From a virus (lineage: Duplodnaviria; Caudoviricetes), in the IMG/VR virus record IMGVR_UViG_3300032288_002134, positions 872 to 64,871 of that record: a stretch of 64,000 nucleotides of DNA; one strand, 5' to 3'. Under the pieces are notes generated by a model, which was not told the origin of the DNA, made no database searches, and saw only the letters and a list, made by a program, of their open reading frames with translations. How positions within the stretch are numbered: position 1 is the first letter of the stretch; the number at the start of each line of letters is the position of its first letter. Below are positions 1-64,000 of this stretch, in pieces. Position numbers and translations under genes: made by a program.

Positions 1-114
1 TTCGATGATGTATTGAGAGTCCTCTCCTGGTTCTTCAAGTGTTGCCTTATACCCTGGGCAGAAGATGTAATCGTTAATGGTTATTGTGAAACCAAGATAA
101 TCAAATGTAATCAT
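1..114 (-). CDS. hypothetical protein, runs off window start (MITFDYLGFTITIND...)
   Basis: Read by eye: ATG at 114 after an A-rich leader, open to position 1. Confidence 0.6.
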   Translation of the reverse strand, partial: MITFDYLGFTITINDYIFCPGYKATLEEPGEDSQYIIE

Positions 115-139
115 TTTTAAAAGTTTAAGTGTTTAGAAA

Positions 140-412
140 TTAAGATAAAAAACTAAAATCAAAATCATTTATAAAATCCTCTGTTAAGGTCGGCAGCGAT
201 TCTTTTCTTAAATATTCGCCGTTAATAACTAAGTTATCGAATGCCTTGCTACTACTGTTACCTTTTACATTATAACAAGCTCCATCGGTATCCATTAAAA
301 TAGTTGTTTCGCCATTAAATTCCTGAATAATAACTAAGCACTCAGGCGTGAAAGTAAATAATTCGTTTGCTGTTTCGATTGTTACGTTGTTGTTTGTGAT
401 AATAATTTTCAT
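140..412 (-). CDS. hypothetical early protein (90 aa)
   Basis: ORF 140..460 trimmed to MKIIIT, which has an A-rich leader like its neighbours. Confidence 0.7.
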   Translation of the reverse strand: MKIIITNNNVTIETANELFTFTPECLVIIQEFNGETTILMDTDGACYNVKGNSSSKAFDNLVINGEYLRKESLPTLTEDFINDFDFSFLS

Positions 413-439
413 TTTTAAAAGTTTTAAAGTTAAAAAATA

Positions 440-468
440 TTGCAGTGTAAGATGCTGCACCCTATTGA
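440..468 (-). ncRNA. repeated intergenic structured RNA motif, copy 1 (TCAATAGGGTGCAGCATCTTACACTGCAA)
   Basis: Similar to 1532-1563 with compensatory changes; directly after a stop codon. Confidence 0.55.
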
Positions 469-469
469 T

Positions 470-709
470 TTACTTTTCTGTTCCGTACTGCTCAATGTAG
501 TATGCAACGTCATTCCAATTTACTCCGAACTCAGCACTATGTTCTTGAATCATATCTATCAAGCACTGCTTTGCCTGTTCTTCGTTTACTTTATGTGTCG
601 GATGTCTATAGTTTACAAAATCATCTGTATCCCATTTGATAGACTCTTTTTTGTACTGCTCAAATTCTACGAGCAAATCTTCGTACATCTTTTTATAATT
701 TTTTCTCAT
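470..709 (-). CDS. hypothetical early protein
   Basis: ORF in the tightly packed minus operon; ACACCATG start. Confidence 0.75.
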   Translation of the reverse strand: MRKNYKKMYEDLLVEFEQYKKESIKWDTDDFVNYRHPTHKVNEEQAKQCLIDMIQEHSAEFGVNWNDVAYYIEQYGTEK

Positions 710-721
710 GGTGTTAATTTT

Positions 722-1177
722 TTAAATGTTGAAATAAAATTCTTCTATGATATAATCTTTGTTCTCATATTCTTCGCCTCTGAAGGTGTATGTATCAGAG
801 TCTTCGTTATACTCTATCTCATCCAGAAAATCTTGAGGCACGTCATTTGTTTCATGTATTCCATCTGTGTTGTATTTTGTAATGCCGTATATCTCCATGC
901 CTTCTTCACTATAATAGTGTTCAGCGGAGACCTTAAACTGCTTACAAACCATTGCAACATCTTCTATATTCGGACACCATTTTGTTTCGTAATGGATTCC
1001 GTATTCATCCTTATAGATTTCAAAAAAGTACCCACTTTTTATGTCAGATTCATGTATCTTCTGACCTTCGTTTGTCTTACTTTCTTGTGCTATCGCTTTG
1101 TCAATAGCAGCATTGAGTCTGTCAATGTTTTCTTTTTCTCCACTGAAGGAGACTGAATTTGAACACCAGTTTGGCAT
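722..1177 (-). CDS. DUF1281/Api92 (YubB)-like ferredoxin-fold protein
   Basis: N-terminal MPNWCSN and internal YETKWCP, typical of the family. Confidence 0.7.
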   Translation of the reverse strand: MPNWCSNSVSFSGEKENIDRLNAAIDKAIAQESKTNEGQKIHESDIKSGYFFEIYKDEYGIHYETKWCPNIEDVAMVCKQFKVSAEHYYSEEGMEIYGITKYNTDGIHETNDVPQDFLDEIEYNEDSDTYTFRGEEYENKDYIIEEFYFNI

Positions 1178-1189
1178 AGTTGTAATGTT

Positions 1190-1498
1190 TTAAATGTTAG
1201 ATAATTTTGTCATTGTCTCTATCTGTTCTCTCTTTCTCTCTACTATTACTGGGTTGTACTTATTCTTTTGGAATGTGTTGCTTTCTCTCATGGCTATTCC
1301 AAAATTGGCATAGCAGAACATAACTCTGTATGTATTTTTATCTGTCTTCTCTATCAGTGCTGTGTCACTGGTGAAGGCAAAACTTTCTTTCTGTACTTGG
1401 CTTATGTTGTCTGTGTTCATCACTTGAATGCAAGCGCAATTTTGTGCTGATGCTTTGATTGTTAGCAGCGTTAAGGCTGCAAAGATTAACTTTCTCAT
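1190..1498 (-). CDS. putative secreted protein (102 aa)
   Basis: Start trimmed to MRKLIFAALTLLTIKASAQ, a signal peptide with AxA-Q cleavage typical of Bacteroidota. Confidence 0.65.
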   Translation of the reverse strand: MRKLIFAALTLLTIKASAQNCACIQVMNTDNISQVQKESFAFTSDTALIEKTDKNTYRVMFCYANFGIAMRESNTFQKNKYNPVIVERKREQIETMTKLSNI

Positions 1499-1531
1499 GT
1501 GTGTGTGATTTTTTGTGTGTGTTGAAAATGT

Positions 1532-1563
1532 TTGCAGTTGTTCGGATGCTGCGCCCCGATTGA
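1532..1563 (-). ncRNA. repeated intergenic structured RNA motif, copy 2 (TCAATCGGGGCGCAGCATCCGAACAACTGCAA)
   Basis: Covaries with 440-468; begins immediately after a TAG stop. Confidence 0.55.
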
Positions 1564-2112
1564 CTATAGAACTCTTTTGCGCAATGTATCTTTGAACTCG
1601 TCTGTGGCGCATAGTTCTTCAATAGTGCTGTACTCTACATCTTTTGTTTCTAATAAACTTATTCTTTTTTCTGTTGTGTAGTAGATGCCAGAGAATTTAT
1701 ATCTATCCTTTGCGCTGTACTCATCATAAAAACTTTCTCTTCTTATCTTTACTTCAATTGTCACGCAATCATTTTTATGTTCAGATACATAGAATGTACC
1801 ATTATTTGTAAATTGTATCCTACAAATTTTTATTTCTCTGCTGTAAGGGTGTATATTAATCATTGTTCTATCTTCGGGTAAGTCTTCTCTCAGTAAGTCA
1901 GCAATTCTATGTAGCTCATTCTTTTGTAGGTCTGTCCAGATTTGGTATTGGATTTTTTCCTCCTCATCAAGTTGTTTAATTCGTTCTTTTTTGTCTTGTA
2001 GTGGCTTAACGTCTACTAAATTAAACTTTGTTTTCGGCTGTGTTGAAGCGTTTAGTTTTTCGAATTGTGCCGATAGCAATTCGATTGTTTTCTGTTGTGT
2101 GTTGGTTAACAT
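1564..2112 (-). CDS. hypothetical protein
   Basis: 182-aa ORF in operon. Confidence 0.75.
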   Translation of the reverse strand: MLTNTQQKTIELLSAQFEKLNASTQPKTKFNLVDVKPLQDKKERIKQLDEEEKIQYQIWTDLQKNELHRIADLLREDLPEDRTMINIHPYSREIKICRIQFTNNGTFYVSEHKNDCVTIEVKIRRESFYDEYSAKDRYKFSGIYYTTEKRISLLETKDVEYSTIEELCATDEFKDTLRKRVL

Positions 2113-2140
2113 TTTTTAAAATTTAAATTGTTTATAATTT

Positions 2141-2203
2141 GGTTTGTCTCATCAGTGCATCGGAAACCATCTCAATGCATAGGGAGTAAAACTCCCTTTC
2201 GAC
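2141..2203 (-). ncRNA. hammerhead ribozyme, type II with pseudoknot
   Basis: GTC-GAAA-GGGAG(TTTTA)CTCCC-TA^-TGCATTG(AGATGGTTTC)CGATGCA-CTGATGA-GAC-AAACC: full core, three stems, loop I GGTTT pairs with the 3' AAACC. Confidence 0.92.
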
Positions 2204-2394
2204 TATTCCAAATCTTCGTTATACTCAAACGAGCCTGTCTCTATGTATTCAAAAATCTCTTCGAGATACACGAATTCGTAAGTCTTTGAGTCAGCGCAAC
2301 AGATTGTAAAAGTCTGACGGTCGTGTATGTTTTCTTTTTTGTCCGGTATTATTGTACCGGCAGCAATCATTAACCAAAAAAATAGTTGTGTCAT
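2203..2394 (-). CDS. hypothetical protein with hydrophobic N-terminus
   Basis: ORF; ACACCATG start. Confidence 0.65.
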   Translation of the reverse strand: MTQLFFWLMIAAGTIIPDKKENIHDRQTFTICCADSKTYEFVYLEEIFEYIETGSFEYNEDLE

Positions 2395-2406
2395 GGTGTG
2401 TTGTGT

Positions 2407-2628
2407 TTAAAATTTGAATGTGAATTTAATATCTGATTTGTTACTATCTATCGAGTTTAAATAGTTTGATATATTTGTAAATTCATTATGATTTTTTACC
2501 CTCCAACTTTTTAAAAATGGGTAATTTTCATGTATTTCAATATCCAATCCTATGCTTTCAATATATTTTGTAGCTTGATTGAAATTCATTTTTTGGGTTT
2601 CTTTTTTTATTTTTTCTGCTGTTATCAT
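2407..2628 (-). CDS. hypothetical early protein
   Basis: ORF; ACACACCACACCATG start. Confidence 0.7.
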   Translation of the reverse strand: MITAEKIKKETQKMNFNQATKYIESIGLDIEIHENYPFLKSWRVKNHNEFTNISNYLNSIDSNKSDIKFTFKF

Positions 2629-2651
2629 GGTGTGGTGTGTGTTTTAAATTG

Positions 2652-2876
2652 TTAGCAATATTTAAAGTCTATTTTTGCATAGCACTTTGTGAGTGCTTCA
2701 AAATTCTTAATTTTATTTTCAAGTTCTATTACTTCAGATTCATCAAGCTCATCTATATCCTCCCAATATCCGCTTATATCATAGCCTATCGCATCGTAAA
2801 AATGGGTAGTAAAATCGTATAAATTTTCTCTTGTTTGTTCGTACCTTTTTAATAGGCTGATAATTTTATTTCTCAT
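2652..2876 (-). CDS. hypothetical early protein
   Basis: ORF; same leader as 2628. Confidence 0.7.
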   Translation of the reverse strand: MRNKIISLLKRYEQTRENLYDFTTHFYDAIGYDISGYWEDIDELDESEVIELENKIKNFEALTKCYAKIDFKYC

Positions 2877-2891
2877 GGTGTGGTGTGTGTT

Positions 2892-3113
2892 TTAAAGTGA
2901 ATAATATTTTATAAATGCTTTAGCCGATAGTGTGTAAAACTCAGCGTACAAATCTGAGTTTTTTAAATTATCTTTAACCTGCTTGATATACATTTTTTTA
3001 GTCTCATTATCGCCCATCTCATAAAGTAGAATACTTTGTTCAAAGATTTTTTTTGCCTTTATAATTGTTACATCACAATTACAATTCTTTTCAATCCATT
3101 TTAAAGGTTTCAT
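2892..3113 (-). CDS. hypothetical early protein
   Basis: ORF; ACACCATG start. Confidence 0.7.
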   Translation of the reverse strand: MKPLKWIEKNCNCDVTIIKAKKIFEQSILLYEMGDNETKKMYIKQVKDNLKNSDLYAEFYTLSAKAFIKYYSL

Positions 3114-3132
3114 GGTGTTATGTTTTAAATGT

Positions 3133-3225
3133 TTATAAAATGATTGCTAATAAATAGCAGTAAGTTAATATTATTGCAGTAATCATAAGACCGCAAAAGA
3201 AATTGTTTAATTCTGTTCTGTCCAT
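3133..3225 (-). CDS. small membrane peptide (30 aa, MDRTELNNFFCGLMITAIILTYCYLLAIIL)
   Basis: Read by eye; ACACCATG start; fills an operon gap. Confidence 0.55.
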   Translation of the reverse strand: MDRTELNNFFCGLMITAIILTYCYLLAIIL

Positions 3226-3245
3226 GGTGTTAAAAATGTTTTAAA

Positions 3246-3434
3246 TTATAAATTGCTTTGATATTCTAAAATTCCATTGATTGCAATCTGCAAAATGTCG
3301 TCATATTCTGACTCGTGAACATCGTTCCAGTCACCGTTACCGTTGTCTAAACTTTTACAGATTGAAACCAAAAGTTCCAAACTACATTTTTTTAGTTCGT
3401 CAATTTTAACGGTTCTAATGTTTATAATTTTCAT
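3246..3434 (-). CDS. hypothetical early protein
   Basis: ORF in operon. Confidence 0.65.
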   Translation of the reverse strand: MKIINIRTVKIDELKKCSLELLVSICKSLDNGNGDWNDVHESEYDDILQIAINGILEYQSNL

Positions 3435-3497
3435 GTTAAGATGTTTTAATGATTAAAAAATATTTGCAGTTTTGGTAAGGTCTGCAAACTTTTATTT

Positions 3498-4229
3498 TTA
3501 ATAGTCAGTTATAACAAAACCTGATTTGTCTTTTCGTGCGCTACCTTTAGCCTTTAAGCCTAAAATGACTCCTTTTGGGCAATCAAGCATCAAATCGTCG
3601 CGTGAATCCCCGTCTAATACTGTAAAACCTTTGTATGTTTTCGGTAGTTCCTTTGCGAAAACCATTGCGACGATGCCACCATTTTTTAGTATATCAATAC
3701 ACTGCTCTTCGTTATCCTCAGAACGTGAAAACGTCACAACATATCTGTGCAAAGTTTCTGTTATACGTTCACCTTGCTTTTGCCAAATTTTTGTGTAATC
3801 ATAAAAGACTACATTTGGCGCAATGTCATACATTGAGCAAAGTTGCTCAACTAACTTAATGTCAGACGTTCCATTGAGTCTTACGGCCAATTCGCCTTTT
3901 GTTTTTTTAGCTTTTTTGTTTATTTCTGTGGCAATTTGTTCTAAAAACTTGAACCTATCTTTTAAGTAGAGTTCAGTTCTGTTAATTCTTGCACTTTGAA
4001 CGTTTAAGTATACGCCACGTCCTGCGGTATAAAGGCAAGCTTTTAAACAGCCTTCCGACGCCATAGGGCATAAATTAATACCTTTGCTGTTTTGCTTTGC
4101 GGGAGATAAGTACAAAATTAACGTTTCACGTTCATTTTTAGCCGTTTTTGTGTTAGTTACACCGTCAGATAATAATTTTTTAACTGATTTGATTTCAGTT
4201 TTTGTCAATTCTAAAGTATTGCAATTCAT
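3498..4229 (-). CDS. phage Gp88-like protein with three-Cys motif (radical-SAM-like)
   Basis: CPMASEGCLKAC, VRLNGTSD, FYDYTK, GLKAKG motifs. Confidence 0.7.
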   Translation of the reverse strand: MNCNTLELTKTEIKSVKKLLSDGVTNTKTAKNERETLILYLSPAKQNSKGINLCPMASEGCLKACLYTAGRGVYLNVQSARINRTELYLKDRFKFLEQIATEINKKAKKTKGELAVRLNGTSDIKLVEQLCSMYDIAPNVVFYDYTKIWQKQGERITETLHRYVVTFSRSEDNEEQCIDILKNGGIVAMVFAKELPKTYKGFTVLDGDSRDDLMLDCPKGVILGLKAKGSARKDKSGFVITDY

Positions 4230-4267
4230 AATAATAAAAGTTTAAATAATTAAAAAAAATTGTTAGC

Positions 4268-4324
4268 GCGCTTTTCAGATTCGAACCAAAAAAAGTATTA
4301 AAATACTTTGCAGCCATGCAGCGC
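4268..4324 (-). ncRNA. small tRNA-like structure in the early leader
   Basis: GCGCT/AGCGC closing stem, two short hairpins, T-arm TTTGG-TTCGAAT-CTGAA. Confidence 0.45.
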
Positions 4325-4976
4325 AAAAATTGTTTTTTACCGTCATTTTTATATCTGATTTTCAAAATTCCCCTCAGATACATATCAAAACCTATCATTT
4401 TTTGATATCGCAAATATTAACTCGGGTTAATATTACGTTTGTGCTTTTCACTAAAAGTTGAATGCCACAAAAAGAATAATACTAAAAAAGTATTTTTACG
4501 GTAACCGATTGTCAAAAAACTAAAGCAATTAAACAAAGATGATGTAAAACTACATTATAAATTAATTGCTTTGCGAGTCTTATTTTTATGCTCTATTGAA
4601 TCGCGTATATTGCCTTTTGCAATCGTATCTGTTGCGATTCTGATGTAAACATAAAACGACTTTTTTTATTATTCAAACTTTTAGCAAAATATTTTTTAAA
4701 ATTGATAAAAATAAATTTCCACCAAATAAAAAAATATGTCCAAGATTGGCTGTTTATCGTGCTTTCAGCCGGAATGCCGATGAATACAGCGTTTGAAACC
4801 AAAAGATAGTAATAATCGGGCTTTCAGCGATTGAAAAAAATTTTAAAAAAAAATTAAAATTGATAATAAAATGATTCAGTAATTAGGATTGTGAAGGCAA
4901 AAAAGAGAGGGTAACTATTCTGTCGAAAATAGTTTTTTGGTAAAAAAATGCGTCTCCCAGTGCGCAAAAAAATGCA

Positions 4977-5041
4977 AAAAGTAAACTATAATTGAGAAAA
5001 TAGTTTAGCGAAAAGTAAACTATAATTGATAAAATAGTTTA
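4977..5041. repeat. two 31-bp direct repeats, each an interrupted palindrome TAAACTAT-N10-ATAGTTTA
   Basis: 4977-5007 and 5011-5041 differ at one base. Confidence 0.85.
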
Positions 5042-5438
5042 CAAACAGAGCGATTAAGCATATACGAAGTGTGCGAAGTGTGTGCGATTTGTGTAATGTA
5101 TGCAATGCGATTAATTTATTATATATATGTTATAAGTTTAGTAACAGCGGAGAGCGAGAGCTACGAAGGTAACGACGTATACGAAGATGGTAGGTAGTAG
5201 TGATAAGGGACGTGAGCGTATACGAATGTAGTATATATATGTGCAGGTCATAGCATATACGATGGCTACAGAAAAAGGCAAAAAATCGTAGATGGCAGGT
5301 CGAATGGCACACCCCCCTGCCTCAAAAAAAATCGGTTTTCGATTTTCGCTATAGCTCGTAAACTCGCTATAGTACCCAAACATTATTATTATCTGAATAA
5401 AATTTGTAACTTTACCGAAACCTTTTAAAATTTATCAT

Positions 5439-5687
5439 ATGAAGCAGAAGTTGAGTATTAAGAACAGTATCTACCAAGGTGGGTACAATGGAGGTGGAAG
5501 TGGTTTAACTGTTCAGGGTGGAAGACTGATCAACAATAGACCATGTGCCGAGTCCGGTATTGCTATTATGGCTAAAGCCAGGAAAGAAGCGAAGCGTCAG
5601 GAGAAGATTGAGACGATCGCTGAAGGCTATGCTAGAGGAGAGATGAGGGTAGAGATGAAGGAGAATATCCTTGGATACCTCATGTAA
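5439..5687 (+). CDS. hypothetical protein, first plus-strand gene
   Basis: 82-aa ORF followed by a terminator. Confidence 0.7.
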   Translation: MKQKLSIKNSIYQGGYNGGGSGLTVQGGRLINNRPCAESGIAIMAKARKEAKRQEKIETIAEGYARGEMRVEMKENILGYLM

Positions 5688-5714
5688 AATCCATGTCGAT
5701 TTTTTTATGTACAG

Positions 5715-5738
5715 GGTGGCTGAAAAGTCACCTTTTTT
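5715..5738 (+). terminator. intrinsic terminator
   Basis: GGTGGCT-GAAA-AGTCACC followed by T6. Confidence 0.75.
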
Positions 5739-5809
5739 GTGTACACGACATTTTTTTGTAGAGATTTCGTAGACTCTTTTATTACTTTATATTATATTAT
5801 TCTTTATTT

Positions 5810-5975
5810 ATGTCAATAATTGACATTAAAATGTCAATAAAATGTCAATAAGAATATAGTAAATACTATAGAATGTCGAAAATGTCGAAAAAAAAAACAG
5901 TTACAGATTTGGTGTTATGTTAAAGAATATAAAAATATATAGAGAGTATATAGGAATTGAAAATCGGTATTCGGG
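5810..5975. repeat. iteron-like element, copy 1 (putative origin)
   Basis: ATGTC(A/G) repeats plus 19-mer and 26-mer identical to those in 56347-56531. Confidence 0.65.
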
Positions 5976-6026
5976 ATAAAACCCAAGATTACCGGTTTTA
6001 TAAAAGTAGAAATTCCTATTGGTATG

Positions 6027-6057
6027 TTTGGTGGTTTAAAAAGAATTATTATCTTTG
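6027..6057 (+). promoter_or_regulatory. Bacteroidota-type sigma-A promoter of groEL
   Basis: TTTG (6027-6030), 19-nt spacer, TATCTTTG (6050-6057). Confidence 0.7.
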
Positions 6058-6104
6058 CTGCACGATAAATATTTTAACATTCTTTAATTCAATTCAATTT
6101 AATT

Positions 6105-7739
6105 ATGTTTGACAACACAGGTTACACTCCGAAGGATTTGTTGTTCGGAGACGATGCTAGAGCCAAGCTCATTAGTGGCATAAACAAGATTGCCAATGCG
6201 GTGAAGAGTACATTAGGTCCTGGAGGGAATACGGTACTGATAGAGTCACCTCATCACACACATGGTATTACAGTTACGAAGGATGGTGTCACAGTTGCGA
6301 GAGCTGTGGACTTGTTTGATCCGGTGGAGAACCTTGCGGTAAGGATGATGAAGGAGGCAGCGGACAGGACTGCTACCAATGCAGGTGATGGTACTACGAC
6401 AGCGATAGTGTTGACAGAGGCACTGGTGCTTGAGGGTATAAAGAGGCTTACGCCAGAGGTGAACAGGACAGAGGTGCTGAGGCACATGGGTGACATAACA
6501 GGGAGTATAGTAGAGCAGCTTCGTAAGAGGGCTAAGAAAGTGACGAACTCGTTATTGTTGGATGTGGCTACCATATCGGCTAATAATGACAAGGAGATAG
6601 GTCGGATAATATCCGAGGTGTATAAAGAGATAGGGAGAACCGGTATCGTTACCGTTGAGAAATCACAGACCTATGAGACCTATGCAGAGACAACGAAAGG
6701 GATAAAGTTCGACAGAGGGTACACATCCAATCTGTTTATCAACGACCATAAGAAAGACGAGTGCGTATTTGAGGATGTGATGGTGTTGGTTGCCGACATT
6801 GAGATAAGTAACATCCTGCAAGTAGAGAACATACTAAAACCAATCATAACCGAGGGCAAAAAATTGCTCATCATTTCCCCCTGTAGCACTAACGTGGTGA
6901 ATACACTGGCTGCCAATGTAGTGAAAGGCAATGTAAAGGTTTGTGCTGTTGCCCCACCAAACTTCGGGTACAAACAACATGAGCTGATGCAAGACATTGC
7001 TGTCAGTGTAGGTGCTACATACTTCAGCGAGAAGACCGGTGATGATCTGTCAATTATGAACTATGGAGACCTGGGTCATGCTGCCAAGGTCATCGTGTCC
7101 AAAGACAGCACTGTGATCCTTAAATCGGAGTTCAAGTCAAAGCCTGAGATGATTGACGAGAGAGTGAAGCAGTTATGGTCTGCTCACGCTGCTGCAAAGC
7201 GCAAGGCAGACAAAGACTTCATCCTTGAGCGTATCGCTTCGCTTACCGGTGGTATTGGTGTCATCTTCGTGGGTGGTAATACTGACCTGGAGCAGAAAGA
7301 GCTTTATGACAGAGTGGATGATGCGGTATGTGCTGTGAGGTCTGCATTAGAGGAGGGTATCCTTCCAGGAGCAGGCAAGGCATTGTACGAGGTGAACGTG
7401 TTTGGTATCATGGGGGATAATCCAAGCCATGAGAGAAAGGTGGCTGCGCATATCATCCATCATGCACTGTCAAGACCACTATGCCAGATCCTTGAGAACG
7501 TAGGGTTGAGAATAGAGCAGATATATGTTGACAACTGCGATGAGGGCTATGGGTATAATGTCAAGACAGAAGACTTTGGAGACCTTATCAAAATGGGGGT
7601 CGTTGACCCATTGAAGGTGACAAGGAGCGCACTCCAAAATGCTGTTAGCGTAGCGACAACAATTCTTAGCACTAATGCCATCGTCACAATGGCAAGAAGC
7701 TTTGAGATTGCTAACGTATCTAAAAACCCAATGCAATGA
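6105..7739 (+). CDS. groEL: chaperonin GroEL
   Basis: STLGPGG, VTKDGVTVA, AGDGTTTA, GVVDPLKVTRSALQNA; lacks the GGM tail. Confidence 0.97.
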   Translation: MFDNTGYTPKDLLFGDDARAKLISGINKIANAVKSTLGPGGNTVLIESPHHTHGITVTKDGVTVARAVDLFDPVENLAVRMMKEAADRTATNAGDGTTTAIVLTEALVLEGIKRLTPEVNRTEVLRHMGDITGSIVEQLRKRAKKVTNSLLLDVATISANNDKEIGRIISEVYKEIGRTGIVTVEKSQTYETYAETTKGIKFDRGYTSNLFINDHKKDECVFEDVMVLVADIEISNILQVENILKPIITEGKKLLIISPCSTNVVNTLAANVVKGNVKVCAVAPPNFGYKQHELMQDIAVSVGATYFSEKTGDDLSIMNYGDLGHAAKVIVSKDSTVILKSEFKSKPEMIDERVKQLWSAHAAAKRKADKDFILERIASLTGGIGVIFVGGNTDLEQKELYDRVDDAVCAVRSALEEGILPGAGKALYEVNVFGIMGDNPSHERKVAAHIIHHALSRPLCQILENVGLRIEQIYVDNCDEGYGYNVKTEDFGDLIKMGVVDPLKVTRSALQNAVSVATTILSTNAIVTMARSFEIANVSKNPMQ

Positions 7740-8098
7740 GCTTAAACATTCTAGCCGAAAGGATACATAATGGGAATAAGAACAGAGGCTTTTGGGATGA
7801 GAAGCGTAACGTAGGCGAGATGCTTATGCTTGTCGTTACAGAGCTGTCAGAGGCTCTTGAAGCACATAGATCCGGAAAGATGTTCAATAAAGCCAACAAG
7901 ATAAACTACGAGGGAGCAGAGGATATGACTCAGGCGTTCAAAGATAATATCAAGGATACCTTTGAGGATGAGATAGCCGATGCGATAATACGCTTGTTGG
8001 ATATGTGTGGTGGTCTAGGTATAGACATAGAGTTTCATGTGTTATCAAAAGTATTATATAACTCTACAAGACCATACAAGCATGGAAAGAAATATTGA
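7736..8098 (+). CDS. MazG-like all-alpha NTP pyrophosphohydrolase
   Basis: LVVTELSEALEA...EDEIADAIIRLLD (ExxE...ExxD). Confidence 0.8.
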   Translation: MSLNILAERIHNGNKNRGFWDEKRNVGEMLMLVVTELSEALEAHRSGKMFNKANKINYEGAEDMTQAFKDNIKDTFEDEIADAIIRLLDMCGGLGIDIEFHVLSKVLYNSTRPYKHGKKY

Positions 8099-8306
8099 AA
8101 TGGTAAACCATCCGGACCATTATGGAGGAAAAGATAACCAATACGAAGCAATAAAAGTAATAGAGGCTTGGAATCTTGACTTCCACCTTGGGAATGCCGT
8201 AAAGTATATCTCAAGAGCAGGTAAAAAAGAGTCTATGATACAAGACCTAGAGAAAGCAAAATGGTATCTTGAAAGAAAAATACAAATCTTAAAAACAAAA
8301 TTCTAA
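8082..8306 (+). CDS. DUF3310 (T7 gp1.7/SaV-like nucleotide kinase family)
   Basis: VNHPDHY, GNAVKYISRAGKK, DLEKAKWYL. Confidence 0.85.
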   Translation: MERNIEMVNHPDHYGGKDNQYEAIKVIEAWNLDFHLGNAVKYISRAGKKESMIQDLEKAKWYLERKIQILKTKF

Positions 8307-9151
8307 TGAAACATTCTCTCCACTCTTCGTTCTATCCACATATTGATGGGCGTAAGTTTACAGCAGTAGTAAAAAAGCTAAGACAGTTCTTTGATGAGAG
8401 AGGCTTTCTTGAGGTACATACTCAGAACAGACTTAGCATCCTATCTGCCTGTGAAGACCCATTTAACATCAGAACATTCTACTATAATCGAAACACCTAT
8501 CCGCTTCCGCAGACTGGGCAGATGTGGCTTGAGCATGAGCTACTGAATAATCCAAAAGAGAAAGGGTTCTATTGTCTTTCGACAAGTTACAGAGATGAAG
8601 CCAATCCGATAGAGGGAAGACACTGCCTCATCTTCCCAATGTTTGAGTTTGAGTTCCCAGGTAGTATGTCAAACCTCCACTTGATGGAGACAGAATTGTT
8701 AGAGTTTCTCGGTTTCAAAGACCATCAGATTGCCAACTATGAAGATCTGTGCAAAGAATACAATGTCGAAATCATAGACTCAGAGGTAGAAGGCAAGATA
8801 GGAAATGAGAAGTCAAACGTATTCTCAATCTTGAACTTTCCGGAAAGAACCAATCCATTCTGGAATATGGCAAGAGCCAATAACGGCAAAGCTAAAAAAA
8901 TTGATGTCATCCTGTACGGACAAGAGACCATTGGAAGCGCAGAGCGTTCTTGCGATAAGGAAGAGATGAGAAAGATATTCTTTGAGATTGAAGGAGGCAG
9001 ATATGCCGATAAGCTATTCAGTCTTTTTGGATATGACAGAGTAATGACTGAGCTAAACGAGTTTCTATCAAATGACTTCTTCCAAAGAGTAGGTGGTGGT
9101 ATTGGTATCACCAGACTTATCAGGGCAATGGAGTTAAATAATATCTTATAG
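8306..9151 (+). CDS. class II aaRS catalytic-domain paralog (AsnRS/AspRS-like, no anticodon domain)
   Basis: Motif 1 FFDERGFLEVHT, motif 2 YRDE...RH..IFPMFEFE, motif 3 GGGIGITRL; 281 aa. Confidence 0.85.
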   Translation: MKHSLHSSFYPHIDGRKFTAVVKKLRQFFDERGFLEVHTQNRLSILSACEDPFNIRTFYYNRNTYPLPQTGQMWLEHELLNNPKEKGFYCLSTSYRDEANPIEGRHCLIFPMFEFEFPGSMSNLHLMETELLEFLGFKDHQIANYEDLCKEYNVEIIDSEVEGKIGNEKSNVFSILNFPERTNPFWNMARANNGKAKKIDVILYGQETIGSAERSCDKEEMRKIFFEIEGGRYADKLFSLFGYDRVMTELNEFLSNDFFQRVGGGIGITRLIRAMELNNIL

Positions 9152-9172
9152 ATTTGAATTTTAGGAATGTTA

Positions 9173-9199
9173 GGGGCTAGGGAAACCTAGTCCTTTTTT
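9173..9199 (+). terminator. intrinsic terminator before groES
   Basis: GGGCTAGG-GAAA-CCTAGTCC followed by T6. Confidence 0.75.
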
Positions 9200-9220
9200 A
9201 AATTAAATCAAATTAAATTT

Positions 9221-9478
9221 ATGCAACCAATAGGTAAATACATCGTGGTCTCCAATATTGACGAGGAGATAAAGACAGACTCAGGAATAATCCTTTCCGG
9301 AGAAGATGCCAATCAGTTCAGATACAAGAAAGGCAAAGTAATAAAGCCAGGTACTGACGTATCTGTCATCAAAGAAGGTGATGTAATCTACTATGACAAA
9401 GGGCAGTCATTCACTATGATCATCAACGATGGTCAGTACACTATAATTCGGGAAGTTGATGTTGTTGTAGTTTCCTAG
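9221..9478 (+). CDS. groES: co-chaperonin GroES
   Basis: MQPIGKYIVV, KTDSGIIL mobile loop, GKVIKPG, IKEGDVIYY. Confidence 0.88.
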   Translation: MQPIGKYIVVSNIDEEIKTDSGIILSGEDANQFRYKKGKVIKPGTDVSVIKEGDVIYYDKGQSFTMIINDGQYTIIREVDVVVVS

Positions 9479-9884
9479 CCTCATTCATTTTCTTTATCAT
9501 TTGCTTATATACCTTGTCGGTATAAGAAACATTCTTTGCGAACATTGGATTATTTGTTACAGTCATTGGAACTAGATCTCCATTGAGCTTCTCATATATT
9601 CCATTGACGATATTCCTTCCCTTTTTAGATAGCTGATAGAGTCTTCTTGAATTTTTATTTTCTCTGAATATTTCAATAAGACCTTTCTCTATCATGTTTT
9701 TTATCCTATTCTTATTCCAAGGCAATATCCCTTGGTAATCTTTTATTTTGATGTAGTCGAAATACCCTTCTGAGTATAAAAACAACAGCATATCCAACTC
9801 TTGTTGCGATATGTCATACTTTCTTTTGTAGAAATAAAATATTACTTTGTAATATTTCAGATAGTCTTTTGGAATTTTTGTCAT
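9441..9884 (-). CDS. MarR-like winged-helix DNA-binding protein
   Basis: ISQQELDMLLFLY...MIEKGLIE...RRLYQLSKKG. Confidence 0.65.
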   Translation of the reverse strand: MTKIPKDYLKYYKVIFYFYKRKYDISQQELDMLLFLYSEGYFDYIKIKDYQGILPWNKNRIKNMIEKGLIEIFRENKNSRRLYQLSKKGRNIVNGIYEKLNGDLVPMTVTNNPMFAKNVSYTDKVYKQMIKKMNEARKLQQHQLPEL

Positions 9885-9964
9885 AAGATTAAATTTAATT
9901 AGATTTTTTTGTAAATATAATAAAGAAAAACATTTATATTTGACCTTAAAATAAATTTTGTACT

Positions 9965-10159
9965 ATGGCAAAAGAAAAAAGTTTATCTCAGAGGCTAAAT
10001 GATATAAATTTTAGCAATAGCCAAATACCTTTGGTTACAAATTTGCAAGAAGGAAAGAAAAAAATGGGTCGTGGATCAAAAAGAACACAGAGTTCTACAA
10101 AGATACAAGGTCTACAGACACTAAAGAATACACTTGGAACGCAGTATATGAAAAAGTAA
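9965..10159 (+). CDS. small basic protein
   Basis: ORF downstream of TATATTTG (9935-9942). Confidence 0.6.
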   Translation: MAKEKSLSQRLNDINFSNSQIPLVTNLQEGKKKMGRGSKRTQSSTKIQGLQTLKNTLGTQYMKK

Positions 10160-10189
10160 AGCAATTGTTAACAACTTAATTTTTAAAAA

Positions 10190-10360
10190 ATGAAAAAGAC
10201 CTCTTCAACTCCAAACTTACCTATGTCTTCTCGTCTTCAGCCTCCTGGTGGAAGCGACAAAACAGCTCCAATGATGGGTGCTAAACCTAAAAAAGGTGCA
10301 ACTAAGAAAGAAATGGGTGGTGCTACCAAAAAAGGAATGGCTAGCAAAAAGAAATACTAG
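10190..10360 (+). CDS. small Lys/Met/Gly-rich protein (56 aa)
   Basis: Read by eye: MKKTSSTPNLP...ASKKKY. Confidence 0.6.
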   Translation: MKKTSSTPNLPMSSRLQPPGGSDKTAPMMGAKPKKGATKKEMGGATKKGMASKKKY

Positions 10361-10623
10361 TGAAAATCGAAAGCCAAAAGCATATGGGGAGAAACCAACT
10401 TGTAGATAGGCTAGCATCGCAAGTTGGGTCTCTTCAAAAAGCCAAAAGTATTCTTATTAGCAGGGGTGACATGAAAAAAGATGGCACTCTTACCGAGGAA
10501 GGGCAAAAAAGAAATAAAATGACAGCTGAAGAACGTGCAATAGACAGAGCGTCTAAGAAATCAAAGCGTTCAAAGTCAGAATACACATACAATCCAATAA
10601 CAAACAGAGCAACTTTAAAATAA
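10360..10623 (+). CDS. small basic protein
   Basis: ORF; GTG start overlaps the previous stop. Confidence 0.65.
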   Translation: MKIESQKHMGRNQLVDRLASQVGSLQKAKSILISRGDMKKDGTLTEEGQKRNKMTAEERAIDRASKKSKRSKSEYTYNPITNRATLK

Positions 10624-10630
10624 AACAACT

Positions 10631-10807
10631 ATGGCAAAGGGAAAAAAGTCATTAGCCGAAAAATCAGAAAACGACATAGAATTACAATCGAAGATAGAGC
10701 AGCAAATAGAGCAACAAGTAGAGCAACAAGTAGAAGAAAAAAATCCTCACAACGAAGGAGTGACATCAAGAGATTATCGTAGCTTAATTAAAAAAGATGG
10801 CGAATAA
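10631..10807 (+). CDS. small protein with (I/V)EQQ repeats (58 aa)
   Basis: Read by eye; 12-nt tandem repeat TAGAGCAACAAG. Confidence 0.5.
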   Translation: MAKGKKSLAEKSENDIELQSKIEQQIEQQVEQQVEEKNPHNEGVTSRDYRSLIKKDGE

Positions 10808-11087
10808 ATCATCAATGAAATGCAATAATCCGGTAGCTTCTGATAGACCTGGAAAGAAAAACATGGTGAAAGCTTGTTCCGGTGGTCAAGAAAAACTGGT
10901 ACACTTTGGTGCTAAGGGTTATGGTAACAACTACTCCGATGCTGCAAGGAAAAGCTTCAAGGCAAGACATAAATGTGATAGCGCAGACGATAAACTAACA
11001 GCAAGATATTGGGCTTGCAAGCATCTGTGGGCAGGTAAAGGTGGATCAACAACAAGTAACCCTAAAAATAGACAAGGCAAATACTAA
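10797..11087 (+). CDS. conserved basic phage protein (DUF6321-like)
   Basis: KLVHFG...ARKSFKARHKC...ARYWACKHLW. Confidence 0.6.
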   Translation: MANKSSMKCNNPVASDRPGKKNMVKACSGGQEKLVHFGAKGYGNNYSDAARKSFKARHKCDSADDKLTARYWACKHLWAGKGGSTTSNPKNRQGKY

Positions 11088-11422
11088 TGAAAGACTCTTG
11101 TTACAAAAAAGTAAAAGCACAATACGATGTGTTTCCTTCAGCAAGGGCTTCACAGGCAATAGCCAAGTGTAGAAAGCAAAGCGGTAATGTAGTAAAGTCA
11201 GAAAAAGGCTCAAGCCTAAAGAGATGGGAGAAAGAAAATTGGGTTGACACAAGAACAGATAAACCTTGTGGCGCAGGTGGCAAGAATGAATATTGCAGAC
11301 CTACAAAACGAGTAAGTTCAGAGACACCAAAGACAAAAAGCGAACTAACCTCATCTCAATTGAAAAGTAAAAAGGCTGAGAAGTCAAGAGTCGGAATGGG
11401 TAACAGAGTAACTAAAGCATAA
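11087..11422 (+). CDS. conserved basic viral protein (DUF5872-like)
   Basis: FPSARAS, LKRWEKENWVD, YCRPTKRVS..TPKT. Confidence 0.55.
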   Translation: MKDSCYKKVKAQYDVFPSARASQAIAKCRKQSGNVVKSEKGSSLKRWEKENWVDTRTDKPCGAGGKNEYCRPTKRVSSETPKTKSELTSSQLKSKKAEKSRVGMGNRVTKA

Positions 11423-11426
11423 CACC

Positions 11427-11600
11427 ATGAAAGAAGAAAATAAAAGCAGAGGTCTAGGAGACACTGTAGAAAAAATAATGAAGGCAACCGGAATCAAAAA
11501 GGTTGTTGATGTTACAACAAAAGCAGTTGGTGTAAAAGACTGTGGTTGTGACAAAAGAAGAGATGCATTAAACAGAATCTTTCCATATAACAACAAATAA
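11427..11600 (+). CDS. small phage protein with GLGDTVEK and DCGC motifs (57 aa)
   Basis: Read by eye; ACACCATG start. Confidence 0.65.
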   Translation: MKEENKSRGLGDTVEKIMKATGIKKVVDVTTKAVGVKDCGCDKRRDALNRIFPYNNK

Positions 11601-11602
11601 AA

Positions 11603-12103
11603 ATGGCAAACGTAAGAATACAACCAGGTAGAGCATTGAATATTATAAATTCTGATGATGCTAATATTCCATTTCCTACAATTAACGCTACCGGAACAGA
11701 TACTACTGCGCCTATTGGCAACCAACTAATTGACAACACAAAAGATTTCGTTGCTTTAAACGTTTGTCCTGGAAATATTGTTTATAATACAACTTCTCAA
11801 CTTGCTGCTACAATAATAGCCTATCCAAATCCTTTAACTCCTGATACCATTGAACTTAATGCAAGCATCTTTACCGGTGCAGGTGACAATTATGTCATCT
11901 ATCAATCAGGTCCTATGGCAGGGGGTGGCTCAAACTTCGGATGTGTCTTATATGTAGGAGGAGTAGGAAGCGTAAGAGTATTAACAACAGATCAAGACGA
12001 TGTAACATTCTTTGGAGTACAGACAGGTACATTTATGCCAGTGCAAGTAGTAAAGGTATTTGCAACAGGAACTTCAGCAACCGATATAGTAGCACTTTGG
12101 TAA
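11603..12103 (+). CDS. putative virion structural protein
   Basis: Beta-rich; C-terminal GTFMPVQVVKVFATGT. Confidence 0.55.
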   Translation: MANVRIQPGRALNIINSDDANIPFPTINATGTDTTAPIGNQLIDNTKDFVALNVCPGNIVYNTTSQLAATIIAYPNPLTPDTIELNASIFTGAGDNYVIYQSGPMAGGGSNFGCVLYVGGVGSVRVLTTDQDDVTFFGVQTGTFMPVQVVKVFATGTSATDIVALW

Positions 12104-13147
12104 ATGATAATAGGGATAGCAAATATTATTGGGTGTAAAAACACTAATGGATCTGGTCAGCCTCCATTGAATATTGTACCTCCTTCATTGTCCGGTAGTC
12201 CGGTAGTGGGGCAGGTATTAACTTGTTCTGATGGTACATGGACAGGAACAATACCTATAACATTTACCTATCAATGGCAAAGAAATGGATCTGATATAAT
12301 AGGAGAAATATCATCCACATACACTTTAGTTCAAGCAGATGCAGGAACTTCCGTTTCTTGTACTGTTTACGCAACAAATATAGTCACTACTAATAGCGTT
12401 TCAAGCGATTCATTGTCAATAATGGATGCTAACGCACAGGCTTTTCTTACAGCAGCAAGCATAACAGATGCAACCATATCAAGTGCAATAAATTCATTAG
12501 TTGTAGGATTTAAGACTAATGGAATATGGGGCAAAATGCAAGCTATCTACCCTTTCGTAGGTGGCACTGCTTCCACTCATAAATGGAACTTGAAAAATCC
12601 ATTAGATACTGATGCAGCATTTAGATTAGTTTTCAATGGTGGATGGACACATACAAGTAATGGTATAACAGGAAATGCAGTTAATGCTTTTGCTAATAGT
12701 TTTTTAAATGCTTCTGTTACTATTTTAAATAATGGGTCAATAGGTATTTATGTAAGAACAAATATCAATGAGATGGCTTATGATTTTACAAATATAGTAG
12801 GTGGTACAGAACAGTCAGTTATATCAAGATGGTCAACTAACTTATTCTATGTAAATTCGGGTTCTGCTACCTATCCAAATGCTGCTAATACAGATTCAAG
12901 AGGATTGTTTAGTATGTGTTATAATAGCAAAGTTTTAGGTTATAAAAATAGTACATTACTGATAACAGAGAATAAAGCATCTACCGGAGCAAACAATACT
13001 TTCAAGATTGGGGGTACTGGATTCAGTAATTATTCTTCTAAAAATTATGCGTTTGCTTATATTGCAGACGAACTAAATGCAACAGAAATAACTTCTTTGT
13101 ATAATTATATTCAAACATTTCAAACTACACTCGGAAGACAGGTATGA
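12104..13147 (+). CDS. putative tail/spike protein with Ig-like and lectin-like domains
   Basis: PSLSGSPVVGQVLTCSDGTW...YQWQRNG Ig-like motif. Confidence 0.6.
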   Translation: MIIGIANIIGCKNTNGSGQPPLNIVPPSLSGSPVVGQVLTCSDGTWTGTIPITFTYQWQRNGSDIIGEISSTYTLVQADAGTSVSCTVYATNIVTTNSVSSDSLSIMDANAQAFLTAASITDATISSAINSLVVGFKTNGIWGKMQAIYPFVGGTASTHKWNLKNPLDTDAAFRLVFNGGWTHTSNGITGNAVNAFANSFLNASVTILNNGSIGIYVRTNINEMAYDFTNIVGGTEQSVISRWSTNLFYVNSGSATYPNAANTDSRGLFSMCYNSKVLGYKNSTLLITENKASTGANNTFKIGGTGFSNYSSKNYAFAYIADELNATEITSLYNYIQTFQTTLGRQV

Positions 13148-13362
13148 TACTAGTCGGGTTTTTAACAGAATATCAACGTAATGAATTAGTTGGACAATTG
13201 TATGACGAAGACAGTTATTTCAATCCTATTCAAGACTTCAATGACAATTGGATTATTTCACAAGAAGAGATGGATTTTTGTACAAACATTGAATTTTTTT
13301 GGGTAAAAGAATTACCTTTGATAGAATTTATTCCTAAAGAACAACCTTTTCCACCTTTATAA
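13144..13362 (+). CDS. small acidic protein, possible fibre chaperone
   Basis: Translationally coupled to the upstream gene. Confidence 0.55.
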   Translation: MILVGFLTEYQRNELVGQLYDEDSYFNPIQDFNDNWIISQEEMDFCTNIEFFWVKELPLIEFIPKEQPFPPL

Positions 13363-13371
13363 ATTATAATC

Positions 13372-13701
13372 ATGGACAACAATTCTTTAATAGACATATC
13401 AGCAGCAGCAGGTCTTTTTCTTTTTACCAGTACTGAAGTAGGAATAGAGTCTACAGTATTTGAAATTATCAGTAAGTTTGGTGTAGTTGCCGTACTTTGG
13501 TTTTGGCTTCGTGATATGAAGATACAAATGAAAGAGCAGCTTACAACATTTAGCACAGAGACAGAGAAGCTAAGAATAGAACACCAAGGAAACTTAAAAG
13601 AGGTTAGCGAAATCCATAAGGACTTTCGTGATAGAATGGAAAAACAAATAACAGTAAAAGACGAGCAGATCAAAACGCTTCAAGATAAACTAAAAGATTA
13701 A
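13372..13701 (+). CDS. holin-like membrane protein
   Basis: Hydrophobic segments plus coiled coil, near the amidase. Confidence 0.45.
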   Translation: MDNNSLIDISAAAGLFLFTSTEVGIESTVFEIISKFGVVAVLWFWLRDMKIQMKEQLTTFSTETEKLRIEHQGNLKEVSEIHKDFRDRMEKQITVKDEQIKTLQDKLKD

Positions 13702-13728
13702 AATGTGGTTTTTTTGGGTATTTAATAG

Positions 13729-13760
13729 GAAAAAGGTTGCCGACAAGTAGCCTTTTTTTT
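13729..13760. terminator. bidirectional terminator
   Basis: A-run, GGTTGC...GTAGCC, T-run between convergent genes. Confidence 0.6.
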
Positions 13761-14094
13761 ATTTTAACAATTTAACGCTTTTGGATATCTCGTTAACTGT
13801 TACAGATGTGATAAGTATCCAATTGATACAAGCCTCTACAATCTTTTCAGTATTCTGATTGCTCAACTTTAATCTTACAGCCACTTCTTTTTTAATCTCA
13901 GCAAGATAAGAATCGTTTACTCCTGCTTTTATTTCATCAATAGCTTGTGGCATTTGACGAACCAACTGAGGGATAGAGAATAACTTACCAGATAATCCAA
14001 GAATCTCTCTGAACTCTACTTTTTTGTCATCCAGGATAACGCCAATCTCGTTAATTAGATCAGCTACGATGCCAACACAATTTTTTAAGTACAT
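13759..14094 (-). CDS. hypothetical protein, inverted in the late region
   Basis: 111-aa ORF with TATATTTG on minus at 14180-14187. Confidence 0.65.
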   Translation of the reverse strand: MYLKNCVGIVADLINEIGVILDDKKVEFREILGLSGKLFSIPQLVRQMPQAIDEIKAGVNDSYLAEIKKEVAVRLKLSNQNTEKIVEACINWILITSVTVNEISKSVKLLK

Positions 14095-14245
14095 AATTTT
14101 TGATTTTAATAGTTATAAAAAACCCTATCACCTTACAGGGCAACAGGGATAACAAATTTTTAATCATTAAACTTTGAAACAAATATAATATTAAAATTTT
14201 AAAAATCAATTTTTAATATTACTTTTGTTTTTACAAAATAATCTT

Positions 14246-14893
14246 ATGAAACAAACCACACTTTTTATTGATGCAGGGCATGGAGGATTAGACCCAATGA
14301 CAAAGGAATACCTTACACCTCCTTCTATTGGTAAGAAAACACTTCATACCAATGGCAAGCCATATCATTATAATGGTTGGTTTTATGAGGGTCATTTTAA
14401 TAGACAGATAGCAACTGAGTTTATATCAGAAGCAACAAAAGCTGGATTCTATTGTATTCCGGTTTATCATCCTTGGAAGGATAACGCAATGAAAGACAGA
14501 ACAGACTTTGCTAATCAGCAGGCAATGAGACTACAGACTCAGTCTATGTTTTTATCTTTTCATGCTAATGCTGCCGGATCTACATCAGGACCTCAAACAT
14601 TTGCAGAAGGAGTATGTTCTTTTGTTTATAAGCTAGGAACAGAAACAGCAATATTAGCATTGGATATAACTCAAAATTTAGAGAAAGTATTTGATACCTA
14701 TGGAAGCAAGCGTAGAGCCGGTTTAGTTTTTGATAACTCTTTACACATGACAAGCCAAACTGCAATGCCGGCAATATTATTTGAACTTGGCTTTTTTGAT
14801 AATCCAAACAATGCAGACTTGCTTGTAAATCCGCAATTTAGAACACTTATTATAAAATCAATGGTAGAAACATTAAAAACAAAGCTACCGTAA
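14246..14893 (+). CDS. N-acetylmuramoyl-L-alanine amidase (Amidase_3), endolysin
   Basis: IDAGHGG, SFHANA, AILFELGF Zn/catalytic motifs. Confidence 0.9.
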   Translation: MKQTTLFIDAGHGGLDPMTKEYLTPPSIGKKTLHTNGKPYHYNGWFYEGHFNRQIATEFISEATKAGFYCIPVYHPWKDNAMKDRTDFANQQAMRLQTQSMFLSFHANAAGSTSGPQTFAEGVCSFVYKLGTETAILALDITQNLEKVFDTYGSKRRAGLVFDNSLHMTSQTAMPAILFELGFFDNPNNADLLVNPQFRTLIIKSMVETLKTKLP

Positions 14894-14908
14894 ATCTAAT
14901 CTAATCAA

Positions 14909-15145
14909 ATGGAAGACTTAAAAATGTACGTTTTAAAAGAAGAGCTTGACAAGATTCAAGGTATGAACTCTGATTTTGCTAAAGCAAAGATGGCATTAGG
15001 CGAATTAGAGTTGAACAAACAAGGTATTTTAAATCAGGTAAATGCCATGAAGATGGAATTTGCTGAGTATGAAAAGATGTTAATATCAAAATACGGTCAA
15101 GATTCCGTTATAAACTTGCAAACAGGCGAAGTAACTAAAAAATAA
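14909..15145 (+). CDS. coiled-coil protein
   Basis: Ends KYGQDSVINLQTGE; precedes tail fibres. Confidence 0.7.
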   Translation: MEDLKMYVLKEELDKIQGMNSDFAKAKMALGELELNKQGILNQVNAMKMEFAEYEKMLISKYGQDSVINLQTGEVTKK

Positions 15146-15167
15146 GTATAATTTAAACCAACATTAA

Positions 15168-16742
15168 ATGGCTAAGATAAGTACATACCCAGGACCTTCT
15201 TCCCCATCACTATCTGATATGCTGATAGGCACAGATGTGAATGACATGAACATGACTAAGAACTTTTCAATATTAGATATATTGTCTGTTTCTGGTTCAA
15301 CTGCTTATGTACCTTATACAGGAGCTACAGGAAATGTTGACTTAGGCTCTTATACTTTAACTACAGATATTTTGTATGCCACTACAAGCGTAGATACAAG
15401 TACAATTACATTCTCAGGTTCTTCATTTGTAATAGCTGATACCGGTTTTACTAATATTGGCTTAAATATAGACTTAGCTTCAAACAAATATTACTTAGGG
15501 GATACTATAGGATCATTAAATTCTACTACTATTGTTGTTGATGACTCTAATAGCAGAATAGAACTTAATGGTTCTATATATACCAATGGGTCAGTAGGAA
15601 CTGCTGGTCGAATATTAACAAGTCAAGGTGCAGGTCTTCCGGCAACTTGGGCTTTACCTAATTTTGTTCCATACACAGGAGCTACTGGAGATGTTTATCT
15701 TAATAATTTTAATATTACAGCAAATTCTTTTGTTGTCCTCGGAGGCAGTTCAAATCAATTTTTAAAAGCTGATGGATCTACAGATAGCAATGTAGTTCCA
15801 TATACCGGTGGGAATAATGACGTATTTCTTCCTGGATATGGATTTTACGCCAACGAGTTTGTTGTTTATGGAGGAACATACACACAGTTTCTTAAAGCAG
15901 ATGGCTCAATTGATAGTAATGCCTATGCTCTTGCGTCTTCTATAACAGGTCTTGTTCCATATACAGGAGCTACAGGAAATGTTGACTTAGGTGCTAATAG
16001 AATAATAACAGATGCAGTTTTAGCAAGAGCAAGTACAGGAATACTTTATTTGTCTCCATCGCCTTTTGATTTTGTAGGTGCAAAGTTTGATTTTCCAACA
16101 TCAGTTTATTCATTTGGAGATTATACTTCCCTTAGTGGTGGTACATATATTAAAATTGACGATGCTAATACTAGAATAGAATTAAGTAAAGGTATATACA
16201 CTAATGGGAGTGAGGGTACAATAGGTGATGTTTTAGTTAGTCAAGGTGCAGGTCTTCCGGCTCAATGGACTTCTGCACTAGCACCTGTTTATGGTTCTTT
16301 TTATGATGTTAATTCACAAACTACATTGGGTACTACAGAAGAACTGATGCAGTTTGGAACGACTGATATATCAGTAGGTGTAACAATTGTAAATAATGGT
16401 CTTGGAGATCCAACGAGAATAACAGTTGCATCAACAGGTGTTTATAATATTCAATTCTCGGCACAACTTACAAAAACAGGTGGTTCTACAGGAGATGTTT
16501 ATATATATCTTAAAAAGAATGGAATTATAGTTCCAAATTCAAATACTCAATTAACATTAGCAAATAACGGTCATTATGTTGTTGCATCGTGGAATTTCTT
16601 TGTTCAATTAAATGCAGGACAATATGCTGAAATAGCATGGTATTCTACAAACGCAAATGTTGAGTTGCATTACAATGCAATACCTGTAGTTGGACTTCCT
16701 GCAATACCTTCAATAATACTTACAGTAAACAGAGTAAGCTAA
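15168..16742 (+). CDS. tail fibre protein with internal repeats
   Basis: VPYTGATG and QFLKADGS repeats; C1q-like C-terminus GVYNIQFSAQL. Confidence 0.75.
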   Translation: MAKISTYPGPSSPSLSDMLIGTDVNDMNMTKNFSILDILSVSGSTAYVPYTGATGNVDLGSYTLTTDILYATTSVDTSTITFSGSSFVIADTGFTNIGLNIDLASNKYYLGDTIGSLNSTTIVVDDSNSRIELNGSIYTNGSVGTAGRILTSQGAGLPATWALPNFVPYTGATGDVYLNNFNITANSFVVLGGSSNQFLKADGSTDSNVVPYTGGNNDVFLPGYGFYANEFVVYGGTYTQFLKADGSIDSNAYALASSITGLVPYTGATGNVDLGANRIITDAVLARASTGILYLSPSPFDFVGAKFDFPTSVYSFGDYTSLSGGTYIKIDDANTRIELSKGIYTNGSEGTIGDVLVSQGAGLPAQWTSALAPVYGSFYDVNSQTTLGTTEELMQFGTTDISVGVTIVNNGLGDPTRITVASTGVYNIQFSAQLTKTGGSTGDVYIYLKKNGIIVPNSNTQLTLANNGHYVVASWNFFVQLNAGQYAEIAWYSTNANVELHYNAIPVVGLPAIPSIILTVNRVS

Positions 16743-16774
16743 ATATATTATAAAACAAATTCAAATATTACAAA

Positions 16775-17620
16775 ATGATAATTCAAAAACTAACAAACGG
16801 TAATTTAATAATACCAGTAAGAGCTACAAGAGCTGACAATCCAAATTATTGTGTAGTCCAACAAACTGGAGTACAATTATATTTAGAAGAAAGTTTTATA
16901 AGAGTAGTTCAAAATGATAATATTGTAGGTTTTATTGCTACATCAGATGTAACTGATACTCAGATATTGCCAAATGCGCCAGTACCATTTACCGGAACTA
17001 CATTTGACTTGCTTGACTTGCTTGCTACTAGCTTTTTTATTTTATCTACTGACCTTGCTGGCATTCAAGCAGAAGTTGATGCACTTCAAGACCTTTTAAA
17101 CTATAAGGTTTATACAGCTTTATTAACTCAATCAGGAGATGGCACAAGTACTTTCACAGTCGGACCATTGAGTGTAGGCAAAACATATGAAATAACAAAC
17201 TACCAAGCAGGTGACGATTTTACGAATGTAGCTAACATAATTAGCGGTACAATCAATACAAATGGTTGTATATTTATAGCGACAGGTACATCTCCTCTTG
17301 ATTGGTCTAATGGTACAGAAGTAACAGACACTTCAGCTCCAGTTTCTACTATCCTGAAAAACACTTTGATTGGTGTTCCGGTTTGGAGTTATGATTCCGT
17401 TGGTACTTATAAATTAACACTATTAGGTGGCTTTTATGGAAATGTTACATTAACTGTAGGAAATCAATTCAATGCAGATGCTTATTGTATATCTACCACA
17501 AGTACTTATACACAAGATGAAATAAACATATTCACTTCGCTGTTAACTAATATCGGAGGTGGCGATGATGGAGTTTTAGAAAATACTTATATAGAAATAA
17601 GAGTATATCCAATAGTATAA
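16775..17620 (+). CDS. putative tail fibre/structural protein
   Basis: YKVYTALLTQSG...IEIRVY module; beta-rich. Confidence 0.55.
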   Translation: MIIQKLTNGNLIIPVRATRADNPNYCVVQQTGVQLYLEESFIRVVQNDNIVGFIATSDVTDTQILPNAPVPFTGTTFDLLDLLATSFFILSTDLAGIQAEVDALQDLLNYKVYTALLTQSGDGTSTFTVGPLSVGKTYEITNYQAGDDFTNVANIISGTINTNGCIFIATGTSPLDWSNGTEVTDTSAPVSTILKNTLIGVPVWSYDSVGTYKLTLLGGFYGNVTLTVGNQFNADAYCISTTSTYTQDEINIFTSLLTNIGGGDDGVLENTYIEIRVYPIV

Positions 17621-17847
17621 TGGACATTAGAAAAATATCAATAGGTCCTGATTATAAGAATAATGCAATGCACTACATTGTAGGTCAAAAGATTTTAAAT
17701 GACAGCAATGAGATACATCTTATAAAAAGAGATTGTGATAATTTTTCAATCAAGATATATATCATAAATAAGAAGGGAGAAATAGTTCTTTGGAAAGAAT
17801 TTAATAGAACAATACCAATTTCAATCGAATTTAATATAGACTTTTAA
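17620..17847 (+). CDS. conserved hypothetical protein
   Basis: IRKISIGPDYK..AMHYIVGQ; coupled to neighbours. Confidence 0.7.
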   Translation: MDIRKISIGPDYKNNAMHYIVGQKILNDSNEIHLIKRDCDNFSIKIYIINKKGEIVLWKEFNRTIPISIEFNIDF

Positions 17848-18410
17848 TGAAATCTCCATATCAATTTATAGTAAAACCTATAAATGGGAGTAGATATAAC
17901 AATGTAAAGACAATTGCAGGTGTTGAATTTATCGTCAACACCTCTGAGGAGGAGCATAAATTCTCCAATCGTCATGCAGAAGTTATAGAGACTCCTATTG
18001 ATTATAAAGGACCAATCAAGAATGGTGACATTCTGATAGTCCATCACAATGTTTTTAAATTTTATAATGACATAAAAGGAAGGCGCAAAAGCGGAAAGAG
18101 CTTTTTTAAAGAAGACCTTTTTTTTATTGACGATGAACAGTTCTTTTTATATAATAGTGAAGGAAAGTGGAATGCTCACGACAGATATTGTTTTGTGAAA
18201 CCACTACCGGCAATAGAAAGTTATATAAAGAAGCCGTTCTCTTTAGAGCCGTTAATGGGTACAATGAAATACCCTAATGAATATTTAAGAAGTAAGGGTG
18301 TCAACGAAGGGGATACAGTCTGCTTCGCTCCAACGGGGGAGTATGAATTTGAAATTGATGGTGAAAAGCTATATAGGATGTTCGATCACTTTGTAACTAT
18401 GAAGCTATGA
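17847..18410 (+). CDS. tandem GroES-like-fold protein
   Basis: Two halves: FIVKP...IKNGDILIV and FVKP...VNEGDTVCF...IDGEKLYRM. Confidence 0.55.
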   Translation: MKSPYQFIVKPINGSRYNNVKTIAGVEFIVNTSEEEHKFSNRHAEVIETPIDYKGPIKNGDILIVHHNVFKFYNDIKGRRKSGKSFFKEDLFFIDDEQFFLYNSEGKWNAHDRYCFVKPLPAIESYIKKPFSLEPLMGTMKYPNEYLRSKGVNEGDTVCFAPTGEYEFEIDGEKLYRMFDHFVTMKL

Positions 18411-18685
18411 ATGTAAGAGAGACTAAACTTAGGATAATAGCTGCCGGACAAAAGGCGATAGACGAGCTTATAAAAGTTGCTGAGGAAAAGATAATAAATC
18501 AGGATGGAGATGATATCTCTGCCGACAAGTTAAAGAATGCAGCAGCGACAAAAAGATTGGCTATTTTTGATGCCTTTGAGATACTTAACAAGATAGAATC
18601 CGAGAAAGAGAATATAGAAAACCTTGAAAAGGGGATTAGTAAAGTAGAATCAAAACAAGGCTTTGCGGAAAGAAGATCAAGATAA
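18407..18685 (+). CDS. putative terminase small subunit
   Basis: Helical protein overlapping the TerL start; call is positional. Confidence 0.45.
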   Translation: MNVRETKLRIIAAGQKAIDELIKVAEEKIINQDGDDISADKLKNAAATKRLAIFDAFEILNKIESEKENIENLEKGISKVESKQGFAERRSR

Positions 18686-20912
18686 TCAACTATACAGAGT
18701 AGTAGAAGGGTTGATACCAAATGCTGCTTTAAATAACAAGAACAGAGTTCGCTCATGGCTTTATGGCTATAATGAGCAATATGATGTTGTTGTTATTTCC
18801 AAGACAGGTCAGATAGGTCAGATAATAAACATTTCCGGACTGAATATCGCTCTACCTCCTCCTCCTGAAAGATGTCATAGAAGAAGTGATGTAGCTTCAG
18901 AGCAATATTGGGAGCGATTGCCTATGCCAAAAGAACTTGAACGAATAAATTCTATATTCAATTGGAATGATAAGTCTGCCGACTTTAAAAATAAGTGGGT
19001 TGACTATATCGAACAAGAGTTTGACTATAGAGAGCAAGGTTTTTGGTTCAAGAATAAAGGTGTTTCTTGTTATATTACCGGTTCTCATTATATGTATCTC
19101 CAATGGTCTAGTATTGACGTAGGTTACCCTGACTTTCGAGAAGCTAATAGAATATTCTTTTTGTTTTGGGAGGCTTGCAAGGCAGACCAAAGGTCGTTTG
19201 GAATGATATACCTCAAGATAAGACGTTCTGGTTTCTCTTTTATGTCATCTTCAGAGTGCGTTAACTTAGCCACATTAGCGAAAGATGCCAGGTTAGGTAT
19301 ATTATCTAAGACCGGTGCTGATGCTAAGAAGATGTTTACCGATAAAGTCGTTCCTATAAATAACAAGCTACCTTTCTTCTTCAAGCCTATCATGGATGGT
19401 ATGGATAAGCCAAAGACAGAGTTGGCTTTTCGTGTTCCTGCATCCAAGATATCAAAAAAGAATATGCACGAAATAGGTAACAATGACATAATGGGATTGG
19501 ATACCACTATAGACTGGAAGAACACAGAAGAGAACTCTTATGATGGCGAAAAGTTATTGTTCCTGGCACATGATGAATCAGGTAAGTGGGTAAAACCAAA
19601 TAATATCCTGAATAATTGGCGTGTAACAAAGACTTGTTTGCGTTTAGGTAGTAAGATAATAGGCAAGTGTATGATGGGGTCAACATCGAATGCTTTATCA
19701 AAAGGTGGTGACAACTTCAAGAAGTTATACGAGGATTCAAACATAGCAGTAAGGAACGCTAACGGACAAACAAAGAGTGGTATGTATGCTTTGTTTATTC
19801 CTATGGAATGGAATATGGAGGGCTTCATAGATGTCTATGGTATGCCGGTGTTTAAAAAGCCTGTAGAACCCATAAAAGGGGTTGATGGTGGCACTGTAAA
19901 GAATGGGGCGGTAGATTATTGGGAAAACGAGGTAGAGTCTCTTAAAAACGATTCAGATGCATTAAACGAGTTCTATAGACAGTTTCCAAGAACAGAGTCT
20001 CATGCGTTCAGAGATGAAAGTAAGCAGGCTTTGTTTAACTTGACAAAGATATATCAGCAGATTGACTATAATGATTCTTTGATAATGGATCATTATGTAA
20101 CTAGAGGATCGTTTTCATGGAAGGATGGCATAAAAGATACTAAGGTTATATGGACACCAAATAGGAACGGTCGTTTCCTTATTAGTTGGTTTCCAAAATC
20201 GAATTATCAAAACAATGTTTATACTCAGAATGGAATAAAGTTTCCAGGTAATGAATACTTAGGGTCTTTCGGTTGTGACTCTTATGATATATCAGCAGTA
20301 GTAGGTGGCAGAGGGTCAAATGGTTCATTACATGGTATGACAAAGTTTCACATGGATGATGCACCGGTAAATGAGTTTTTTTTAGAATATATAGCTAGAC
20401 CACAGACAGCAGAGATATTTTTTGAAGATGTTTTAATGGCGTGTGTTTTTTACGGAATGCCAATATTGATAGAGAATAATAAACCAAGGTTATTGTACCA
20501 TTTTAAGAATAGAGGATATAGAGGATTTTGCATGAACAGACCTGACAGACCATTGGCAAAACTAACAAAGACAGAGCGTGAATTAGGTGGTATCCCTAAC
20601 TCTTCTGAGGATGTTAAGCAGGCTCATGCTTCAGCGATAGAAAGCTATATCGAAAAGTATATTGGTTATGACCAAACAGGAACGTATAGAGACACAGACC
20701 AAATAGGGTCAATGTATTTTGCAAGGACATTAGAAGATTGGGCAAAGTTTGATATTAACGATAGAACTAAATTTGATGCATCTATAAGCTCAGGACTAGC
20801 TATAATGGCTAACCAAAAGCACCTTTATATGCCGGAAAAGAAAGAATCAAAAATTATTATTAACTTTGCGAGATATGCAAACGATGGGTTAACAAGTCAA
20901 CTAATCAAATGA
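18663..20912 (+). CDS. terL: terminase large subunit
   Basis: Walker A LKIRRSGFS, Walker B LAHDESGK, RNaseH-like GCDSYD; start codon uncertain. Confidence 0.88.
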   Translation: MRKEDQDNQLYRVVEGLIPNAALNNKNRVRSWLYGYNEQYDVVVISKTGQIGQIINISGLNIALPPPPERCHRRSDVASEQYWERLPMPKELERINSIFNWNDKSADFKNKWVDYIEQEFDYREQGFWFKNKGVSCYITGSHYMYLQWSSIDVGYPDFREANRIFFLFWEACKADQRSFGMIYLKIRRSGFSFMSSSECVNLATLAKDARLGILSKTGADAKKMFTDKVVPINNKLPFFFKPIMDGMDKPKTELAFRVPASKISKKNMHEIGNNDIMGLDTTIDWKNTEENSYDGEKLLFLAHDESGKWVKPNNILNNWRVTKTCLRLGSKIIGKCMMGSTSNALSKGGDNFKKLYEDSNIAVRNANGQTKSGMYALFIPMEWNMEGFIDVYGMPVFKKPVEPIKGVDGGTVKNGAVDYWENEVESLKNDSDALNEFYRQFPRTESHAFRDESKQALFNLTKIYQQIDYNDSLIMDHYVTRGSFSWKDGIKDTKVIWTPNRNGRFLISWFPKSNYQNNVYTQNGIKFPGNEYLGSFGCDSYDISAVVGGRGSNGSLHGMTKFHMDDAPVNEFFLEYIARPQTAEIFFEDVLMACVFYGMPILIENNKPRLLYHFKNRGYRGFCMNRPDRPLAKLTKTERELGGIPNSSEDVKQAHASAIESYIEKYIGYDQTGTYRDTDQIGSMYFARTLEDWAKFDINDRTKFDASISSGLAIMANQKHLYMPEKKESKIIINFARYANDGLTSQLIK

Positions 20913-23344
20913 AAGACATAGTAATAGATATACAGTATTCAGATTTCCCTAACCAATGGGCTACAGATGCAGAAAAGGCTTCTGAAGGGTATGGCTTACA
21001 GGTAGGACAAGCAATTCAATATGAATGGTTTAGAAAAGATGGTACTTCGTGTAGATACTATAGTCGCTGGAGAGATTACCATAGGGTAAGACTCTATGCA
21101 AGGGGCGAACAACCGATAGGAAAGTATAAAGACGAACTTGCTATAGATGGTGACTTGTCTTATCTTAATATAGACTGGACTCCTGTTCCGGTCATACCAA
21201 AGTTTGTTGACATCGTTGTCAATGGAATGACAGAGAGGTTATTCAAGCCAAAAGCATACGCTCAAGATGCTATGTCCTTGGCTAAAAGGAATAAGTATCA
21301 GGAAATGATTGAGACTCAGATGGCAGGTAAACCTGTCCTTGAGAAGGTACAACAACTTACTGGTATCAATCCATTTATGATGAACCCTGAACAGCTTCCT
21401 CAAAACGATGAGGAGCTTTCATTGTATATGCAGATACATTATAAGCCTGCAATAGAGATAGCGGAAGAGGTTGCAATAAATACAATATTTGACGAGAACC
21501 ACTACGATGACATAAGAAAAAGACTTGATTATGACATGACCGTTATCGGTATTGGCATAGCAAAGCATGAGTTTTTATTAGGTGAAGGTGTAAAAATATC
21601 TTATGTTGATCCTGCTAACATGGTATATAGTTATACTGAAGACCCATTCTTCAAGGATTGTTTCTATTGGGGTGAGATAAAGACAGTTCCATTAACAGAA
21701 CTTTATAAGATAAACCCAAAACTAACAAAGGATGACTTACAGCAAATATCAAAATATAGCCAAGGATGGTATGACTATTATAATGTTGCTCGTTATTATG
21801 AGAATAGCTTATTCTTCAGAGACACTTGCACGTTATTGTATTTCAACTATAAGACAACCAAAAAGGTTGTATATAAAAAGAAAAAGTTAGAGGGTGGTGG
21901 TGAAAGAGTAATACCAAAAGATGATACGTTTAATCCTCCGACAGAGATGATGGAAGAGGGTAACTTTGAAAAGTTAGAAAAGACTATTGATGTATGGTAC
22001 GAAGGTGTCATGGTCATGGGAACTAACTATCTTTTGAAGTGGCAGATGGCAGAGAATATGGTAAGACCAAAATCTTCAAGCCAACACGCCATGCCAATGT
22101 ATGTAGCTTGCGCTCCAAGAATGTACAAGGGAGTAATAGAGTCATTAGTAAGAAGGATGATACCTTTTGCTGACCTTATACAGATAACCCACTTAAAGTT
22201 ACAACAAGTAATAAACAGGATAGTACCTGATGGTGTATTCATTGATGCCGATGGTCTTAACGAGGTTGACCTAGGTACAGGTAACGCCTATAATCCGGAA
22301 GATGCTTTGCGTTTGTATTTTCAAACAGGTAGTGTTATTGGTAGGAGCTTTACTCAGGATGGTGACTTTAACAATGCGAGAGTTCCCATAACTCAACTTA
22401 CGTCAAACTCTGGTGCTGCCAAAACACAAATGTTGATAGCTAACTACCAACACTATATGGATATGATTAGGACTGTAACAGGTCTTAATGAGGCAAGGGA
22501 TGGATCTACGCCAGACCCTAACTCTTTGGTTGGTTTACAAAAGATGGCTGCCCTTAACTCAAATACTGCGACAAGGCATATATTGGATAGCGGTCTATAT
22601 ATCTACAGGACATTAGCAGAGGCTATAACATACAGAGTAGCTGACGTATTAGAATACTCTGATTTTAAAGATGATTTTGCCACAAGGATAGGTCGTTATA
22701 ATGTATCAATACTTGATGACATAAAGGAACTTTATCTTTATGACTTTGGTATCTTTATTGAGGTATCTCCGGATGAAGAGCAGAAAGCACAATTGGAAGC
22801 AAATATACAAGTTGCTTTGGCAAAAGGTGGTATAGACTTAGAAGATGCTATAGACATCAGAGAGCTGAAGAATATAAAACTTGCTAATCAATTACTTAAA
22901 GTAAAGCGTGTAAAAAACAAAGAGCAGCAACAGCAACAGCAAATGCAATTGCAAGCTATGCAGGCACAACAAGCTATGCAGGTACAACAGATGGCTTCTG
23001 AGACTGCTATGAAAAAGATACAGATGGAGGCTCAGTCAAAAGTACAAGTATTCCAGGCACAGGCAGAAGTAGAGATGAAAAAGATGCAGTTTGAAGCTAA
23101 TTTAAAATCTCAGTTGATGGCAGAGGAATACCAATACAACATGGAAATGTATAATATGGAATCAGGTACATTGACTGATAGAGACAAGATGAAAGAGGAA
23201 GAGAAGAAGAAAAGGATAGGTATTCAGAATACTCAACAGTCAAAATTGATAAACCAAAGAAAGAATAATCTACCTCCTATGAACTTTGAATCTAACGAAG
23301 ATAGTTTGGATGGATTTGATTTAGCAGAATTTAATCCTAGATAA
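20909..23344 (+). CDS. portal protein
   Basis: 811 aa after TerL; PVIPKFVDIVV; Q-rich C-terminal coiled coil. Confidence 0.8.
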   Translation: MKDIVIDIQYSDFPNQWATDAEKASEGYGLQVGQAIQYEWFRKDGTSCRYYSRWRDYHRVRLYARGEQPIGKYKDELAIDGDLSYLNIDWTPVPVIPKFVDIVVNGMTERLFKPKAYAQDAMSLAKRNKYQEMIETQMAGKPVLEKVQQLTGINPFMMNPEQLPQNDEELSLYMQIHYKPAIEIAEEVAINTIFDENHYDDIRKRLDYDMTVIGIGIAKHEFLLGEGVKISYVDPANMVYSYTEDPFFKDCFYWGEIKTVPLTELYKINPKLTKDDLQQISKYSQGWYDYYNVARYYENSLFFRDTCTLLYFNYKTTKKVVYKKKKLEGGGERVIPKDDTFNPPTEMMEEGNFEKLEKTIDVWYEGVMVMGTNYLLKWQMAENMVRPKSSSQHAMPMYVACAPRMYKGVIESLVRRMIPFADLIQITHLKLQQVINRIVPDGVFIDADGLNEVDLGTGNAYNPEDALRLYFQTGSVIGRSFTQDGDFNNARVPITQLTSNSGAAKTQMLIANYQHYMDMIRTVTGLNEARDGSTPDPNSLVGLQKMAALNSNTATRHILDSGLYIYRTLAEAITYRVADVLEYSDFKDDFATRIGRYNVSILDDIKELYLYDFGIFIEVSPDEEQKAQLEANIQVALAKGGIDLEDAIDIRELKNIKLANQLLKVKRVKNKEQQQQQQMQLQAMQAQQAMQVQQMASETAMKKIQMEAQSKVQVFQAQAEVEMKKMQFEANLKSQLMAEEYQYNMEMYNMESGTLTDRDKMKEEEKKKRIGIQNTQQSKLINQRKNNLPPMNFESNEDSLDGFDLAEFNPR

Positions 23345-23393
23345 ATACAATTTAAAATAATTTTTATAATTTTGTCAAATAAAATCTAATCAA

Positions 23394-24467
23394 ATGGAAT
23401 TTAAAGTAAGAGAAGTAAAACTAGACGAACCAAAAAGCGTTCAAGAGATAGAAAAAGAATTGATTGAAAAACATGAACAATCTTTGGATCAACAACAAGA
23501 GTCACAGATTATCATGGATAATCCTCAAGATGTTGAACTAAGAGAAGAAGATGTTCTTTCATATATAGGTAAAAGATATAACAAGCAGATAAACTCTTTT
23601 GATGAGTTAATGTCAGAGCGTAACAATTCTGAAGAACTACCTGAAGATGTTGCTGCTTTTTTGAAGTATAAAAAAGAAACAGGCAGAGGCTTTGATGACT
23701 TTCTCAAGTTGAGAAAAGATTTTGATGCTATGCCTGAAGATCAATTGTTAAAAGACTATTTAGTATCCACTCAAGAAGGTCTTGATGCCGATGACATTGA
23801 GTCTATGATGGATGACTATAGATATGATGAGGATTATGATGATGAGTCTCATATCAAAAAGACTAAGATAGCAAGAAAGAAAGCTATTAACGAAGCGAAA
23901 AAATTTTTTAATTCTCAGAAAGAGCAATATAAAATGCCACTTGAGTCAAGTCCGGCTAATATGTCTAGAGAGGAGAAGGAGGAATTTGAATCGTATCGTC
24001 AATATATTAAGCAATCTAAAACTTACGAAGAGGAGATTAGCCGTAAACGTGAATGGTTTGAACAAAAAACAAACGAAATTTTCGGTTCAGAATTCAAAGG
24101 TTTTGAATTTAGTCTGAACAACAAAAAGGTTTCTTTCTCCCCTGGCGATGCCAATGAGTTAAAAAGATTACATTCTAATCCTTCTGGTTTTATCGGGAAG
24201 TTCCTGGATGAGAATGGTATGATTAAAGATGCTCAAGGGTATCATAGAGCTTTAGCTGTTGCTATGAATCCAGAACGCTTTGCCAAGTTCTTTTACGAAC
24301 AAGGTCAAGCAGATGCGACAGATGACCTTATGAAGAAGACAAAAAATATAAATATGTCTGAGCGTAAGGCTACTGAAGCAACAAAAACAAATGATGGCTT
24401 CCAAGTGAAAGAACTTAATCCGGATCATGGAAAAAGTCTAAAAATTAAAAGCATTAGAAAATTTTAA
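23394..24467 (+). CDS. putative scaffolding protein
   Basis: Acidic helical protein between portal and capsid. Confidence 0.55.
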   Translation: MEFKVREVKLDEPKSVQEIEKELIEKHEQSLDQQQESQIIMDNPQDVELREEDVLSYIGKRYNKQINSFDELMSERNNSEELPEDVAAFLKYKKETGRGFDDFLKLRKDFDAMPEDQLLKDYLVSTQEGLDADDIESMMDDYRYDEDYDDESHIKKTKIARKKAINEAKKFFNSQKEQYKMPLESSPANMSREEKEEFESYRQYIKQSKTYEEEISRKREWFEQKTNEIFGSEFKGFEFSLNNKKVSFSPGDANELKRLHSNPSGFIGKFLDENGMIKDAQGYHRALAVAMNPERFAKFFYEQGQADATDDLMKKTKNINMSERKATEATKTNDGFQVKELNPDHGKSLKIKSIRKF

Positions 24468-24479
24468 AAATTAAAAATC

Positions 24480-25910
24480 ATGGCTTTATTAAACAATCCT
24501 ACGTTTGCGTTGCAACCATCTGCGGAAAGGATGGTTTTGTCAACAAACTACATTACTAACTTTAACTTTTTAAATCAGTATCTTCCAGATACTTACGAGA
24601 AAGAATTTGAGCGTTATGGTAACAGAACTATTGCCTCTTTCTTGCGTATGGTAGGTGCTGAAATGCCTTCTAATTCAGACCAAGTAAGATGGGCTGAACA
24701 AGGTCGTTTGCACATTAAATATAGACTTTGTAATGCTACTGCTGTTGCCGGTGGTGTTGGTACTTTTACTATTACTGACCCTGGTGCTACAACTGCTGCT
24801 ATCCGTATCGGTCAAACGGTATTTATTCAAAACAATGCCACAGGTGTATCAAATAAAGCAGTAGTAACTGCTGCTGCCGGTTTGGTTATTACTGTTGCAT
24901 TTTACGAAGCTGTTGTTAACATTGTTAACACTAATGTTTGTACTATCTTTATCTACGGTTCTGAATTTAGAAAAGGAACTACAGGTATGGTTGGTTCAAT
25001 CGAAAGCGAAGATACTATTTTTTCTAACAAGCCAATAATTATCAAAGACAGATATATTGTCAATGGTTCTGACATGGCTCAGATTGGTTGGGTTGAAGTA
25101 ACAACTGAAAACGGGGCTACAGGGTATCTTTGGTATTTGAAGAGCGAGCATGAGACAAGACTTCGTTTTGAAGACTACCTTGAAACATCTATGATTGAGA
25201 CTGTTCCTGCTGAAGTTGGTTCAGGTGCTATTTCAGTATTAGGTGTAGTCGGTCAAGCCGGATCTGCTGGTTCAGAAGGAGTATTTTTTGTTGTTAACAA
25301 TCGTGGTAACGTATGGGGTGCAGGTACACCAACCACTTTGCCTGATTGGGATACTATCGTTCAACGTCTTGACTTCCAAGGTGCTATCGAAGAGAATGTT
25401 GTATTTGTAAATCGTCAATTCAGCTTTGACATTGATGGTATGCTTGCCGGATTAAACGGTGCAAGTACAGCTGCTCCTGCTACTCCTTCATTTGGTGCTT
25501 CTTATGGTCTGTTTGACAATGACATGACTATGGCTTTGAACCTTGGCTTCTCAGGTTTCAGACGTGGTTATGACTTCTACAAGTCAGATTGGAAATACTT
25601 GAATGACCCAACCATGCGTGGTGGTCTTTCTACTGCTGTTACGGCTGCCGGTACAGTAACAGGTCTTCTTGTTCCTGCTGGTTCTACAAGTGTTTATGAC
25701 CAAATCATGGGTAAAAACGCTAAGAGACCATTCTTACACGTTAGATATCGTGCTACAGAGACAGAAGATAGACGTTACAAGACTTGGATCACAGGTTCTG
25801 CCGGTGGTGCTGCCAATAGCGATTTAGATGCTATGGAGGTAAACTTCTTGTCTGAGCGTTGTATTTGTACTCTTGGTGCTAACAACTTTGTATTGTTTAG
25901 ATACGGATAG
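24480..25910 (+). CDS. major capsid protein
   Basis: Position, strongly biased codons, downstream terminator, WAEQGRLH motif. Confidence 0.8.
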   Translation: MALLNNPTFALQPSAERMVLSTNYITNFNFLNQYLPDTYEKEFERYGNRTIASFLRMVGAEMPSNSDQVRWAEQGRLHIKYRLCNATAVAGGVGTFTITDPGATTAAIRIGQTVFIQNNATGVSNKAVVTAAAGLVITVAFYEAVVNIVNTNVCTIFIYGSEFRKGTTGMVGSIESEDTIFSNKPIIIKDRYIVNGSDMAQIGWVEVTTENGATGYLWYLKSEHETRLRFEDYLETSMIETVPAEVGSGAISVLGVVGQAGSAGSEGVFFVVNNRGNVWGAGTPTTLPDWDTIVQRLDFQGAIEENVVFVNRQFSFDIDGMLAGLNGASTAAPATPSFGASYGLFDNDMTMALNLGFSGFRRGYDFYKSDWKYLNDPTMRGGLSTAVTAAGTVTGLLVPAGSTSVYDQIMGKNAKRPFLHVRYRATETEDRRYKTWITGSAGGAANSDLDAMEVNFLSERCICTLGANNFVLFRYG

Positions 25911-25931
25911 TCGTAAGTCCATTATATTTTG

Positions 25932-25960
25932 GAGAGTGTCAGAAATGGCACTCTCTTTTT
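25932..25960 (+). terminator. intrinsic terminator
   Basis: GAGAGTGTCA-GAAA-TGGCACTCTC followed by T5. Confidence 0.8.
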
Positions 25961-25986
25961 AAAAATCTAATTAAATTAAATCAATT

Positions 25987-26736
25987 ATGTCAGAAGTAAA
26001 AAAAGCTACGCCTTTAGATAAGGTATATAGATTAAAAAATGGAACTCCATTAGCATATACATTAGCATCAAGGAATCATCCTCGCTTCCCTTTGTTATGG
26101 TTTGATGAAAAAAATAACGTAAACAGACCATTAAGATATGCTTCAAATCAAAAGTCTCCTTTTGAGGATGAGCAAGATGGAAATGCTATTCTTGAGCCAA
26201 TTATATTTGACGATGGATTTTTGACTGTTCCAAAAAATAATCCGGTATTGCAAGCATTTTTGCATTATCATCCTTTGAATGGTAGGATATTTGAAGAAGT
26301 AGATAAGGAAAGAGAAGCAAAAGACGAAGTAGATGAATTGAATATAGAAGTAGATGCTTTGCTTTCAGCTAGACAGTTAAGTATAGAGCAAGTTGAGATG
26401 ATGACAAGGGTATTGTTTGATAGAGACCCAAGTTATATCACTACTGCGGAACTAAGAAGAGATATTCTTGTTTTTGCTAAGAACAATCCAAAAGAGTTTT
26501 TGCAAATATTGAATGATCCTGAATTGAATTATCAGGCAAAAATAAAAACATTCTTTGAGAATAAGTTATTGGTATTCCGTAATGCCGACAAAGAGATTTG
26601 GTTCAATACTGCTACTAACAAGAAAAAGATGTGTTCTATACCATACGGTACAGACCCTTATGAGTTTGCCGGTTTGTATTTAAAGAGTGACGATGGTTTA
26701 GATTACTTGAAGATGTTAGAGACGTTTTTAGTGTAA
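25987..26736 (+). CDS. conserved hypothetical protein
   Basis: 249-aa ORF after the capsid gene. Confidence 0.75.
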   Translation: MSEVKKATPLDKVYRLKNGTPLAYTLASRNHPRFPLLWFDEKNNVNRPLRYASNQKSPFEDEQDGNAILEPIIFDDGFLTVPKNNPVLQAFLHYHPLNGRIFEEVDKEREAKDEVDELNIEVDALLSARQLSIEQVEMMTRVLFDRDPSYITTAELRRDILVFAKNNPKEFLQILNDPELNYQAKIKTFFENKLLVFRNADKEIWFNTATNKKKMCSIPYGTDPYEFAGLYLKSDDGLDYLKMLETFLV

Positions 26737-26761
26737 TTAAATAATATATTTTTTAGTTTTG

Positions 26762-26794
26762 AAAAGAGGGTTTTATTTTATTCCCTCTTTTTTT
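26762..26794 (+). terminator. terminator followed by TATATTTG promoter box
   Basis: AAGAGGG...CCCTCTT plus T-run; TATATTTG at 26795-26802. Confidence 0.6.
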
Positions 26795-26816
26795 TATATT
26801 TGTAAAAAATAAGCAA

Positions 26817-27788
26817 ATGATAAACTCGGTAAGAAACACAGTTCTGTCCGTTGCTAACAAAAACAACTACGGATATATCTCTCCACAAGACTTCAACCTA
26901 TATGCCAAGCAGGCACAGATGGAGATTTATGAAGAATACTTTGGTGCTTATAATAAGATTATAAACATGGAGAATGCTCGTATGGCAGGCACAGACTATG
27001 CCGATATAGAGCAACCTGTCGCTGAAGTATTGGAGACGTTTTTGACTTCAAACTTTATCATTCCAATATTTACTCCATCCGGCATTGTAACCAATCAATA
27101 TTATGCCCCATCTTTTATCACAGTAGGTAATGATTACTACTTGATAAACAAGTTGTTATGTTATACAAGGTTACTTGTAAGTGGTGTAAATAGTAATATA
27201 TCACCGGCTTATGTCTTGATAGATCCGGCAGCAAATTATTTGACAGCAGGTGTTTCTGTAGGTGACATTATAGTTAATACTACTACATATCAATCTGCCA
27301 ATGTTACTGCCATATTGAATGCCACTACATTAAATATATCAGATAGTATATTCACTGTTATTGGTCAAGGTTATGCCATCTATTCTGCATCTAGTGCGAA
27401 CGAGGCAGAGAAGGTCTCTGTAGGCAAGATAACAATGTTGAATACTTCGCTGCTTACTGCACCATCAAATATGTATCCGGCTTATACAATGTCTAACAAC
27501 ATATTGACATTGTACCCTAATACCATTAAAGGTTATGGTGCAACTAATATTGTCTATTTCAGATATCCAAAAGACCCTAAGTGGACTTATATAACTCTTG
27601 CAAATGGAGAGCCTGTATTCGATCAAACGCAATTAGACTATCAGGACTTTGAGCTTCCTTTGGAGGATGAGTATAAGTTGGCTGTGAAGATATTACAATA
27701 CTGTGGTATGTCTATAAGGGAAACTGAACTTACTCAGTTTGGAATGGTTCAAGAACAACAACAAGGAACAATACTTAATCCGCAATAA
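26817..27788 (+). CDS. tail tubular/ring (head-tail adaptor) protein
   Basis: GYISPQDFNLYAKQAQ...YFRYPKDPKW; position. Confidence 0.6.
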   Translation: MINSVRNTVLSVANKNNYGYISPQDFNLYAKQAQMEIYEEYFGAYNKIINMENARMAGTDYADIEQPVAEVLETFLTSNFIIPIFTPSGIVTNQYYAPSFITVGNDYYLINKLLCYTRLLVSGVNSNISPAYVLIDPAANYLTAGVSVGDIIVNTTTYQSANVTAILNATTLNISDSIFTVIGQGYAIYSASSANEAEKVSVGKITMLNTSLLTAPSNMYPAYTMSNNILTLYPNTIKGYGATNIVYFRYPKDPKWTYITLANGEPVFDQTQLDYQDFELPLEDEYKLAVKILQYCGMSIRETELTQFGMVQEQQQGTILNPQ

Positions 27789-27790
27789 TT

Positions 27791-28714
27791 ATGCCGTACA
27801 TACCTCCGTTTCAATACTATACCAACAATGGCAACGCACCTCAAGATGCTAATTGGGGTTCATACCAATATGTCAGTTTGCAAGATATTGTGAACAACTT
27901 CTTGTTGATGTATACCGGAAATCATTCTTTGGTAAACAACGAAGAGCGATATAAAATTCTGTTTCACGCTAAAAGAGCGATACAAGAATTGAATTATGAT
28001 GCTTTTAAGGAAATAAAAGTATTGGAACTTAGCGTATGTGACCAATTAAGATATGTTCTACCTCCGGACTATGTGAACTGGGTTAGGATATCATTATACC
28101 AAGATGGATGGTTAAGACCATTGACAGAGAATATACAGACATTGTCATCAAGGGCTTATCTTCAAGACCACAACTGTAACATTTTGTTTGACCAAAACGG
28201 TAATATCCTTGAGCCACAGTTCTCAAACATTGACTATGACAGGATTAAGAAAACTAAGAAGAGTATCTATCTGAATCAAGGCAACCAATTTAACGGTCAG
28301 GAAGGTTGGTGCGTTGATGGGATGTGGTATTTTGATTATGGTATTGGTGGTGCTGTAGGATTAAACACAGAGACAGCTAACTTTAACCCTACGTTTAATG
28401 TTGACAAGAAAGCCGGAGTTATAAACTTTGACTCTCATGTAGCCGGTCATACTATAATTCTTGAGTATGTCTCTGATGGTATGGAGAATGGTGACAACTC
28501 TGCTATCAGCGTAAACAAGTTATTTGAGCAGTATGTGTATGCTTATATAAGATATGAGATACTAAACTCTAAGGTAGGCGTTCAGGAATACATTGTGGCA
28601 AGAGCGAGAAAAGAGAGAGGTGCTTTGCTTCGCAATGCCAAGATAAGAATAAGTAATATGCACCCTGGCAGGTTATTGATGAACCTAAGAGGATTGGATA
28701 AAGTAATAAAATAA
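27791..28714 (+). CDS. second tail ring/adaptor protein
   Basis: LPPDYVNWVRIS, ILEYVSDG; position. Confidence 0.55.
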   Translation: MPYIPPFQYYTNNGNAPQDANWGSYQYVSLQDIVNNFLLMYTGNHSLVNNEERYKILFHAKRAIQELNYDAFKEIKVLELSVCDQLRYVLPPDYVNWVRISLYQDGWLRPLTENIQTLSSRAYLQDHNCNILFDQNGNILEPQFSNIDYDRIKKTKKSIYLNQGNQFNGQEGWCVDGMWYFDYGIGGAVGLNTETANFNPTFNVDKKAGVINFDSHVAGHTIILEYVSDGMENGDNSAISVNKLFEQYVYAYIRYEILNSKVGVQEYIVARARKERGALLRNAKIRISNMHPGRLLMNLRGLDKVIK

Positions 28715-28717
28715 GAC

Positions 28718-31700
28718 ATGGCAAATTTTACCAGGAATTTTGTTTTAGGCAAAATGAATAAGACATTCGATGAGCGTGTAGTTCCTGAAGGGGAATACAT
28801 AGATGCCATGAATGTTCGTATGGGTTCTACCGAAAAGTCAGAGGTTGGTGTTATCGAAAACACGAAAGGCAACTTGCCATTGACTACGTTGACGTACACT
28901 GATGGAACTCCATTAAGCACAGAAGCAAGATGTATAGGAGCAATTGATGATAGTGCGAGAGAGACAATCTATTGGTTTGTGCATGATCCCAATTTTTCTA
29001 AATCAAATACCGGTAAGTTAGATTTGGTAGTGTCTTATAACATTTCTACTTTGATATTGACCTATCACATTGTCAGTGTTGACGATGGTGGTGGTGTTAA
29101 TACTACGTTGAATTTCAATCCACAATACTTAATAACAGGTGTTGATTTGATTGAGAATCTTATTTTTTGGACCGATGACTATAACCAACCGAGATTTATA
29201 AATATTAACCGTAACTATGACAACCCTGATGGAGCAGGCATTGACTATAATGGTCAGCCTGCTATATTAGCGGAATCTATTTTGGTTATTAAGAAGCCAC
29301 CGGTAACATCTCCATCAATAACGCTATTAAATACTATAGGTCAAGAGAATTATTTAAGCGATAGGTTTATATGCTTTGCTTATAGGTATAAGTATGCCGA
29401 TGGTGAATACAGTGCTACGTCACAATGGTCAGAGCCGGCATTTGTACCACAGTCATTTAACTTCAGTTCAAATAATTATTTGAACGAAGGAATGACAAAT
29501 GAATATAATGCAGTAGATATTTTTTATAACTCTGGAGGTCCTTTGGTTGTTGGTATAGATTTATTATTTAAACAAGCGACAAATAATATAATTAAGGTAA
29601 TTGAGAAGATTGATAAAGTGGTTGCAGGACTTTCCGACAATACTACTTATTCGTATTTTTTTAATAATAGTAAAATTTTTACTATTCTTTCTGAGTCAGA
29701 GTTGCTGAGGTTATACGATAATGTACCAAGGCTTGCGAAGGCTCAGACTGTTATGGGCAACAGGTTGATGTATGGCAACTATGTTGATGGATATGACGTA
29801 CCTACAAGAATGGATTATTATACACAGTTAGTTTCAGAAAATATAAATATTACAGAAGTGCCAACTTCTTTAGATTCAGTGACATATAATATAGATACAA
29901 CTCATATTGTATTAAATGCTGCATTGAATATATTTTTAGCAGGAATTAATTTTAATTCAGGATCTTCTATTGAATTAAATATAACAATAATTCATGATTC
30001 TTTTACGGGAACTCCTATAACACATACAGAGCAAACTCCTGCTACAAATATACAATTTTCAATATATCTTCAAAATAATTATACATCTGTTTATGATTTT
30101 GCAACAAGTGTTGAATTTCAAGAAGCTATAGGAACTTCGTTGCCAGGTGGTAATATACAAGTTGTTTACAATCCAACACCTGGAGGAGATAATTCATGCG
30201 ATGGAAACACGTTAACAGATAGATTTAACTGTTTTTTACCTTTAACATTAGATGCTTTTATAAAATATGAAAGCGGAATAAATGCTCCAGGGCAAGCTAT
30301 TTTAATTACAACATCTCCATCTTCTGATATTATAACATTATCTATTTTGGCAATGAGATATGTTGATAATCCATCAAGTATAACTCAATCTTTTTATGAA
30401 TATTATAGAATAACAAATTATAATGTTTATTATTCAACTTTAGGTGTTCCAAAAAGTCTTCATAGTAATAGAGGTTATGAGATTGGTATCATTTATATGG
30501 ATGAGTTTAATAGAGCTACTACAACTTTTTGTAGTCCTAATAACACTGTATTTGTACCATGTGAATATTCTAAATATGCAAATTCAGTTACAGTAAATAT
30601 ACCTCCTACACAAGTTGCTCCACCTTGGGCTAAGAGATATAAGTTTGTATGTAAGGCTGACATGGCAGGATATGAAACAATATATTCATATATTTATTAT
30701 AAAAATAATAGTTCTTTTTGGTTTTTATTATTAGGAGAAAGTGCAAGAAAGGTAGAAGTTGGAGATAGGCTTATAGTAAAAGCAGATTCTTCAGGACCTA
30801 CAAATCAGTGTATTTATGTTACGGTATTAGAGAAAGAAGCAAAGCAAGCAAACACTATACCTTCATTAAATAGTAATCCTGAAGGAGTGTATATGAAAAT
30901 AATTTCAACTGAATTAAATGTCTCTTTACCTACAGTTACAAGATATTCAAATGATGAAATTAAATCAGTCTCACAAGGTGTTCCAGAATTAGAATTATTA
31001 GTAAATATACCTGGTACAAATCCATTACAACCAACATGGACATATATTGATTTTGCAAATGGAATACCAAGAGGTAGTAAAGTATCATTTGGTTTATATT
31101 CAAGAATACCTGGAGATTTATTTTGCAATCAAAGAAATTTCCCACTTAATGCACAATATTCAAGCTTTATAAAAGATTTTACATCTAATGCTGATTACGA
31201 TAGTTTTTATGATTGGTTTGTTTCAAGTAATATTGAATATTATATTGGAGGTAATTTTTTACCAGGATTAGGACCAATACCAAATCCACCTTTTCCTGGT
31301 TATAATCCAGAATACGATGTAGTTTATAGATTTGATAGAAATGTAATTACAAACAAGTTAGTATTAAGATTTAAAGGATTAAAGGCGTGTAATGCTTGGT
31401 TTCCAAATGAATATACATCTTCCTTAAATAAAATGTATTATAGTGTAACATATCCATTAAATATTAATCCTTTTATCTTTGAAACGATGCCATTGGATAC
31501 ATTACCTGATGTGTTCTATGAAAACAATCTATCTTTCCCTATTGATGTAGATGGTAATCACTTGTCTAATGGTGCTGCCGGAGACCAATCACAGGACATA
31601 GCATTGGGCATACCTGCTATCATACAGACAGACTTCTTCAACTGCTTTGCTTTCGGTAACGGTGCAGAGAGCTACAAGATAAGAGACTCCATAATAGGCA

Positions 31701-33373
31701 GAGACTTTAACTTAGGAAACAGAATAACAACAGTAGCAGCGCAAGACTATAAAGAGTCAAGGCGCATAGCTGACATTACATATAGTGGTGTGTACAACCC
31801 TGAGACCAATGTAAACAAACTCAATGAGTTTAACTCAGGTCTTTTGAACTACAAGAACCTTGAACTGTCATTCGGTGCTATCCAAAAGATGGATGGAAGG
31901 GAGACTGATGTATTAGTTCTTCAAGAGGACAAGATATCTTATGTGTTAGCCGGTAAGAACCTATTGTCTGATGCTGCTGCCGGTGGTGCTATCACCTCTG
32001 TTCCGGAGGTTTTAGGTACACAGATAGCAAGGACAGAGAAGTATGGTATTAGTTTCAATCCGGAAAGCTATGTTCAATGGGGTTACGATAGATTCTTTAC
32101 GGATGCCAAGCGTGGTGCTGTACTACAGCTAAGAGGTAACTCATACAACAGCGATCAGCTTGCTGCAATCTCTGACATGAACATGAGGACATGGTTTAGA
32201 GATGAGTTTAATAACTCTTTCAACACTCAGAAGTTGGGCGGTTATGACCCTTACATGAATGAGTATGTGTTGACTATAAATGACATAGACCTTCCGTTTG
32301 AGGTAGAGTGTATCAAGTGTGGTACTACTCAGACCTTTACTTTTGCTCAAGGCGAAAAGGGTAAAACTATATATAACTATTGCATTGACACAGGAGTATA
32401 TATAGGTAATGTTACAATTGATTGGTTTTTAACGTCTATAGATCCTACGTCAAACTTTGTCATAGATGCTACTTATAATGGTATAACTTATTCTAGTGGA
32501 GTTCAAAACTCTGCCGGTCAGCTTACATTCTTAAAGTATCTTACTGAAGGATTAGTGGATATTCAATTGACAGTAACAGGTAATGCGGTAATAAACATCA
32601 CAGTTGCTTGTCCGGTAAAAGAGCCTTTGAATTTAGTTCAGGTAGTGTTGACAAACAACTACGAAGCAGGCACAGGTCTTGTTACTCAGTTCTATTATAC
32701 CAATCCACCATACATCTCACCTACCGGATACAACTTCTTCACTTTCTTGAGTGGTCCAAGTAATCCATTGGTATCATTGTATAGCATCACGTCTGGATTT
32801 GTGGGAACAGGAATAATGCCTCCTGAAGGAGCAACTATGACATTGCAGACAAACATAAATTTCCCTTGGGCTTCTTTTGTATTCGACACTGCTACAGATA
32901 GGTTTAAGTATCACAGATCAACAACTTTGTATAATAACAATAGTGTTGACATGAATGCTTTACTTGCCGTAGCTTCTACTGCGATGCCAATAAGCAATCC
33001 TAGTAGTGGCATATATAATGCCCCATTCACTGTACCTCCTTCAGTAAATGGAGACTATCTTTATCTGATATGGGATTTGAGGTCATCTACTGAGGTTCAG
33101 CTTTGTCAAAGTGATTCGCTTGAGGATGTGTGCTGTAATTGTATTCCATGTACAGAGACTTGCTCTTATTATGTATTTACCAATCCTGAGACAGCGACAG
33201 AGAATGCTATTATAGAGTTTCCATTAGGTACTTGCTTTGAGCCTGTATTATTCACTCAGACATTAGAACCTGGTAACTCAATAGGATTTTGCTTATTAAA
33301 TGATGATAATAATTATGTTATAATACAAGGCAATCCAATCGTTTATATGGACAATTGCTATTGTGGTTTTTAA
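28718..33373 (+). CDS. tail stabilisation/nozzle protein (P22 gp10 / crAss muzzle-like)
   Basis: GKMNK..DER.VPEGEYIDAMN, GNRLMYGNY, YGISFNPES, GGYDPY. Confidence 0.7.
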   Translation: MANFTRNFVLGKMNKTFDERVVPEGEYIDAMNVRMGSTEKSEVGVIENTKGNLPLTTLTYTDGTPLSTEARCIGAIDDSARETIYWFVHDPNFSKSNTGKLDLVVSYNISTLILTYHIVSVDDGGGVNTTLNFNPQYLITGVDLIENLIFWTDDYNQPRFININRNYDNPDGAGIDYNGQPAILAESILVIKKPPVTSPSITLLNTIGQENYLSDRFICFAYRYKYADGEYSATSQWSEPAFVPQSFNFSSNNYLNEGMTNEYNAVDIFYNSGGPLVVGIDLLFKQATNNIIKVIEKIDKVVAGLSDNTTYSYFFNNSKIFTILSESELLRLYDNVPRLAKAQTVMGNRLMYGNYVDGYDVPTRMDYYTQLVSENINITEVPTSLDSVTYNIDTTHIVLNAALNIFLAGINFNSGSSIELNITIIHDSFTGTPITHTEQTPATNIQFSIYLQNNYTSVYDFATSVEFQEAIGTSLPGGNIQVVYNPTPGGDNSCDGNTLTDRFNCFLPLTLDAFIKYESGINAPGQAILITTSPSSDIITLSILAMRYVDNPSSITQSFYEYYRITNYNVYYSTLGVPKSLHSNRGYEIGIIYMDEFNRATTTFCSPNNTVFVPCEYSKYANSVTVNIPPTQVAPPWAKRYKFVCKADMAGYETIYSYIYYKNNSSFWFLLLGESARKVEVGDRLIVKADSSGPTNQCIYVTVLEKEAKQANTIPSLNSNPEGVYMKIISTELNVSLPTVTRYSNDEIKSVSQGVPELELLVNIPGTNPLQPTWTYIDFANGIPRGSKVSFGLYSRIPGDLFCNQRNFPLNAQYSSFIKDFTSNADYDSFYDWFVSSNIEYYIGGNFLPGLGPIPNPPFPGYNPEYDVVYRFDRNVITNKLVLRFKGLKACNAWFPNEYTSSLNKMYYSVTYPLNINPFIFETMPLDTLPDVFYENNLSFPIDVDGNHLSNGAAGDQSQDIALGIPAIIQTDFFNCFAFGNGAESYKIRDSIIGRDFNLGNRITTVAAQDYKESRRIADITYSGVYNPETNVNKLNEFNSGLLNYKNLELSFGAIQKMDGRETDVLVLQEDKISYVLAGKNLLSDAAAGGAITSVPEVLGTQIARTEKYGISFNPESYVQWGYDRFFTDAKRGAVLQLRGNSYNSDQLAAISDMNMRTWFRDEFNNSFNTQKLGGYDPYMNEYVLTINDIDLPFEVECIKCGTTQTFTFAQGEKGKTIYNYCIDTGVYIGNVTIDWFLTSIDPTSNFVIDATYNGITYSSGVQNSAGQLTFLKYLTEGLVDIQLTVTGNAVINITVACPVKEPLNLVQVVLTNNYEAGTGLVTQFYYTNPPYISPTGYNFFTFLSGPSNPLVSLYSITSGFVGTGIMPPEGATMTLQTNINFPWASFVFDTATDRFKYHRSTTLYNNNSVDMNALLAVASTAMPISNPSSGIYNAPFTVPPSVNGDYLYLIWDLRSSTEVQLCQSDSLEDVCCNCIPCTETCSYYVFTNPETATENAIIEFPLGTCFEPVLFTQTLEPGNSIGFCLLNDDNNYVIIQGNPIVYMDNCYCGF

Positions 33374-33383
33374 AATTTAATCA

Positions 33384-34331
33384 ATGCCTACTCAACAAAC
33401 ATACTACCTTAACGGTCCTACATTAGCAACTGCTACAGCAGTGTTCTTAGATTCGGGAATGACTACCTGCGCTCCGGATGGATACTACTTTGATGGCACT
33501 ATAGCAAGACAGCAATTTAGTTGTAGCCTACTACCGGCAGAGGCTTGTCCTACTTGTGGTGATCCATGTAAGGATTCGATAGACGAGCTTGTATCTAACG
33601 AAGGTGTTTACTATGTTACCTTTGATGCAGGTACGACCATATATGATACCGGTGCTATAATAATTGCATTTGCAGTTGATAGCGGTTCAGTTAATGGTAT
33701 AAGAGTAAACTTTGATGGTGTATTATACAATGAGCTTAGTTCTCCAATATATGGCTACTTAGCAGGAACGCCAAGTACAGCATTTACTTATATAGGTACT
33801 GTTGCAAATGATTGTGGTATAGAAGGCACTACATTTACTTTGGATGAATATGCTTATCTACCTCCTCCTCCTGCTTATGTTCCAATGGGTAGCACTACAA
33901 ACATAACTGTTACAGCAGGAGAGATGCAGTTGACTCCAGGAGATCCTGGCGTATGTATCATGGTTATACCTAAGCCTACTACAATACCAAATACCATTGA
34001 CATAACGATTGTCGGTCCTTGTCCTACGTCAACTGCCATCATAAGTGTGTCATGTCCGGTAAAGCTACCATCATTCCAAAGTACATTGGGAGTAACTGCG
34101 GTTGTTACTGCTATCTTTTGTATCTTACCTTTTGCTTATACCTACTATGTAGCTCCGGTAAATGGTGATGGTGTAACATTAGGATTGTACGACTGGGTAT
34201 TCTCGGATATAAACGGAGCGAATGTGTTACCTGATGGGTTCTACCGATCTCCGGCAGTACCTGTTCCTTTTGACACCTATGAGGTACAGAACGGTGTTAT
34301 CGTAGCGTTCCATAGTTATTGTGCATTATAA
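33384..34331 (+). CDS. Cys/Thr/Pro-rich virion protein
   Basis: CAPDGYY motif; lies between nozzle parts. Confidence 0.6.
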   Translation: MPTQQTYYLNGPTLATATAVFLDSGMTTCAPDGYYFDGTIARQQFSCSLLPAEACPTCGDPCKDSIDELVSNEGVYYVTFDAGTTIYDTGAIIIAFAVDSGSVNGIRVNFDGVLYNELSSPIYGYLAGTPSTAFTYIGTVANDCGIEGTTFTLDEYAYLPPPPAYVPMGSTTNITVTAGEMQLTPGDPGVCIMVIPKPTTIPNTIDITIVGPCPTSTAIISVSCPVKLPSFQSTLGVTAVVTAIFCILPFAYTYYVAPVNGDGVTLGLYDWVFSDINGANVLPDGFYRSPAVPVPFDTYEVQNGVIVAFHSYCAL

Positions 34332-34341
34332 AAAATAAAAC

Positions 34342-35166
34342 ATGGCAGTAATAGAAAATTTTTATACATTAACTTATAGTCAGGCTGTTACCGGTTGGGT
34401 ATCATTCTATTCCTTCAATCCGGATTGGATGATAGGGATGAATCAATATTTCTATACCTTCAAAGGTGGCAATCTATACAGACATAGCGTTAATACGTTC
34501 AGAAATACATTTTATCAGCCTTGGTGGACTTTAATGGGAGATAAGGCAGGTTCATTTACTCCTACGTCATTGACGAGTGTGTTCAATAATATACCACTTG
34601 AGAATAAGTTGTTCAAGACTTTAAACCTTGAGGGTGACTCTGTATGGGATGCCACACTTACAACGGACATACAGTCATCAGGATTTATTGACAGCAAATG
34701 GTTTGAGAAGAAAGAGCAGTCGTACTTTGCCTTTGTAAGAAATGACAAGACCGGTGAGTTGTCTATACGAAGCACGAATGGTATCGGTAAGAGCTATCAA
34801 GTGAATGTAGCAGGTGATACCATAGACTTCTCTATCAATCCATTGGTTGACATTGGGTCTATTATAAGCATAGGTGACTACTTGTATTTCTCATTGCCTC
34901 CTTATACTGCTATACAGTTAGCAGGTAGCGTATTGCAGATAAACAGAAACTATCCGGCAGGTATAAACCAATTAGTGATAGACATCACTATTCCTGGTGC
35001 TATTCCTATTCCGGTACAAGATGCTTATTATCTGTACACTAAGAACTCTGTGGCAGAGTCACATGGTGTATTGGGTCACTACTGTGTGTTCAAGATTGAC
35101 AATTTCTCAAAAGATAAAATAGAATTATTTGCAGTTGAGTCAGAAGTTATGAAAAGTTATCCATAA
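34342..35166 (+). CDS. nozzle C-terminal-like protein
   Basis: TLTYS...GWVSFYSF.PDWM, KLFKTLNLEG, KIELFAV. Confidence 0.6.
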   Translation: MAVIENFYTLTYSQAVTGWVSFYSFNPDWMIGMNQYFYTFKGGNLYRHSVNTFRNTFYQPWWTLMGDKAGSFTPTSLTSVFNNIPLENKLFKTLNLEGDSVWDATLTTDIQSSGFIDSKWFEKKEQSYFAFVRNDKTGELSIRSTNGIGKSYQVNVAGDTIDFSINPLVDIGSIISIGDYLYFSLPPYTAIQLAGSVLQINRNYPAGINQLVIDITIPGAIPIPVQDAYYLYTKNSVAESHGVLGHYCVFKIDNFSKDKIELFAVESEVMKSYP

Positions 35167-35182
35167 TTTATATCTTTGTTTT

Positions 35183-35587
35183 ATGGAAGTTAGAAAGATA
35201 CAACACGATGACTATGACAATATTCTTGTCAAATGGTGGAACGACTGGGCGTGGGATGCTCCAACGAGAGACTTCCTACCGGACAATGGTGAAGGTGGTA
35301 TCATAATCTATGACGAAGATATACCTGTTTGTGCCGGATACATATATGTGACCAACTCAAAGGTGGCATGGGTAGATTGGGTCATATCGAACAAGGAATA
35401 TAAAAAAAAGCCACAAAGAAGTGAGGCAATTAAGTTATTGGTATTAACTTTGACAGAAATAAGTACTAACTTAGGGAGCAAATATTGTTACGCATTGATT
35501 AAACATAAAAGCCTTATAGAGGTCTATCAAGAACTTGGATATATCAAGGGAGATGACTATGTAGGGGAAATGATAAAAATAATATAA
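35183..35587 (+). CDS. GNAT-fold protein preceding the ejection proteins
   Basis: AWVDWVISN...YQELGY; T7 gp13-like position. Confidence 0.55.
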   Translation: MEVRKIQHDDYDNILVKWWNDWAWDAPTRDFLPDNGEGGIIIYDEDIPVCAGYIYVTNSKVAWVDWVISNKEYKKKPQRSEAIKLLVLTLTEISTNLGSKYCYALIKHKSLIEVYQELGYIKGDDYVGEMIKII

Positions 35588-35589
35588 CT

Positions 35590-36441
35590 ATGGCAGCAGG
35601 AACGGCAGCAATTATCGGAGCAGTATCTAGTGGTGTAGGTGCTGTGATGTCTTTCGCTCAGGTAGCGGAACAGCAAAAGAATATACAGAAGGCGCAAGAG
35701 TCAGCAGCAAAATTCATGTCTGAGGCTCGCAAAAAGATTGAGGTCAACTATATGGACCAACTATCTATAAACAAAGAGCCGTATGAGCTACAGAGAGAGG
35801 CTCTGTTGTCATCAGGTGCGCAGGCTATACAAGCAGCAGCCGAAGGTGACAGAGGCGCAGCAGCAGCAGCCGGAAGGGTTCAGATGGCACAGACTGAGGC
35901 TCAAGGTCAGATAAGAACAGAGATGGGTAAGGAGCTATCCGACTTAGAGAAGCTATCAGCTCAGGAGGAGTCAAGACTTAGAGATATAGGTGTACAGTTG
36001 GACTTAGGTGAGGTTGAGGGAGCGCAGAGAGCTATGGCTGATGCTGAGGAGGCAAAGGCTAGGTCTATGACACAAGGCTTTCAAGGATTACAAGGCATAG
36101 CTACAAACGTAGCACAACTCGTTCCATTGTATATGCAGACAGGAGCAGGCAAGGCTTATGATAAGTCTGAGGCTGCTTACAAAAATGCTGCTGCTACAGA
36201 AGGTGGTTTATCTAAAGCGTTTTATGACAAAAATAATAATCCATTGTCATATCAACAAGCGATGTCAATAGCTAAAGGTGAATCAGGATTAGGTACTATG
36301 CAGCCAAATAGATTCTATGATTATACTATTGGTAGAGGTAAGGATTATTTCAATGTAGATTGGTCTCAATCACCAACAGGATATAATCCAAATCAAAATC
36401 AAAATCAAGCTCCAACAATGATAGCTCCTTGGTTAAAATAA
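35590..36441 (+). CDS. internal virion/ejection protein
   Basis: Gly/Ala-rich hydrophobic N-terminus, Ala/Gln coiled coil. Confidence 0.6.
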   Translation: MAAGTAAIIGAVSSGVGAVMSFAQVAEQQKNIQKAQESAAKFMSEARKKIEVNYMDQLSINKEPYELQREALLSSGAQAIQAAAEGDRGAAAAAGRVQMAQTEAQGQIRTEMGKELSDLEKLSAQEESRLRDIGVQLDLGEVEGAQRAMADAEEAKARSMTQGFQGLQGIATNVAQLVPLYMQTGAGKAYDKSEAAYKNAAATEGGLSKAFYDKNNNPLSYQQAMSIAKGESGLGTMQPNRFYDYTIGRGKDYFNVDWSQSPTGYNPNQNQNQAPTMIAPWLK

Positions 36442-36466
36442 ATAGGATTGGTAATAAGTTTAAATT

Positions 36467-37816
36467 ATGAGAGAGGATTATATAGATTTCTTATTTTATC
36501 TAGCAAAACAAGAAAAATATCCTGGAAGCAGAGATGAGTTTGTAGAAAAAATACAGACCGATGACTCTTATTTTAAATATGCTCTCTATATGGCTAGGAA
36601 TAATAAAGATCAATACAAAGGTACTGACGAAGAGTTCTCTATTGCCATAGGTAAAACAAAGCCTCAAAGCACTCAGCCAGAAACGGTAGCTACAGAAGAA
36701 ACTGCTAAGGCAGAACCTACTACAACAGAGCCTGCTAAGGTAGAACCTACTAAGGTAGAGCCTCAGGCAACTGAGACTGTAACTGCTAAGGTAGAAGAGC
36801 CGGTAAAAGAGGTAGAAGCTCCAAAAGATGAGGTTGTAAAGAAAGAAATGCCTATTGGTGAGAACCTACTTCCTATTACCGAGAAGACAGAGGTCAAATC
36901 TGTTGAGACACCAAGTAACAAATTAGTTGTAAAGTCAGAGAAGAAAGAGGAAGTAAAAGAGAAGCCAAAGCCAGAGGGTAAACCTCAGATGCAGGTAAAG
37001 GATATAACGAAAGAAGAGCCTAAGAACTTGAAAGTTAAACTAAGGGATATTGAAACAGTTCCTTTTGAACCTAGCAAGAAATATAAGCCTTATGGTGAGA
37101 AAGGTCCTGATGTCTATTATTATGAAGACTACGACCAATATGTAATAAAAGAAGGAGACAAGAATATCATAGCTAAGAAAGGCTCTGATAAATATAACGA
37201 GCTTGATAGTAAAATTGGAGAATCTGTAAAGGGAACTAAATATGGGAAAGGAGAATGTCCTGAGTATCAAGGTGGCTGTCCAAAAAATATAGATGAAGTA
37301 AGAGAGTATTTTCAAAAAAAAGGTAGAGGTAGCTATGAAACAATTATTGTTGATAAAGAAGCAAATTTAGTGGAAGAAATTGATGGTTTTCTAACTCAAT
37401 TGAATCCTGAAACAAAAAAAATTGAAAGACTTGAATATCCTAGTTCTATGATAGAATCATACGAAAGTGGAGAATATAAGAGAATAGGTAAAACACGCAG
37501 ATACGTTGCAGAAGAACCCCCTAAAAGCGAAAGATTTAGTATATATAAACCTTTTGGAGAAAATGGAAGATCATTTATATATGATAATAATACAGAGGTT
37601 ATAATGCAAGAAACGGATGATAAAATAATGTCAAAAGATGGTAAACCTATGACTACATGGATAGATATACCAATGCCAGAACCAGAATACAAAGAAGCAA
37701 AAGCTCTTATAGAAGGTCTTAAATTTCAAAAAGAGAAAGGTTCTAAGAATACTTTTGTACCTTTGACAACAACACCAGGAATGCAAGAATGGTCACCTAT
37801 TCCAAATAAAAAATAA
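36467..37816 (+). CDS. putative cargo protein with N-terminal helical repeat and E/P/K/T linker
   Basis: 449-aa ORF; KVEP repeats. Confidence 0.65.
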   Translation: MREDYIDFLFYLAKQEKYPGSRDEFVEKIQTDDSYFKYALYMARNNKDQYKGTDEEFSIAIGKTKPQSTQPETVATEETAKAEPTTTEPAKVEPTKVEPQATETVTAKVEEPVKEVEAPKDEVVKKEMPIGENLLPITEKTEVKSVETPSNKLVVKSEKKEEVKEKPKPEGKPQMQVKDITKEEPKNLKVKLRDIETVPFEPSKKYKPYGEKGPDVYYYEDYDQYVIKEGDKNIIAKKGSDKYNELDSKIGESVKGTKYGKGECPEYQGGCPKNIDEVREYFQKKGRGSYETIIVDKEANLVEEIDGFLTQLNPETKKIERLEYPSSMIESYESGEYKRIGKTRRYVAEEPPKSERFSIYKPFGENGRSFIYDNNTEVIMQETDDKIMSKDGKPMTTWIDIPMPEPEYKEAKALIEGLKFQKEKGSKNTFVPLTTTPGMQEWSPIPNKK

Positions 37817-37823
37817 ATAATAT

Positions 37824-39788
37824 ATGCCAACATATTTCGGTTACGTTGAAAGAGAAGCGGATAGCTATATAAATTGGGCAGAGATAGGCAAGGGTATCTC
37901 TGACACTGTCAATGAGATAGACAAGGTAAGGAACGAGAAGAAAGCAGCACTTGACCAGGTGTCAAGAGACTTCCAAACAAAGCTCTCCGAATACCCTTCC
38001 GGTCAGGATAAGAATGCAAATAGATTTGCATATAACTATAGCGACAATGCTTCTCAGTTTATGCTTATGCAACAGAGACTTTTAAAGCAAGGTAAGCTAA
38101 AACTAAAAGACTATCTTAACAATACTCAGAACATAATGGATGACACTGAGACTGCTTTCTCTTTGGTAAAGACATATCAGGAGCAGTACGGTAAAAAGAT
38201 GGAGCAGTACCGGAATGGAGAGATATCAATAGCAGAGGTAGAGAACTTTGCTCTTATGGAAAGTTTTGGTGGCTTTACAGACACTGACTTGTATATCAAT
38301 CCACTAGATGGCTCTGTAAATCTTGCAAAGTCAAAAATAGAAAGAGTAGCTGGGAAAGAGGTAAGGACAATGGCTGAAGGTCAGGAAAATGTTATGAGTG
38401 TAGGAGTAATGAAGCAACTAATGAATACTCCTATACCAAGATATAACATGGAGAAACAAAGTACAGCCATAGCGGATGGTCTTGGAAAAGAGATACAGAT
38501 AATGATGGAAGGTGGCTTAATAACATCTTATGAGGATATAAGAAGACGTATCTCTACAAAAGGCGCACTACAATCAAATGATCCGGATGTAATTTCAGAG
38601 GCTTTGATAAATGCAGGTATAAATACAAGTGGTATATCTCTTACTGAGATTACTAAGAAAGAAGACCCAACGACAAAGGCACAAATAGAAGTAAAGACAA
38701 CAAAGACATTTGATGGTAGAGAGGATGAGTTAGCATCTGAATATGTAAGGATAAAAGGTAAACCTAAAGAACAACGTACTCAAGATGAAAGTAATTTATT
38801 TTTTCAAGTAGAGAAGTCTTTAAAAGACAGTGAAAAAATGATTGCTTCTTATGATGAAACTTTAAGAGGAATTGTACAATCTAACCTTAACACGCCATAT
38901 AATTATATGTCTGCATTGAGGGATAACAATGTAAAAAACTCACAGAATAAGCAATTGTACAATGGTTATACTTTCGATGCTAAAGAGAGAGATAAGAATC
39001 CAAATTTGATTTTGGCAAAATATGAAAATGGAACTATAACCTATGAGCTTACTCCTGAACAAAAGAAGGATGCTGAAGATGCTGTGATGGAACAAGCCGA
39101 GATGAGGCTAGATATAAAAGAGGAATACAAGGCTACCTATAAGACTCCGGAACAGATAGCTGAAGAAAATGCTATAAAGCGTCAGGAGTTAGCGATTAAA
39201 CAACAACAAGCTAATAATCGAGAGATTCCCGAATGGCAATATAAAGCAGCTAAAGAAGATAAAGAAATTGTATATGCTGCTAGGCTTATTGCAAATTTAT
39301 ATAATGGAACAGATGCTGAAGTAGAAACAGCTATTGAGCATTTTAAAGGAGACGAATCTTTGGGCATAAAAGACATAATAAGAACTGATGAAGGAATTAA
39401 AATAATATATGATTGGACCGATCCAAACAGAATACCAAAAGGAGAGGATTATTTTTCTTTTTATACATCAGGAACTGATAATCCTGTAGGTAATTTACAA
39501 TTTTACGATCGTATTTCAAAAGCATTAACACCTTCAAAGCAAAAAGATAGAGAAGGGTTTATTAATAGAGGTAGAGAGGTATTAAAACCATACGAAGGAC
39601 ATCCTAACTTAAAGGTTTTAGCAAATCCTAAAAGCCTTTGGTGGGATATGGATGGTAAAGTTGGCGAAACTCCAATTATAAAAGAAAGATTAAATAGAAG
39701 ATTAGGATTATCAGGAGCTTATGTGACTGGTTCAGCAGCAGGTACAGGGGGAACAGGTGGTGCAAGCAGATTCAATAAAAATAAATAA
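37824..39788 (+). CDS. internal virion/ejection protein
   Basis: 654-aa helical ORF in the cargo cluster. Confidence 0.6.
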   Translation: MPTYFGYVEREADSYINWAEIGKGISDTVNEIDKVRNEKKAALDQVSRDFQTKLSEYPSGQDKNANRFAYNYSDNASQFMLMQQRLLKQGKLKLKDYLNNTQNIMDDTETAFSLVKTYQEQYGKKMEQYRNGEISIAEVENFALMESFGGFTDTDLYINPLDGSVNLAKSKIERVAGKEVRTMAEGQENVMSVGVMKQLMNTPIPRYNMEKQSTAIADGLGKEIQIMMEGGLITSYEDIRRRISTKGALQSNDPDVISEALINAGINTSGISLTEITKKEDPTTKAQIEVKTTKTFDGREDELASEYVRIKGKPKEQRTQDESNLFFQVEKSLKDSEKMIASYDETLRGIVQSNLNTPYNYMSALRDNNVKNSQNKQLYNGYTFDAKERDKNPNLILAKYENGTITYELTPEQKKDAEDAVMEQAEMRLDIKEEYKATYKTPEQIAEENAIKRQELAIKQQQANNREIPEWQYKAAKEDKEIVYAARLIANLYNGTDAEVETAIEHFKGDESLGIKDIIRTDEGIKIIYDWTDPNRIPKGEDYFSFYTSGTDNPVGNLQFYDRISKALTPSKQKDREGFINRGREVLKPYEGHPNLKVLANPKSLWWDMDGKVGETPIIKERLNRRLGLSGAYVTGSAAGTGGTGGASRFNKNK

Positions 39789-39799
39789 AATATAATAAA

Positions 39800-42700
39800 A
39801 TGAACGAAGAGGCAGTAAAATACGCTTTTGATTTATTTGTAAAAGATGGATATGGTGATAATATAGATGATTTTAGAAATCTAATGAAATCAGATCCAAA
39901 AGCAATTGATTATGTTTTTAATTTATTTGTAAAAAATGGATATGGTGATAATATAAATGATTTTAAAAATCTATTAGGAATTACTCAATCCCAAGCAATC
40001 ACTCCAAAAAAAAAAGGAGAGAGTATGGTATCCGACTCGGAAGTTTCTTCTTCGGGTTTACCATCGGGTGAACAGCCTAAGCTTGAAGAGATACCTTTCT
40101 CTTTGGATTATCAGAAGCAACAGCAGCAAGTACCATTTAAGCCTTCAACTCCGGTAACTCAACCTGAGCAGAAAAGAGACGTGTCTAAACTAAAAGAATA
40201 TGATACTACTCAACAGTATGACAGATATGGTGTGCCTGTTACTCAGTTTCCTACAGCACAAAGAGAAGAGTATTTAGCTAAACCGGTACAGCAGATTGAG
40301 ACAAAAGTCAAGTTTGAAGAAAAGAAAGAGGAGCTTGAGAAACAAGTACCTGGTTTCTTAAAGCCATCTGTAGAGACAATAGACAAAAACTTTTTAGCTA
40401 GAACTTCACTTCCAATAATAAGCGATTTAAACAGACAATACAAAGAAGCAGGTTTTGAGTTTTCAGGCAATCCTGCTGATAAAACATATTTAATAGCAAA
40501 AGCTCCAAATGGACAAACATTAAATATCAATTTAGGATATTTTAATAATGCAGGATATATAAATGATATATCAGATGAAGCAGAAAGGTTAAAAGTTTTT
40601 ATCAAAGAAAATTCTCCATCTATACCGACTGAAAAAGTAAATAAATTACAAAAGGAATACGAGGAAGGTAAGCAAGAATTTCTTACACAAAAACAAATAG
40701 ATGAATCGAATAAATCTCTTTCAAAAGATTTAGAAGATTATGGCAAAAGAAATTTATCTTATACTCAGAGTTTAGATAATTTAAAAAAATCAATTGATGA
40801 ATTTAATGCAATACCTGAAAGTCAAAGAAATACTCCTGAATATATAAATAGAAGAAATGAAATTCAAAAACAAACTGATATATTGATTTCAGAGGAGAAC
40901 AGTCTTAAGCAATTTGAGAAAGATATAGAAGCTAAACAAAGTAATTTAAAAAAGTCACTAGGAGAATATACAAAGTATAAAGAAAATCAAGGTACTTTTG
41001 CAGGTGGTATTTGGAATTCAATATCAAATACAATAAGTTCAATGGTCGCAGGAACTGTTGCTGCCGGATCTGATATTATAACAGGGGCAACTCCTGCTGA
41101 ATGGTTATTAGGTAAAGAAGAATATGAAAAGCAATTCACTCAGATTGCCAAAGAAAAATATGGAATAGAAGGAGATAAATTTGATGACATAATAAGAAAT
41201 GATAAGTTAACAGAAGGAAGAGCAGCTCTTATAAATAGTGAATTAAAAGACAGAGTAAAGAAAGAACGAAAATATGGCAAAGAAGGGGAAGAAGGTGTAA
41301 TAAAATATCTAAGAGGTAGTGTGTATGATTTATTGGCAGATAAAAGCACTACTGAACAATGGGCTGAATTAAAAAATAAATCATTTATACCTCAAGCTAT
41401 ATTGGGTGTTAGTGGTAGCCTTCCAAATATGTTGATGCCTGGGGGTTGGATAGGTCGTGCTTTAGGTACTTTTATATCTACTTCTGATGGTGTATTTAAA
41501 GAAATGGAAAATAGTCCTAATTTCCAAAATATATCTGAAAATGAAAAATGGGCTGTTGCTGCTCCTTTAGGAATGGCTTCTGCTACATTAGAAGAGATAG
41601 GTTTATCTTCATTGTTAAAAGGAACTAATATAACAAAATATATAACAAAGATGGCATTAGACAAAGCAGGTGCTAATGTTACTCCAAATATATTTAAAGG
41701 ATTAGTAAAAAAAGAAGTTCAGGATTTAATATCTAATGGTACTCTAAAAGTAGTAAATGGTTTTTTAGCTGAAGCAGAAACAGGTGCTTTGCAAACAATA
41801 GCGGAATTTTCAATAAAGGATATATACAATACGGTAAAAGATAAAAAAGACGAAAACGGAAACCCTGTAAAGATGTTTGATACGCCTGATACTGTAACTG
41901 AATGGGTTACTGATGTATTGTATGGAGGTGCTGTTGAAGGTGTTGGAGGTCTTATGATTTCATCTGGTATGGCTGCTGCAAGTGCTTTTAATAATGACAA
42001 TTTTGTCAATATGGATAGCGATACTTTCAAGGCATTTGTTAATTCTTCAAATGATTTGAATGTAGAAAAAGCATTTATATCTGATTTGAAAAATAAGATT
42101 GCATCTGGAGATATGACAATGGCTGAAGGCAAGGATTTATTAAATAAATATAGACAAGCCAAAGGACTATTAAATTCATTGCCTAGCGAATTGGATGAAA
42201 AAGATAAAAGAGTAGCTTTAGATTTATTGAGTAAAAGAAAAAAGTTAGAGGATAAGATCCAAGGAAAAGATACAGCATTAGCTAAACCTATTCAGAATAG
42301 AATTGATCAAATTAACGAACAACTAAATCAAATAACAGAGAATGCCATTCAAAAGCAAACAGCAGGTGAAGTACCTGTACAGCCAGAAGCCGGAGTTGGC
42401 GAAGAAGTGGTCCAAGGAAAACCCGAAACAGGACTTGAAGTCACTTCCGAACAAGTTGTCACCGAAGAAAAGCCAAAAGAAGAGGTAGTAACACCTGAAG
42501 GTGTAGTAGAAAAAAAAGATATACAAGTTTACAGAGGTACATCTACTGGAAATAAATCTGATAAAGACGGAGTATCTTACCATACAACAGATAGAGGGTA
42601 TGCAGCGTTTTATGAAACAGGAAAAGAAAAGCCTGATAATAAAGCTTTAGAAGAACTTGAAGCCTTAACTCCTCCGAATAAACCAAATAAAGTAGAATTA

Positions 42701-45700
42701 TCAACTGAAGAGGAAGTAGATGCTTATGTTGATCAATGGATTTCTGACTATGAAGACGCAAAAAGATTCAAACCTGAGACTAAAATACCTTCAAGAGAAG
42801 AAGCTATATCAGAAATGAAACAGAGCGGTTATCCAATATTTCTTACTCAAGAAGAGGTTGATAACGAAAACAAAAAACAAGAGAAAAAATATAATTCTGA
42901 TTTAGAGAAATACAATCAAAAGAAATTAGAACTTGAAGATAAGGCTAAAAATTATTTATCACCCAAAAAAATATCTGGCAATTTCTTTAATCTTGGGATT
43001 GATTTTTCAAAAATGAATCCTCAACAGATATTTGAAAAATTGAAATCATTAGGAATATCAAGTGTGTTTAAAGGCGGTAATTTTTTAGACAATTATCATT
43101 CTGACTTAACAGAATATGCAAGAAAAAATAACATAGATTTCTATGATGGCATAACCGGTGGTGTTCAAGGTAGTATGAATACTGCTCCTCAAGAGATAAT
43201 TGAAGTTTCTAAATTAGAACAAGCACCTGCTGAGGTAAAGACTCCTGAGCAGGAAGCTGACCTATTGGAGGAATTACTGACCGGAAAGAAGAAAGAGCCG
43301 GCAATGACACCTCAAGTGGAAACAATGACACCTGGGGAAAAAGTAATGACACCTGAAGCGAAAGCGGAAGAAGAGATGATAGTTCAGCCTGAGTTTACCG
43401 AGCAGGATCAGGCAAGGAAGAGAGAGCTTGAAGATGCTCTGAAGAAGGCTGACAAGCGTAAGAAGAATGTTATGGTAGGTGAGGTGTCAATGCCAAAGGC
43501 TGAGGTTAAAGCAGAGCTTGATGCATTGAGACAGAAGGAGCAGGCTGTTGTTGAGGCAGAAGTTCAATCTATAGAAAAAATGTTATCAGCTCCTGAGCAA
43601 AAAGACAAAGGAAAGATAAGACAAGCTGTAACAAATGCAGTTAAGGCTATTGCTAAAATATTACCGAATACAAAGATAGTATTACACGAAACTAGTCAAG
43701 ATTATGTAAACGCTACCGGTGATACTGACAATGCATCAGGATTATATGTACCAAGCGCAGATGGAGGTACTATTCATATAAACTTATCTAATGCCAATAC
43801 AAGAACAGTAGGGCATGAGGTATTTCATGCTACATTACTCAGAGGTATTAAGACAGATGCTGAAGCTCAGAGATTAGCGAAAGCAATGATAGGAGCTGTA
43901 GCTAAGTCATTAAAACAATCAGGCGCAAATCAAGAGTTATTAAATGAACTTGAAAATTTCTTGTCTAACTATGATGAGAATATTCAAAATGAGGAATACT
44001 TAGCTGAAGTATTTGGATATCTCGCTGATGGATACCCACAGTTGACAGCACCTGAAAAAAGTATTATCAATAGATTCATTGAGAGAATAATGAAACTGTT
44101 TGGCTTAAAGCCAATGACAGACAAAGAGGTTATTGATTTTATGAATACCCTATCAAGGAAGGTAGCTACCGGTGAAGAGATAACAGAGAAAGAAGCAGGT
44201 ATTACAAAAAGAACTAAAGGAATATCTAATATAACAAAAAGATTTCAAGCAAATTTTATAGATCCTATTTCAAGACTTTCATTTGTTTATGATAAAAATA
44301 GTGAAAAATTTGAAAATTTAAAAAAGCAAGGATTTATAACTACAGATAAATCATTATCTGATTTTAATGGGAAATTTATATTCCTACATCAACCTGATGC
44401 AGCTTTTTCAGGTATGATTTATAAAAATAATGAACTTCTTGTTGAGGGAAAAGGAGGTGTTTTTTATCCTATTAAATTCCATGAAGATGGATATTTTTGG
44501 GCAAGTACATCAAAAACTGCCAAAAAAATGGCAGACGATTTAAATAAAGTATTAAAACAAAACAATGGAATTATTTATATGGCATTAACCTCTGCGCCAT
44601 ATGATAAACTAATGTCAAGCACAACAATGTCAAATGCAATACTTGATTTTTTCTCATCAAAAGCATTTGATAAAAATTTTAATATAACTCAAAAACAATT
44701 AAAAAATGCACTAATATTAGCTGCAAATAATGTAAAAGAAAAACAAAAAAAAGATAAAAAAACGGGAGAAATTACTACTAAAACTATAGGGTTAAATTTA
44801 AATATAAAACAAAATATTTCTTTAGAAAACATTCAAACTTTAATTAAAGAAAAATTAAATCCTGATAATAGTTCATTTGCAGATAGAAAGAATTTTGCTG
44901 AAGAGTTAATAAGAATAATGGCTGAGAATATTAAAGAAGATTCTAAGGCTATTGAACAATTTGGTAAATTATTCTCTGAAGGAATTCAAAATAAATATTT
45001 TAAAGGAATAACAAAAACAGGTAAATTAAGCATTAGTGCTGCAAATATGACTCAAGCACTATCTGAAATGTTTACTGAACCAATTTTAAAAGAAGGAATT
45101 GATAGAGAAAAAGGAGGTCAAGTATATGCTATATTAGAATTGAATGGTAAAGTTAAACCTGTTGAATCTAATAAACACGAATCATATCCTATGGCTATAC
45201 AGTCAGAAGGAAGTGAAAAAGTAAAAGTTCATGTTCTGAATGATAGACAGAATTGGTATGATGTATTTGAAGATTTTGAAACAAATGACATAGTAACTGA
45301 AGATAGAAAAAATAAAATATATCCTACTTCAGGAGTTTCGACAAGAGGATTAAAATTAAATACATCAAAAGTTGATGGCATATCACCTCGTCAGCAGAAA
45401 TCTACTGAAATAACAACAGATAAAGATGCTAAACCTGGCTTTGAAAAAGCTCTTAATTCGCTTAATGAAACTGAACAACAAAGAGAAGAATGGAGAAAAA
45501 CGCATAAAGTAAATCAAAAACAAAAACGTAATCCCATAGTAGAACAAGCTGTAAAAGATTATTATAATGAAAAAATAACTCAAGAAGAATATCTTGATAT
45601 AGTTTCTAAAAACCAACCTATTAAATCTTTTAAAAATGTTCCAAAATTACCAACTTTAAGAGAAATAACAAATTCTTTAGACAGCTCTAAAGTTGCCACA

Positions 45701-48700
45701 GGTATAATTGGATTAACTAAAAATTTAGAAGATGGAGAAAAAGTAGCTTGCAGATTAGATATACCTGCATATGAAGATTTTGATACTTGGGTTGTTTCTA
45801 TACATGATGGAAATAAAGAAGGAAAATCAATTGCATACGGTCAGACAGCTGTACTAAAAAATGTTGATTTTAAAACATTTCCTGGACCTGCAATGAAAAT
45901 TGCAATGGGTACTCAAAGTAAATCTACAATTGCTAGAATGTTTGGTAATTGGGTTAATGAAGATCCAGAATCAGTTCATGCAAGAGCAAAAGAACTAATG
46001 AATGACCCTGCTTGGACACAAGTAGGAATGAATCCATTTAGATATAGTTGGTTTTATGATAAGGCAGATGGAACGCCTATTTCTACAGCTGATGAAGTTA
46101 TTCAAGTGGGTGCATTAGTATTGGCTAAAAATGCAAAAAAAGTATCTACTAAAGATATAATGTTTGAAACTAAATCATCAACAGGATTATCAATAAGGTT
46201 TCAAAAAAATAATTCACAAGAAATTGTAAAACAAGCAAGAGCTAATGGTATATCAGATGCAGGCATAAGAGCCTATTTTAAAAAGAATGGTTTGTCTGAT
46301 ATTGAAATTGATGAATTACTTGAAGGAGAAAAAGGAGCAGGCAAAAAAATTGAGCTTTCTGAAGAGACTCTTCCTGGATACACCAAACTGATGAACAGAA
46401 TAAATGGTCTCATCTCAAGGGGTAGAAAAAGCGGAAAGTCTGATGATGTAATAATGCAAGGTGTTATTGCCAATGTAGAAGCAAACTCACCGGAATATGC
46501 CAATGCTACCGATCAACAGCGTGAGCAGATAATTCGTGACATCAGAAAGATGTTCGGAAAGAAAGAAAAGGCAGCACCATCAGCAGAGAAAATAACCGGT
46601 AAACCTAAATCTAAAAAGGTTACTGTAAATGAAATGGCTGCACTCAAAGACCAAATAAGATTAGAGGCAAGAGCTGCTAGAGAAGCTAAGGGTGATCTTA
46701 ATGCTAAACGTAAAATGTTAGCTGAGGCTATCAATAAACTCGTTGCTAAAGGTACTATTACCTTAAGACAAGCTAACGCTATTATCAAAAGGGTGAACCT
46801 GGTCAACCTTGACAATCCTATAATGGTTGAGAGATTACTTAATTATGCAGAAAAAGTATTTAAAGATGCTGAATATGCGGATAAATTAAGCGAAGCAAAT
46901 AAATTATTTTCATCTATAAAGCAATCGTCAAAGTCAAAAGAAAAGAATGCTGATTTAGTAACTCTTGCAAAAGAATTTTTAGGAATAGACCCATCTATGG
47001 TTGAGAATATAGATGAGTATATTCAAAAGGCTTCTGAGTTAGATAGTAGTTTAAAAGGTTCTAAGGCTACGGCAAAAGGTATGTCTGCTTCTGAAATGAT
47101 AAACATACAAGAAGCTACTGAATACATATCTGAAACAATAAAAGCTCAGGAGCAAAAGATAAAAGAACAGACTGCTGCTGAGATAGAGTCTACAATGGGT
47201 GTAGATGCATCTGATTTGACTTATGAACAAATGCTTGAGTTACTTGAAGATGAAAGTAAACCTATCAATAAAGATAAAGAAAAGGTTATCAGGAGTTTAG
47301 TTAATAAAATGTTTGATACATATTCAAGTATTATCGAATATATGTTTAAGACTGGTAAAAATCCTTTTGTTGTTTATGATGAGAATCTAAAATACGAACC
47401 GGTAACATTTAAAGAATCGGATAAGCAGATTGTTCGTGAATTTATGAAAATGGATCTCGGTAAGCTCAGTGTCAGAGAGGCATTGAAAGCTATGGATGCA
47501 TTAAATAACTTTATTGTCAATCGTTCAGTTGCCAATATGGGTTCTGTAGTAGCCCAATATAAAGCAAAACAAAACGCTGAAATAGTTGACAAAAAAAATA
47601 TAAGAAGCAAACCTGTAAAGTATTTATGGAGTAATACTTTGGGTAAAATGCTATTTGACAATTTTGCTTCATTCCCATTATTGATAGAAAGATTCTTTAA
47701 AAGTAAAGACATTGGTTTGTATGTATCCAGAATGATGGGTTTAAATGATTTGTTTAATGGTGCTTCTTCTGCAAAAACGATAACCGGTGTTGTAGTTAAA
47801 AACTATCTTGACCTATTCTCAAAAACAAAACCAAATGGTAAAGTATTTAATGATGCTTTTAACTTGGTAGAAAGGGGAATGGTTGCATTCATGTCAAGAC
47901 ACAAGATAGGAACGGATGCTCAGATAAAAGAAGAATTTAATGACAGAAAAAATGAAATTGAAGAGTCTATAAAAGCATTGTCTACAGGTACTAAAAGAGA
48001 ACAGGAAAAAGCTAAGGTTTATAAAGAAGTATATGACAAGTTGTTTAAAGATGCAAAGAACGCAGATGACATCAGAAATAATGCGGATAATAAAAATATA
48101 GAAGCTGTAGATTGGTGGGTTAACGAATGGAAAAATCATTATGATGAGTTAGCTGATGTATCATTAAAAATATACAATACAAAACTGGATAAGGATTCTT
48201 ATTACACCACCGATAGATATTCTAAATTGGAAGGGGTAGAAAAAGAAATAGATCTTGAGGATAATGTTTCAGCATTTAGCTTTAACAATGGAAATATATC
48301 TGAAAAGAAAGCAGGATCTTTAATGGAGACAAGAGATAAGAAATCGGGTCTTCCAAAAAATAAAGATGGAGAAGTCACAAGGTTTGTTGATTTATCTTTT
48401 GATGCCGTAAATGCAAATTCATTATACGATGCACTGACAGACATTAAAACTGCCTATGCTATTAAACAAGTAAAAGCATTTATGAAAACAGATGCTTTCA
48501 AAAGAATTGTACCTGATAAAGAAGAAAGAGATATATTAGGAAATAGAATAAACTTAGCTGTTAGAAATTTAAGAAATCAAAAATTATTTGATTCAAGTAC
48601 AATGAGTAAAGCTGTAAAGGGATTAAATAAATTTTCAAGCATTGGGTCTACAATGGCATTAGCCGGTATAGTGCAACCTTTTAAACAAACTATTCCTATA

Positions 48701-50125
48701 GCATTTAATACTGCTATAAATACAGGTAGATTTTTTGATTTATTACGGATACTAACAAATTCAGATGTAAAAGATTTTATTAACAATTCAGGATATTCAA
48801 TAGCAAATAGAGGTATAGAATCAAGTGTTCACCTTGAAAGTATAAATAAAAAATTAGATGAGGCTGCAAAGACAAAAGCTGAATATTTAGGTAATAAAAT
48901 ATTAGAATTGAATGAGATGTATATGAAACTTTTCTTGGCGAATCCTGATGCTTGGATAGCTAGAGCATCTTGGATGGCTTATTATGAAAAAGGGTTAAGA
49001 AAACAAGGTCTATACAAAACAACTGAAACAATAAAAACAGCTTCAGGAACTCGTGAGGTTACTAAAAAAGGAATTGATTATAGTAAGCATAAAATAAACA
49101 AAGAAGCTGCTGATTATGCTCAGATGATGATTGACAGACAGCAAAACATAACCGATACTAGATTGGCAGGTTCTATATATTCAGGTGAAAATGCCTTCCA
49201 AACTATGATGACAAAAATATTTTTGCCACTCGCCAGTTTTAGAATAAATCAACATTTGAGAATGTCTAATGACTTAGCAACTACATTTAGTAAAACTACA
49301 AGTTGGCAAGAAAAAAGAGAAGCATTAACATCTCTTTCAGGTGCAATAGTAGAAATGATTGTATTTAGAGCCATAGGAATAGGTGCTAGTTATTTATTTT
49401 TTGAATTAGCATCAATGATAAGAGGAGAAGAAGAAGATGAGGAGAAAAAGAAAAGAAAAGAAAAAATGGCTTCAAATACATTAAAAGGTATATTAACTGG
49501 AGCTGTAACAGATATATTATCTCCTATTCCTGTTACAGATTATCCGGTAAAGTATTCTGTTAATGCTGCAATGGATTTCACTCAGGATTTGATTGGAATG
49601 GGTGATGAAGATAAACTATCTTTATATGTTGAAAATATTCCTTCATTTTCAAGTGTATTAGGGACTGCCGGTATCTTTTTAGATAAAGTAGCAGATATAA
49701 AAGAAACAGCTCAAATGGCTGCTACAGGTAAGTTTGAACAAGATGTATTTGGTAAAAAAATTGAGAAAGAGATAAGCGAAAAGGACAGACAAATATTAGC
49801 ATGGTCTTTAATCCCATCAATACTCACAAATACTATATTACCTGGTGCGCCAGAGACAAATAATATTATGAGTAAAGTTAAAAAAGCTATTAAGAAAGAA
49901 GGTAAAACTGCCGATCAAAAAGAAAAATATGATGCATTTGGTGGGCATTCTTCTGAAAAAGAATTTAGAACGGAAAATCCTGAAAAGTACATGGAATCTT
50001 TGCAGCCAGGTGGTAGTTTATATGAATACAAAATGAGAGAAAATCAGAAAAAAATGGAAGAACTTCCAGAGAAATTACAAAAAAAGATGGAGGAGACTAT
50101 GAAAAAAGCAAATAAAATGCAGTAA
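39800..50125 (+). CDS. giant polyvalent virion protein (3441 aa) with zincin HExxH and possible ADP-ribosyltransferase-like segment
   Basis: TVGHEVFH...EEYLAE; VYRGT...SYHTTDRGYAAFY. Confidence 0.75.
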   Translation: MNEEAVKYAFDLFVKDGYGDNIDDFRNLMKSDPKAIDYVFNLFVKNGYGDNINDFKNLLGITQSQAITPKKKGESMVSDSEVSSSGLPSGEQPKLEEIPFSLDYQKQQQQVPFKPSTPVTQPEQKRDVSKLKEYDTTQQYDRYGVPVTQFPTAQREEYLAKPVQQIETKVKFEEKKEELEKQVPGFLKPSVETIDKNFLARTSLPIISDLNRQYKEAGFEFSGNPADKTYLIAKAPNGQTLNINLGYFNNAGYINDISDEAERLKVFIKENSPSIPTEKVNKLQKEYEEGKQEFLTQKQIDESNKSLSKDLEDYGKRNLSYTQSLDNLKKSIDEFNAIPESQRNTPEYINRRNEIQKQTDILISEENSLKQFEKDIEAKQSNLKKSLGEYTKYKENQGTFAGGIWNSISNTISSMVAGTVAAGSDIITGATPAEWLLGKEEYEKQFTQIAKEKYGIEGDKFDDIIRNDKLTEGRAALINSELKDRVKKERKYGKEGEEGVIKYLRGSVYDLLADKSTTEQWAELKNKSFIPQAILGVSGSLPNMLMPGGWIGRALGTFISTSDGVFKEMENSPNFQNISENEKWAVAAPLGMASATLEEIGLSSLLKGTNITKYITKMALDKAGANVTPNIFKGLVKKEVQDLISNGTLKVVNGFLAEAETGALQTIAEFSIKDIYNTVKDKKDENGNPVKMFDTPDTVTEWVTDVLYGGAVEGVGGLMISSGMAAASAFNNDNFVNMDSDTFKAFVNSSNDLNVEKAFISDLKNKIASGDMTMAEGKDLLNKYRQAKGLLNSLPSELDEKDKRVALDLLSKRKKLEDKIQGKDTALAKPIQNRIDQINEQLNQITENAIQKQTAGEVPVQPEAGVGEEVVQGKPETGLEVTSEQVVTEEKPKEEVVTPEGVVEKKDIQVYRGTSTGNKSDKDGVSYHTTDRGYAAFYETGKEKPDNKALEELEALTPPNKPNKVELSTEEEVDAYVDQWISDYEDAKRFKPETKIPSREEAISEMKQSGYPIFLTQEEVDNENKKQEKKYNSDLEKYNQKKLELEDKAKNYLSPKKISGNFFNLGIDFSKMNPQQIFEKLKSLGISSVFKGGNFLDNYHSDLTEYARKNNIDFYDGITGGVQGSMNTAPQEIIEVSKLEQAPAEVKTPEQEADLLEELLTGKKKEPAMTPQVETMTPGEKVMTPEAKAEEEMIVQPEFTEQDQARKRELEDALKKADKRKKNVMVGEVSMPKAEVKAELDALRQKEQAVVEAEVQSIEKMLSAPEQKDKGKIRQAVTNAVKAIAKILPNTKIVLHETSQDYVNATGDTDNASGLYVPSADGGTIHINLSNANTRTVGHEVFHATLLRGIKTDAEAQRLAKAMIGAVAKSLKQSGANQELLNELENFLSNYDENIQNEEYLAEVFGYLADGYPQLTAPEKSIINRFIERIMKLFGLKPMTDKEVIDFMNTLSRKVATGEEITEKEAGITKRTKGISNITKRFQANFIDPISRLSFVYDKNSEKFENLKKQGFITTDKSLSDFNGKFIFLHQPDAAFSGMIYKNNELLVEGKGGVFYPIKFHEDGYFWASTSKTAKKMADDLNKVLKQNNGIIYMALTSAPYDKLMSSTTMSNAILDFFSSKAFDKNFNITQKQLKNALILAANNVKEKQKKDKKTGEITTKTIGLNLNIKQNISLENIQTLIKEKLNPDNSSFADRKNFAEELIRIMAENIKEDSKAIEQFGKLFSEGIQNKYFKGITKTGKLSISAANMTQALSEMFTEPILKEGIDREKGGQVYAILELNGKVKPVESNKHESYPMAIQSEGSEKVKVHVLNDRQNWYDVFEDFETNDIVTEDRKNKIYPTSGVSTRGLKLNTSKVDGISPRQQKSTEITTDKDAKPGFEKALNSLNETEQQREEWRKTHKVNQKQKRNPIVEQAVKDYYNEKITQEEYLDIVSKNQPIKSFKNVPKLPTLREITNSLDSSKVATGIIGLTKNLEDGEKVACRLDIPAYEDFDTWVVSIHDGNKEGKSIAYGQTAVLKNVDFKTFPGPAMKIAMGTQSKSTIARMFGNWVNEDPESVHARAKELMNDPAWTQVGMNPFRYSWFYDKADGTPISTADEVIQVGALVLAKNAKKVSTKDIMFETKSSTGLSIRFQKNNSQEIVKQARANGISDAGIRAYFKKNGLSDIEIDELLEGEKGAGKKIELSEETLPGYTKLMNRINGLISRGRKSGKSDDVIMQGVIANVEANSPEYANATDQQREQIIRDIRKMFGKKEKAAPSAEKITGKPKSKKVTVNEMAALKDQIRLEARAAREAKGDLNAKRKMLAEAINKLVAKGTITLRQANAIIKRVNLVNLDNPIMVERLLNYAEKVFKDAEYADKLSEANKLFSSIKQSSKSKEKNADLVTLAKEFLGIDPSMVENIDEYIQKASELDSSLKGSKATAKGMSASEMINIQEATEYISETIKAQEQKIKEQTAAEIESTMGVDASDLTYEQMLELLEDESKPINKDKEKVIRSLVNKMFDTYSSIIEYMFKTGKNPFVVYDENLKYEPVTFKESDKQIVREFMKMDLGKLSVREALKAMDALNNFIVNRSVANMGSVVAQYKAKQNAEIVDKKNIRSKPVKYLWSNTLGKMLFDNFASFPLLIERFFKSKDIGLYVSRMMGLNDLFNGASSAKTITGVVVKNYLDLFSKTKPNGKVFNDAFNLVERGMVAFMSRHKIGTDAQIKEEFNDRKNEIEESIKALSTGTKREQEKAKVYKEVYDKLFKDAKNADDIRNNADNKNIEAVDWWVNEWKNHYDELADVSLKIYNTKLDKDSYYTTDRYSKLEGVEKEIDLEDNVSAFSFNNGNISEKKAGSLMETRDKKSGLPKNKDGEVTRFVDLSFDAVNANSLYDALTDIKTAYAIKQVKAFMKTDAFKRIVPDKEERDILGNRINLAVRNLRNQKLFDSSTMSKAVKGLNKFSSIGSTMALAGIVQPFKQTIPIAFNTAINTGRFFDLLRILTNSDVKDFINNSGYSIANRGIESSVHLESINKKLDEAAKTKAEYLGNKILELNEMYMKLFLANPDAWIARASWMAYYEKGLRKQGLYKTTETIKTASGTREVTKKGIDYSKHKINKEAADYAQMMIDRQQNITDTRLAGSIYSGENAFQTMMTKIFLPLASFRINQHLRMSNDLATTFSKTTSWQEKREALTSLSGAIVEMIVFRAIGIGASYLFFELASMIRGEEEDEEKKKRKEKMASNTLKGILTGAVTDILSPIPVTDYPVKYSVNAAMDFTQDLIGMGDEDKLSLYVENIPSFSSVLGTAGIFLDKVADIKETAQMAATGKFEQDVFGKKIEKEISEKDRQILAWSLIPSILTNTILPGAPETNNIMSKVKKAIKKEGKTADQKEKYDAFGGHSSEKEFRTENPEKYMESLQPGGSLYEYKMRENQKKMEELPEKLQKKMEETMKKANKMQ
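42342..42488 (+). CDS. overprinted 48-aa basic protein (MPFKSKQQVKYLYSQKPELAKKW...) in the +1 frame of the giant gene
   Basis: ATG after AACTAAATCAAATAACAGAGA leader; TAG at 42486-42488. Confidence 0.6.
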   Translation: MPFKSKQQVKYLYSQKPELAKKWSKENPKQDLKSLPNKLSPKKSQKKR

Positions 50126-50130
50126 AAGTG

Positions 50131-50511
50131 CTAATACCTCACATACTTTGTTCCTTTCTGCTTATCGAAATACATCATTAGTTCGTCAATACATTCAGTA
50201 AGTGGGGCATCACAGCCCCACATTACTGTACCTGTAATATCATTCGCCTTAGCATAGATAATGCCATCCTCACAAGCCCATATCACTATAGGATTGAGTC
50301 TCTTGTCGCACAGCTTAACCATTCTTTTTGCCGGTATAGGCAGAGGGTAGGCATTGTAGATAGTCCTTACTCTCTCCCTTACCTCGGCATAGGCTATGAG
50401 TTTCTTGTCAACATTGAATACTTTATAGTCAATGTCGTTATCATCAAGCTTTTGATACGATCCGTTGAATACGGATACAAAGCAATCAATGGCTTTTTTC
50501 TTTTTGCTCAT
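50131..50511 (-). CDS. PD-(D/E)xK-like nuclease
   Basis: IDY...YAEVR motif. Confidence 0.5.
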   Translation of the reverse strand: MSKKKKAIDCFVSVFNGSYQKLDDNDIDYKVFNVDKKLIAYAEVRERVRTIYNAYPLPIPAKRMVKLCDKRLNPIVIWACEDGIIYAKANDITGTVMWGCDAPLTECIDELMMYFDKQKGTKYVRY

Positions 50512-50848
50512 TTGATTTTACTCTTTCTATTGATTCAAGTGCTAGCTTATTTACTTCCTCTATAAACCAATCTACCTCCATAGGTGGTATAAGAGCCATT
50601 ACTGACATTATTACTGTCATGGCTTCTACGTTATTGAAATTATAAGCGTGTAGTTCAGCTAACTGTTCTTTTGTGACCTTACGTTCAAGACCTACTAAGA
50701 AGTTTTTCATAAATTGTCTTAGGTTCTTATACTTGTACTTGTCCTCTCTACCCATTCTGTCGGGTTCAAGTTCTGTGATGGCATAACAACCTGCATTGAG
50801 GCAGCTTATAAGTAGATATAAGTCTGCTGCTTTTTTACTTTTACTCAT
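50486..50848 (-). CDS. hypothetical protein
   Basis: 120-aa ORF. Confidence 0.7.
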   Translation of the reverse strand: MSKSKKAADLYLLISCLNAGCYAITELEPDRMGREDKYKYKNLRQFMKNFLVGLERKVTKEQLAELHAYNFNNVEAMTVIMSVMALIPPMEVDWFIEEVNKLALESIERVKSNEQKEKSH

Positions 50849-50908
50849 TTGAATTTGATTTTATTTAATTAAAAAATATATGCGCCACGTTATGAGGCTT
50901 AGCGATTA

Positions 50909-51661
50909 GTTAGCACCAATACTACCATCCTGCACATTTGAGAATATGTAGTCCTAATTTTGGCTCAACACAATTATTTAATAAGGTTCTTTTATCCCCT
51001 TTGTAATTGTGCCAATCTTTTATTTCATACCCTTTTGCATCCATTTTTATTTTTAGCGTTATACCTTTATTGTTGCCAGTATCATTAGTTTTTATTTCTA
51101 TTTTAGGTATTTCAAAGTTTGTCCAAAATGAATGTCTGCCAATATATTGCGGAGTTATAAGTGGTTCGTACCAACTTTTTACATTTTCTACTACAAATTT
51201 TATTTCTTTTCCTTTTGTATATTGTTGCAAAAACAATATTTCTTCATACAATTTCATATCAGGAAATAATGCTTTACCCTTACCATTGCAATATGCTTTA
51301 AATCTCATTCTGCTATGTGTTGGACAAGGCGGTGAACACCATATAAAATCATAATTCATAAAATTATCTTGTAAATATTGATGAGCATCGGCAACAATCA
51401 CCTTATCGTTTGGATAAAAGTCTTGATATATTTTAGCAATACTCTCATTATATTCAACTGCGGTTACTTCTACATTTTCCCAAAGTTTGCGATTACCTCC
51501 TATGCCACAATACAGATTAAGAACCCGTACTGGTGCTAACAGCACATTGCCAAAAGTGGGGGTTTCCGTTTTCAAATCAAGTTTATCTTTCATATTAAAT
51601 TTAGTTTTTCAATTAAAGTTTAGTGGTACAATGCCCCACCTTCGGCAATCTGCAAAACGTT
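50909..51661 (+). mobile_element. integron-like gene cassette 1 (attC-like site 51527-51661) carrying a reversed methyltransferase gene
   Basis: GTTAGCACCAATAC start complements GTACTGGTGCTAAC; inner arms TTGCCAAAAGTGGGG/CCCCACCTTCGGCAA; ends at GTT. Confidence 0.65.
50922..51593 (-). CDS. C5 cytosine DNA methyltransferase
   Basis: LYCGIGG (motif I), SPPC (IV), ENV (VI). Confidence 0.85.
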   Translation of the reverse strand: MKDKLDLKTETPTFGNVLLAPVRVLNLYCGIGGNRKLWENVEVTAVEYNESIAKIYQDFYPNDKVIVADAHQYLQDNFMNYDFIWCSPPCPTHSRMRFKAYCNGKGKALFPDMKLYEEILFLQQYTKGKEIKFVVENVKSWYEPLITPQYIGRHSFWTNFEIPKIEIKTNDTGNNKGITLKIKMDAKGYEIKDWHNYKGDKRTLLNNCVEPKLGLHILKCAGW

Positions 51662-51899
51662 ATCCTTTAAATATTTCTACTTTTATTCCTTTGTCTGTCA
51701 GCTCTTTATGTCTGTACTCTTGTAGTTTTGTCGCTTTACCTCCAGGTGTCTTCACCTCTATGAATAGAACATCAGAGTTCGGTGGTATGGCGATAAGATC
51801 TGGTATGCCATTCTTGTTTGTCTTAGTCAGCTTGATGACGTAGTATCCTTGAGCCTCCAATTCTTTAATCTTCTTGGTCTGTATCTGTTGCTCCGTCAT
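51660..51899 (-). CDS. VRR-NUC nuclease
   Basis: EQQIQ...GIPDL...FIEVK...LQ. Confidence 0.85.
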   Translation of the reverse strand: MTEQQIQTKKIKELEAQGYYVIKLTKTNKNGIPDLIAIPPNSDVLFIEVKTPGGKATKLQEYRHKELTDKGIKVEIFKG

Positions 51900-51947
51900 A
51901 TACCATTGTTATTATTGAGAAGATTAAAAATATAAGTATAGCCATTG

Positions 51948-52238
51948 TCACGACATTATAACCTGTTTGTAGAATTCATTCGCCTCAGCAGAGTCCATGA
52001 CTAATTTCTCAAGTTTCTCTCTGTCTTCAAAGTCTATGGCGAACCTGTAAGCGGAGAAGAATTGGTATGGGTAGCAGGTATTGTCAAGGTCTATCTCATG
52101 CAGTTGAAATGCCAGTAGCCCTTGAGGTAGCACAACGGTGGCAAAGATAATATGGTATTCTTCACCTTCCTTTACCCATTTGCTCAAAGGTATGTCATTG
52201 GGTCTTGCAATGTCATCAATACATATACATCTTATCAT
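51948..52238 (-). CDS. hypothetical protein
   Basis: 96-aa ORF, CICIDD start. Confidence 0.7.
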   Translation of the reverse strand: MIRCICIDDIARPNDIPLSKWVKEGEEYHIIFATVVLPQGLLAFQLHEIDLDNTCYPYQFFSAYRFAIDFEDREKLEKLVMDSAEANEFYKQVIMS

Positions 52239-52522
52239 TTTTTTGTTGATTTTTTATTGTGACCATTTCTTGCTCTGTTGGTGCTTTTGGACTCAGAGAC
52301 AAGCTTTCCTGATTTGGTATGGCTCATGTCTTTGCCATCACCGTTGCCGTATGTACCGGCATCTCTGTTTTTACGATTGAGTTCTACCCTGTAGTTCTTA
52401 CGCTCCTCTGTCTCGTGGTATGCCTTGTCGTAGGCAAGCTTCTTCTTCCTGCGTTCTTCTGACATACCAAGTTTGTCATAAGATGGGTGCTTACCGGCTA
52501 ATGAGTTCTTTTTACTTTTCAT
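52235..52522 (-). CDS. HNH-like basic protein
   Basis: GDGKDMSH...STNRARN. Confidence 0.55.
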   Translation of the reverse strand: MKSKKNSLAGKHPSYDKLGMSEERRKKKLAYDKAYHETEERKNYRVELNRKNRDAGTYGNGDGKDMSHTKSGKLVSESKSTNRARNGHNKKSTKK

Positions 52523-53739
52523 AGTGTTCTTCTAAAATGGTTAACGGTATAATCTTTTTTCTTTGTCACTGCTCTATATACATCGTATTCGATGCCTCCC
52601 TTTGCGAATATCCAATAGACGTTGTTCTCAAGCCTCTCCTTGGTGGTCATACGGTCTTTAGACTGCCAATAACTCGTTGCGCTGAAGTCTATGTTGTAGT
52701 AGACCAAGAACTCTGCGTTACGCAGGGAAATCCCCTCACGCCCAGAAACAATCTGCAATGCGATCGACTTGTCGGTGTTGTTGAACTCGTCAAGCTCTGT
52801 AGTCAAACTATCATCAAAAACATCTTTTAACGCAGTTAGTTCCGCTTTGAATTTATAGAAGATACCAATCTTCTTACCGGCAAAATGCTCCTTTATAAAA
52901 TCAGCCTTTGACGTGTCTATTATCATGGAATTTCCACTCTCAAATTTTATCGTGCCGGAGTATAATTGGTGTAATTTCATCATCAACTTAACTGGAGTAT
53001 CTGCCAGGATAACTTCCTCTCTACCTTCTACTACTAAACTTTTCTTGAGCTTATTTATCAGGAAGTAGGTCGAATCTTTTAGCTCCACCTCTAATACCTC
53101 CTCTGTCACGTTTGAGGCGAACCCTGCCTCCTTTTGAGTATAGGAGATGGTGTATAGCTTCATCATTTTTAAGATGGTCTCCTTGCCATTGGAATAGTCT
53201 CTGATGAACAGGCTGTTTATCTTCTTCTCCTTCACGTCAACGTAGTCGTTGGCAAACCTGTAGAAGTTAGCGTATTGTTCAAACGGATTACCTTTGATGC
53301 CATATACCTGATGGTACATCTGAGAGTAAGACTCCGGTGTAGGTGTTCCGGACAATAGTATTACTTTCATTCTGTTCTTGCTCAGGATAGCTTTGATGTC
53401 TTTGGCTCTCTTGTTTGGTTTAGGGAATGCTCCCATGCCATGTGCTTCGTCAAGGATTAGCATATCCCATTTTTGATTGTCTATGGTATGAAGGCTCTCG
53501 TAGTTTATGACTGTTATGTTGTATGCAGGAGATAGCATTTCGTAGTCTGCTGTGATTGTGCTTATTGCTTTTTTCTTTGTGATGAACAGTACGTTTTTTT
53601 CGTTCATTTGCTGTGCTATGCCAAGGCTTGTGAGTGTCTTACCGGTTCGTACCTCCATTGCAAGGTATAAGAAATTATACTTCCTTAGTATTTCACAGCC
53701 TTCAGATATGATGTTCTTTTGATAGTCTCTAAATTCCAT
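52519..53739 (-). CDS. SF2 (SNF2-like) helicase
   Basis: FRDYQ, RTGKT, LDEAH, LSGTP, REGISL, QSKDR; start trimmed to MEFRDYQ. Confidence 0.88.
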   Translation of the reverse strand: MEFRDYQKNIISEGCEILRKYNFLYLAMEVRTGKTLTSLGIAQQMNEKNVLFITKKKAISTITADYEMLSPAYNITVINYESLHTIDNQKWDMLILDEAHGMGAFPKPNKRAKDIKAILSKNRMKVILLSGTPTPESYSQMYHQVYGIKGNPFEQYANFYRFANDYVDVKEKKINSLFIRDYSNGKETILKMMKLYTISYTQKEAGFASNVTEEVLEVELKDSTYFLINKLKKSLVVEGREEVILADTPVKLMMKLHQLYSGTIKFESGNSMIIDTSKADFIKEHFAGKKIGIFYKFKAELTALKDVFDDSLTTELDEFNNTDKSIALQIVSGREGISLRNAEFLVYYNIDFSATSYWQSKDRMTTKERLENNVYWIFAKGGIEYDVYRAVTKKKDYTVNHFRRTL

Positions 53740-53956
53740 TTTCTTGTTCGTATAGTTTTTTGTAATAGGCAAGGCTGTTCACTGCTCTGTCGTACACTTC
53801 TTTATGTGTCTTATATTTTTTTACCAATACAGTAGTTACAGCCTTACCTCTTCCGGTAGTTTTTTCGATCTTGGTATCCAAGATACTCAATATCATGGCA
53901 CACTTTTCTACCATCTCCTTGTTTGAATACCCTGGTATCCTTTCAAATATATCCAT
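53729..53956 (-). CDS. hypothetical protein
   Basis: ORF in operon. Confidence 0.65.
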   Translation of the reverse strand: MDIFERIPGYSNKEMVEKCAMILSILDTKIEKTTGRGKAVTTVLVKKYKTHKEVYDRAVNSLAYYKKLYEQENGI

Positions 53957-53972
53957 CAGAAATCTATGTGTG

Positions 53973-56348
53973 TTATTCTTTAAAGATTATCCATCTACCC
54001 ATTTGATCTCTACCTTCTTCCGGAATTAAATCTTTAAATGTAGCATAGGAGATAAGCCATTTATAAAATTTTGTTCTACTTATTGTCATCTTTGCTTTTG
54101 GTCCATAGTCCGGATGTTCCTCCACAAAGTTATAATATAAATCATTTTTATACAGCCTTTCATCTGTTTTCAATAAATAATTTTTCTCAGTCTTATCCAC
54201 AAGACCACACCACTCTATGAACTCATGGCAGGTCTCTGCTGATAACTTACGGACATTCAGGTTGATTAGCTTGGCTTTTACTAAGCCGGTGTCAAGATAG
54301 TTCCTAAGACAGTTTATCATGTAGTTGTCAAACTCACACCAGTCTATGTCATCCCAATCCCCGAACATAAGCTTGCCGAACTCATCCAATGGAGTGAAAC
54401 TCTTGGAGTAGTATTGGTGTAACTCAAGCTCCCACTTACGTCTCTCAAAGGAATTGCCTGCTCCTTTTATGGCATAGTTGGTAGTGATGGCTATCTTAGG
54501 TGACTTACTCAATGGTATCTTTATGGCATCCTTGTTCTTCTTCTCAAGGGTCAGACCCTCAGTGATGAGAGAGAATAGTCGCTCAAACTCAAAGTGCTTC
54601 TTCACGTCATCGAATACCAATATCTGAGTGTCTGCCGATACAAGCTGATAGGCAAATGATTTCTCAAAGTTGAACAGCTTACCATCTATGGTTACTACCT
54701 TTTTCATTTTACCTAAAGCATTGATGATGAGACCTTTGCCAGTGCCACCTTCAGGATTATCGGAGATGACCTCATCGTTAAGTATGACTGCCGGACAGAA
54801 CGAAAGGTTCTTGAAGCCATGCATCAGGAATCCTATTGTGCTTTCCATTGATGCAATCCTGTTGGAGTCATTCCGGTTAATGTTGTAGATAAACTTTTTA
54901 AAGTCGCATTGATCGGAGATGTTACATAGGGAGAAGTTACGGTCAATGACATGGTCTTTCCATACATAGCCACCAAGGTCAAGGTAATCTATTGGTCTTA
55001 TCTCCTCCTTTGTAATCTTGACAGCGCAGTTCTTGTAGTACAAGTATGAACTTGTCTTGGTATCTTCAATGAAGTATATTTCTATTGTGGCGAGCAGAGA
55101 TAAGAACTCCTCCTTGAAGAATCTGGTGTTGTCGGCAAAGTAATTATAGACACTGACATCGTCAATCTCAAGTAGGTAGTTTAGGACAAAGTCTTTTATC
55201 TCCTTCTCAGAGGTGTGGTCTATCAGGTTATTTGTTACCTTTATGAAGATATGGTTCTTGCTACCTTCCGGAAAGTATTTGTAGAAGCCTGAGTCCTCCA
55301 AGAAGTTCTTGAAGAGGATATGTTCTATCCTTGTTGAGCCTTTGTCGTTCTTAGACCAAAAGGTAAAGATAGAGTTCTCTTGTTCTACTTTGTTAAGCAC
55401 TGCATCTATGACATCAACTTCAAGGCTTGACTCTTGTAGCTGATATCTAAGTTCGTTTTTTGTTGCTCCCCTCCGAAGTTTTGCTCTTATGTTATTTATC
55501 TTCTCTTCGTCTTCGTAGTACTTTGTTCCAAAGTTAGCTACGTTCTTATAGGCAGAGTCTACCAATTGTGCTATCTCTCTATGGTCAAAGCCATCGGTAG
55601 CATATTGGTTTAGTACATACAAGGCAAGGCTTTTGTTTATACCAAAGTCATTCATAGCCATCGCCAGTACATATCCATTGTGGTTTCGCTGACCTTCAAT
55701 CATAGGGTACTTCTTATACCACCACTTGACAAGGATGTCCACTATCTTGTTCTCATCTGTTATCGGGATGGTTGGCTTGTCTCTGTACTTGTTCACCTCT
55801 GTGTATTCAATCTCTTCTATGATATCCCATACGGAGGACTTGTCATTCACATGAATCAATGGGTCGTATGACTCGTAGCATACACGAGACACGTTCTTGG
55901 ATGTCTTGTCAAAGTATTCTGAGTTGAAATACTTCTCTAATGAGTTGAAGTAGTTGACGTGGTTGTCCGGATCTGCCGGTATCTTTACCAATACCTTCAG
56001 CCCATTGCCGGAAGGCGATATGAATACCGAAAAGACATACTTGTTTTTGGATAGTATCTCCTTGTCGTTTAGTAAGTCCTTCTGTTTATTGTACCCATCG
56101 AAGTCAAGACAGATAAGACCAGAATGCTCAAGAAGGGAATTGTCTAATCTCTTTTTAAATGTTCCGGAGAAGCATATCGCAGGTAGCAATTTTTTTATCT
56201 CATTGCGCTCATTTTTATTCTTCTCACTGCGTATTCTTTTGACGATTTCTTTAGATGCCCCATCTCGGATTCGCACTAATATCGCATTTACGTCTCTGTA
56301 GAAAGGAGTATCAGTGTCCTTAATATTTTTAAATATAGTTACATTCAT
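53973..56348 (-). CDS. primase-helicase (BT4734/VirE-N primase domain, PriCT, SF3-type helicase)
   Basis: SGLICLDFD, FISPSGNGLK, EGQRN, GGTGKG, FDD, ITTN. Confidence 0.85.
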   Translation of the reverse strand: MNVTIFKNIKDTDTPFYRDVNAILVRIRDGASKEIVKRIRSEKNKNERNEIKKLLPAICFSGTFKKRLDNSLLEHSGLICLDFDGYNKQKDLLNDKEILSKNKYVFSVFISPSGNGLKVLVKIPADPDNHVNYFNSLEKYFNSEYFDKTSKNVSRVCYESYDPLIHVNDKSSVWDIIEEIEYTEVNKYRDKPTIPITDENKIVDILVKWWYKKYPMIEGQRNHNGYVLAMAMNDFGINKSLALYVLNQYATDGFDHREIAQLVDSAYKNVANFGTKYYEDEEKINNIRAKLRRGATKNELRYQLQESSLEVDVIDAVLNKVEQENSIFTFWSKNDKGSTRIEHILFKNFLEDSGFYKYFPEGSKNHIFIKVTNNLIDHTSEKEIKDFVLNYLLEIDDVSVYNYFADNTRFFKEEFLSLLATIEIYFIEDTKTSSYLYYKNCAVKITKEEIRPIDYLDLGGYVWKDHVIDRNFSLCNISDQCDFKKFIYNINRNDSNRIASMESTIGFLMHGFKNLSFCPAVILNDEVISDNPEGGTGKGLIINALGKMKKVVTIDGKLFNFEKSFAYQLVSADTQILVFDDVKKHFEFERLFSLITEGLTLEKKNKDAIKIPLSKSPKIAITTNYAIKGAGNSFERRKWELELHQYYSKSFTPLDEFGKLMFGDWDDIDWCEFDNYMINCLRNYLDTGLVKAKLINLNVRKLSAETCHEFIEWCGLVDKTEKNYLLKTDERLYKNDLYYNFVEEHPDYGPKAKMTISRTKFYKWLISYATFKDLIPEEGRDQMGRWIIFKE

Positions 56349-56531
56349 GTCGTTTTATTATTTTTTATGTCGAAAAAATGTCAGTTTAATGTCAATATAT
56401 TTATTATAACTTATTGATTTTCTTTTCTTATGTCGAAAATGTCGAAAATAGAAATGAAATGAAATTCATAGAATTTTATAAATAGTAAAAAATATATAGA
56501 GAGTATATAGGAAAAAAATTCGGTTTTTCGG
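56347..56531. repeat. iteron-like element, copy 2 (putative origin), directly upstream of the primase-helicase
   Basis: ATGTC at 56347, 56367, 56378, 56389, 56430, 56439; shared 19-mer and 26-mer. Confidence 0.65.
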
Positions 56532-56537
56532 TTGGGT

Positions 56538-56565
56538 AAAAAAGGGGAAGCCTAAACTTCCCCCT
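56538..56565 (-). terminator. intrinsic terminator after SSB
   Basis: AGGGGAAG-TTTAGG-CTTCCCCT followed by a T-run. Confidence 0.75.
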
Positions 56566-56595
56566 AACACACATGAGACACACACACAATAATTT

Positions 56596-56898
56596 TTAAA
56601 ATGGCAAATCTTCATCAGGTTCTTCTGACTTTGTCTTTTTGGAAGACTGTGCCTTATTTGTTATTTGTTTGGCTTCTGTGACACTTTCACCACCTTTCGG
56701 GGTGTATGTATCCAACTCTAAATAAAAGTTGCCTGTACGGGCTTTTTTTACGTTCAAGTTTATCCAGCCATTTTTTTCATGTTGTTTCATAAACCTGATG
56801 GCATCATCAAGTTTGACTGAGAGTCTTCCGACTACGAACTCTGGAGCATTTTCGTTTCTCTTAAATGAGAATCCATCGGCAAATAATTTTTCTTCCAT
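56596..56898 (-). CDS. single-stranded DNA-binding protein (putative)
   Basis: Beta-rich; acidic C-terminus EPDEDLPF. Confidence 0.65.
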   Translation of the reverse strand: MEEKLFADGFSFKRNENAPEFVVGRLSVKLDDAIRFMKQHEKNGWINLNVKKARTGNFYLELDTYTPKGGESVTEAKQITNKAQSSKKTKSEEPDEDLPF

Positions 56899-56926
56899 TT
56901 GATTAAATTTTAGAATGTGAAAATAA

Positions 56927-57562
56927 TTAAAAATTTAGAGCTTTAGAAATGTTTGGAAACTTTTCTGTGAATATATTTTTTATCTCATCGGCTATCTCTC
57001 GGTGTTCAAGTTGGGTATGTTCATCGCATCTGATTTGCAAGTAGTGTATCCAACTTCTGACAGAGCCTTTCATGTACAGCGTGGTCTGAGTTGCCAATGG
57101 CAGAATCATCCTGGCGCATTCTCTTGCTATGTCATTGTCAATCATTGCATTGTATAACTCTTGTGCTTGTGCTATCAGGCTCTCAATCTTTTGTCCGAAG
57201 TATAGTTGGTCTTCCAGATCTGCGAGATTCTCGGATGACTGTCTGTTGGTTTTACCTTTGTATCTCAGATTGATTGATTCAATACCTGTGGCTTTAGAAT
57301 AACGCTGTGAGAACTCTTGGAAGGAGAACGACCGGTGTCTAAGAATCTGTTGCGCTATCGCCCTGCTTGTGACTATCTCAACGGTCATATCAACCATCTC
57401 AAAGGGAGACCAATGTTTGTTTTTAATGAGGTAGCTGATTAGTCTGTCGGATGTTTCTGTGTTGTGTTGGTTTTCCGGATTGCTCACCCTTGCTGTATAG
57501 ACAATAAGTTGTTCCGGAGTCATATTCGCTGCCTGTGTGAGGCTTATGAGCTTTGCTTTCAT
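56927..57562 (-). CDS. thyX: FAD-dependent thymidylate synthase
   Basis: HWSPFE, RHRSFSFQEFSQRY, ECARMILP. Confidence 0.95.
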   Translation of the reverse strand: MKAKLISLTQAANMTPEQLIVYTARVSNPENQHNTETSDRLISYLIKNKHWSPFEMVDMTVEIVTSRAIAQQILRHRSFSFQEFSQRYSKATGIESINLRYKGKTNRQSSENLADLEDQLYFGQKIESLIAQAQELYNAMIDNDIARECARMILPLATQTTLYMKGSVRSWIHYLQIRCDEHTQLEHREIADEIKNIFTEKFPNISKALNF

Positions 57563-57798
57563 ATTAAAATTTTATCTAAGTTAATGTTTTTGTTTTCAAG
57601 GATACCATAGAACTCTTCAAATACCTTATCAAGTAGTTCGTGACTATCCATCTGTTTGTGGTCTAATTGGTTTTCAATTTGCTTCCTGATGCTTCGTATC
57701 TCCCATAAGGCTAAAGCCATGTCAAGTGCTTGGACACATCTCATGTGCGCTACAGAGTCATCGAAGTCATCAAGGTTAAATTCTAATATTGCTTTCAT
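57559..57798 (-). CDS. hypothetical protein
   Basis: MKAILEFNL ORF coupled to thyX. Confidence 0.7.
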   Translation of the reverse strand: MKAILEFNLDDFDDSVAHMRCVQALDMALALWEIRSIRKQIENQLDHKQMDSHELLDKVFEEFYGILENKNINLDKILI

Positions 57799-57846
57799 AT
57801 CGTTTTGTTGATGTTACCATTTCGTTGATGTCAACGCTACGGTTGT

Positions 57847-58086
57847 TTATAAATCTTTGTTTAGTTCGTTGTACACTTCAAACCACCAATCAAAGGTAGA
57901 GTTAAGTTCGGTGTTGAATGGATTTGAATGTGGATTACCGGATAAGACAGTTCTAACTGTTAACCTTGCTGCTTTAATTGCAATCAAAGTGCATAGAATC
58001 TCATTTCCGCAATCGGTATCTTCATCCTGGAGCAGGTTTTTAAACTCTGCTATTAGTTGTTCTGCTTTTTCTTTCGGATTAATCAT
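57847..58086 (-). CDS. hypothetical protein (MINPKEKAEQL...)
   Basis: Start trimmed to the ATG overlapping the upstream stop. Confidence 0.65.
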   Translation of the reverse strand: MINPKEKAEQLIAEFKNLLQDEDTDCGNEILCTLIAIKAARLTVRTVLSGNPHSNPFNTELNSTFDWWFEVYNELNKDL

Positions 58087-58288
58087 AATATTTTTTAAAA
58101 GTTGTGTTATAATAATCTTCGTATGATTTATATTTTTCCCAAAAATCATCTTGCCTAGCAATTCTTGTAGCATCTATTATCTGCTCTTTCTCCATTTTTA
58201 TGACTTTTTCTATTAGCCATGGAGGTAACTGGAATTTAAGTGAAGACCATTCTTCAATTAACCATTCTACTGCTGTTAGTTTTTCCAT
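58079..58288 (-). CDS. hypothetical protein (TAVEWL type)
   Basis: TAVEWL...MEKEQIIDA...YYNTTF. Confidence 0.7.
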   Translation of the reverse strand: MEKLTAVEWLIEEWSSLKFQLPPWLIEKVIKMEKEQIIDATRIARQDDFWEKYKSYEDYYNTTFKKYYD

Positions 58289-58338
58289 GTTATTTGTTTT
58301 AAGTTATCAGGGGGACATTGATGTCCCTCTGTGAAAAA

Positions 58339-58422
58339 TAGTCAGGACAGGATTCGAACCTGCATCCCCATACTATTGGGTAAACGGATTTGCACCGTAT
58401 GTTAACTTTACACTACCTGACT
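58339..58422 (-). tRNA. atypical tRNA or tRNA-like RNA, possibly Leu(CAA)
   Basis: AGTCAGG/CCTGACT acceptor, GCAGG-TTCGAAT-CCTGT T-arm, ACGG-TGCAAAT-CCGT arm, long variable arm; no CCA, non-canonical D-loop. Confidence 0.5.
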
Positions 58423-58495
58423 TTACCGTTCCTGCCTACTTTATGTACATACGGTAAAAGATGCATCCTCATAACCTTCGGGCAGGTAAGTTATT

Positions 58496-58547
58496 AGTTA
58501 GGACATAATTTGAACATCTATTGCCCATGCCATTCCGCCACCTGACA
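58496..58547 (-). pseudogene. degenerate copy of the tRNA-like element
   Basis: TGTCAGG-TGGCGGAATGG...GTTCAAAT..TGTCCTAACT; central arms missing. Confidence 0.4.
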
Positions 58548-58584
58548 TAAAAAATATCCGCCATAACGTGAGGTTTAGCGATTA

Positions 58585-58878
58585 GTTAGCGGTAATGCGC
58601 CTAACCATGTATAGGTTTATTACAAGTTGCGCAAATATACTTACCATTCATTTCATAACATTGTGAAGTAGTACAGGCGCACATACCGCTAACAAGCGGT
58701 TGGCGCAATGCTACTTCACGGTACTTTGACAATGCTTGGCAAAAAGCCCAGTGTTCTCTTTGAAGGTCTTTGTCCTCTAAACAAACCTCAATCTTGTTTT
58801 CAAGCCATTTTATATATTCTTCCATTCTATTGATATTTAGTTGTTAATAATACGCACTTCGCCAACCGCCCATCCGTT
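58585..58878 (+). mobile_element. integron-like gene cassette 2 (attC-like site 58677-58878)
   Basis: GTTAGCGGTAATGCGC start complements GCGCACATACCGCTAAC; arms GCGGTTGGCG/CGCCAACCGC; ends at GTT. Confidence 0.65.
58601..58825 (-). CDS. small zinc-ribbon protein in cassette 2
   Basis: CAC...C...CATC at the C-terminus. Confidence 0.6.
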   Translation of the reverse strand: MEEYIKWLENKIEVCLEDKDLQREHWAFCQALSKYREVALRQPLVSGMCACTTSQCYEMNGKYICATCNKPIHG

Positions 58879-58978
58879 ATAAAAAAAGGCTGATGTCGTA
58901 ATTACAGATGCTATCCATAAATACAGCGAATTAAAGAAACATCATTTTCGCCACACCTTTTATCCTATTATGGTACGG

Positions 58979-59410
58979 TTAAATATCTTTCGCCACCTTC
59001 ACTATGTGCTGCCAGTACATACAAGATTCACCGTATCCTCTGAGCTTCGCCCATTCTTCATATGGCTTGTAACATACTGATTTATAGTGGTAGTACAAGA
59101 ACTTTGCATGGTCTATATATCCCTCTATGACCGTACTGTATTTCCTCCATTCCACTCCGGCTCTATCAGTAAAGCATTCGCCTCTGAATGCCTCCGGAAA
59201 GTATCTGATACCAAAATGATTGTTACTATGTGCTGAGATATATGACTTACCACCACCGGATTCGACCAATGCCTGCGCTAATTGTATGGAGGTCGGTACT
59301 CCATACACATACTCACAAACCTTTGCTATTGGGTAGTATTTGATAGTGTACTCTTCCTGACTTTTTGGTGTAAGGAAAAGCACCAAAGCGATTTTATAAA
59401 ATATTGTCAT
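58979..59410 (-). CDS. GH73 glucosaminidase/FlgJ-like hydrolase (divergent)
   Basis: SIQLAQALVESGGG...NNHFGIR; hydrophobic N-terminus. Confidence 0.75.
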   Translation of the reverse strand: MTIFYKIALVLFLTPKSQEEYTIKYYPIAKVCEYVYGVPTSIQLAQALVESGGGKSYISAHSNNHFGIRYFPEAFRGECFTDRAGVEWRKYSTVIEGYIDHAKFLYYHYKSVCYKPYEEWAKLRGYGESCMYWQHIVKVAKDI

Positions 59411-60048
59411 AGTTCAAATAAACTTTTTTGATTTGAGATTTTGCTATTGTGAATACCTCTTGCGGTATTATAGATAGTCAATCCCACCTCATAGTCAACT
59501 AAATTTCTTGCAATCTTATCTATCCTTTGTTCTCCTTTGTATTTCTTGAAGTCAACACCATGAAATTCACAGAGTCTATTCACCTCATCTTTCCCTTCGA
59601 TGATACCACTCTCTCTTTCACCTAAGTTACTTGGCAGGTTAAAGTTAGTCCAATAAAGATGTCTTCCTCTTTTCTTTGCCGGTATCAATGGGTCATAGTA
59701 TGGTATCACATTCTCAACAACCCATTTACCATTAAACCAATTGTCTAAGAATATAACTTCTTGGTATAGTGTCATGTCCGGATATTCCGGAGTAGTAGTA
59801 TCTTTTCTTGCAAACCTTGATCTGGAATGGGTAGGGCATGGAGGACTGCTCCAAATGAAATCAAAATCCTTATAGTTTTCAAGCAGGTATTGATGTGCAT
59901 CACCCATCACCACCCTATCGTCAGGAAATCTTTCTTGATACATCTTTACTAACTCAGGGTCTATCTCTACGGCAGTCACCTCGCAGTCTGTCCAAAGTAA
60001 TCTGTTGCCACCCAAACAAGCATAAAGGTTTAAAACTTTATAACTCAT
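59407..60048 (-). CDS. C5 cytosine DNA methyltransferase
   Basis: LYACLGG, SPPCPTHS, ENV; start trimmed to MSYKVLN. Confidence 0.85.
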   Translation of the reverse strand: MSYKVLNLYACLGGNRLLWTDCEVTAVEIDPELVKMYQERFPDDRVVMGDAHQYLLENYKDFDFIWSSPPCPTHSRSRFARKDTTTPEYPDMTLYQEVIFLDNWFNGKWVVENVIPYYDPLIPAKKRGRHLYWTNFNLPSNLGERESGIIEGKDEVNRLCEFHGVDFKKYKGEQRIDKIARNLVDYEVGLTIYNTARGIHNSKISNQKSLFEL

Positions 60049-60052
60049 AGTG

Positions 60053-60352
60053 TTAAGGATTATATTTGTCAGATAAAGCATTTACCATAGCTGAGTGACA
60101 ATCTTCTGCGTTAGCATAATAGCAATTACCCAACCTGCTGTCAATCACCATCTCATTCCCTTCCTCTATGTGAAAGCACCATCTCCCATCGGGTATGTTT
60201 ATCAACTCAATGGTCAACAACCTTTCAAGAAATCTTGCCTTTACATAGTACGCTGTATTACCATCAAGTCCTTCATGGTATTTGTAGTATTTAAAAGCCT
60301 TCACATTCAATGGAGTCTTAGACACATTTTTTGGCTTATAGAACTTCAGCAT
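60053..60352 (-). CDS. hypothetical protein
   Basis: 99-aa ORF. Confidence 0.65.
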   Translation of the reverse strand: MLKFYKPKNVSKTPLNVKAFKYYKYHEGLDGNTAYYVKARFLERLLTIELINIPDGRWCFHIEEGNEMVIDSRLGNCYYANAEDCHSAMVNALSDKYNP

Positions 60353-60354
60353 AG

Positions 60355-61086
60355 CTATAATCTTTCAAAGATGAAATAATTAGCAATGTCATCTTTAGGA
60401 CTCTCCCCAAAGTACTTTCGGTACATCTCAATGGCTTTGCCTACCTTACGCTCACCCGATTGGATGAACTCTACCGTAGGCTCAAAGATACCAAGTTGCG
60501 CAGTGACCTTGTCAATCACCAGGAACACCAGAGGCTTACCGAAAAGTTGTTGGTAGACGTAGCATTGGCTGTCGTAGTTATAATTTCGTGCAGACCATTT
60601 GAATTTGTTGATGTCGCTTGTAGTTTTTAGGTCTATCAAACTATCATCGCAAACGATGTCCGCTTTGCCTTTCCACATCTCCCCTTGTATCTCTCCATAT
60701 GCAGGCTGTTCAAATACATTCCCATCTCTGAAAATCATATCGTAAAAAGTGATGTTGGCTTTCATCACCCCGACTAACTTCTCTATATCCTCCATCTCTT
60801 TCTTTAGCAGGCAGAAGTCTATATTATTGATCTCGCAGAAGGATTTGTATTCCTTGGTAGTTCTTGTGCTGACATCACAGTAAAGCATCTGAGATGCCTT
60901 CTCAGGCTCTAATATCAGCTGATGGAAGTATCTCCCCTCGGCAAAGGATTTGTTGTCCTCTCTGACTTTGCCGAAGTCCTGTGGGTTATTCAGCAGGACT
61001 CCGACATCAGAGTTAGACAAAAACTTTTTACCTATGCCAGAGTAATACTCAGCATCATTCTTTAAAAGTTCTATTGTCTTATCCAT
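60355..61086 (-). CDS. PD-(D/E)xK exonuclease (RecE/exonuclease VIII-like)
   Basis: LSNS, KGKAD...IDLKTT, YDSQCYVY. Confidence 0.8.
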   Translation of the reverse strand: MDKTIELLKNDAEYYSGIGKKFLSNSDVGVLLNNPQDFGKVREDNKSFAEGRYFHQLILEPEKASQMLYCDVSTRTTKEYKSFCEINNIDFCLLKKEMEDIEKLVGVMKANITFYDMIFRDGNVFEQPAYGEIQGEMWKGKADIVCDDSLIDLKTTSDINKFKWSARNYNYDSQCYVYQQLFGKPLVFLVIDKVTAQLGIFEPTVEFIQSGERKVGKAIEMYRKYFGESPKDDIANYFIFERL

Positions 61087-61717
61087 TGCTTACGATTTTA
61101 GCGATTTCGCTTTTAATGTCAGCGGAAATAGTGTACTTACGGCTTAGTTGCTGAAGGATTTTCTCTATGCCTAACGACTTATTGTCGGCAACATATTTAG
61201 ATACCTTTGTCCAATTGTCAGAGCCTTTGACTAACTCAGATACCTCATCAACAGAAGCAGTCTTCTTCTGTACCGGAGCAACCTCACCTTCCGGTAAGTC
61301 CTCACCAGAGTAGATGTAGATACCCAATCCGAACATTGCCAAGTTCTTCACCAAGCAGCGCATAATGGTCTTGTTGATATCGAACATAGTAGCAGCCTCA
61401 ACGGTCTTGTTGCCGTACTTGGTGGCATACTCATAGTCTTCAGACTTCATAGCTTTATTTGCCCCATCCATCACCGGCAGCCACATGGTATGCGACTTGT
61501 CTCCGATAGTCACCTTGGTGAATACCATATACCCAGTGATTGGGTCATAGACATAAGGGTAGCCATGGAAGAACAACACCTCGTAGCTTGCATCGGGATA
61601 GTGTTTCATTACCTCTGACCAAGCATAAGTCCACGATAGGTAGGTAAGGTCTTTTTTCTTCTCAGTCTTGTCGTTGAGATTGATAGCCGAGAGTGTTTGG
61701 AATACATTGTGTGTCAT
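61079..61717 (-). CDS. Sak/Rad52-like single-strand annealing protein (DUF1071)
   Basis: LTYLSWTYAW, MWLPVMD, INKTIMRCLVKNLAMFGLGIYIYSGEDLP. Confidence 0.88.
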   Translation of the reverse strand: MTHNVFQTLSAINLNDKTEKKKDLTYLSWTYAWSEVMKHYPDASYEVLFFHGYPYVYDPITGYMVFTKVTIGDKSHTMWLPVMDGANKAMKSEDYEYATKYGNKTVEAATMFDINKTIMRCLVKNLAMFGLGIYIYSGEDLPEGEVAPVQKKTASVDEVSELVKGSDNWTKVSKYVADNKSLGIEKILQQLSRKYTISADIKSEIAKIVSNG

Positions 61718-61736
61718 GGTGTTAAAAATTTAATGG

Positions 61737-62051
61737 TTAAATAAATGTTGAATCTTCAATACGTTTCATTACTTTAAAGTAGTCATCATCGGAATCAACC
61801 AGTGCTTGCGCTCTCTTGACTCCTTTCTGTATGTTAGCCATATGGATATTGAATCCATGCTTCTGACCTGCCAATACCATCATCTCTCTGATTGCAGAGA
61901 CTCTCATCTGTCTCTTACTGCACATATAGTACAGCAGTTGTTTGGCATCCACTATACTTCTGTTCTTAGTGGAGCTAAAGAAGTCCTTCTCTTCAATCCT
62001 AAATACCTTTAGGATGTCTGCGAGGTACTTATCGAATATTTTGTGTTTCAT
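61737..62051 (-). CDS. DnaA domain-IV-like HTH protein
   Basis: FRIEEKDFFSSTKNRSIVDAKQLLYY resembles the DnaA C-terminal domain. Confidence 0.55.
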   Translation of the reverse strand: MKHKIFDKYLADILKVFRIEEKDFFSSTKNRSIVDAKQLLYYMCSKRQMRVSAIREMMVLAGQKHGFNIHMANIQKGVKRAQALVDSDDDYFKVMKRIEDSTFI

Positions 62052-62095
62052 TTAGTAGTTCTTTTAATGATTAAACGATGCGTAAATATAATAAT

Positions 62096-62311
62096 TTATT
62101 TGTATTCTTCTATATTTTCTCTAATAAAATCTTTGATAATAAATATCAATAACTTTGTTGTCATGAATATAGAGCCGAACACAAACAGATACATTAGAAA
62201 GCATTCTTTTGCTTTGATAAACTCAAACGAATTGATAATCAAGAATATATACAATGCTAAAAGCATTATGATCTGGAATATACCAAGGATTATATCTATT
62301 ACTCTTCTCAT
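62096..62311 (-). CDS. two-TM membrane protein
   Basis: Two hydrophobic helices. Confidence 0.55.
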   Translation of the reverse strand: MRRVIDIILGIFQIIMLLALYIFLIINSFEFIKAKECFLMYLFVFGSIFMTTKLLIFIIKDFIRENIEEYK

Positions 62312-62323
62312 GTTATTGGTTTA

Positions 62324-62875
62324 TTAGTTATCGAATCTGTTTAGTTTATATCTCTCTATGACTGAGATAAGAATCTTATCATAGCTTTTGTTGGTGGCAT
62401 AGCCACACTTCTTCAGACCTCTTGCCCATCCTTTGTAGTCATCGCACCGGAGCTTGAACAAGTGGTTGTATCTCTCATTCATCAGTAGCTTTGAATGGTC
62501 TCTGAACGAATACCATGCAGTCTTATACACCACAAACTTATCTTTAGGACTATCGTCATGGTAGATGGCATACTTTTCTTTTCTGCCTTTCCTCCATTTC
62601 ATACCAAAATGATTGTTACATTTGACCGACAGCGAACTTGTACCGGAATTTGACTCTACTATACCCTGCGCCAGGGTTATGCTTGCAGGGATACCATACA
62701 GACTCTGCTCTGTCAGTGCAGTCTTTAGGTACTTGTCCACATAGGCTTGAACCTTATCCACTTTCTTGAGTGTAGACTTCTGTTTGTTGTATGACTCAGT
62801 TGCAATGGGGTATTTTCTACCCCTTGCAAAACTGAAACAAACCAATAGACATATAACAAAAAATATTATTCTCAT
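62324..62875 (-). CDS. GH73 glucosaminidase/FlgJ-like hydrolase with signal peptide
   Basis: IPASITLAQGIVES, NNHFGMK, GYATNKSY. Confidence 0.88.
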   Translation of the reverse strand: MRIIFFVICLLVCFSFARGRKYPIATESYNKQKSTLKKVDKVQAYVDKYLKTALTEQSLYGIPASITLAQGIVESNSGTSSLSVKCNNHFGMKWRKGRKEKYAIYHDDSPKDKFVVYKTAWYSFRDHSKLLMNERYNHLFKLRCDDYKGWARGLKKCGYATNKSYDKILISVIERYKLNRFDN

Positions 62876-63072
62876 ACCAATTCGTTTTTAGATTCGTGAA
62901 TGCTATTCTCTGAATACCAACCTATTAACCCATCAATCTTGTACAGAAACTTGTACGACTCTGTGAACTTGATGTCTGTAATGGTGGTGGTGATTGGCTT
63001 TGCAATACCAGTGCTGAAGGTTACAACATCACCGATGTTGAACTTACTTTCAAACTTGATTATGGTTGTCAT
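62872..63072 (-). CDS. small SH3-like protein
   Basis: SKFNIGDVV motif. Confidence 0.6.
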   Translation of the reverse strand: MTTIIKFESKFNIGDVVTFSTGIAKPITTTITDIKFTESYKFLYKIDGLIGWYSENSIHESKNELV

Positions 63073-63073
63073 G

Positions 63074-63175
63074 CTAATGGTTTTTTGGTTCGTTAAAATT
63101 ATTATTGTCTTTCATTATTGCCTTAGTCAGTGCCAAGATGACTATGACAAACATCACACAAAGTATTCCTATCAT
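63074..63175 (-). CDS. small membrane peptide (33 aa)
   Basis: Read by eye: MIGILCVMFVIVILAL; ATGA overlap with the upstream gene. Confidence 0.5.
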   Translation of the reverse strand: MIGILCVMFVIVILALTKAIMKDNNNFNEPKNH

Positions 63176-63648
63176 AGCATCAGATAGGTTGCATCGTCTT
63201 GATAATCATCCATGAAGAGTATCTCTTCTGAGTCATACTCTTCGTCAGCATTGGCATCCTGCATGATGTTAACACAGATGTCCTTTGGTATGTATCCACA
63301 ATTTTTGAACAGGTCGAATGCAGTCAGAGATATCTTTCCGTTCCTTCTCAGATACATCTTTGAATCCTGCATAAGGTCGTAGAATGTATCCATGTCGTTG
63401 AGATACCAATCTATAAACGTAGTGGCTCTCACTACGGCTTTCTTAATAGATTGTGTATGCACCAGAGTGTTTGCCTCAAAGAACTCCTCAGAGACCTCGT
63501 AGACATTTATAATGTTTTTAGTCATCTCTACACATACGACAAACAATTTGTCTATGGTAATGACCTCCGTTCTCTGAACGGCATTGGTGTTGATAGGCAA
63601 TGCAAAGTTATACTCTTTGCCAGAGTGATTGAATTGAATGTGTGTCAT
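63172..63648 (-). CDS. hypothetical protein
   Basis: 158-aa ORF. Confidence 0.7.
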   Translation of the reverse strand: MTHIQFNHSGKEYNFALPINTNAVQRTEVITIDKLFVVCVEMTKNIINVYEVSEEFFEANTLVHTQSIKKAVVRATTFIDWYLNDMDTFYDLMQDSKMYLRRNGKISLTAFDLFKNCGYIPKDICVNIMQDANADEEYDSEEILFMDDYQDDATYLML

Positions 63649-63671
63649 GGTTAAAAAAGATTAAATGATTA

Positions 63672-63779
63672 TTAGATTTTGTTATTACGTTTTTTGAATT
63701 TTCTCTGAGGCTCATTGACTGCTAAAAGCAGACCTGCAATGAGACAAGTTACTGAGATAGACAATAGTAATCCGAGCAT
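63672..63779 (-). CDS. small membrane peptide (35 aa)
   Basis: Read by eye: MLGLLLSISVTCLIAGLLLAV. Confidence 0.5.
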   Translation of the reverse strand: MLGLLLSISVTCLIAGLLLAVNEPQRKFKKRNNKI

Positions 63780-63789
63780 AGTAATCGTT

Positions 63790-63882
63790 TTAATTGTTAA
63801 GTAAAATTATAGTGTATGCGTAGATGCATACAACATACACTATAACCAATATGAAAAATAGTTTTGATAGTATCTTAGTCAT
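63790..63882 (-). CDS. small membrane peptide (30 aa)
   Basis: Read by eye: MTKILSKLFFILVIVYVV. Confidence 0.45.
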   Translation of the reverse strand: MTKILSKLFFILVIVYVVCIYAYTIILLNN

Positions 63883-64000
63883 AACTGAACAGAGGGTACA
63901 TCTCTTTAATCTGAGCATTCGTTCTGGTCACTCTGATAGCATCTTTGTACTGCTCCTTCCATTTGTGATATGCTTTCTCTTGTGATTCCAGATCCACAAA
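63875..64000 (-). CDS. 3' end of a hypothetical gene starting beyond the window
   Basis: Open frame from 64000 to TAA at 63875-63877. Confidence 0.5.
   Translation of the reverse strand, partial: FVDLESQEKAYHKWKEQYKDAIRVTRTNAQIKEMYPLFSYD

Follow-up and report, generated by a model that had tools for sequence, protein, structure and literature searches.

Hammerhead ribozyme and small pseudoknots as candidate RNA punctuation in the leftward operon of a phage

In the leftward operon at the beginning of the window (the whole 64,000-nucleotide stretch of viral DNA analysed here, nearly all of a complete 64.9-kb phage genome), two unrelated kinds of structured RNA lie between genes: a type II hammerhead ribozyme and a small H-type pseudoknot. 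Sequence comparison establishes the existence of both elements, their covariation-supported folds, their distribution and their positional rules. The best explanation of the whole, on which confidence is evenly balanced, is that the two act as cis-acting punctuation of the operon mRNA. That hammerheads punctuate phage operons has been published before; the pseudoknot seems to be a new motif. The features of the region are as follows.

1..4229, minus strand: leftward operon, promoter-proximal part (ORF list, Pfam, PHROGs)
440..463, minus strand: variant pseudoknot (model R2, 25.3 bits, E 0.005)
1532..1559, minus strand: canonical pseudoknot (model R2, 51.7 bits)
2138..2204, minus strand: type II hammerhead ribozyme (core motifs, Rfam alignment, fold, homologues)
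3464..3492, minus strand: divergent 'class B' pseudoknot copy (position and architecture only)
4268..4324, minus strand: 'tRNA-like' fold in the leader, rejected as a feature

The phage is a distant relative of Flavobacterium/Cellulophaga podophages. Positions 1-4400 (minus strand) are taken as the start of a leftward early operon, 'early' being judged from gene content and position alone. The operon opens with a GP88-family gene at 3498-4229 (-) (Pfam GP88, E 6.7e-38), behind which come some 13 small ORFs (30-182 aa), and continues past window position 1 into genome bases 1-871. The operon gene at 722-1177 matches Pfam DUF1281_C, and other minus-strand genes have recombination/replication functions. 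The leaders of the operon genes are devoid of SD sequences. The sequence-only reading of this region is mostly right: its hammerhead, its GCAG/CTGC sites and their positions stand, and its tRNA-like leader falls. The four elements directly follow stop codons at 3498-3500, 2203-2205, 1564-1566 and 470-472 and are followed by ATGs at 3434, 2112, 1495 and 412 (all on the minus strand), as that reading had described. An Rfam search, one of the checks it had proposed, returns Hammerhead_II below the gathering cut-off and no match at E<=10 for the pseudoknots or the tRNA-like fold.

The tRNA-like leader at 4268-4324 fails every test and is probably a chance fold. A cloverleaf-like MFE structure exists, with the stability of shuffled sequences (z 0.06 and -0.24). 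ARAGORN finds no tRNA here, the Rfam tRNA model has no match at E<=10 with lax filters, and window 4192-4975 has no DNA similarity in any relative. Only a 10-mer T-loop word is shared with the phage's real tRNA.

Judged by sequence, 2138-2204 (-) is confirmed as a complete type II hammerhead, and with it the operon contains the protein-independent cutting element suggested earlier, with cleavage predicted between A2180 and U2179. The core CUGAUGA (2149-2155), the GAAA and the C-U-A cleavage triplet are all intact. Stem II is open (GUC/GAC), stem III occupies 2182-2196, stem I occupies 2156-2179, and a pseudoknot joins loop I (UGGUUU) to the 3' tail (AAACCA). The ribozyme overlaps the UAG stop of a 63-aa gene, and the ATG at 2112 begins 25 nt past its end. 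Its MFE fold is a three-way junction (z = -4.41; 0/200 shuffles as stable). In a search limited to 131 nt, Rfam Hammerhead_II aligns over its full length (model 1-66) with 31.3 bits against a gathering cut-off of 37 (E 4.5e-5 for that search). The element is missed by the whole-window Rfam scan at the gathering cut-off, by a 5.2-kb Rfam scan at E<=10, and by a search of the phage's own genome.

Homologues of this hammerhead are present in relatives L110, L113 and L118. In the resulting type II alignment (n=4, fitted to the model), 12/18 pairs change on both sides and 98.6% of cells are paired; the loop I/tail pairing changes from UGGUU/AACCA in the window to UGGC/GCCA in L118. Under a strict descriptor applied to the loci of 80 relatives, 58 hammerheads are found on the operon strand and none on the opposite strand, in 29 of the 80. 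Of the 46 different sequences among them, 35 are type III, 8 are type I and 3 are type II; 31 of the 46 end 14-24 nt upstream of the next ATG. Within the phage family, types I, II and III interchange in equivalent spacers about 20 nt before the next ATG, and ribozyme punctuation is judged to be conserved throughout this group of phages. Window 2110-2156, comprising the 3' half of the hammerhead and the leader, is common to L110, L112 and L113; the hammerhead appears to travel with its downstream leader. What fills the slot behind the first long gene varies: the window, L119, L112 and L115 have a pseudoknot there, L110 and L118 have a type II hammerhead.

The three GCAG/CTGC sites noticed earlier are real, conserved, structured RNA, folded as pseudoknots instead of plain hairpins. 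The motif is a 24-29-nt H-type pseudoknot in which S1 (N-GGG/UCC-N') crosses S2 (GCAG/CUGC), with CA in L2 and an A/C-rich L3. A pattern scan recovers at least 104 unique instances in viral contigs, and hundreds of uncultured phages have the pseudoknot shortly after stop codons. The scan pattern fixed GGGG, GCAGCATC and CTGCAA and thus gives a biased sample, so that the covariation of S2 rests on a few variant copies and that of S1 on one pair and the class B variants. The S1 closing pair, free in the search pattern, is Watson-Crick in 50/55 of the 26-nt motifs (A-U, C-G and U-A types); in a subset alignment it forms in 31/34, a value reached by 0/500 shuffles, and slid registers collapse. The 24-nt class forms this pair in just 9/37 motifs, presumably because its loop 3 is too short. 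S2 is swapped for GAGG/CCUC in L317 and L251 and for UCGGU/ACCGA in L112 and L115. Both helices thus appear to covary, in counts that ignore kinship, and the G.U pairs in both point to RNA of the sense strand. The unpaired G of L1, the CA of L2 and the CAA of L3 are nearly invariant. Loops and stems alike are very highly conserved, which suggests that a specific partner (a protein, the RNA polymerase or the ribosome) recognises the element or that it is catalytic, and speaks against a passive roadblock. Among the 104 matches listed, 102 lie no more than 60 nt downstream of a stop codon that closes an ORF of 40 codons or more; the spacer from stop to pseudoknot has a mode of 7 nt and a minimum of 4 and lies within 4-18 nt in 96, and the next ATG follows at widely varying distances (4-114 nt). 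The pseudoknot appears to travel with its upstream gene.

In the window, GCAG-N7-14-CTGCAA matches 7 times against 0.79 expected (0/100 shuffles reach 7), and the minus-strand intergenic matches are 440-458, 1532-1552 and 3464-3485. In the canonical copy at 1532-1559, S1 pairs C1558-G1555 with U1546-G1543, S2 pairs G1552-G1549 with C1537-C1534, and L1, L2 and L3 are GC, CA and AACAA. Its GGGG begins 6 nt past the UAG stop, and a U4 run follows. An orthologous copy stands behind the homologous gene in L118, where window 1527-2127 is homologous to 3501-4084 over leader, gene and pseudoknot. In the variant copy at 440-463, S1 pairs A463-G460 with U452-U449, including two G.U pairs, and S2 pairs GCAG (455-458) with CUGC (442-445). 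The GGG begins 7 nt past the UAA stop, a U6 run follows, and the same GGG/UCUU variant occurs in a Bacteroidetes MAG contig (L527). The class B copy at 3464-3492 lies 5 nt past the UAA stop of the GP88 gene and is also followed by a U6 run. It consists of a 7-bp stem UUUGCAG/CUGCAAA (3483-3489 with 3464-3470) with a 12-nt loop (hairpin z = -3.31) and a possible 3-bp S1, AAG (3490-3492) with CUU (3478-3480). Model R2 does not detect it at E<=10, so its membership is assigned by position and architecture only. Its positional counterparts in L119, L112 and L115 have an evident S1, and their S2 strands differ in sequence yet are complementary to each other.

The pseudoknot seems confined to phages. 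The motif is not found in Rfam 15 or among 50,697 cultured-phage records, and its sites have no Rfam match of any kind, preQ1 included, at E<=10 with lax filters. Matches in cellular genomes are in no excess over chance; among the 80 listed of 109, all are single and none has a phage-type context. A further 150 genomes of one phylum contain none.

In the proposed mechanism, two unrelated kinds of cis-acting element would operate, each set after a stop codon and ahead of the short A-rich leader that is standard for the following gene. The hammerhead would cleave itself between A2180 and U2179. On the upstream product, the stem III hairpin would be followed by a terminal 2',3'-cyclic phosphate; the downstream product would begin with a 5'-OH and a hairpin formed by stem I, its ATG lying about 65 nt further on. 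That hammerheads sit at a constant distance from the next ATG (about 20 nt) and share homology blocks with the downstream leader suggests that they form the 5' end of the downstream cistron. The pseudoknot probably marks the 3' boundary of the upstream cistron, either as a barrier or in a terminator-like way. Its spacer would set it just beyond the footprint of a terminating ribosome, as a compact fold that may block 3'-to-5' decay and/or, with the U-run that follows all three window copies, attenuate transcription; operon segments would consequently differ in stability. The nested folds of the window copies have z of -0.8 to -0.9 and a 4+4-bp pseudoknot is thermodynamically weak, which makes barrier activity uncertain. 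The idea that phage polycistrons are cut by hammerheads into segments differing in stability or translatability is a published hypothesis, given as unproven in the available text of PMC3088659 and PMC6765202.

An action of the pseudoknot on translation is considered rather unlikely. When a ribosome has the stop in its A site, the pseudoknot would lie at the mRNA entry channel, where it could pause or tune termination, insulate cistrons, or pass ribosomes to an SD-less start by standby or re-initiation. Its spacer matches the geometry used by recoding stimulators, it always lies on the sense strand between two ORFs, an ATG-led ORF begins within 120 nt downstream in 96/104 of the matches listed, and the leaders lack SD sequences, but the very variable distance to the next ATG fits positioned ribosome loading poorly. 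Recoding proper is excluded by the stop itself (TAA in 93/100), by the extensions beyond it, whose median is 15-17 codons whichever frame is read, and by downstream ORFs spread over all frames (22/35/36). A transcription signal is also rather improbable, whether an odd intrinsic terminator or attenuator, with S2 as the hairpin and S1 compacting its large loop, or a put-type antiterminator binding the elongating polymerase. A U4 run lies within 12 nt after the pseudoknot in 37/104 of the matches listed against 1/104 in the following 12 nt, and U4-U7 follows all three window copies and the copy in L524; yet 64% of the matches listed have no U4 run, just 18/104 satisfy the classic terminator criterion, and a terminator scan flags 0/3 window copies. 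Long spacers after some instances resemble new transcription units, the high conservation suits binding to a conserved machine, and the motif is found in early operons alongside ERF, NinB and Cro/CI-type genes. Against this, it is missing from the host genomes searched, while genuine terminators occur everywhere, and processive antitermination needs no multiple copies per operon.

The possibility that the pseudoknot is a processing site, either a tiny new self-cleaving RNA or a specific endoribonuclease site doing the work of the hammerheads, is distinctly unlikely. The shared first-gene slot, the co-occurrence with a type I hammerhead on one strand in L313, the nearly invariant unpaired nucleotides, reminiscent of catalytic cores, and the phage specificity all speak for it. 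However, no natural self-cleaving class is known to be as small as 24-29 nt; 100 pseudoknot-bearing contigs yield one hammerhead by descriptor and a best match of E 0.29 with model R1; no protein family is common to these contigs (the best occurs in 21/100); and the pseudoknot is tied to the stop, the hammerheads to the ATG. A very unlikely reading takes the GCAG/CUGC sites as DNA repeats at cassette boundaries, like T4 PeSL or integron attC, or as decoy RNAs mimicking a host antitoxin or defence RNA, with no role in mRNA processing. The flanking genes are very diverse (74 upstream and 60 downstream distinct clusters), homology blocks stop at the pseudoknot, and exactly one gene is missing in a relative, but that joint (714/1183) sits in a repeated TTTAAAA leader motif and not in the pseudoknot. 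The G.U pairs in both helices and the strict co-orientation with genes argue for RNA, tandem arrays are not seen (the cellular matches listed, 80 of 109, included), and the lack of a host counterpart in 150 genomes of one phylum and of any Rfam match (E<=10) also weighs against this reading. In its favour, the available text of PMC3475682 describes pseudoknots carried by phages that mimic type III antitoxins.

Among known systems, 3'-boundary elements of the proposed kind resemble intrinsic terminators and REP-like 3' stabilisers in lying just past stops, with a U-run in about one third of the matches listed; they differ in their weak stems, a large loop closed by a second helix, near-invariance, phage specificity and, in most matches listed, no U-run. 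Compact H-type pseudoknots include the preQ1-I riboswitch aptamer, luteovirus-type -1 frameshift pseudoknots and the T4 gene 32 leader pseudoknot, which share with the phage motif a size of about 25-34 nt, a short L1 and an A-rich L3. As in recoding signals, the phage pseudoknot is spaced 6-8 nt from the A-site codon. Unlike preQ1-I, it has no Rfam preQ1 match (E<=10) and no conserved expression platform; unlike the luteovirus type, it has no slippery site and no extended frame; and unlike all of them, it is multicopy per operon, behind unrelated genes. In T7 early mRNA, to which the sequence-only reading had likened the operon, structured RNase III sites between the cistrons of the early polycistron leave structured ends. 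The window elements are likewise structured and intercistronic and would leave structured RNA ends, but they contain no long double-stranded hairpin, their 4-7-bp stems being far too short for RNase III, and the hammerhead needs no protein. A published precedent is the type II hammerheads and hammerhead arrays flanking genes in prophage and phage polycistrons (Perreault et al. 2011, PMC3088659). Compared with the available text of that paper, the window's hammerhead has the same catalytic core, open stem II and loop I-to-3'-tail pseudoknot, is intergenic in a phage operon and has relatives with several ribozymes per operon. It differs in scoring under the Rfam gathering cut-off, in the replacement of types I, II and III by one another about 20 nt from the next ATG, and in belonging to a sub-clade in which hammerheads alternate with an unrelated pseudoknot.

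The leftward operon is punctuated by both a hammerhead ribozyme and a pseudoknot, and the two follow different positional rules. The source record is a complete virus genome of 64,871 bp with terminal repeats, of which the window covers bases 872-64871. Its terminase and the one in Flavobacterium 'elemo' phages share 45% identity; there are further matches in Cellulophaga and Tenacibaculum phages, and identity reaches 78% with one uncultured record. Relatives among uncultured contigs number several hundred. The single sequencing run with a match (X1, share 0.05) is made up of contigs, probably DNA, from a relative, and carries neither ends nor expression information; blastn of 6 kb of the window against cultured phages gives no match, and a search for close relatives with the 182-aa protein returns none. 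On the minus strand, a GP88-family gene (Pfam E 6.7e-38) comes first in the block at 1-4229; behind it are about 13 ORFs of 30-182 aa, most of which have no family, and the block extends into the 871 bases preceding the window. Onward on the circular map lie genes for a Sak-type annealing protein, an exonuclease, methyltransferases, thymidylate synthase, a helicase and a primase-helicase; the phage chaperonin gene lies beyond a divergent region of about 1.75-1.9 kb, followed by structural genes. It is a reasonable inference that the leftward block is an early operon. The idea that a GP88 gene heads the operon in every relative fails, as the first genes of the related loci L118, L119, L112 and L113 have no Pfam hit (BLASTP E 0.8); true homologues are found only in L110 and L115, and by tblastn also in L108/L001.

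The hammerhead at 2138-2204(-) is circularly permuted, of type II (Rfam RF02276), and runs from one strand of stem II through GAAA, a 7-bp stem III hairpin, U-A, the cleavage site, a 7-bp stem I hairpin and CUGAUGA to the other strand of stem II. The elements that the core requires (CUGANGA, GAAA, A15.1-U16.1 and a non-G cleavage nucleotide) are all present, as CUGAUGA, GAAA and U-A before the site. Around the core, stems I and III are loop-closed and stem II is open, and positions 1-66 of the Hammerhead_II model align in full. The minimum free energy fold of 2138-2204 is a three-way junction (z = -4.41). Loop I pairs with the 3' tail in a pseudoknot, UGGUUU/AAACCA in the window, UGGUU/AACCA in the relatives L110 and L113 and UGGC/GCCA in L118; passages of Perreault et al. 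(PMC3088659) describe such a contact as a usual feature of type II hammerheads that rapid cleavage requires. Cleavage is predicted between A2180 and U2179 and would leave a 2',3'-cyclic phosphate and a 5'-OH. The ribozyme overlaps the UAG stop of a 63-aa gene, and 25 nt separate its end from the ATG at 2112.

The same type II architecture is detected by a strict descriptor in three relatives, L110, L113 and L118, and a covariance model seeded on two relatives recovers all four copies, the window copy at 47.5 bits. Across these four complete copies, in an alignment fitted to the model, 12 of 18 pairs are changed on both sides and 98.6% of cells are paired, a level reached in 0 of 500 shuffles. 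Judged from the sequence by its core, fold and covariation, the window hammerhead is a bona fide, newly found member of a known ribozyme type, which bears out its placement in the operon by the sequence-only reading. Three further copies recovered by the covariance model consist of the 3' half, with the 3' strand of stem I, CUGAUGA, stem II and the tail, and lack GAAA and stem III:

L112, 1508-1610, minus strand: partial hammerhead
L115, 2880-2956, minus strand: partial hammerhead
L110, 1916-1993, minus strand: partial hammerhead

These could be decayed copies or recombination remnants.

With the descriptor widened to all three topologies and run on 80 chaperonin-anchored loci, 58 hammerheads (45 type III, 10 type I, 3 type II; 46 distinct sequences) are found, all of them on the operon strand; the opposite strand has none. 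All 58 are intergenic, and they are present in 29 of the 80 loci, many of which end early upstream. The distance from the ribozyme end to the next ATG is 14-24 nt in 31 of the 46 distinct copies; that from the preceding stop to the hammerhead is variable, from -12 to 67 nt. One homology block, composed of the 3' half of the hammerhead and the downstream leader, is common to the window, L110, L112 and L113. Hammerhead arrays flanking genes in prophage polycistrons are already in print, as is the unproven idea that hammerheads yield transcripts of differing stability or translatability (passages of PMC3088659 and PMC6765202). Type I hammerheads also occur in three phage contigs that carry a GP88 gene and are otherwise unrelated to the window, each 0.5-0.7 kb downstream of that gene on the same strand:

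L008, about 4963-5031, plus strand: type I hammerhead
L010, about 3667-3735, plus strand: type I hammerhead
L012, about 6281-6349, plus strand: type I hammerhead

GP88 may be a hammerhead-associated gene family.

The second element was noted in the sequence-only reading as a GCAG/CTGC motif at three minus-strand intergenic sites, an observation that stands: GCAG-N7-14-CTGCAA has 7 matches in the window against 0.79 expected, three of them at these sites, and GCAG/CUGC copies also occur in the nearest relatives L118, L119 and L112. A collection-wide scan with free flanks and loop yielded an extended consensus, which was used in a second scan; together, the two give at least 104 unique instances in the collection. 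The consensus, 24-29 nt long, consists of GGGG, one pyrimidine, GCAG, CAUCC, 3-8 variable bases ending in (C)A(A), and CUGCAA, within A-rich, unconserved flanks. The helix S2 is fixed by this pattern, and the closing positions of S1 (the bases that flank GGGG on its 5' side and CAUCC on its 3' side) are left unconstrained. Among the 26-nt motifs, 50 of 55 have a Watson-Crick S1 closing pair (A-U 32, C-G 16, U-A 2), against only 9 of 37 among those of 24 nt, whose loop 3 is short. When 34 sequences are aligned without gaps, 31 have a Watson-Crick pair here; none of 500 shuffles equals the observed scores, and the signal is lost in slid registers; among the 104 instances listed, 67 closing pairs are Watson-Crick, against 44.7 +/- 4.2 in shuffled sets (maximum 59 in 10,000). 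S2 varies as GAGG/CCUC in additional copies within the pseudoknot-bearing contigs L317 and L251 and in G.U versions in L359 and L112. Three relatives have AGG/CCU as stem 1 in the slot that follows the first long gene, combined there with an S2 of UCGGU/ACCGA in L112 and L115 and of UUGCAGU/ACUGCAA in L119. Because the S1 closing bases covary and S2 is replaced by complementary variants, the element is assigned an H-type pseudoknot fold, with S1 as N-G-G-G/U-C-C-N', loop 1 of 1-2 nt, S2 of 4-7 bp, CA as loop 2, and an A/C-rich loop 3 of 4-9 nt. Its G.U pairs, and the fact that it is strictly co-oriented with genes, indicate that the pseudoknot is a sense-strand RNA. A first fold model with an S1 of 4-5 bp extending upstream (UCGG/CCGA, UAGG/CUUA) was dropped, being seen in only 4 of 80 collection hits, at least two of them by chance; this version holds within the sub-clade of the window, and the general model is now N-GGG/UCC-N'. 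The window contains three copies, scored with a covariance model of the pseudoknot:

1532-1559, minus strand: canonical pseudoknot, 51.7 bits
440-463, minus strand: GGG/UCUU variant pseudoknot, 25.3 bits; the variant is also present in a MAG contig
3464-3492, minus strand: class B pseudoknot, a divergent type missed by the covariance model and assigned by position and architecture only

The pseudoknot is closely tied to stop codons. Among the 104 instances listed, 102 are preceded within 60 nt by the stop of an ORF of 40 codons or more, and the spacer from the stop has a sharp lower edge, with a minimum of 4 nt, a mode of 7 (35 cases) followed by 8 (18 cases), and 96 instances at 4-18 nt. The next ATG-led ORF begins 4-114 nt past the pseudoknot. 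A U4 run lies no more than 12 nt after the pseudoknot in 37 of the 104, against 1 of the 104 in the following 12 nt; a G+C-rich short-loop hairpin followed by a U-run, the classic terminator criterion, is seen in 18 of the 104. All three window copies have U4-U6 2-4 nt past the stem, and a terminator scan flagged none of them. Flanking genes are highly diverse among the instances listed, falling into 74 upstream and 60 downstream clusters, with ERF, NinB, Cro/CI-type HTH, Lin1244-like and phosphoesterase genes as common neighbours; these neighbourhoods are early or recombination operons. No gene family is universal across 100 pseudoknot-bearing contigs, the best being ERF-type (21 of 100). The pseudoknot travels with the upstream gene, because window 1527-2127 is similar to L118 3501-4084 as a unit of leader, 182-aa gene and pseudoknot.

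In the phage family of the window, only the sub-clade made up of the window, L112, L115, L118 and L119 has the pseudoknot, and the remainder of the family has type III and type I hammerheads instead. After-stop hits of a generic descriptor number 6 on the operon strand (one is doubtful) and 1 on the opposite strand. The position directly after the first long gene is taken by a pseudoknot in the window, L119, L112 and L115, and by a type II hammerhead in L110 and L118. Hammerheads are rare in the 100 pseudoknot-bearing contigs, where the best E of the hammerhead covariance model is 0.29; the single copy picked up by the descriptor, of type I, precedes the pseudoknot of L313 by about 300 nt. The motif occurs in none of 50,697 records of cultured phages, in which a 38-nt query gives 17-nt chance matches only. 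The far larger collection of cellular genome contigs has 109 single hits, scattered over unrelated taxa that are mostly GC-rich and close to the estimated chance number in total, and none of the 80 listed among them is in a phage-type context. Four copies lie in one Bacteroidetes MAG, spread over three small contigs that contain small ORFs and are probably phage DNA; in a sample of 150 other genomes of that phylum, searched with strict filters, there is no match at E<=0.01. The motif was found neither in Rfam 15 nor in the openly searchable literature, supplementary motif lists (e.g. RAGATH candidates) aside, and it appears to be a new, abundant, phage-specific RNA motif.

Several known RNA classes were compared with the pseudoknot. 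The RNase III sites of T7 early mRNA, to which the sequence-only reading had likened the punctuating elements, need an extended double-stranded hairpin of about 20 bp, whereas the stems here are only 4-7 bp, so the likeness is not supported. In recoding signals, the structure lies 5-9 nt past the recoding codon. The pseudoknot shares this spacing, with its mode of 7 nt after the stop; frameshifting or read-through is nevertheless rejected, since the stop is TAA in 93 of 100 cases, the median extension is 15-17 codons in every frame, and the downstream ORFs are spread over the frames as 22/35/36. PreQ1-I and the other pseudoknot riboswitches give no model match to the window copies: a search of 418 nt containing all three against Rfam 15 with lax filters (E<=10) matched no family, preQ1-I included, and 149 kb from 11 pseudoknot-bearing loci contain no gathering-level hit. 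A type III antitoxin RNA or its phage mimic is rejected as well, given that the copies are single, gene-separated and free of tandem arrays, that each listed cellular hit stands alone and lacks the phage-type context, and that the 150 genomes sampled from one phylum (strict filters, E<=0.01) hold no host counterpart. We argue that the near-invariant loop bases point to a specific partner or chemistry of the pseudoknot, and translation, transcription and processing-site explanations are still viable for that reason. It is improbable, though worth stating, that the pseudoknot is a new phage RNA class doing the hammerhead's job by other means, either as the smallest natural self-cleaving RNA or as a sequence-specific handle by which a cut or stop just past the stop codon is coupled to the ribosome, the polymerase or a nuclease; in that case, Bacteroidota phages would own at least two interchangeable RNA-only devices that divide early polycistrons.

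In the preferred reading, the hammerhead would form the 5' end of the downstream cistron and the pseudoknot the 3' boundary of the upstream one. The hammerhead, tied to the downstream leader, would give that cistron a new 5'-OH end with a 5' hairpin, and its cleavage would release the RNA upstream. The pseudoknot goes with the upstream stop and would be placed at the smallest distance at which a terminating ribosome leaves the fold intact, where it may serve as a barrier to 3' decay and/or, with the U-run, as an attenuator. The sharpness of the two rules, about 20 nt before the ATG for the hammerhead and about 7 nt after the stop for the pseudoknot, makes these 5'-end and 3'-end functions directly testable. 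What hammerheads do in bacteria and phages is described as a long-standing open question in passages of PMC6765202. The phage family is an unusually clean natural experiment, with three hammerhead topologies and an unrelated pseudoknot swapped among equivalent intergenic slots in dozens of genomes. The pseudoknot is also a candidate regulatory or processing module for host systems without Shine-Dalgarno sites.

The fold at 4268-4324, described in the sequence-only reading as tRNA-like, fares differently. ARAGORN finds 0 tRNA genes in this leader, the tRNA covariance model has no hit at E<=10 in the 135-nt leader locus L023, and the cloverleaf-like fold is as stable as its shuffles (z 0.06 and -0.24). 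No relative has similarity to window 4192-4975, which holds the leader, and the leader shares only a T-loop 10-mer with the real tRNA at 58339-58422. The fold is treated as chance. Structural conservation in related phages, which that reading had made a touchstone, extends to the hammerhead and the pseudoknot and not to this leader. The Rfam search it had suggested is likewise divided: Hammerhead_II aligns to the ribozyme with 31.3 bits on 131 nt alone, below the gathering threshold of 37 (E 4.5e-5 for that small search), and the GCAG/CUGC sites and the leader have no family. The ribozyme goes unreported in a whole-window gathering scan, a 5.2-kb scan at E<=10 and an own-genome profile search against Rfam. 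The tRNA at 58339-58422(-) scores 42.7 bits with the Rfam model; its T arm is separated from the anticodon arm by a long insertion, which is probably a long variable arm. ARAGORN, run on the entire window, calls no tRNA.

Elsewhere in the window, the divergent region from the leftward operon to the GroEL-type chaperonin gene at 6105-7739(+) (PHROG E 1.8e-133) contains three operator-like palindromes:

4913-4935: AAACTAT-N9-ATAGTTT
4984-5006: AAACTAT-N9-ATAGTTT
5018-5040: AAACTAT-N9-ATAGTTT

Two of the three form a 34-nt tandem, a repeat kept in L115 and L112, and the palindromes are probably a repressor-binding site for divergent promoters. An 82-aa ORF at 5439-5687(+), within this supposedly non-coding region, lies in a DNA block kept in more than 10 relatives and is probably a real gene. 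Many relatives also keep the non-coding stretch 5755-5964 that precedes the chaperonin gene, and its 24-nt core word (5872-5895) has 100% identity in the distant relatives L182, L165 and L145; an Rfam scan of the divergent region, this stretch included, gives no hit. A 3,441-aa ORF at 39800-50125(+) has almost no family matches.

Nearly every minus-strand ATG in 114-3434 is preceded by a repeated leader word, TTTAAAAC..., and an A/C-rich run (e.g. 714-730, 1183-1200, 2630-2650), and the word often overlaps the preceding stop codon. In a relative's contig, 714 is joined to 1183, so that exactly the 151-aa gene is missing. Because this joint removes exactly one gene, the leader repeat may mediate the gain and loss of cassettes.

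Follow-up and report, generated by a model that had tools for sequence, protein, structure and literature searches.

A 90-nt spacer separates two small genes, ORF63 and ORF182, in a 64,871-bp virus genome with direct terminal repeats. The RNA motif encoded in this spacer raises two questions: whether it is a genuine self-cleaving ribozyme and, if it is, what a cut at this place would do to the genes on either side. The analysis covered a stretch of 64,000 nt of the genome, hereafter the window, in which the motif lies on the minus strand inside a leftward array of small co-directional genes, with no terminator-like site near it on that strand. The reading favoured here, which the sequence makes probable, is that the spacer encodes a genuine type II hammerhead ribozyme with a pseudoknot, which would cut itself between ORF63 and ORF182 and uncouple the two cistrons.

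ORF63 belongs to no Pfam or PHROG family, has no function in the protein Atlas and no relative in the viral contigs; in a comparison with one related contig of the metagenome run X2, third codon positions account for 10 of the 15 differences listed in 2211-2361, which fits a real coding gene. ORF182 likewise has neither a Pfam or PHROG family nor a usable protein Atlas match, and its use as a query in the viral contigs gave no confirmed relatives; homologues at 58-78% identity are present in four metagenome contigs. A blastn search of 1500-3500 against the phage collection returned no match. Other products of the genome include a P22-like portal protein, a BT4734-like_N/DUF5906 protein and an SNF2-type helicase, besides the chaperonin and the GP88-family protein listed in Table 1. 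The chaperonin gene adjoins the divergent region where the hammerhead-bearing leftward array begins. A single open reading frame of 3441 aa spans 39800-50125 on the plus strand. An Rfam tRNA match at 58339-58422 on the minus strand (42.7 bits) has 27 nt where the model has 15; ARAGORN reported no tRNA anywhere in the window, and the match may represent an unusual or interrupted phage tRNA.

The motif at 2203-2140 on the minus strand reads, base for base, as a canonical and complete type II hammerhead (Table 1). The earlier note had already named its stems, its core and the complementarity between loop I and the 3' tail; re-read on the minus strand, all of these parts and their coordinates are correct. 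The core has C3 U4 G5 A6 N7 G8 A9 on one side and G12 A13 A14 on the other, the A15.1:U16.1 pair is present, H17 is A and not G, and stem II is closed by the G10.1:C11.1 pair formed by G2148 and C2201. Three helices radiate from this core, with loops closing stems I and III and stem II left open; the descriptor counts 7 bp in stem I, 6 bp plus the A:U pair in stem III and 3 bp in stem II. The match to the hammerhead consensus, which had also been put forward, is borne out: every conserved position is canonical and the helices follow one another in type II order. The proposed pseudoknot between GGTTT and AAACC is indeed complementary and can be extended by one pair to UGGUUU/AAACCA, giving 5-6 bp by complementarity; a majority of type II copies have such a pseudoknot of 4 bp or more.

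The predicted cut follows from the hammerhead numbering and, as claimed, the next ATG (2112) stands 67 nt away, making 2179-2113 the leader of the 3' product. The chemistry of the class, as given in the part of PMC8782182 drawn on here, leads one to expect that A2180 would bear a 2',3'-cyclic phosphate and U2179 a 5'-OH. Folded in isolation, the 3' product forms stem I right from its 5' terminus, its first nucleotide being paired, and leaves the start region open; a Shine-Dalgarno-like purine run is not visible in 2113-2139 on the minus strand.

Table 1. Parts of the hammerhead in the spacer, the genes named in the text, and the type I hammerheads of related loci (the latter in coordinates of their own loci).
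Feature	Position	Strand	Remarks
ORF63, upstream gene, 63 aa	2203..2394	-	ORF list
TAG stop codon of ORF63	2205-2203	-	its G (2203) opens the 5' strand of stem II
Stem II, 5' strand GUC (11.3-11.1)	2201..2203	-	partner GAC, 2148-2146
Core G12 A13 A14 with A15.1 (GAAA)	2197..2200	-	columns invariant in the 55-sequence phage type II alignment
Stem III hairpin	2181..2197	-	GGGAG 2196-2192 / CUCCC 2186-2182, closed by A2197:U2181 (A15.1:U16.1)
Stem III loop	within 2181..2197	-	UUUUA, or an extra U:A pair with loop UUU
Predicted cleavage site	2180/2179	-	A17 is 2180, from hammerhead numbering
Stem I hairpin	2156..2179	-	UGCAUUG 2179-2173 / CGAUGCA 2162-2156
Loop I, 10 nt	2172-2163	-	AGAUGGUUUC
Core C3 U4 G5 A6 U7 G8 A9 (CUGAUGA)	2149..2155	-	
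Stem II, 3' strand GAC (10.1-10.3)	2146..2148	-	partner GUC, 2203-2201
3' tail AAACCA	2140..2145	-	pseudoknot partner of loop I UGGUUU, 2169-2164
Leader before the next start codon	2113..2139	-	A/U-rich, unstructured
ORF182, downstream gene, 182 aa	1564..2112	-	ORF list
GP88-family protein	3498-4229		Pfam/PHROG search
Cpn60/GroEL-like chaperonin	6105-7739	+	Pfam PF00118, E 2.1e-53
Type I hammerhead, locus L108	1085-1140	+	
Type I hammerhead, locus L110	about 562-617	+	
Type I hammerhead, locus L109	about 1664 onward	+	
Type I motif, locus L012	8088-8152	+	~0.5 kb downstream of GP88/phrog_1617 homologue
Type I motif, locus L008	4965-5029	+	~0.5 kb downstream of GP88/phrog_1617 homologue
Type I motif, locus L010	3669-3733	+	~0.5 kb downstream of GP88/phrog_1617 homologue

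The minimum free energy fold of 2210-2136 (75 nt) is the expected three-way junction, at -21.3 kcal/mol and with a z-score of -3.19; one of 200 shuffles was as stable. A relaxed type II descriptor (core CUGANGA, GAAA, UH, with stem I of at least 4 bp, stem III of at least 3 bp and stem II of at least 3 bp) matches exactly one site when both strands of the 64-kb window are scanned, and any match at all was obtained in 1 of 100 dinucleotide shuffles of the window; the real stems are far longer than the descriptor minima.

A check with the Rfam type II models, as the earlier note had proposed, succeeded in part. In a search of 83 nt (2130-2212), Hammerhead_II (RF02276) aligns over its full length (1-66 of 66) with 31.3 bits and E 2.9e-05, but the score is below the gathering score of 37, which is a curation threshold and not a biochemical feature. 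Wider searches did not report the motif: a whole-window Rfam scan at gathering thresholds yielded the tRNA-like match only and no hammerhead, an E-value scan of 2050-2300 (251 nt) reported no hammerhead, and a search of the virus's own record with RF02276 gave 0 matches from 5 scored candidates. Because the 83-nt search finds the motif, these three misses are filter and threshold effects and not signs of absence. The rare 15.2:16.2 pair and the A/U-rich stems accompany the low score and probably explain part of the shortfall. Since Rfam scans with default filters or at gathering thresholds can miss well-formed A/U-rich hammerheads of phages, counts of such ribozymes in environmental phages are probably underestimates.

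A pattern made from the invariant parts of the motif retrieved 88 stretches of viral contigs from IMG/VR. The descriptor identified 141 type II hammerheads, or 105 distinct sequences, in the window and 73 of these 88 loci; the remaining 15 retrieved loci held no type II hammerhead by the descriptor. A 3-bp stem II, as in the window, is the commonest length in the class (68/105). Single loci can carry whole arrays, with up to 11 type II hammerheads in L103, 9 in L069 and 8 in L051; in these three loci a hammerhead follows almost every small gene. Stem I and tail sequences recur among the copies of one array, a sign of probable spread inside a genome.

An alignment was built from 55 type II hammerheads that are at most 85% similar to one another, with the window excluded. 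Its helices covary: 86.7% of cells are paired as against 64.7% in shuffles, and none of 500 shuffles reaches 86.7%. The pairs homologous to the proposed pseudoknot behave in the same way, as all five change on both sides and 91.9% of their cells in the 55-member alignment are paired. A covariance model made from this alignment (R1), run on the whole window with filters off, scores the motif at 48.1 bits with E 2.2e-10 (2138-2203, minus strand), and the next-best match in the window has 8.5 bits. R1 is partly circular, as its training loci were found with a pattern derived from the motif, and the way it was built favours its score for CGAAA and CUGAUGAGACAAA; the stems, the pairing between loop I and the tail, and the spacing stand outside this circularity. 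The motif is the only type II copy in the window, as nothing else exceeds 8.5 bits with R1, and this predicted ribozyme belongs to the phage type II hammerhead family.

Within that family the copy in the window has two unusual letters. A C15.2:G16.2 pair and a GUC-type triplet are usual in the class, though not obligatory. Here the 15.2:16.2 pair is G:C instead; position 15.2 is C in 89 of the 105 sequences, U in 14 and G in 2. The cleavage triplet CUA occurs in the window copy alone (1/105), GUC being found in 83 of the 105. CUA ranks among the slower NUH triplets of minimal hammerheads, and the NUH rule allows any paired N16.2. With CUA and G15.2:C16.2, the ribozyme may be less active and cleave more slowly than the GUC forms.

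The strain-level history of the spacer can be read from contigs of four DNA metagenome runs (X2-X5) aligned to 1500-3000. The 20 listed matches to the sequence are DNA contigs, mostly with freshwater or lake labels; the listing contained no RNA run with the sequence. In one X5 contig, an extra C follows A2197 and an extra G precedes U2181 (letters of the minus strand); this paired insertion adds a C:G pair to stem III and turns the CUA triplet into GUA. This contig also differs in the loop, at 2188 and 2189, and lacks 2191. Among the differences listed for another X5 contig is a one-sided deletion at 2193 in stem III. In a 6321-nt X2 contig, 631 other letters replace 2116-2201, with 5 differences over 591 positions in one flank and 21 over 199 in the other. 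Contigs of X2, X3 and X4 lack the gene at 2407-2628, their joints lying at 2390/2625 and 2400/2637. The picture at strain level is one of mosaicism among small genes.

More distant relatives place hammerheads elsewhere. In the four metagenome loci with an ORF182 homologue, none has a hammerhead before that gene (absent in 4/4), and the upstream gene ends 14-18 nt before the ATG. In the loci L108, L109 and L110, a type I hammerhead occurs instead, ~1.1 kb ahead of the ORF182 homologue. In a narrow search, the L108 motif obtained 25.7 bits with Rfam Hammerhead_1 (gathering score 34) and 26.7 bits with RAGATH-1-hammerhead (gathering score 56.3). The ORF upstream of the L108 motif appears to continue through stem I and the core as far as a stop in loop II, and stem II of the L109 motif is compensatory (GGUU/AACC).

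A type I hammerhead-like motif also occurs in 3 of the 19 loci found via the GP88 protein, namely L008, L010 and L012. Stem II shows a compensatory change among them (GGCC/GGCC versus GGCU/AGCC), and stem III is a long terminator-like hairpin followed by a U run, which implies that the complete ribozyme would be present in read-through transcripts only. In L012, the upstream ORF ends with a TGA that falls within the CUGAUGA core; right after this motif (8150-8400, plus strand) come tandem repeats of ~30 nt, whose units begin aatgagc...caggt, then a C/A-rich stretch of short repeats. An Rfam search at E <= 1 over the three loci (25.7 kb) returned nothing, probably as a filter effect. Across these related loci, hammerheads appear as recurrent but movable features of the gene array.

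The stop codon of ORF63 runs into the ribozyme, as the earlier note had pointed out; this fusion is real, and it is how members of the class are usually placed, not a peculiarity of this copy. Of the 105 distinct type II hammerheads, 76 are preceded by a frame of at least 50 codons whose stop comes 2-7 nt before C11.1, and the spacing is exactly 2 nt in 24 of the 105, as in the window, where the G of TAG is nucleotide 11.3; among random positions drawn from those loci the figure was 48 of 2100. When the set is reduced to 85% similarity (67 representatives from 37 loci), 44 of the 67 still fall within 2-7 nt, with 13 at 2 nt, while the nearest frame ends inside the motif in 10 and further upstream in about a dozen. 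On the other side, the distance from A9 to the next start codon has a class median of 26 nt (IQR 21-29) and is 36 nt in the window. The packing order of the class is stop codon, ribozyme, minimal start region, start codon, and the survey turns it into a quantitative rule: stop codon 0-5 nt before stem II, start codon ~26 nt after A9. A rule for stop-codon placement was not found in the papers searched; the main text of Perreault et al. (2011; PMC3088659) uses "stop codon" and "termination codon" 0 times, and the supplements of that paper (alignments, gene-context figures) may bear on the rule.

If the spacer indeed encodes an active ribozyme, a plausible course of events can be drawn from its layout. 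RNA polymerase would transcribe through the ORF63-ORF182 spacer, the motif would fold once the tail (2145-2140) had emerged, and the RNA would cut itself co-transcriptionally between A2180 and U2179. The 5' product would comprise the whole of ORF63, its stop codon and a further 24 nt, ending in the stem III hairpin and UA with the cyclic phosphate. The 3' product would begin with a 5'-OH at the base of the 7-bp stem I hairpin, and what is left of the ribozyme would become its 67-nt leader, with an open, A/U-rich start. It is the type II topology that would place a hairpin at both new ends. In bacterial mRNA decay, a hairpin that closes the 3' end almost without overhang is an obstacle to 3' exonucleases, and a 5' hairpin with a 5'-OH hinders 5'-end-dependent RNases; with both ends so guarded, each cistron would have its own lifetime, the cut uncoupling the two and allowing a separate decay rate for each. 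Self-cleavage in vivo, with an effect on mRNA stability and expression, would be the most likely outcome.

Several other explanations compete with a functional ribozyme. The motif could merely resemble a hammerhead by chance, as two ordinary hairpins beside a CTGATGA heptamer; AT-richness of the window (35.7% GC) and the silence of the default Rfam scans would suit such a view, but any match turned up in a single shuffle although the stem lengths allowed there were looser than those observed, the pseudoknot tail sits at the family position, and R1 reaches its E-value over the whole window with filters off. The shuffles, the 83-nt Rfam search and R1 leave chance resemblance already close to refuted, and we regard it as exceedingly improbable. 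It is also conceivable, if rather unlikely, that the motif is a true hammerhead by descent that has become weak or dead, and that it now acts only as an intercistronic pair of hairpins or has no function. The rarity of CUA and of G15.2, the RF02276 score below gathering, the absence of the motif from all four of the more distant relatives and its replacement in one X2 contig all agree with decay of this kind; against it stand the intact pseudoknot and catalytic core positions, the paired insertion that keeps stem III in a related strain, which argues for selection on the helix, and the freedom that the NUH rule gives to N16.2.

Two further readings take their cue from the surroundings of the motif. 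One, which we consider highly unlikely, is that hammerheads mark recombination or cassette junctions, i.e., that repeated copies serve as short homology for swaps of accessory genes, RNA cleavage being secondary. The X2 contig that departs exactly across 2116-2201, the long arrays of hammerheads between successive genes, and the hammerheads of other topology that relatives bear at other junctions are all compatible with such exchange, but the indels at 2390-2625 and 2400-2637 fall at gene borders without any hammerhead, this genome has one type II copy, and the covariation of the helices shows selection on RNA structure beyond DNA sequence. The other, somewhat less improbable but still unlikely, is that the ribozyme is gated by the ribosome. 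The size of the ribosome footprint is established, and a ribosome at the ORF63 stop codon would cover stem II, G12-A14 and the 5' half of stem III; it would therefore unfold or block the motif, and cleavage would depend on the upstream translation load. The 2-nt spacing here, the excess of close stops in the class over random positions, and the relatives whose upstream ORF enters a type I motif (reaching the core in L012 and loop II in L108 before its stop) speak for gating, but compaction of the genome would by itself predict flush placement just as well, the spacer on the downstream side is likewise close to the minimum for a start region, and no feature was found that tells gating from packing. 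The spacing rule does make the idea of gating testable. A broader and rather doubtful proposal holds that type II hammerheads in phage operons are translation-aware punctuation: a terminating ribosome would repeatedly melt stem II and half of stem III and so time or limit cleavage, this permutation would be favoured as the one that alone places hairpins on both new ends, and the cistrons would gain separate half-lives. If that were true, the window would be a simple, single-copy test case.

Returning to the functional type II ribozyme as the preferred reading, its novelty is modest: it is a typical further example of the known phage type II hammerhead, not a new kind of element, one more among thousands, and its presumed role was proposed in 2011. 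Part of its value is that a single copy with a natural CUA variant, together with a sister strain that has GUA, offers a clean natural pair for the effect of cleavage on the flanking genes.

The closest known systems are the type II hammerheads of phages and prophages. The statement in the earlier note that pseudoknotted type II forms occur in phages fits the part of Perreault et al. (2011; PMC3088659) drawn on here, which describes such forms in phages and prophages, reports the pseudoknot in the majority of type II copies and immediately downstream of stem II, and proposes that long phage transcripts are cut into gene-length mRNAs; the uncoupling of cistrons suggested for the window agrees with this processing role. 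With RF02276 and the type II forms of Perreault et al., the window copy shares the permutation, the core, the 3-bp stem II and the 5-6 bp pseudoknot 3' of stem II, as well as the setting in a phage intergenic spacer between co-directional genes; it differs from the RF02276 class in having G15.2:C16.2 and CUA instead of C:G and GUC, and in its score of 31.3 bits against a gathering score of 37. The clustered hammerheads on either side of prophage genes, described around Figure 3 of that paper, likewise lie between phage genes on one transcript, whereas the single copy here would make one cut and would excise no gene on both sides.

The type I hammerheads of the related loci (L008, L010 and L012; L108, L109 and L110) occupy the same early-gene neighbourhood on the gene strand, with the upstream stop codon touching or inside the motif; they differ from the window copy in their open stem I and in the junction that they occupy and, in L008, L010 and L012, in a terminator-like stem III. 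Of two other papers, PMC10651486 (Racr) mentions the hammerhead only as an engineering tool, and PMC13725137 concerns ribozymes of eukaryotic RNA viruses. Cleavage in the cell is documented for relatives by type: three type II hammerheads of Desulfovibrio vulgaris cleave in vivo, as detected by cyPhyRNA-seq according to the part of PMC8782182 used here. These belong to the same ribozyme type as the copy in the window and occupy bacterial chromosomal loci.

Follow-up and report, generated by a model that had tools for sequence, protein, structure and literature searches.

A stand-alone class IIb synthetase core between phage groEL and groES genes belongs to a family linked to de novo pyrimidine synthesis

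Introduction

Catalytic cores of aminoacyl-tRNA synthetases (aaRS) have been adapted to functions other than tRNA charging. Archaeal asparagine synthetase A (AS-AR; 3p8t, 3reu, 3rex) and bacterial AsnA are cores of about 290 amino acids freed from tRNA work, which form a small-molecule amide through an acyl-adenylate; AsnA adenylates the beta-carboxylate before amide formation takes place. EpmA/GenX (PoxA), the EF-P lysine ligase, is likewise a truncated class IIb core, and its acceptor is not a tRNA. In pyrimidine synthesis, by contrast, the dihydroorotate used by PyrD is made by the unrelated enzymes CarAB, PyrB and PyrC (CAD in eukaryotes). To our knowledge, synthesis of UMP from carbamoyl phosphate and aspartate, in six steps, is regarded as a universal route. 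Enzymes of other folds activate an amine carbamate with ATP or close a ureido ring: TsaC/Sua5 converts threonine, bicarbonate and ATP to threonylcarbamoyl-AMP, and dethiobiotin synthetase BioD uses CO2 and ATP to close a cyclic urea.

Here, we describe an aaRS-derived ligase encoded between groEL and groES in the window, the whole 64,000-nucleotide stretch of phage DNA analyzed. In size and in its freedom from tRNA work it resembles AS-AR and AsnA, and small-molecule amide formation through an acyl-adenylate is proposed for it as well. However, its family is fused to or clustered with pyrD, pyrE and pyrF rather than with genes of asparagine metabolism.

Results

Organization of the groEL-groES run

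The features of the run and its surroundings are as follows.

5713..5734, + strand: terminator-like hairpin upstream of the groEL run
6105..7739, + strand: groEL, 544 aa, opening the run (PF00118, E 2.1e-53; phrog_5725, E 1.8e-133)
7736..8098, + strand: MazG-like, putative all-alpha NTP pyrophosphohydrolase, 120 aa (phrog_9236 'pyrophosphatase', E 6.6e-33)
8100..8306, + strand: DUF3310 small protein (PF11753, E 1.6e-17)
8306..9151, + strand: stand-alone class IIb aaRS catalytic core, 281 aa, the ligase (PF00152, E 1.7e-15; phrog_29758 member)
9172..9205, + strand: terminator-like hairpin with a T run, closing the run (10 pairs plus T run at 9172-9195)
9221..9478, + strand: groES, 85 aa (PF00166, E 5.5e-11; phrog_3188)
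9441..9884, - strand: regulator-like divergent gene, 147 aa (phrog_12817 'transcriptional regulator', E 4.5e-5)

A preliminary description of this DNA had proposed a tight groEL-mazG-DUF3310-ligase run, closed by a terminator and placed before groES, and these coordinates bear it out. The groEL stop and the mazG start share the sequence ATGA; mazG ends with the stop codon at 8096-8098, just ahead of the DUF3310 ATG at 8100; and the DUF3310 stop overlaps the ligase start as TAATG. Seven terminator-like sites were found, compared with 2.6 expected in shuffles. The gene identities given earlier (MazG-like, DUF3310 and class II aaRS core) were also right, with family matches far beyond chance. A megablast of positions 6000-9600 against the phage collection gave no match. 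The divergent gene at 9441..9884 corresponds in position to the 'repressor' of a relative, MW202828.1. An N4-like label, guessed from a 3441-aa open reading frame, was dropped because PHROGs gave that frame a single small match of unknown function.

The MazG-like gene matched three PHROG pyrophosphatase families (E 6.6e-33 to 1.7e-19); its match to the Pfam MazG-like family (E 0.004, 17.8 bits) lay under the 27-bit cut-off, and an NCBIfam search returned no match. The DUF3310 frame is open from 8037, and ATG 8100, which agrees with a Pfam match beginning at residue 23, is its probable start. PF11753 scored 63.7 bits against a cut-off of 24 and was covered from 1 to 60 of 60, and the protein is little beyond the domain itself. 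It also matched PHROG families called 'nucleotide kinase' (best E 9.9e-25), a putative role taken from the family name.

A stand-alone AsnRS-like catalytic core

PF00152 was matched over cut-off across profile positions 26-290 of 308 and was the sole Pfam family found for the ligase at E up to 0.01, with no match to Pfam AsnA. Only the catalytic profile was matched, and the N-terminal anticodon-binding OB fold is absent. The protein matched phrog_29758 over 13-276 (E 2.1e-101) and contains all the stretches invariant in that family, PLPQTGQM, FPMFEFE and ETIGSAER. All NCBIfam matches were far under cut-off, among them asnS (20.7 bits against 342.6), aspS_nondisc (30.3 against 368.4) and the EpmA models (32.3 against 264 and 24.3 against 286.9). 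A search of solved structures with the single sequence gave two weak AspRS matches only, and the protein atlas gave only generic viral 'tRNA ligase' clusters. In profile comparisons the best match was AsnRS (E 1.4e-14), and AS-AR was matched at E 0.001 to 4e-6, the last value with a 77-sequence profile.

The predicted model (pLDDT 96.1) matched class IIb cores with Z of 24-28. Its best structural match was the AsnRS catalytic domain (human NARS1 8tc8/8h53 and Brugia malayi 2xti; Z 27.8, rmsd 2.5, 252 aligned), with the alignment spanning human residues 228-531; the AspRS core (Z 26.6), AS-AR (3rex: Z 24.3, rmsd 3.0, 249 aligned) and EpmA/GenX (Z 23.8, rmsd 2.9, 257 aligned) were further matches. 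Compared with AsnRS, the ligase lacks the anticodon-binding domain, shares only about 20% identity and has its context in pyrimidine synthesis instead of translation. Compared with EpmA/GenX, with which it is proposed to share a non-tRNA acceptor, it has no EF-P link. The ligase stretches QTGQMxLE, FEFE and GSAER align to QSSQLYLE, VEAE and GGSMR of AsnRS, whereas archaeal AspRS has QSPQLYKQ; we take these positions to be the ones that set Asn versus Asp specificity in the two synthetases. LysRS and EpmA have Glu where GSAER of the window ligase has Arg.

Both arginines that mark motifs 2 and 3 of class II synthetases (R96 and R270) are invariant in the family. Among 246 phage, giant-virus and cellular members, 70 positions were at least 97% conserved, a figure inflated for the two conserved motifs through which the loci had been retrieved. 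According to PMC10831071, residues E279, R322 and E324 of human AsnRS contact Asn-AMP; the ligase residues aligned to them, E50, R96 and E98, are invariant, and so are the acidic residues that bind the free amino group in AsnRS. The ligase core has kept its fold and the catalytic residues of the adenylate-forming machinery.

Links to pyrimidine synthesis

Among 12 relatives longer than 492 aa, 9 were fusions of dihydroorotate dehydrogenase (DHODH, PF01180) with the ligase (584-661 aa), several of them recurring on 2-7 contigs. One representative (P0174) joins the ligase to OMP decarboxylase. On giant-virus contig L104 the gene order is ribonucleotide reductase small subunit, DHODH, OPRT+OMPdc (UMP synthase) and ligase, and on contig L087 DHODH precedes the ligase. 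In cellular loci, DHODH lay beside the ligase in 16/80 and PyrF/UMPS-type genes in 21/80; pyrD and/or pyrF adjoined it in 23/80. Locus L196, whose ligase is 57% identical to that of the window (E 3e-109), has an operon in the order ligase, PRTase, pyrF, pyrD. These arrangements resemble those of consecutive pathway enzymes. As 70 positions are so conserved and pyr-linked members sit on either side of the midpoint root of the family tree, the same function is expected in the clade of the window. Other cellular neighbors were PEPCK (12 of 110 neighbors scanned), GldC-like genes (8), GldB (6) and Lyase_1 (3), adjacencies judged to reflect lineage synteny rather than function.

Cellular genomes carrying the ligase showed a consistent pattern. 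PyrF and PyrD were over cut-off in 41 and 39 of 45, PyrB and CarB in 3 and 9, and bona fide PyrC in 4 (TIGR00857) or 0 (TIGR00856), nearly all of these genomes being metagenome bins with completeness values not given. Each of the 14 control genomes had PyrB, PyrD, PyrF and CarB above the cut-off. The pattern held in a closed 3.2-Mb chromosome (G024), where the ligase adjoins PyrD, PyrB is absent and the best PyrC-like match reaches only 216 bits. In one order sampled, PyrB was present in 108/121 genomes and all 3 ligase carriers fell among the 13 without it (P ~0.001, calculated by hand). By fusion, operon and phyletic pattern, the family is therefore tied to pyrD, pyrE and pyrF in genomes that mostly lack PyrB, PyrC and CarB. 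This agrees with the earlier suggestion of a non-tRNA, nucleotide-linked chemistry for the aaRS paralog, and it speaks against a plain asparagine synthetase.

Several findings count against a role in pyrimidine synthesis. Both PyrB and PyrC were present in 3/45 carriers, and many carriers have PyrC-like proteins of 200-262 bits that may include PyrC. In the sampled order, 10 of the 13 PyrB-less genomes had no ligase and 9 of these 10 kept PyrF, indicating that the ligase by itself does not account for the absence of PyrB. A pyr gene neighbored the ligase in only 3/165 viral loci, family searches of its neighborhood in the genome of the window found no pyrD, pyrE or pyrF, and PyrD, PyrF or an ATCase/OTCase-type domain was found in 0/5 whole phage records. 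In favor of such a role, the cultured phages P-SSM2, P-SSM5 and P-SSM7 have both the ligase and an annotated orotate phosphoribosyltransferase, and they are the same three that have either.

Hsp70 lay beside the ligase in 24/85 viral loci; beyond such adjacency (groEL and groES here) we found no support for a chaperone link. A conserved gene of 171-182 aa follows the ligase in the clade of the window and is absent from the window itself; it had no Pfam match and no similarity to cyanophage OPRT (E 4.5).

Discussion

We consider it probable that the ligase supplies dihydroorotate by ATP-dependent, adenylate-forming chemistry without carbamoyl phosphate, and that phages carry it as an auxiliary gene boosting pyrimidine supply. 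With its adenylate machinery kept and its anticodon domain gone, the protein encoded at 8306-9151 would belong to a family that serves de novo pyrimidine synthesis. It would consume ATP, release AMP and PPi, and hand dihydroorotate to dihydroorotate dehydrogenase, taking the place of the carbamoyl-phosphate-dependent first steps. In a phage, this single auxiliary metabolic gene could lift host pyrimidine supply past CarAB, PyrB and PyrC. From gene context and conserved residues we infer what the enzyme makes, what it uses and how the phage gains from it.

The substrate is possibly asparagine plus CO2. More tentatively, one small aaRS-derived enzyme may convert asparagine, CO2 or bicarbonate and ATP to L-dihydroorotate and so replace all three conventional enzymes. 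Adenylation would fall on the carbamate of the alpha-amine, with ring closure by the side-chain amide nitrogen. Atoms balance for such a reaction (Asn + CO2 = dihydroorotate + H2O), a single ATP-driven dehydration is enough, and the alignable amino-acid stretches match AsnRS and not AspRS, which counts in its favor. TsaC/Sua5 and BioD offer precedents for the two steps required, but their folds are unrelated to that of the ligase, for which the use of CO2 is a proposal only. Users of the route would include phages, giant viruses, CPR bacteria, DPANN archaea, intracellular bacteria and predatory Bacteroidota or Myxococcota.

An unlikely variant of the dihydroorotate proposal is that the ligase substitutes for dihydroorotase only, activating the beta-carboxylate of N-carbamoyl-aspartate from the host pool and closing the ring. 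Its chemistry would be that of AsnA, viruses operate within cells that make carbamoyl-aspartate, and bona fide PyrC is missing in 41/45 carriers. However, PyrB is absent in 42/45 and CarB over cut-off in 36/45, so no source of carbamoyl-aspartate is evident in those carriers, and the invariance of the acidic residues for a free amino group also argues against such a substrate.

We regard as rather improbable a plain AsnA-like asparagine synthetase, which would make asparagine from aspartate, ammonia and ATP as AS-AR does and give an AT-rich phage extra asparagine. Size and architecture equal those of AS-AR, many carriers have reduced genomes, and 5/85 loci have tRNA-Asn(GTT) encoded after the ligase. 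Glu and Arg are conserved at positions of AsnRS amino-acid contact, and the Glu fits a free amino acid and hence this enzyme too. It offers no rationale, however, for repeated fusions with DHODH or OMP decarboxylase or for operons with pyrD/E/F. AsnB is already encoded in 29/45 carriers, which therefore have no need of another such enzyme, and the profile similarity to AS-AR is far weaker than that to AsnRS.

The tRNA gene just mentioned raises the prospect of a truncated AsnRS whose target for charging or modification would be tRNA-Asn or the unusual, long tRNA(GUU) beside it in cyanophages. This 85-88-nt tRNA starts 10-18 nt downstream of the ligase and shows compensatory changes in its acceptor stem among loci; it counts against the pyrimidine proposal, and AsnRS is the closest fold. 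We nevertheless find a tRNA-linked enzyme very unlikely, as the whole genome of the window has no tRNA gene, the adjacent tRNA is absent from 80/85 loci, the anticodon-binding domain is missing, and the fusions and operons with pyr genes would go unexplained.

Hardly credible is the pathway of the preliminary description, in which MazG-like, DUF3310 and ligase proteins would together modify DNA bases or carry out some other new nucleotide ligation. Tight packing in one transcription unit and the nucleotide-related family names of all three genes speak for it, but the trio occurred in 0/85 related viral loci in our neighborhood survey. At a distance of up to about 5 kb from the ligase, a MazG-like gene was seen in 3/85 of these loci and a DUF3310 gene in 4/85, the latter adjacent in none. 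In close relatives the order is groEL-mazG-ligase-groES or groEL-ligase-groES, with one partner or both missing, and in the nearest database phage none of the three genes is present and nothing lies between groEL and groES. This lack of co-occurrence largely refutes the pathway, and no sign of base or protein modification or of alarmones was found. The earlier interpretation is thus partly supported, in its gene identities and nucleotide link and not in its module. The ligase travels alone; as part of the dihydroorotate proposal, MazG-like and DUF3310 are probably separate nucleotide-related cargo that share the variable groEL-groES slot with it by chance.

A full-text literature search found no paper describing the ligase family or any way to dihydroorotate that bypasses carbamoyl phosphate. 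The giant-virus papers that it brought up concern asparagine synthetase or AsnRS genes other than this ligase. If the proposal is true, pyrimidine synthesis would have a new entry point without CarAB, PyrB and PyrC, in which one small protein of unrelated fold and chemistry does the work of three enzymes. It would explain how pyrimidines are made in many bacteria that keep PyrD, PyrE and PyrF without the first steps, among them CPR, Dependentiae, chlamydia-like bacteria and several Bacteroidota, and in one archaeon among those checked. It would also assign a role to a gene known in databases only as 'tRNA ligase' or 'aspartyl/asparaginyl-tRNA synthetase', in a large and uniform family whose clusters at 90% identity number at least 8000. 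For phages and giant viruses, the ligase would then be a one-gene lever to raise nucleotide supply.

The groEL-groES gene run and its cargo

The window covers nearly all (872-64871) of a phage record of 64,871 bases and includes terminase, portal, structural and primase/helicase genes. As the preliminary description had it, MazG-like, DUF3310 and aminoacyl-tRNA synthetase-core genes lie between groEL and groES. They belong to a run of five head-to-tail genes on the + strand:

6105-7739, +, groEL, first of the five
7736-8098, +, MazG-like pyrophosphatase
8100-8306, +, DUF3310 protein, frame open from 8037
8306-9151, +, class II D/K/N synthetase core of 281 aa (the ligase)
9221-9478, +, groES, last of the five

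The groEL/mazG junction is ATGA, a one-base gap separates mazG from DUF3310, and DUF3310 and the ligase join at TAATG. A hairpin of 10 pairs with a T run (9172-9195) ends the gene run ahead of groES. A search across the window found no tRNA genes. The last ~77 bases of the record duplicate a stretch near its start, as expected from a circular assembly or from terminal redundancy, and the genome is therefore probably complete. About one-sixth of that genome is a single open frame of 3441 aa (39800-50125, +), whose sole PHROG match is a small family of unknown function (residues 1990-2104, E 3.4e-8).

The same description had joined the three inner genes into one nucleotide/amide-ligation module. 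We surveyed the neighbourhoods of homologues by tblastn and phmmer at 85 related viral loci, 5 from named phage records and 80 from viral contigs. The fetched flanks of the ligase contain a MazG-like gene at 3 loci and DUF3310 at 4 (always 1.4-2.4 kb from the ligase), and the three genes occur together at none of the 85. Judged by these neighbourhoods, the module is not real. Among the window's nearest relatives, L006 and L014 have the order groEL-mazG-ligase-x-groES and L012 has groEL-ligase-x-groES, where x is an unknown 171-aa gene. In the public collection the phage closest to the window is MW202828.1 (groEL 61% identical). It shares the window's divergent regulator; there groES directly follows groEL, leaving the gap empty (L250 4001-5891). 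In the window the gap (7739-9221) holds MazG, DUF3310 and the ligase. Since its contents differ among L006, L014, L012 and MW202828.1, gene order indicates that the groEL-groES gap is a variable slot that gains and loses cargo genes. The ligase moves independently across very different viruses, on contigs spanning 30 to 735 kb. Chaperones recur near it: besides groEL and groES in the window, a full-length, divergent Hsp70 (PF00012, E 3.5e-256; e.g. L033 2835-4694, -) lies just upstream at 24 of the 85 viral loci.

A uniform family with an AsnRS-like core

At least 8000 candidates match the family at E <= 0.001; counted as 50% representatives, there are 159 matches at E <= 1e-30 and 618 at E <= 0.001. 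Nearly every member is about 280 aa long. Across a set of 246 members that spans phages, giant-virus bins and cells, 70 positions are >=97% conserved, a figure somewhat inflated by the use of two conserved motifs to retrieve loci. The AlphaFold model of the ligase is confident (pLDDT 96.1, pTM 0.92). AsnRS cores resemble it most closely (Z 27.8, rmsd 2.5, 252 aligned), with archaeal-type AspRS next (Z 26.6); archaeal asparagine synthetase A (Z 24.3) and then GenX and LysRS (both Z 23.8) rank below. AsnRS is also the best profile match (E 1.4e-14), but in sequence the ligase is distant from every one of these enzymes, and all its NCBIfam matches are far under cut-off. According to the account of the human AsnRS Asn-AMP complex (PMC10831071), E279, R322 and E324 make contacts to the Asn moiety, phosphate and adenylate. 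Ligase residues E50, R96 and E98 align to E279, R322 and E324 and are invariant in the family; because these described contacts are kept, the ligase should be an active adenylate-forming enzyme. It is an intact adenylate-forming class IIb core without a tRNA-anticodon domain. Sources name the family only 'tRNA ligase' and 'aspartyl/asparaginyl-tRNA synthetase', and its PHROGs entry gives unknown function. In one 614-aa relative (P0279), a GIY-YIG + NUMOD3 homing-endonuclease-like N-terminal half precedes the ligase domain; an endonuclease gene was probably inserted or called jointly with the ligase.

In P-SSM7, P-SSM2, P-SSM5 and two viral contigs (L081, L085), the ligase is followed, after 10-18 nt, by a tRNA of 85-88 nt with anticodon GTT (Asn) and a long variable arm:

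L001, 5793-5879, GTT tRNA
L002, 5801-5888, GTT tRNA
L003, 5765-5852, GTT tRNA
L081 and L085, GTT tRNA 16-17 nt after the ligase

It scores 52.8 bits against the Rfam tRNA model, its variable region containing an insert of 15 nt, and the acceptor stems show compensatory changes between loci. A class-II-shaped tRNA for Asn codons is unusual.

Linkage to pyrimidine synthesis

The ligase is genomically tied to the enzymes that use up dihydroorotate and the compounds made from it. Of 12 relatives exceeding 492 aa, 9 have dihydroorotate dehydrogenase (DHODH, PyrD) fused to the ligase, several of these fusions occurring on more than one contig, and OMP decarboxylase (PyrF) is fused to the ligase in one representative. 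Ribonucleotide reductase small subunit, DHODH, an OPRT+OMP-decarboxylase protein and the ligase stand side by side on giant-virus contig L104; on giant-virus L087, DHODH precedes the ligase. A cellular scan, in which each species was represented by a single genome, yielded 412 confirmed matches. The 80 best loci were examined: DHODH adjoins the ligase in 16, a PyrF or UMPS-type gene (UMPS being OPRT+OMP decarboxylase) in 21, and either in 23. Typical gene orders are ligase-PRTase-pyrF-pyrD (L196; PRTase confirmed, ligase 57% identical to the window protein), pyrD-UMPS-ligase (L167, L168) and ligase-UMPS-pyrD (L230). When 166 non-redundant members are placed in a midpoint-rooted tree, the pyr-linked genes make up three deep groups distributed over both sides of the root, and the window ligase falls inside a phage-only clade. 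P-SSM2, P-SSM5 and P-SSM7 are the only cultured phages of the collection with the ligase, and exactly these have an annotated orotate phosphoribosyltransferase. Against the pyrimidine reading, pyr neighbours are rare beside viral ligases (3 of 165 viral loci), and a search of five whole phage records found PyrD, PyrF or an ATCase/OTCase-type domain in none.

Other neighbours were also seen. Lyase_1 (aspartase/fumarase-family) and aromatic-amino-acid-lyase-family genes lie directly upstream of cellular ligases (L231 6552-7904; L225 6473-7954), as does ATP-dependent PEP carboxykinase at 12 Flavobacteriales-type loci (e.g. L173 6071-7675); these may reflect lineage synteny or hint at aspartate or CO2 supply. 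In the 735-kb phage LR756501.1 (L005 6934-8496, 9305-11314), a RimK-like ATP-grasp protein (E 1.7e-20) comes after the ligase, as does one of 669 aa whose phosphoribosyltransferase domain is weak (E 4.4e-5).

Pyrimidine enzymes in carrier genomes

We searched 45 of the 80 cellular genomes holding the ligase (carriers) and 14 controls. Most carriers are without the usual dihydroorotate-making enzymes, a result to be read with regard to nearly all being metagenome bins of unreported completeness.

Pyrimidine-related enzymes over cut-off (carriers; controls)
PyrF (PF00215): 41/45; 14/14
PyrD (PF01180): 39/45; 14/14
PyrB (TIGR00670): 3/45; 14/14
PyrC (TIGR00857): 4/45, no match whatever in 19; 11/14
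PyrC, E. coli type (TIGR00856, narrow model): 0/45; 1/14
CarB (TIGR01369): 9/45; 14/14
AsnB (TIGR01536): 29/45; 7/14

Against the pyrimidine reading, three carriers have both PyrB and PyrC, and about 20 retain PyrC-like proteins (180-262 bits). In one order, 121 sampled genomes include 108 with PyrB and 3 with the ligase, and all 3 carriers fall among the 13 PyrB-less genomes (P ~0.001 by our own arithmetic). The cleanest case, G024, is a closed 3.2-Mb chromosome without PyrB, in which PyrD adjoins the ligase, UMPS lies 44 kb off and the top PyrC-like match reaches 216 bits, versus 306-344 bits for PyrC in PyrB-bearing relatives.

The 10 other PyrB-less genomes of the sampled order also count against the pyrimidine reading. 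None has PyrB over cut-off (in 2, fragments lying at contig ends or close to them may be real) or the ligase, giving only weak matches in frames that, being 511-582 aa long, are probably ordinary synthetases. PyrF is retained in 9 of the 10, so another dihydroorotate source, or salvage, must exist there. Eight genomes of the order of G024 (G055, G086, G098, G110, G121, G131, G150, G153; 2.9-7.8 Mb) are without recognisable PyrB or ligase; 7 keep an OMP-decarboxylase gene, in 6 as a 469-490-aa UMPS-type frame. Four loci read in PyrB-less, ligase-less genomes (L251-L254) showed no obvious candidate dihydroorotate or orotate source beside UMPS.

Proposed reaction

Because PyrD is retained and PyrD-ligase fusions join would-be consecutive steps, the product of the ligase would be dihydroorotate. 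An ATP-driven dihydroorotase using host carbamoyl-aspartate is a possible alternative, especially in viruses; in cells carbamoyl-aspartate is an unlikely substrate, since most carriers are without CarB and PyrB. For dihydroorotate formation by a single enzyme, the simplest route, with a hypothetical substrate, would be asparagine + CO2/bicarbonate + ATP -> dihydroorotate + AMP + PPi. Its atoms balance, with one dehydration required, and TsaC/Sua5 and BioD provide chemical precedents. Ligase stretches aligned to the amino-acid pocket fit AsnRS, not AspRS, at positions that presumably set specificity; alongside this route we note that AsnB is common in carriers.

Meaning for the phage

Searches of the main text of published papers turned up neither the family nor a dihydroorotate route of this kind. 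On comparative-genomic grounds alone, we regard the ligase as a strong candidate for a new pyrimidine-synthesis enzyme. Its neighbours in other viral relatives include ThyX (9 loci), dUTPase/Dcd-type genes (4 loci) and PPK2 (7 loci). For the phage, the reading we favour is a one-gene auxiliary metabolic gene: it would raise pyrimidine supply during infection and is predicted to be expressed together with groEL and two other nucleotide-related cargo genes. The host's first pyrimidine steps are feedback-controlled, and bypassing them would help the phage.

What the first reader, a model, noticed from the sequence alone, without database searches (positions are those of the whole stretch)
42342..42488. 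Hidden gene overprinted inside the giant virion gene
Seen: the +1 frame encodes MPFKSKQQVKYLYSQKPELAKKWSKENPKQDLKSLPNKLSPKKSQKKR, with an A-rich leader resembling real late starts, while the main frame here is a low-complexity linker (NAIQKQTAGEVPVQPEAG). From recollection, MPFKS..Q..YL...PE.AK.W occurs as a stand-alone small phage gene. Inference: true dual coding, invisible to standard gene callers.
Basis: partly seen in the sequence, partly recalled or inferred. Interest (0 to 1): 0.7.

Follow-up and report, generated by a model that had tools for sequence, protein, structure and literature searches.

The report
Small gene nested inside giant phage gene
A complete 48-codon gene for a small, strongly basic protein sits in a shifted reading frame inside a 3,441-codon phage virion gene; evolution has kept it intact in a hundred related phages although standard annotation does not list it.

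Summary
The ORF is real: 42342-42488 (+), ATG, 48 aa, +1 frame of the 3441-aa ORF 39800-50125. Its length alone is not beyond chance: 42% of synonymous-codon shuffles give an equal or longer ORF. Comparison decides the matter. All 83 of 83 sources examined keep an ATG-started 41-66 aa homologue in the same +1 offset inside an open host frame. Constraint flips at the ATG: pN/pS is 0.36 in the host frame just upstream, then 0.18 nested against 2.5 host inside the ORF. Free-standing homologues exist in actinophages, cyanophages and marine phages. A profile finds 2538 protein clusters, mostly 43-80 aa starting MPFKS. All 10 free-standing copies have stops in the host-equivalent frame; nested copies have none and avoid T-ending codons. 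In 8 of 31 relatives found through host-frame domains, the same site carries an unrelated DUF6496-like small gene. Verdict: a genuine nested gene, probably an older small gene swallowed by the giant ORF. Translation and function are untested.

The parts
42342..42488 (+). Nested gene: 48-aa basic protein (net charge +12). Predicted two-helix hairpin (residues 6-15 and 17-26) followed by a Lys-rich tail. Belongs to the MPFKS small-protein family (phrog_1375-like).
   Evidence: ORF; phrog_1375, E 4.4e-4; 15 metagenome proteins, 66-92% identical; kept in 83 of 83 sources; selection on this frame; AF2 mean pLDDT 86.6; 2538 clusters.
39800..50125 (+). Host gene: 3441-aa giant, mosaic protein and the last gene of the + strand structural block. 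The equivalent gene is annotated 'structural protein' in Flavobacterium elemo phages.
   Evidence: ORF, last of the + strand run; annotation of homologues; mosaic similarity; terminase, portal and virion proteins upstream.
42341..42490 (+). Host-frame reading of the same DNA: a 50-codon acidic E/V/Q/G-rich linker (net charge -7) between conserved host domains. It is kept free of stops but is otherwise unconstrained at the amino-acid level.
   Evidence: composition; host-frame pN/pS 2.5; open frame kept by codon choice; the upstream domain aligns up to this point in relatives.
42312..42341 (+). A-rich leader before the nested ATG, unpaired in the predicted fold; putative Shine-Dalgarno-less initiation region.
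   Evidence: sequence; A enrichment and PWM score between real starts and control ATGs; A-rich upstream ends in other phages' contigs; upstream stretch unpaired in the MFE structure, z -0.31.

Best explanation
42342-42488 is a genuine protein-coding gene nested in the +1 frame of the giant virion-protein gene.

Shown by comparison:
- The same DNA is read twice.
- Selection acts on the amino-acid sequence of the small protein.
- The host frame is required only to stay open, and it reads as an acidic flexible linker between two host domains.

Inferred:
- Ribosomes start independently at the nested ATG on the late mRNA of the giant gene. They would use the A-rich, unstructured, Shine-Dalgarno-less leader that I recall as typical of Bacteroidota.
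- The product is a 41-66 aa protein with a two-helix hairpin and a lysine-rich tail.
- The small gene is the older partner. It belongs to a large family of free-standing phage genes and was enclosed when the giant ORF came to read through it.
- In other members of the giant-gene family the same site carries an unrelated small basic gene (DUF6496-like), so the junction behaves as a slot for nested small genes.

Function is unknown. My best guess, at about 30%, is a virion or head-associated protein that binds nucleic acid or an acidic partner and is made together with the giant protein.
For: 1. Retention. Window, L001, L002 and 80 IMG/VR loci make 83 sources, and all 83 have an ATG-started 41-66 aa homologue inside an open host frame at offset +1. 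Clustering all 546 nested ORFs of at least 35 aa in giant ORFs gives this family as the largest cluster (100 loci). The DUF6496-like family is second (15 loci) and no other cluster exceeds 9.

2. Selection. Nucleotide entropy by nested-frame codon position is 0.46 / 0.24 / 0.89 over 72 distinct sequences, so the host frame's third position is the least variable. Conservation begins exactly at the ATG. Nei-Gojobori pN/pS is 0.18 nested against 2.5 host. In loci found through a host-frame domain the values are 0.26 against 1.71. In the 39 codons just upstream the pattern is reversed: host 0.36, +1 frame 1.06.

3. Independent view. Lake-metagenome contigs of other phages match the window only from 42342 to about 42410-42434, with summed depth up to about 800 against 5-13 in the flanks. 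Of 20 variant places in the ORF, 11 fall on nested codon position 3, and the indels are 3 nt long.

4. Dual-coding codon choice. T at nested position 3 is 2.3% over 3519 codons, against 19% in free-standing homologues. It is 0 of 1595 before AA/AG/GA-starting codons, where it would create a host-frame stop. All 10 free-standing homologues have 1-5 stops in the host-equivalent frame. This also explains the local GC of 0.476 against 0.321 for the giant gene.

5. Homology from the first Met to free-standing genes:
- Phage 023Pt_psg01, 39-aa annotated CDS.
- Mycobacterium phage Indlulamithi gp3, which matches phrog_1375 at E 6.4e-10.
- Streptomyces phage FlowerPower gp48.
- Unannotated ORFs in C75C1, P-RSP2 and S-CBS2.
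- A profile search finds 2538 clusters at E<=1e-3. Of the top 150, 96 are at most 80 aa and 118 start MPF[KRQ]S.

6. Fold. AF2 with 78 sequences gives mean pLDDT 86.6 and two helices.

7. Start context. The A fraction at -20..-1 is 0.59 nested, 0.46 at real starts and 0.36 at control +1 ATGs. Only 5.5% of controls reach the nested median PWM score.
Against: - There is no direct evidence of translation, and no RNA run holds the stretch.
- The ORF length alone is not significant.
- The window's own leader scores only -0.15 on the start-site PWM, against means of 4.07 for real starts and -4.68 for controls. The upstream A-richness is also confounded by the A-rich codons of the conserved host residues (E, N, K, I).
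- The phrog_1375 match of the window peptide is weak (E 4.4e-4) and Pfam has no match.
- The gene is dispensable or replaceable. Of 31 distinct contigs found through host-frame domains only, 19 carry this family (one cut by the contig end), 8 carry the DUF6496-like ORF, and 4 carry none.
- One metagenome protein (P0021, 1075 aa) carries the domain in frame at its C-terminus, so a fused form may exist.
- Most loci were found with the peptide itself, which inflates apparent conservation. The domain-ascertained sets and only partly offset this.
Confidence: 0.85

Rival explanations
1. Programmed +1 ribosomal frameshift. Some ribosomes translating the giant ORF shift into the +1 frame near 42342 and terminate at 42488. 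This would give an ~847-aa N-terminal fragment with a basic 48-aa tail instead of a free small protein.
For: The same-strand +1 arrangement is compatible with it. One metagenome protein (P0021, 1075 aa) ends with the domain in frame after a long N-terminal part.
Against: There is no conserved shift site: entropy just upstream of the ATG is 0.8-1.9 bits and conservation begins at the ATG itself. The ATG is kept in 83 of 83 sources, including variants that change the host residues around it. Free-standing homologues begin with the same Met-Pro-Phe-Lys-Ser. No unusual RNA structure is predicted (z -0.31). I could not retrieve a locus for P0021, so it may be an assembly frameshift.
Confidence: 0.05
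2. The conservation is at the nucleotide level (an RNA or DNA element, or a recombination hotspot that spreads the segment) and the +1 ORF is a by-product that is not translated.
For: The segment is an island of high nucleotide identity shared by many otherwise unalignable phages. Elemo phage L001 carries a second, truncated copy of the first ~30 nt, which suggests recombination at this sequence.
Against: Variation has a three-base period in the nested frame, with most change at its third position. Synonymous divergence in that frame is high (pS 0.66) while pN is 0.12, so the protein and not the nucleotides is conserved. The peptide is homologous to free-standing genes with different codons. 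AF2 folds it with high confidence. There is no excess RNA structure.
Confidence: 0.04
3. Chance ORF in a GC-richer, stop-poor linker; the resemblance to a small phage gene is coincidental.
For: 42% of synonymous shuffles give an ORF this long. The peptide is Lys-rich and of low complexity, which can inflate weak HMM hits.
Against: The ORF is kept in 83 of 83 sources with its start codon. Metagenome proteins match at E down to 1.7e-13. The profile search gives 64 clusters at E<=1e-10. The selection signature is on the nested frame.
Confidence: 0.01
4. The giant ORF is not translated through this stretch. It would be two proteins with the small gene between them, and the open host frame would be incidental.
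For: The host frame shows no amino-acid constraint here (pN/pS 1.7-2.5). Host ORF lengths differ widely among loci.
Against: The host frame is open across the stretch in all 83 sources, whereas 10 of 10 free-standing homologues have stops in that frame. T-ending codons that would create host stops are absent: 0 of 1595. All indels are multiples of three. This is active maintenance of read-through.
Confidence: 0.03

Closest known systems
Lambda Rz/Rz1 embedded spanin genes (recalled from textbook knowledge, not checked with a tool here)
   Same: A complete small gene lies wholly inside a larger phage gene in the +1 frame, on the same strand, with its own start. Both products would be made from one late mRNA.
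   Different: Rz1 is a lipoprotein that pairs with Rz in lysis. The nested peptide here has no Cys or lipobox. The host is a 3441-aa virion protein and not a lysis gene. The nested gene has many free-standing homologues.
Overprinted genes of small phages and viruses (phiX174 B in A, E in D). For reviews I saw only search listings and abstract starts: PMC8227390, PMC3494269.
   Same: Two proteins are read from one DNA stretch in different frames. One frame dominates the selection and the other shows inflated pN/pS.
   Different: Those nested genes are taken to have arisen de novo and have no free-standing relatives. Here the nested frame is the widespread, presumably older gene and the host's linker is the restricted, presumably younger reading. 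The genome is a 65-kb dsDNA phage, not one under extreme size pressure.
phrog_1375 (function unknown), e.g. Mycobacterium phage Indlulamithi gp3, placed directly after the portal gene
   Same: Sequence family: the window peptide matches at E 4.4e-4 over residues 3-47 and gp3 matches at E 6.4e-10. Size and basic tail are similar.
   Different: The members seen here are free-standing genes. The window copy is nested and its codons are adapted to keep a second frame open.
Pfam DUF6496 (PF20106) / phrog_2423 small proteins
   Same: They occupy the same slot: in 8 of 31 domain-ascertained relatives a 43-69 aa DUF6496-like ORF starts at the equivalent ATG in the +1 frame. It shows the same selection pattern, pN/pS 0.31 nested against 2.0 host.
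   Different: It is unrelated in sequence to the window's peptide, which has no Pfam match. The Pfam scores of 22.3 and 20.8 are below the gathering cut-off of 24.

Membership tests
Nested out-of-frame protein-coding gene | ORF and start codon kept in relatives | tested here: met
   83 of 83 sources have an ATG-started 41-66 aa ORF at offset +1. The family forms a cluster of 100 loci.
Nested out-of-frame protein-coding gene | Purifying selection on the nested frame, distinct from the host frame | tested here: met
   pN/pS is 0.18 nested against 2.5 host (72 sequences) and 0.26 against 1.71 in the domain-ascertained set. Upstream control: host 0.36, +1 frame 1.06. Entropy by codon position supports this.
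Nested out-of-frame protein-coding gene | Host frame actively kept open across the overlap | tested here: met
   No stops in 83 of 83 nested copies, against 1-5 stops in 10 of 10 free-standing homologues. T-ending codons before AA/AG/GA codons: 0 of 1595.
Nested out-of-frame protein-coding gene | Product is translated | not testable with these tools
   No RNA run holds the stretch. No ribosome profiling or proteomics is available here.
phrog_1375 / MPFKS small-protein family | Significant profile match over most of the length | tested here: met
   phrog_1375 E 4.4e-4, residues 3-47 on profile positions 17-60 of 70. My own family profile finds 2538 clusters at E<=1e-3 and 64 at E<=1e-10.
phrog_1375 / MPFKS small-protein family | Collinear from the initiator Met (MPFKS start) | tested here: met
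   118 of the top 150 representatives start MPF[KRQ]S. Free-standing examples are shown.
Pfam DUF6496 | Pfam HMM match | tested here: not met
   The window peptide has no Pfam hit at E<=10. Only the alternative ORFs in L100 and L101 match, below the gathering score.
Programmed ribosomal frameshift site | Conserved slippery sequence and/or stimulatory structure just upstream of the frame change | tested here: not met
   Upstream positions are variable at 0.8-1.9 bits. RNA fold z-score is -0.31.
Rz/Rz1-type embedded spanin pair | Nested product is a lipoprotein with a lipobox Cys (feature recalled, not from a call) | tested here: not met
   The 48-aa peptide has no Cys and no hydrophobic signal sequence.

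The most novel reading that the evidence does not exclude
The junction is a dedicated slot for nested genes in the giant virion-protein genes of a large group of aquatic Bacteroidota phages. Free-standing small basic-protein genes of at least two unrelated families (MPFKS/phrog_1375-like and DUF6496-like) were swallowed when the giant ORF came to read through them. On this reading the host's acidic linker is the younger, overprinted frame, which is the reverse of classical overprinting. Slot contents and neighbouring host modules would be exchanged by recombination at the shared ATGCC start. The basic peptide would act together with the giant protein or the packaged DNA. If true, the large multi-domain genes of phages hide a layer of conserved small proteins that gene callers cannot see.
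Probability: 0.45. Interest if true: 0.85.

Novelty: new variant of a known kind. Interest (0 to 1): 0.8.

Why it matters
- Gene callers forbid fully nested genes, so this protein is missing from the phage records I opened, although it is one of the best-conserved sequences these phages share.
- It is a clean, testable case of dual coding in a large dsDNA phage. It has more than 100 natural replicates, a free-standing outgroup, and isolated phage-host pairs (Flavobacterium elemo phages) for experiments.
- It suggests a route to overlapping genes that runs opposite to de novo overprinting: a growing multi-domain ORF engulfs an existing small gene.
- The finding of two unrelated small genes in the same slot suggests the arrangement itself is selected. 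Possible reasons are co-expression, stoichiometry, or protection of the small gene from loss.
- It also gives a handle on a large small-protein family (2538 clusters, no Pfam entry) of unknown function.

Tried and rejected
- ORF length as evidence: rejected, because 42% of shuffles match it.
- blastn of 3 kb around the site against phage records: no match.
- tblastn with the L082 peptide: no match.
- Pfam on the peptide and its homologues: nothing.
- Pfam on larger proteins that carry the domain: only DUF6321 in one, with no functional clue.
- Pfam and PHROGs on the giant protein: only a Phage_L5_gp82-like / phrog_586 stretch at residues 1990-2104.
- Foldseek of the AF2 model against the PDB: no match at E<=0.001.
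- ESM Atlas: nearest clusters are unnamed viral hypothetical proteins; the DUF3008 lead at 0.85 was not pursued.
- Locus for P0021, the in-frame C-terminal fusion: none found.
- RNA evidence: no RNA holder listed.
- A quick regex tally under-counted family 1 because the pattern was too strict, so I do not use it.
- Literature searches found nothing on this nested gene, on DUF6496, or on nested genes in these phages. I saw listings and abstract starts only. The single 'MPFKS' hit that I opened (PMC12919940, one passage) is unrelated.
- Supplements were closed, so annotation tables of the elemo-phage paper (PMC7077304, listing only) were not seen.
- I did not run complex prediction, because I make no binding claim.
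Full report
**Observation**

The window holds an ATG-started ORF at 42342-42488 on the + strand. It lies in the +1 frame of a 3441-aa ORF at 39800-50125.

The host frame reads NAIQKQTAGEVPVQPEAG... at this place. Over 50 codons that stretch is rich in E, V, Q and G and has net charge -7, whereas the nested peptide has net charge +12.

The window is almost the whole of a 64,871-bp viral record with direct terminal repeats, and it holds only this one copy of the peptide. Upstream on the same strand lie the terminase large subunit, the portal and virion structural proteins, and the giant gene closes that + strand block. Its homologue in Flavobacterium elemo phages is annotated 'structural protein'.

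The ORF's length by itself means little. In 1000 synonymous-codon shuffles of the giant gene, 42% produced a +1/+2 ATG ORF of at least 48 aa.

**Homologues**

- The peptide matches PHROG family phrog_1375 (function unknown) at E 4.4e-4 and has no Pfam match.
- A search of predicted proteins found 15 small proteins of 42-54 aa that are 66-92% identical over the aligned part.
- tblastn against phage records hit 81 records. Of these, 68 are Flavobacterium elemo phages and one is a freshwater podovirus.
- In the two records I opened, the match lies inside a giant gene of about 3,670-3,860 codons, at the same +1 offset, as an ATG-started ORF of 42-43 aa.

Counting the window, L001 and L002, all 83 of 83 sources have an ATG-started ORF of 41-66 aa. 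In every case it is nested at offset +1 in an open host frame. Four variants change residues 2-5 or delete the Pro codon but keep the ATG.

**Which frame is under selection**

Over the first 37 codons of 72 distinct sequences, nucleotide entropy by nested-frame codon position is 0.46 / 0.24 / 0.89. The host frame's first position is therefore the most variable and its third the least, which is the opposite of what a host-frame-driven pattern would show. Entropy falls from about 1.5-1.9 bits to 0 exactly at the ATG.

| Region and data set | Nested or +1 frame pN/pS | Host frame pN/pS |
|---|---|---|
| Inside the ORF, peptide-ascertained (72 sequences) | 0.18 | 2.5 |
| Inside the ORF, loci found via a host-frame domain (5 distinct sequences) | 0.26 | 1.71 |
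| 39 codons just upstream of the ATG (16 sequences) | 1.06 | 0.36 |

The dominant constraint therefore switches frames at the nested start codon.

An independent view comes from laying contigs of four lake and freshwater metagenomes on the window. Contigs of other phages match only from 42342, the ATG, to about 42410-42434. Summed depth there reaches about 800, against 5-13 in the flanks. The unmatched upstream ends of those contigs are A-rich. Of 20 variant places in the ORF, 11 lie on nested codon position 3, 6 on position 1 and 3 on position 2. The listed indels inside the ORF are 3 nt long.

**Dual-coding adaptation**

Free-standing homologues exist:
- A 39-aa annotated CDS in phage 023Pt_psg01.
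- Mycobacterium phage Indlulamithi gp3, directly after the portal gene, which matches phrog_1375 at E 6.4e-10.
- Streptomyces phage FlowerPower gp48.
- Unannotated ORFs in phage C75C1, Prochlorococcus phage P-RSP2 and Synechococcus phage S-CBS2.

All 10 free-standing copies examined (six of this family, four of the second family described below) have 1-5 stops in the frame that corresponds to the host frame. The nested copies have none.

Nested copies almost ban T at their third codon position. It occurs in 2.3% of 3519 codons, against 19% in free-standing homologues and 37% in the giant gene's own third positions. It never occurs (0 of 1595) before a codon starting AA, AG or GA, where it would create a host-frame stop. 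This explains the local GC spike of 0.476 against 0.321. The excess of G at that position (55%) also explains why the host frame reads as an E/V/G/A-rich linker.

**Size of the family**

A profile of 78 nested peptides, searched against 1.84 billion representative proteins, found 2538 clusters at E<=1e-3 and 64 at E<=1e-10. Among the top 150:
- 96 are at most 80 aa long.
- 118 start MPF[KRQ]S.
- 27 are longer than 150 aa. In those I inspected the domain is N-terminal.
- One (P0021, 1075 aa) carries the domain in frame at its C-terminus. I could not retrieve a locus for it.

AlphaFold2 with the alignment predicts two helices (residues 6-15 and 17-26) and a flexible basic tail, with mean pLDDT 86.6. 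Foldseek found no solved relative.

**Ascertainment control and a second nested gene**

I searched IMG/VR with host-frame domains only. One query was the block at residues 1272-1868, downstream of the site (15 loci). The other was the domain ending just before the site (22 loci). Six contigs are shared, which leaves 31 distinct contigs:

| State at the junction | Contigs (of 31) |
|---|---|
| MPFKS ORF (one cut by its contig end) | 19 |
| Different +1 ORF of 43-69 aa at the homologous ATG | 8 |
| No nested ORF (L090, L099/L106, L123, L124) | 4 |

The second ORF type begins MPLKK and contains a conserved AIALS motif. It starts right after the conserved host residues ...ISE(D/N)A. It matches Pfam DUF6496 at E 1.7e-4 and 5e-4, below the gathering score, and phrog_2423 at E 2.7e-9. 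It shows the same selection pattern: pN/pS 0.31 nested against 2.0 host, from 12 sequences. It is also nested in four further loci and free-standing on four small contigs.

Clustering all 546 nested ATG ORFs of at least 35 aa inside the giant ORFs gives these two families as the two largest clusters (100 and 15 loci). No other cluster exceeds 9.

In a different phage type (L082), the MPFKS ORF is nested at +1 in a 381-aa gene between the portal gene and the ORF that follows it, which I take from its position to be the capsid gene.

**Mechanism**

Shown:
- The DNA is dual-coding in the evolutionary sense.
- The nested protein's sequence is under purifying selection.
- The host frame is maintained open but is otherwise free to vary.

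Inferred: independent initiation at the nested ATG.
- The start is invariant, and free-standing homologues begin at the same Met.
- The upstream 20 nt are A-rich: 0.59, against 0.46 at real starts of these phages and 0.36 at other +1 ATGs. Only 5.5% of control ATGs reach the nested median PWM score.
- The leader is unpaired in the predicted fold, with no unusual structure (z -0.31).
- That Bacteroidota use A-rich, Shine-Dalgarno-less leaders is my recollection and comes from no call.
- Caveat: the conserved host residues upstream are themselves encoded by A-rich codons.

Inferred: the direction of origin. The small-protein family is far more widespread than the giant gene. It occurs in actinophages, cyanophages and marine phages and spans 2538 clusters. 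The small gene is therefore probably the older partner and the host's linker the younger reading.

Function is unknown. Several things make a virion or head-associated, polyanion-binding role my best guess, at about 30% confidence:
- The strong positive charge.
- The position of several free-standing copies in head-morphogenesis modules.
- Nesting in the late giant virion gene.

**Rivals**

- *Programmed +1 frameshift.* This is disfavoured by the absence of any conserved shift site or structure and by the conserved ATG. P0021 keeps it alive at a few per cent.
- *Nucleotide-level element.* This is disfavoured by the three-base periodicity, by high synonymous and low non-synonymous divergence in the nested frame, by homology to differently coded free-standing genes, and by the confident fold.
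- *Chance.* This is excluded by the comparative data.
- *Host frame not read through.* This is disfavoured by the active avoidance of host-frame stops.

**Novelty**

Embedded +1 genes (lambda Rz1 in Rz, recalled) and overprinted genes of small phages are known. Six literature searches found no description of this case, of DUF6496, or of nested genes in these phages. I saw listings and abstract starts only, plus one passage of an unrelated paper. Supplements were closed.

The new elements are:
- The scale, with more than 100 natural replicates.
- A nested gene that has a large free-standing family.
- Codon-level evidence for maintenance of both frames.
- Two unrelated small genes that alternate at one slot.

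I rate it a new variant of a known kind and of high interest. The open points are translation, virion association and function.

Noticed in passing
L100 9306-9476; L101 5075-5284; also L105, L110, L114, L117, L121, L122, L125-L128: At the site homologous to the window's nested ATG, other members of the giant-gene family carry an unrelated +1 ORF of 43-69 aa. It matches DUF6496 and phrog_2423 and is under nested-frame selection (pN/pS 0.31 against 2.0). Free-standing copies lie on small contigs L129-L132.
   Followed up: yes
L082 4033-4185 inside ORF 3915-5060: In a different phage type, the MPFKS ORF is nested at +1 in a 381-aa gene that lies between a 794-aa portal-like gene and the next large ORF. 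The nesting is therefore not tied to the giant gene.
   Followed up: partly
L001 about 3187-3219 and 3583-3711: The elemo phage has a second, truncated copy of the nested start (about 10 codons, then a stop) some 400 nt upstream of the intact one. The host-frame motif QEDAVQKQ is repeated on both sides of a YRGTS-type module that in the window lies after the nested ORF. This suggests module shuffling by recombination at this sequence.
   Followed up: partly
P0021 (metagenome protein, 1075 aa): This is the only top hit in which the MPFKS domain is in frame at the C-terminus of a long protein. It could be a natural fused or unfused arrangement or an assembly frameshift. No locus could be fetched.
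   Followed up: partly
L134 2501-2611 (S-CBS2), L133 2501-2623 (P-RSP2), L086 2498-2605 (C75C1): Free-standing members of the family sit unannotated in gaps of published phage genomes. In S-CBS2 and C75C1 they lie among other small, very basic ORFs.
   Followed up: partly
window 43814-43828 (residues ~1339-1343 of the giant protein): An HExxH motif (HEVFH) lies in the block conserved with the elemo phage (H, E and second H invariant in alignment A3). It may be a zincin-like protease domain in the giant protein. No Pfam match.
   Followed up: no
window 6105-7739 (+): A 544-aa ORF matches a PHROG chaperonin GroEL family (phrog_5725, E 1.8e-133), which suggests a phage-encoded chaperonin.
   Followed up: no
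window 42298-42302: In contigs of runs X2 and X3, a 1-nt insertion at 42298 is paired with a 1-nt deletion 3-4 nt later. This is a compensated frameshift in the host frame just upstream of the nested start.
   Followed up: no
L073, L031, L022, L006, L012: The host open frame around the nested ORF varies from about 900 to over 3500 codons among loci. In some it ends a few hundred bases after the nested ORF, so the giant gene may be split differently in different phages.
   Followed up: no
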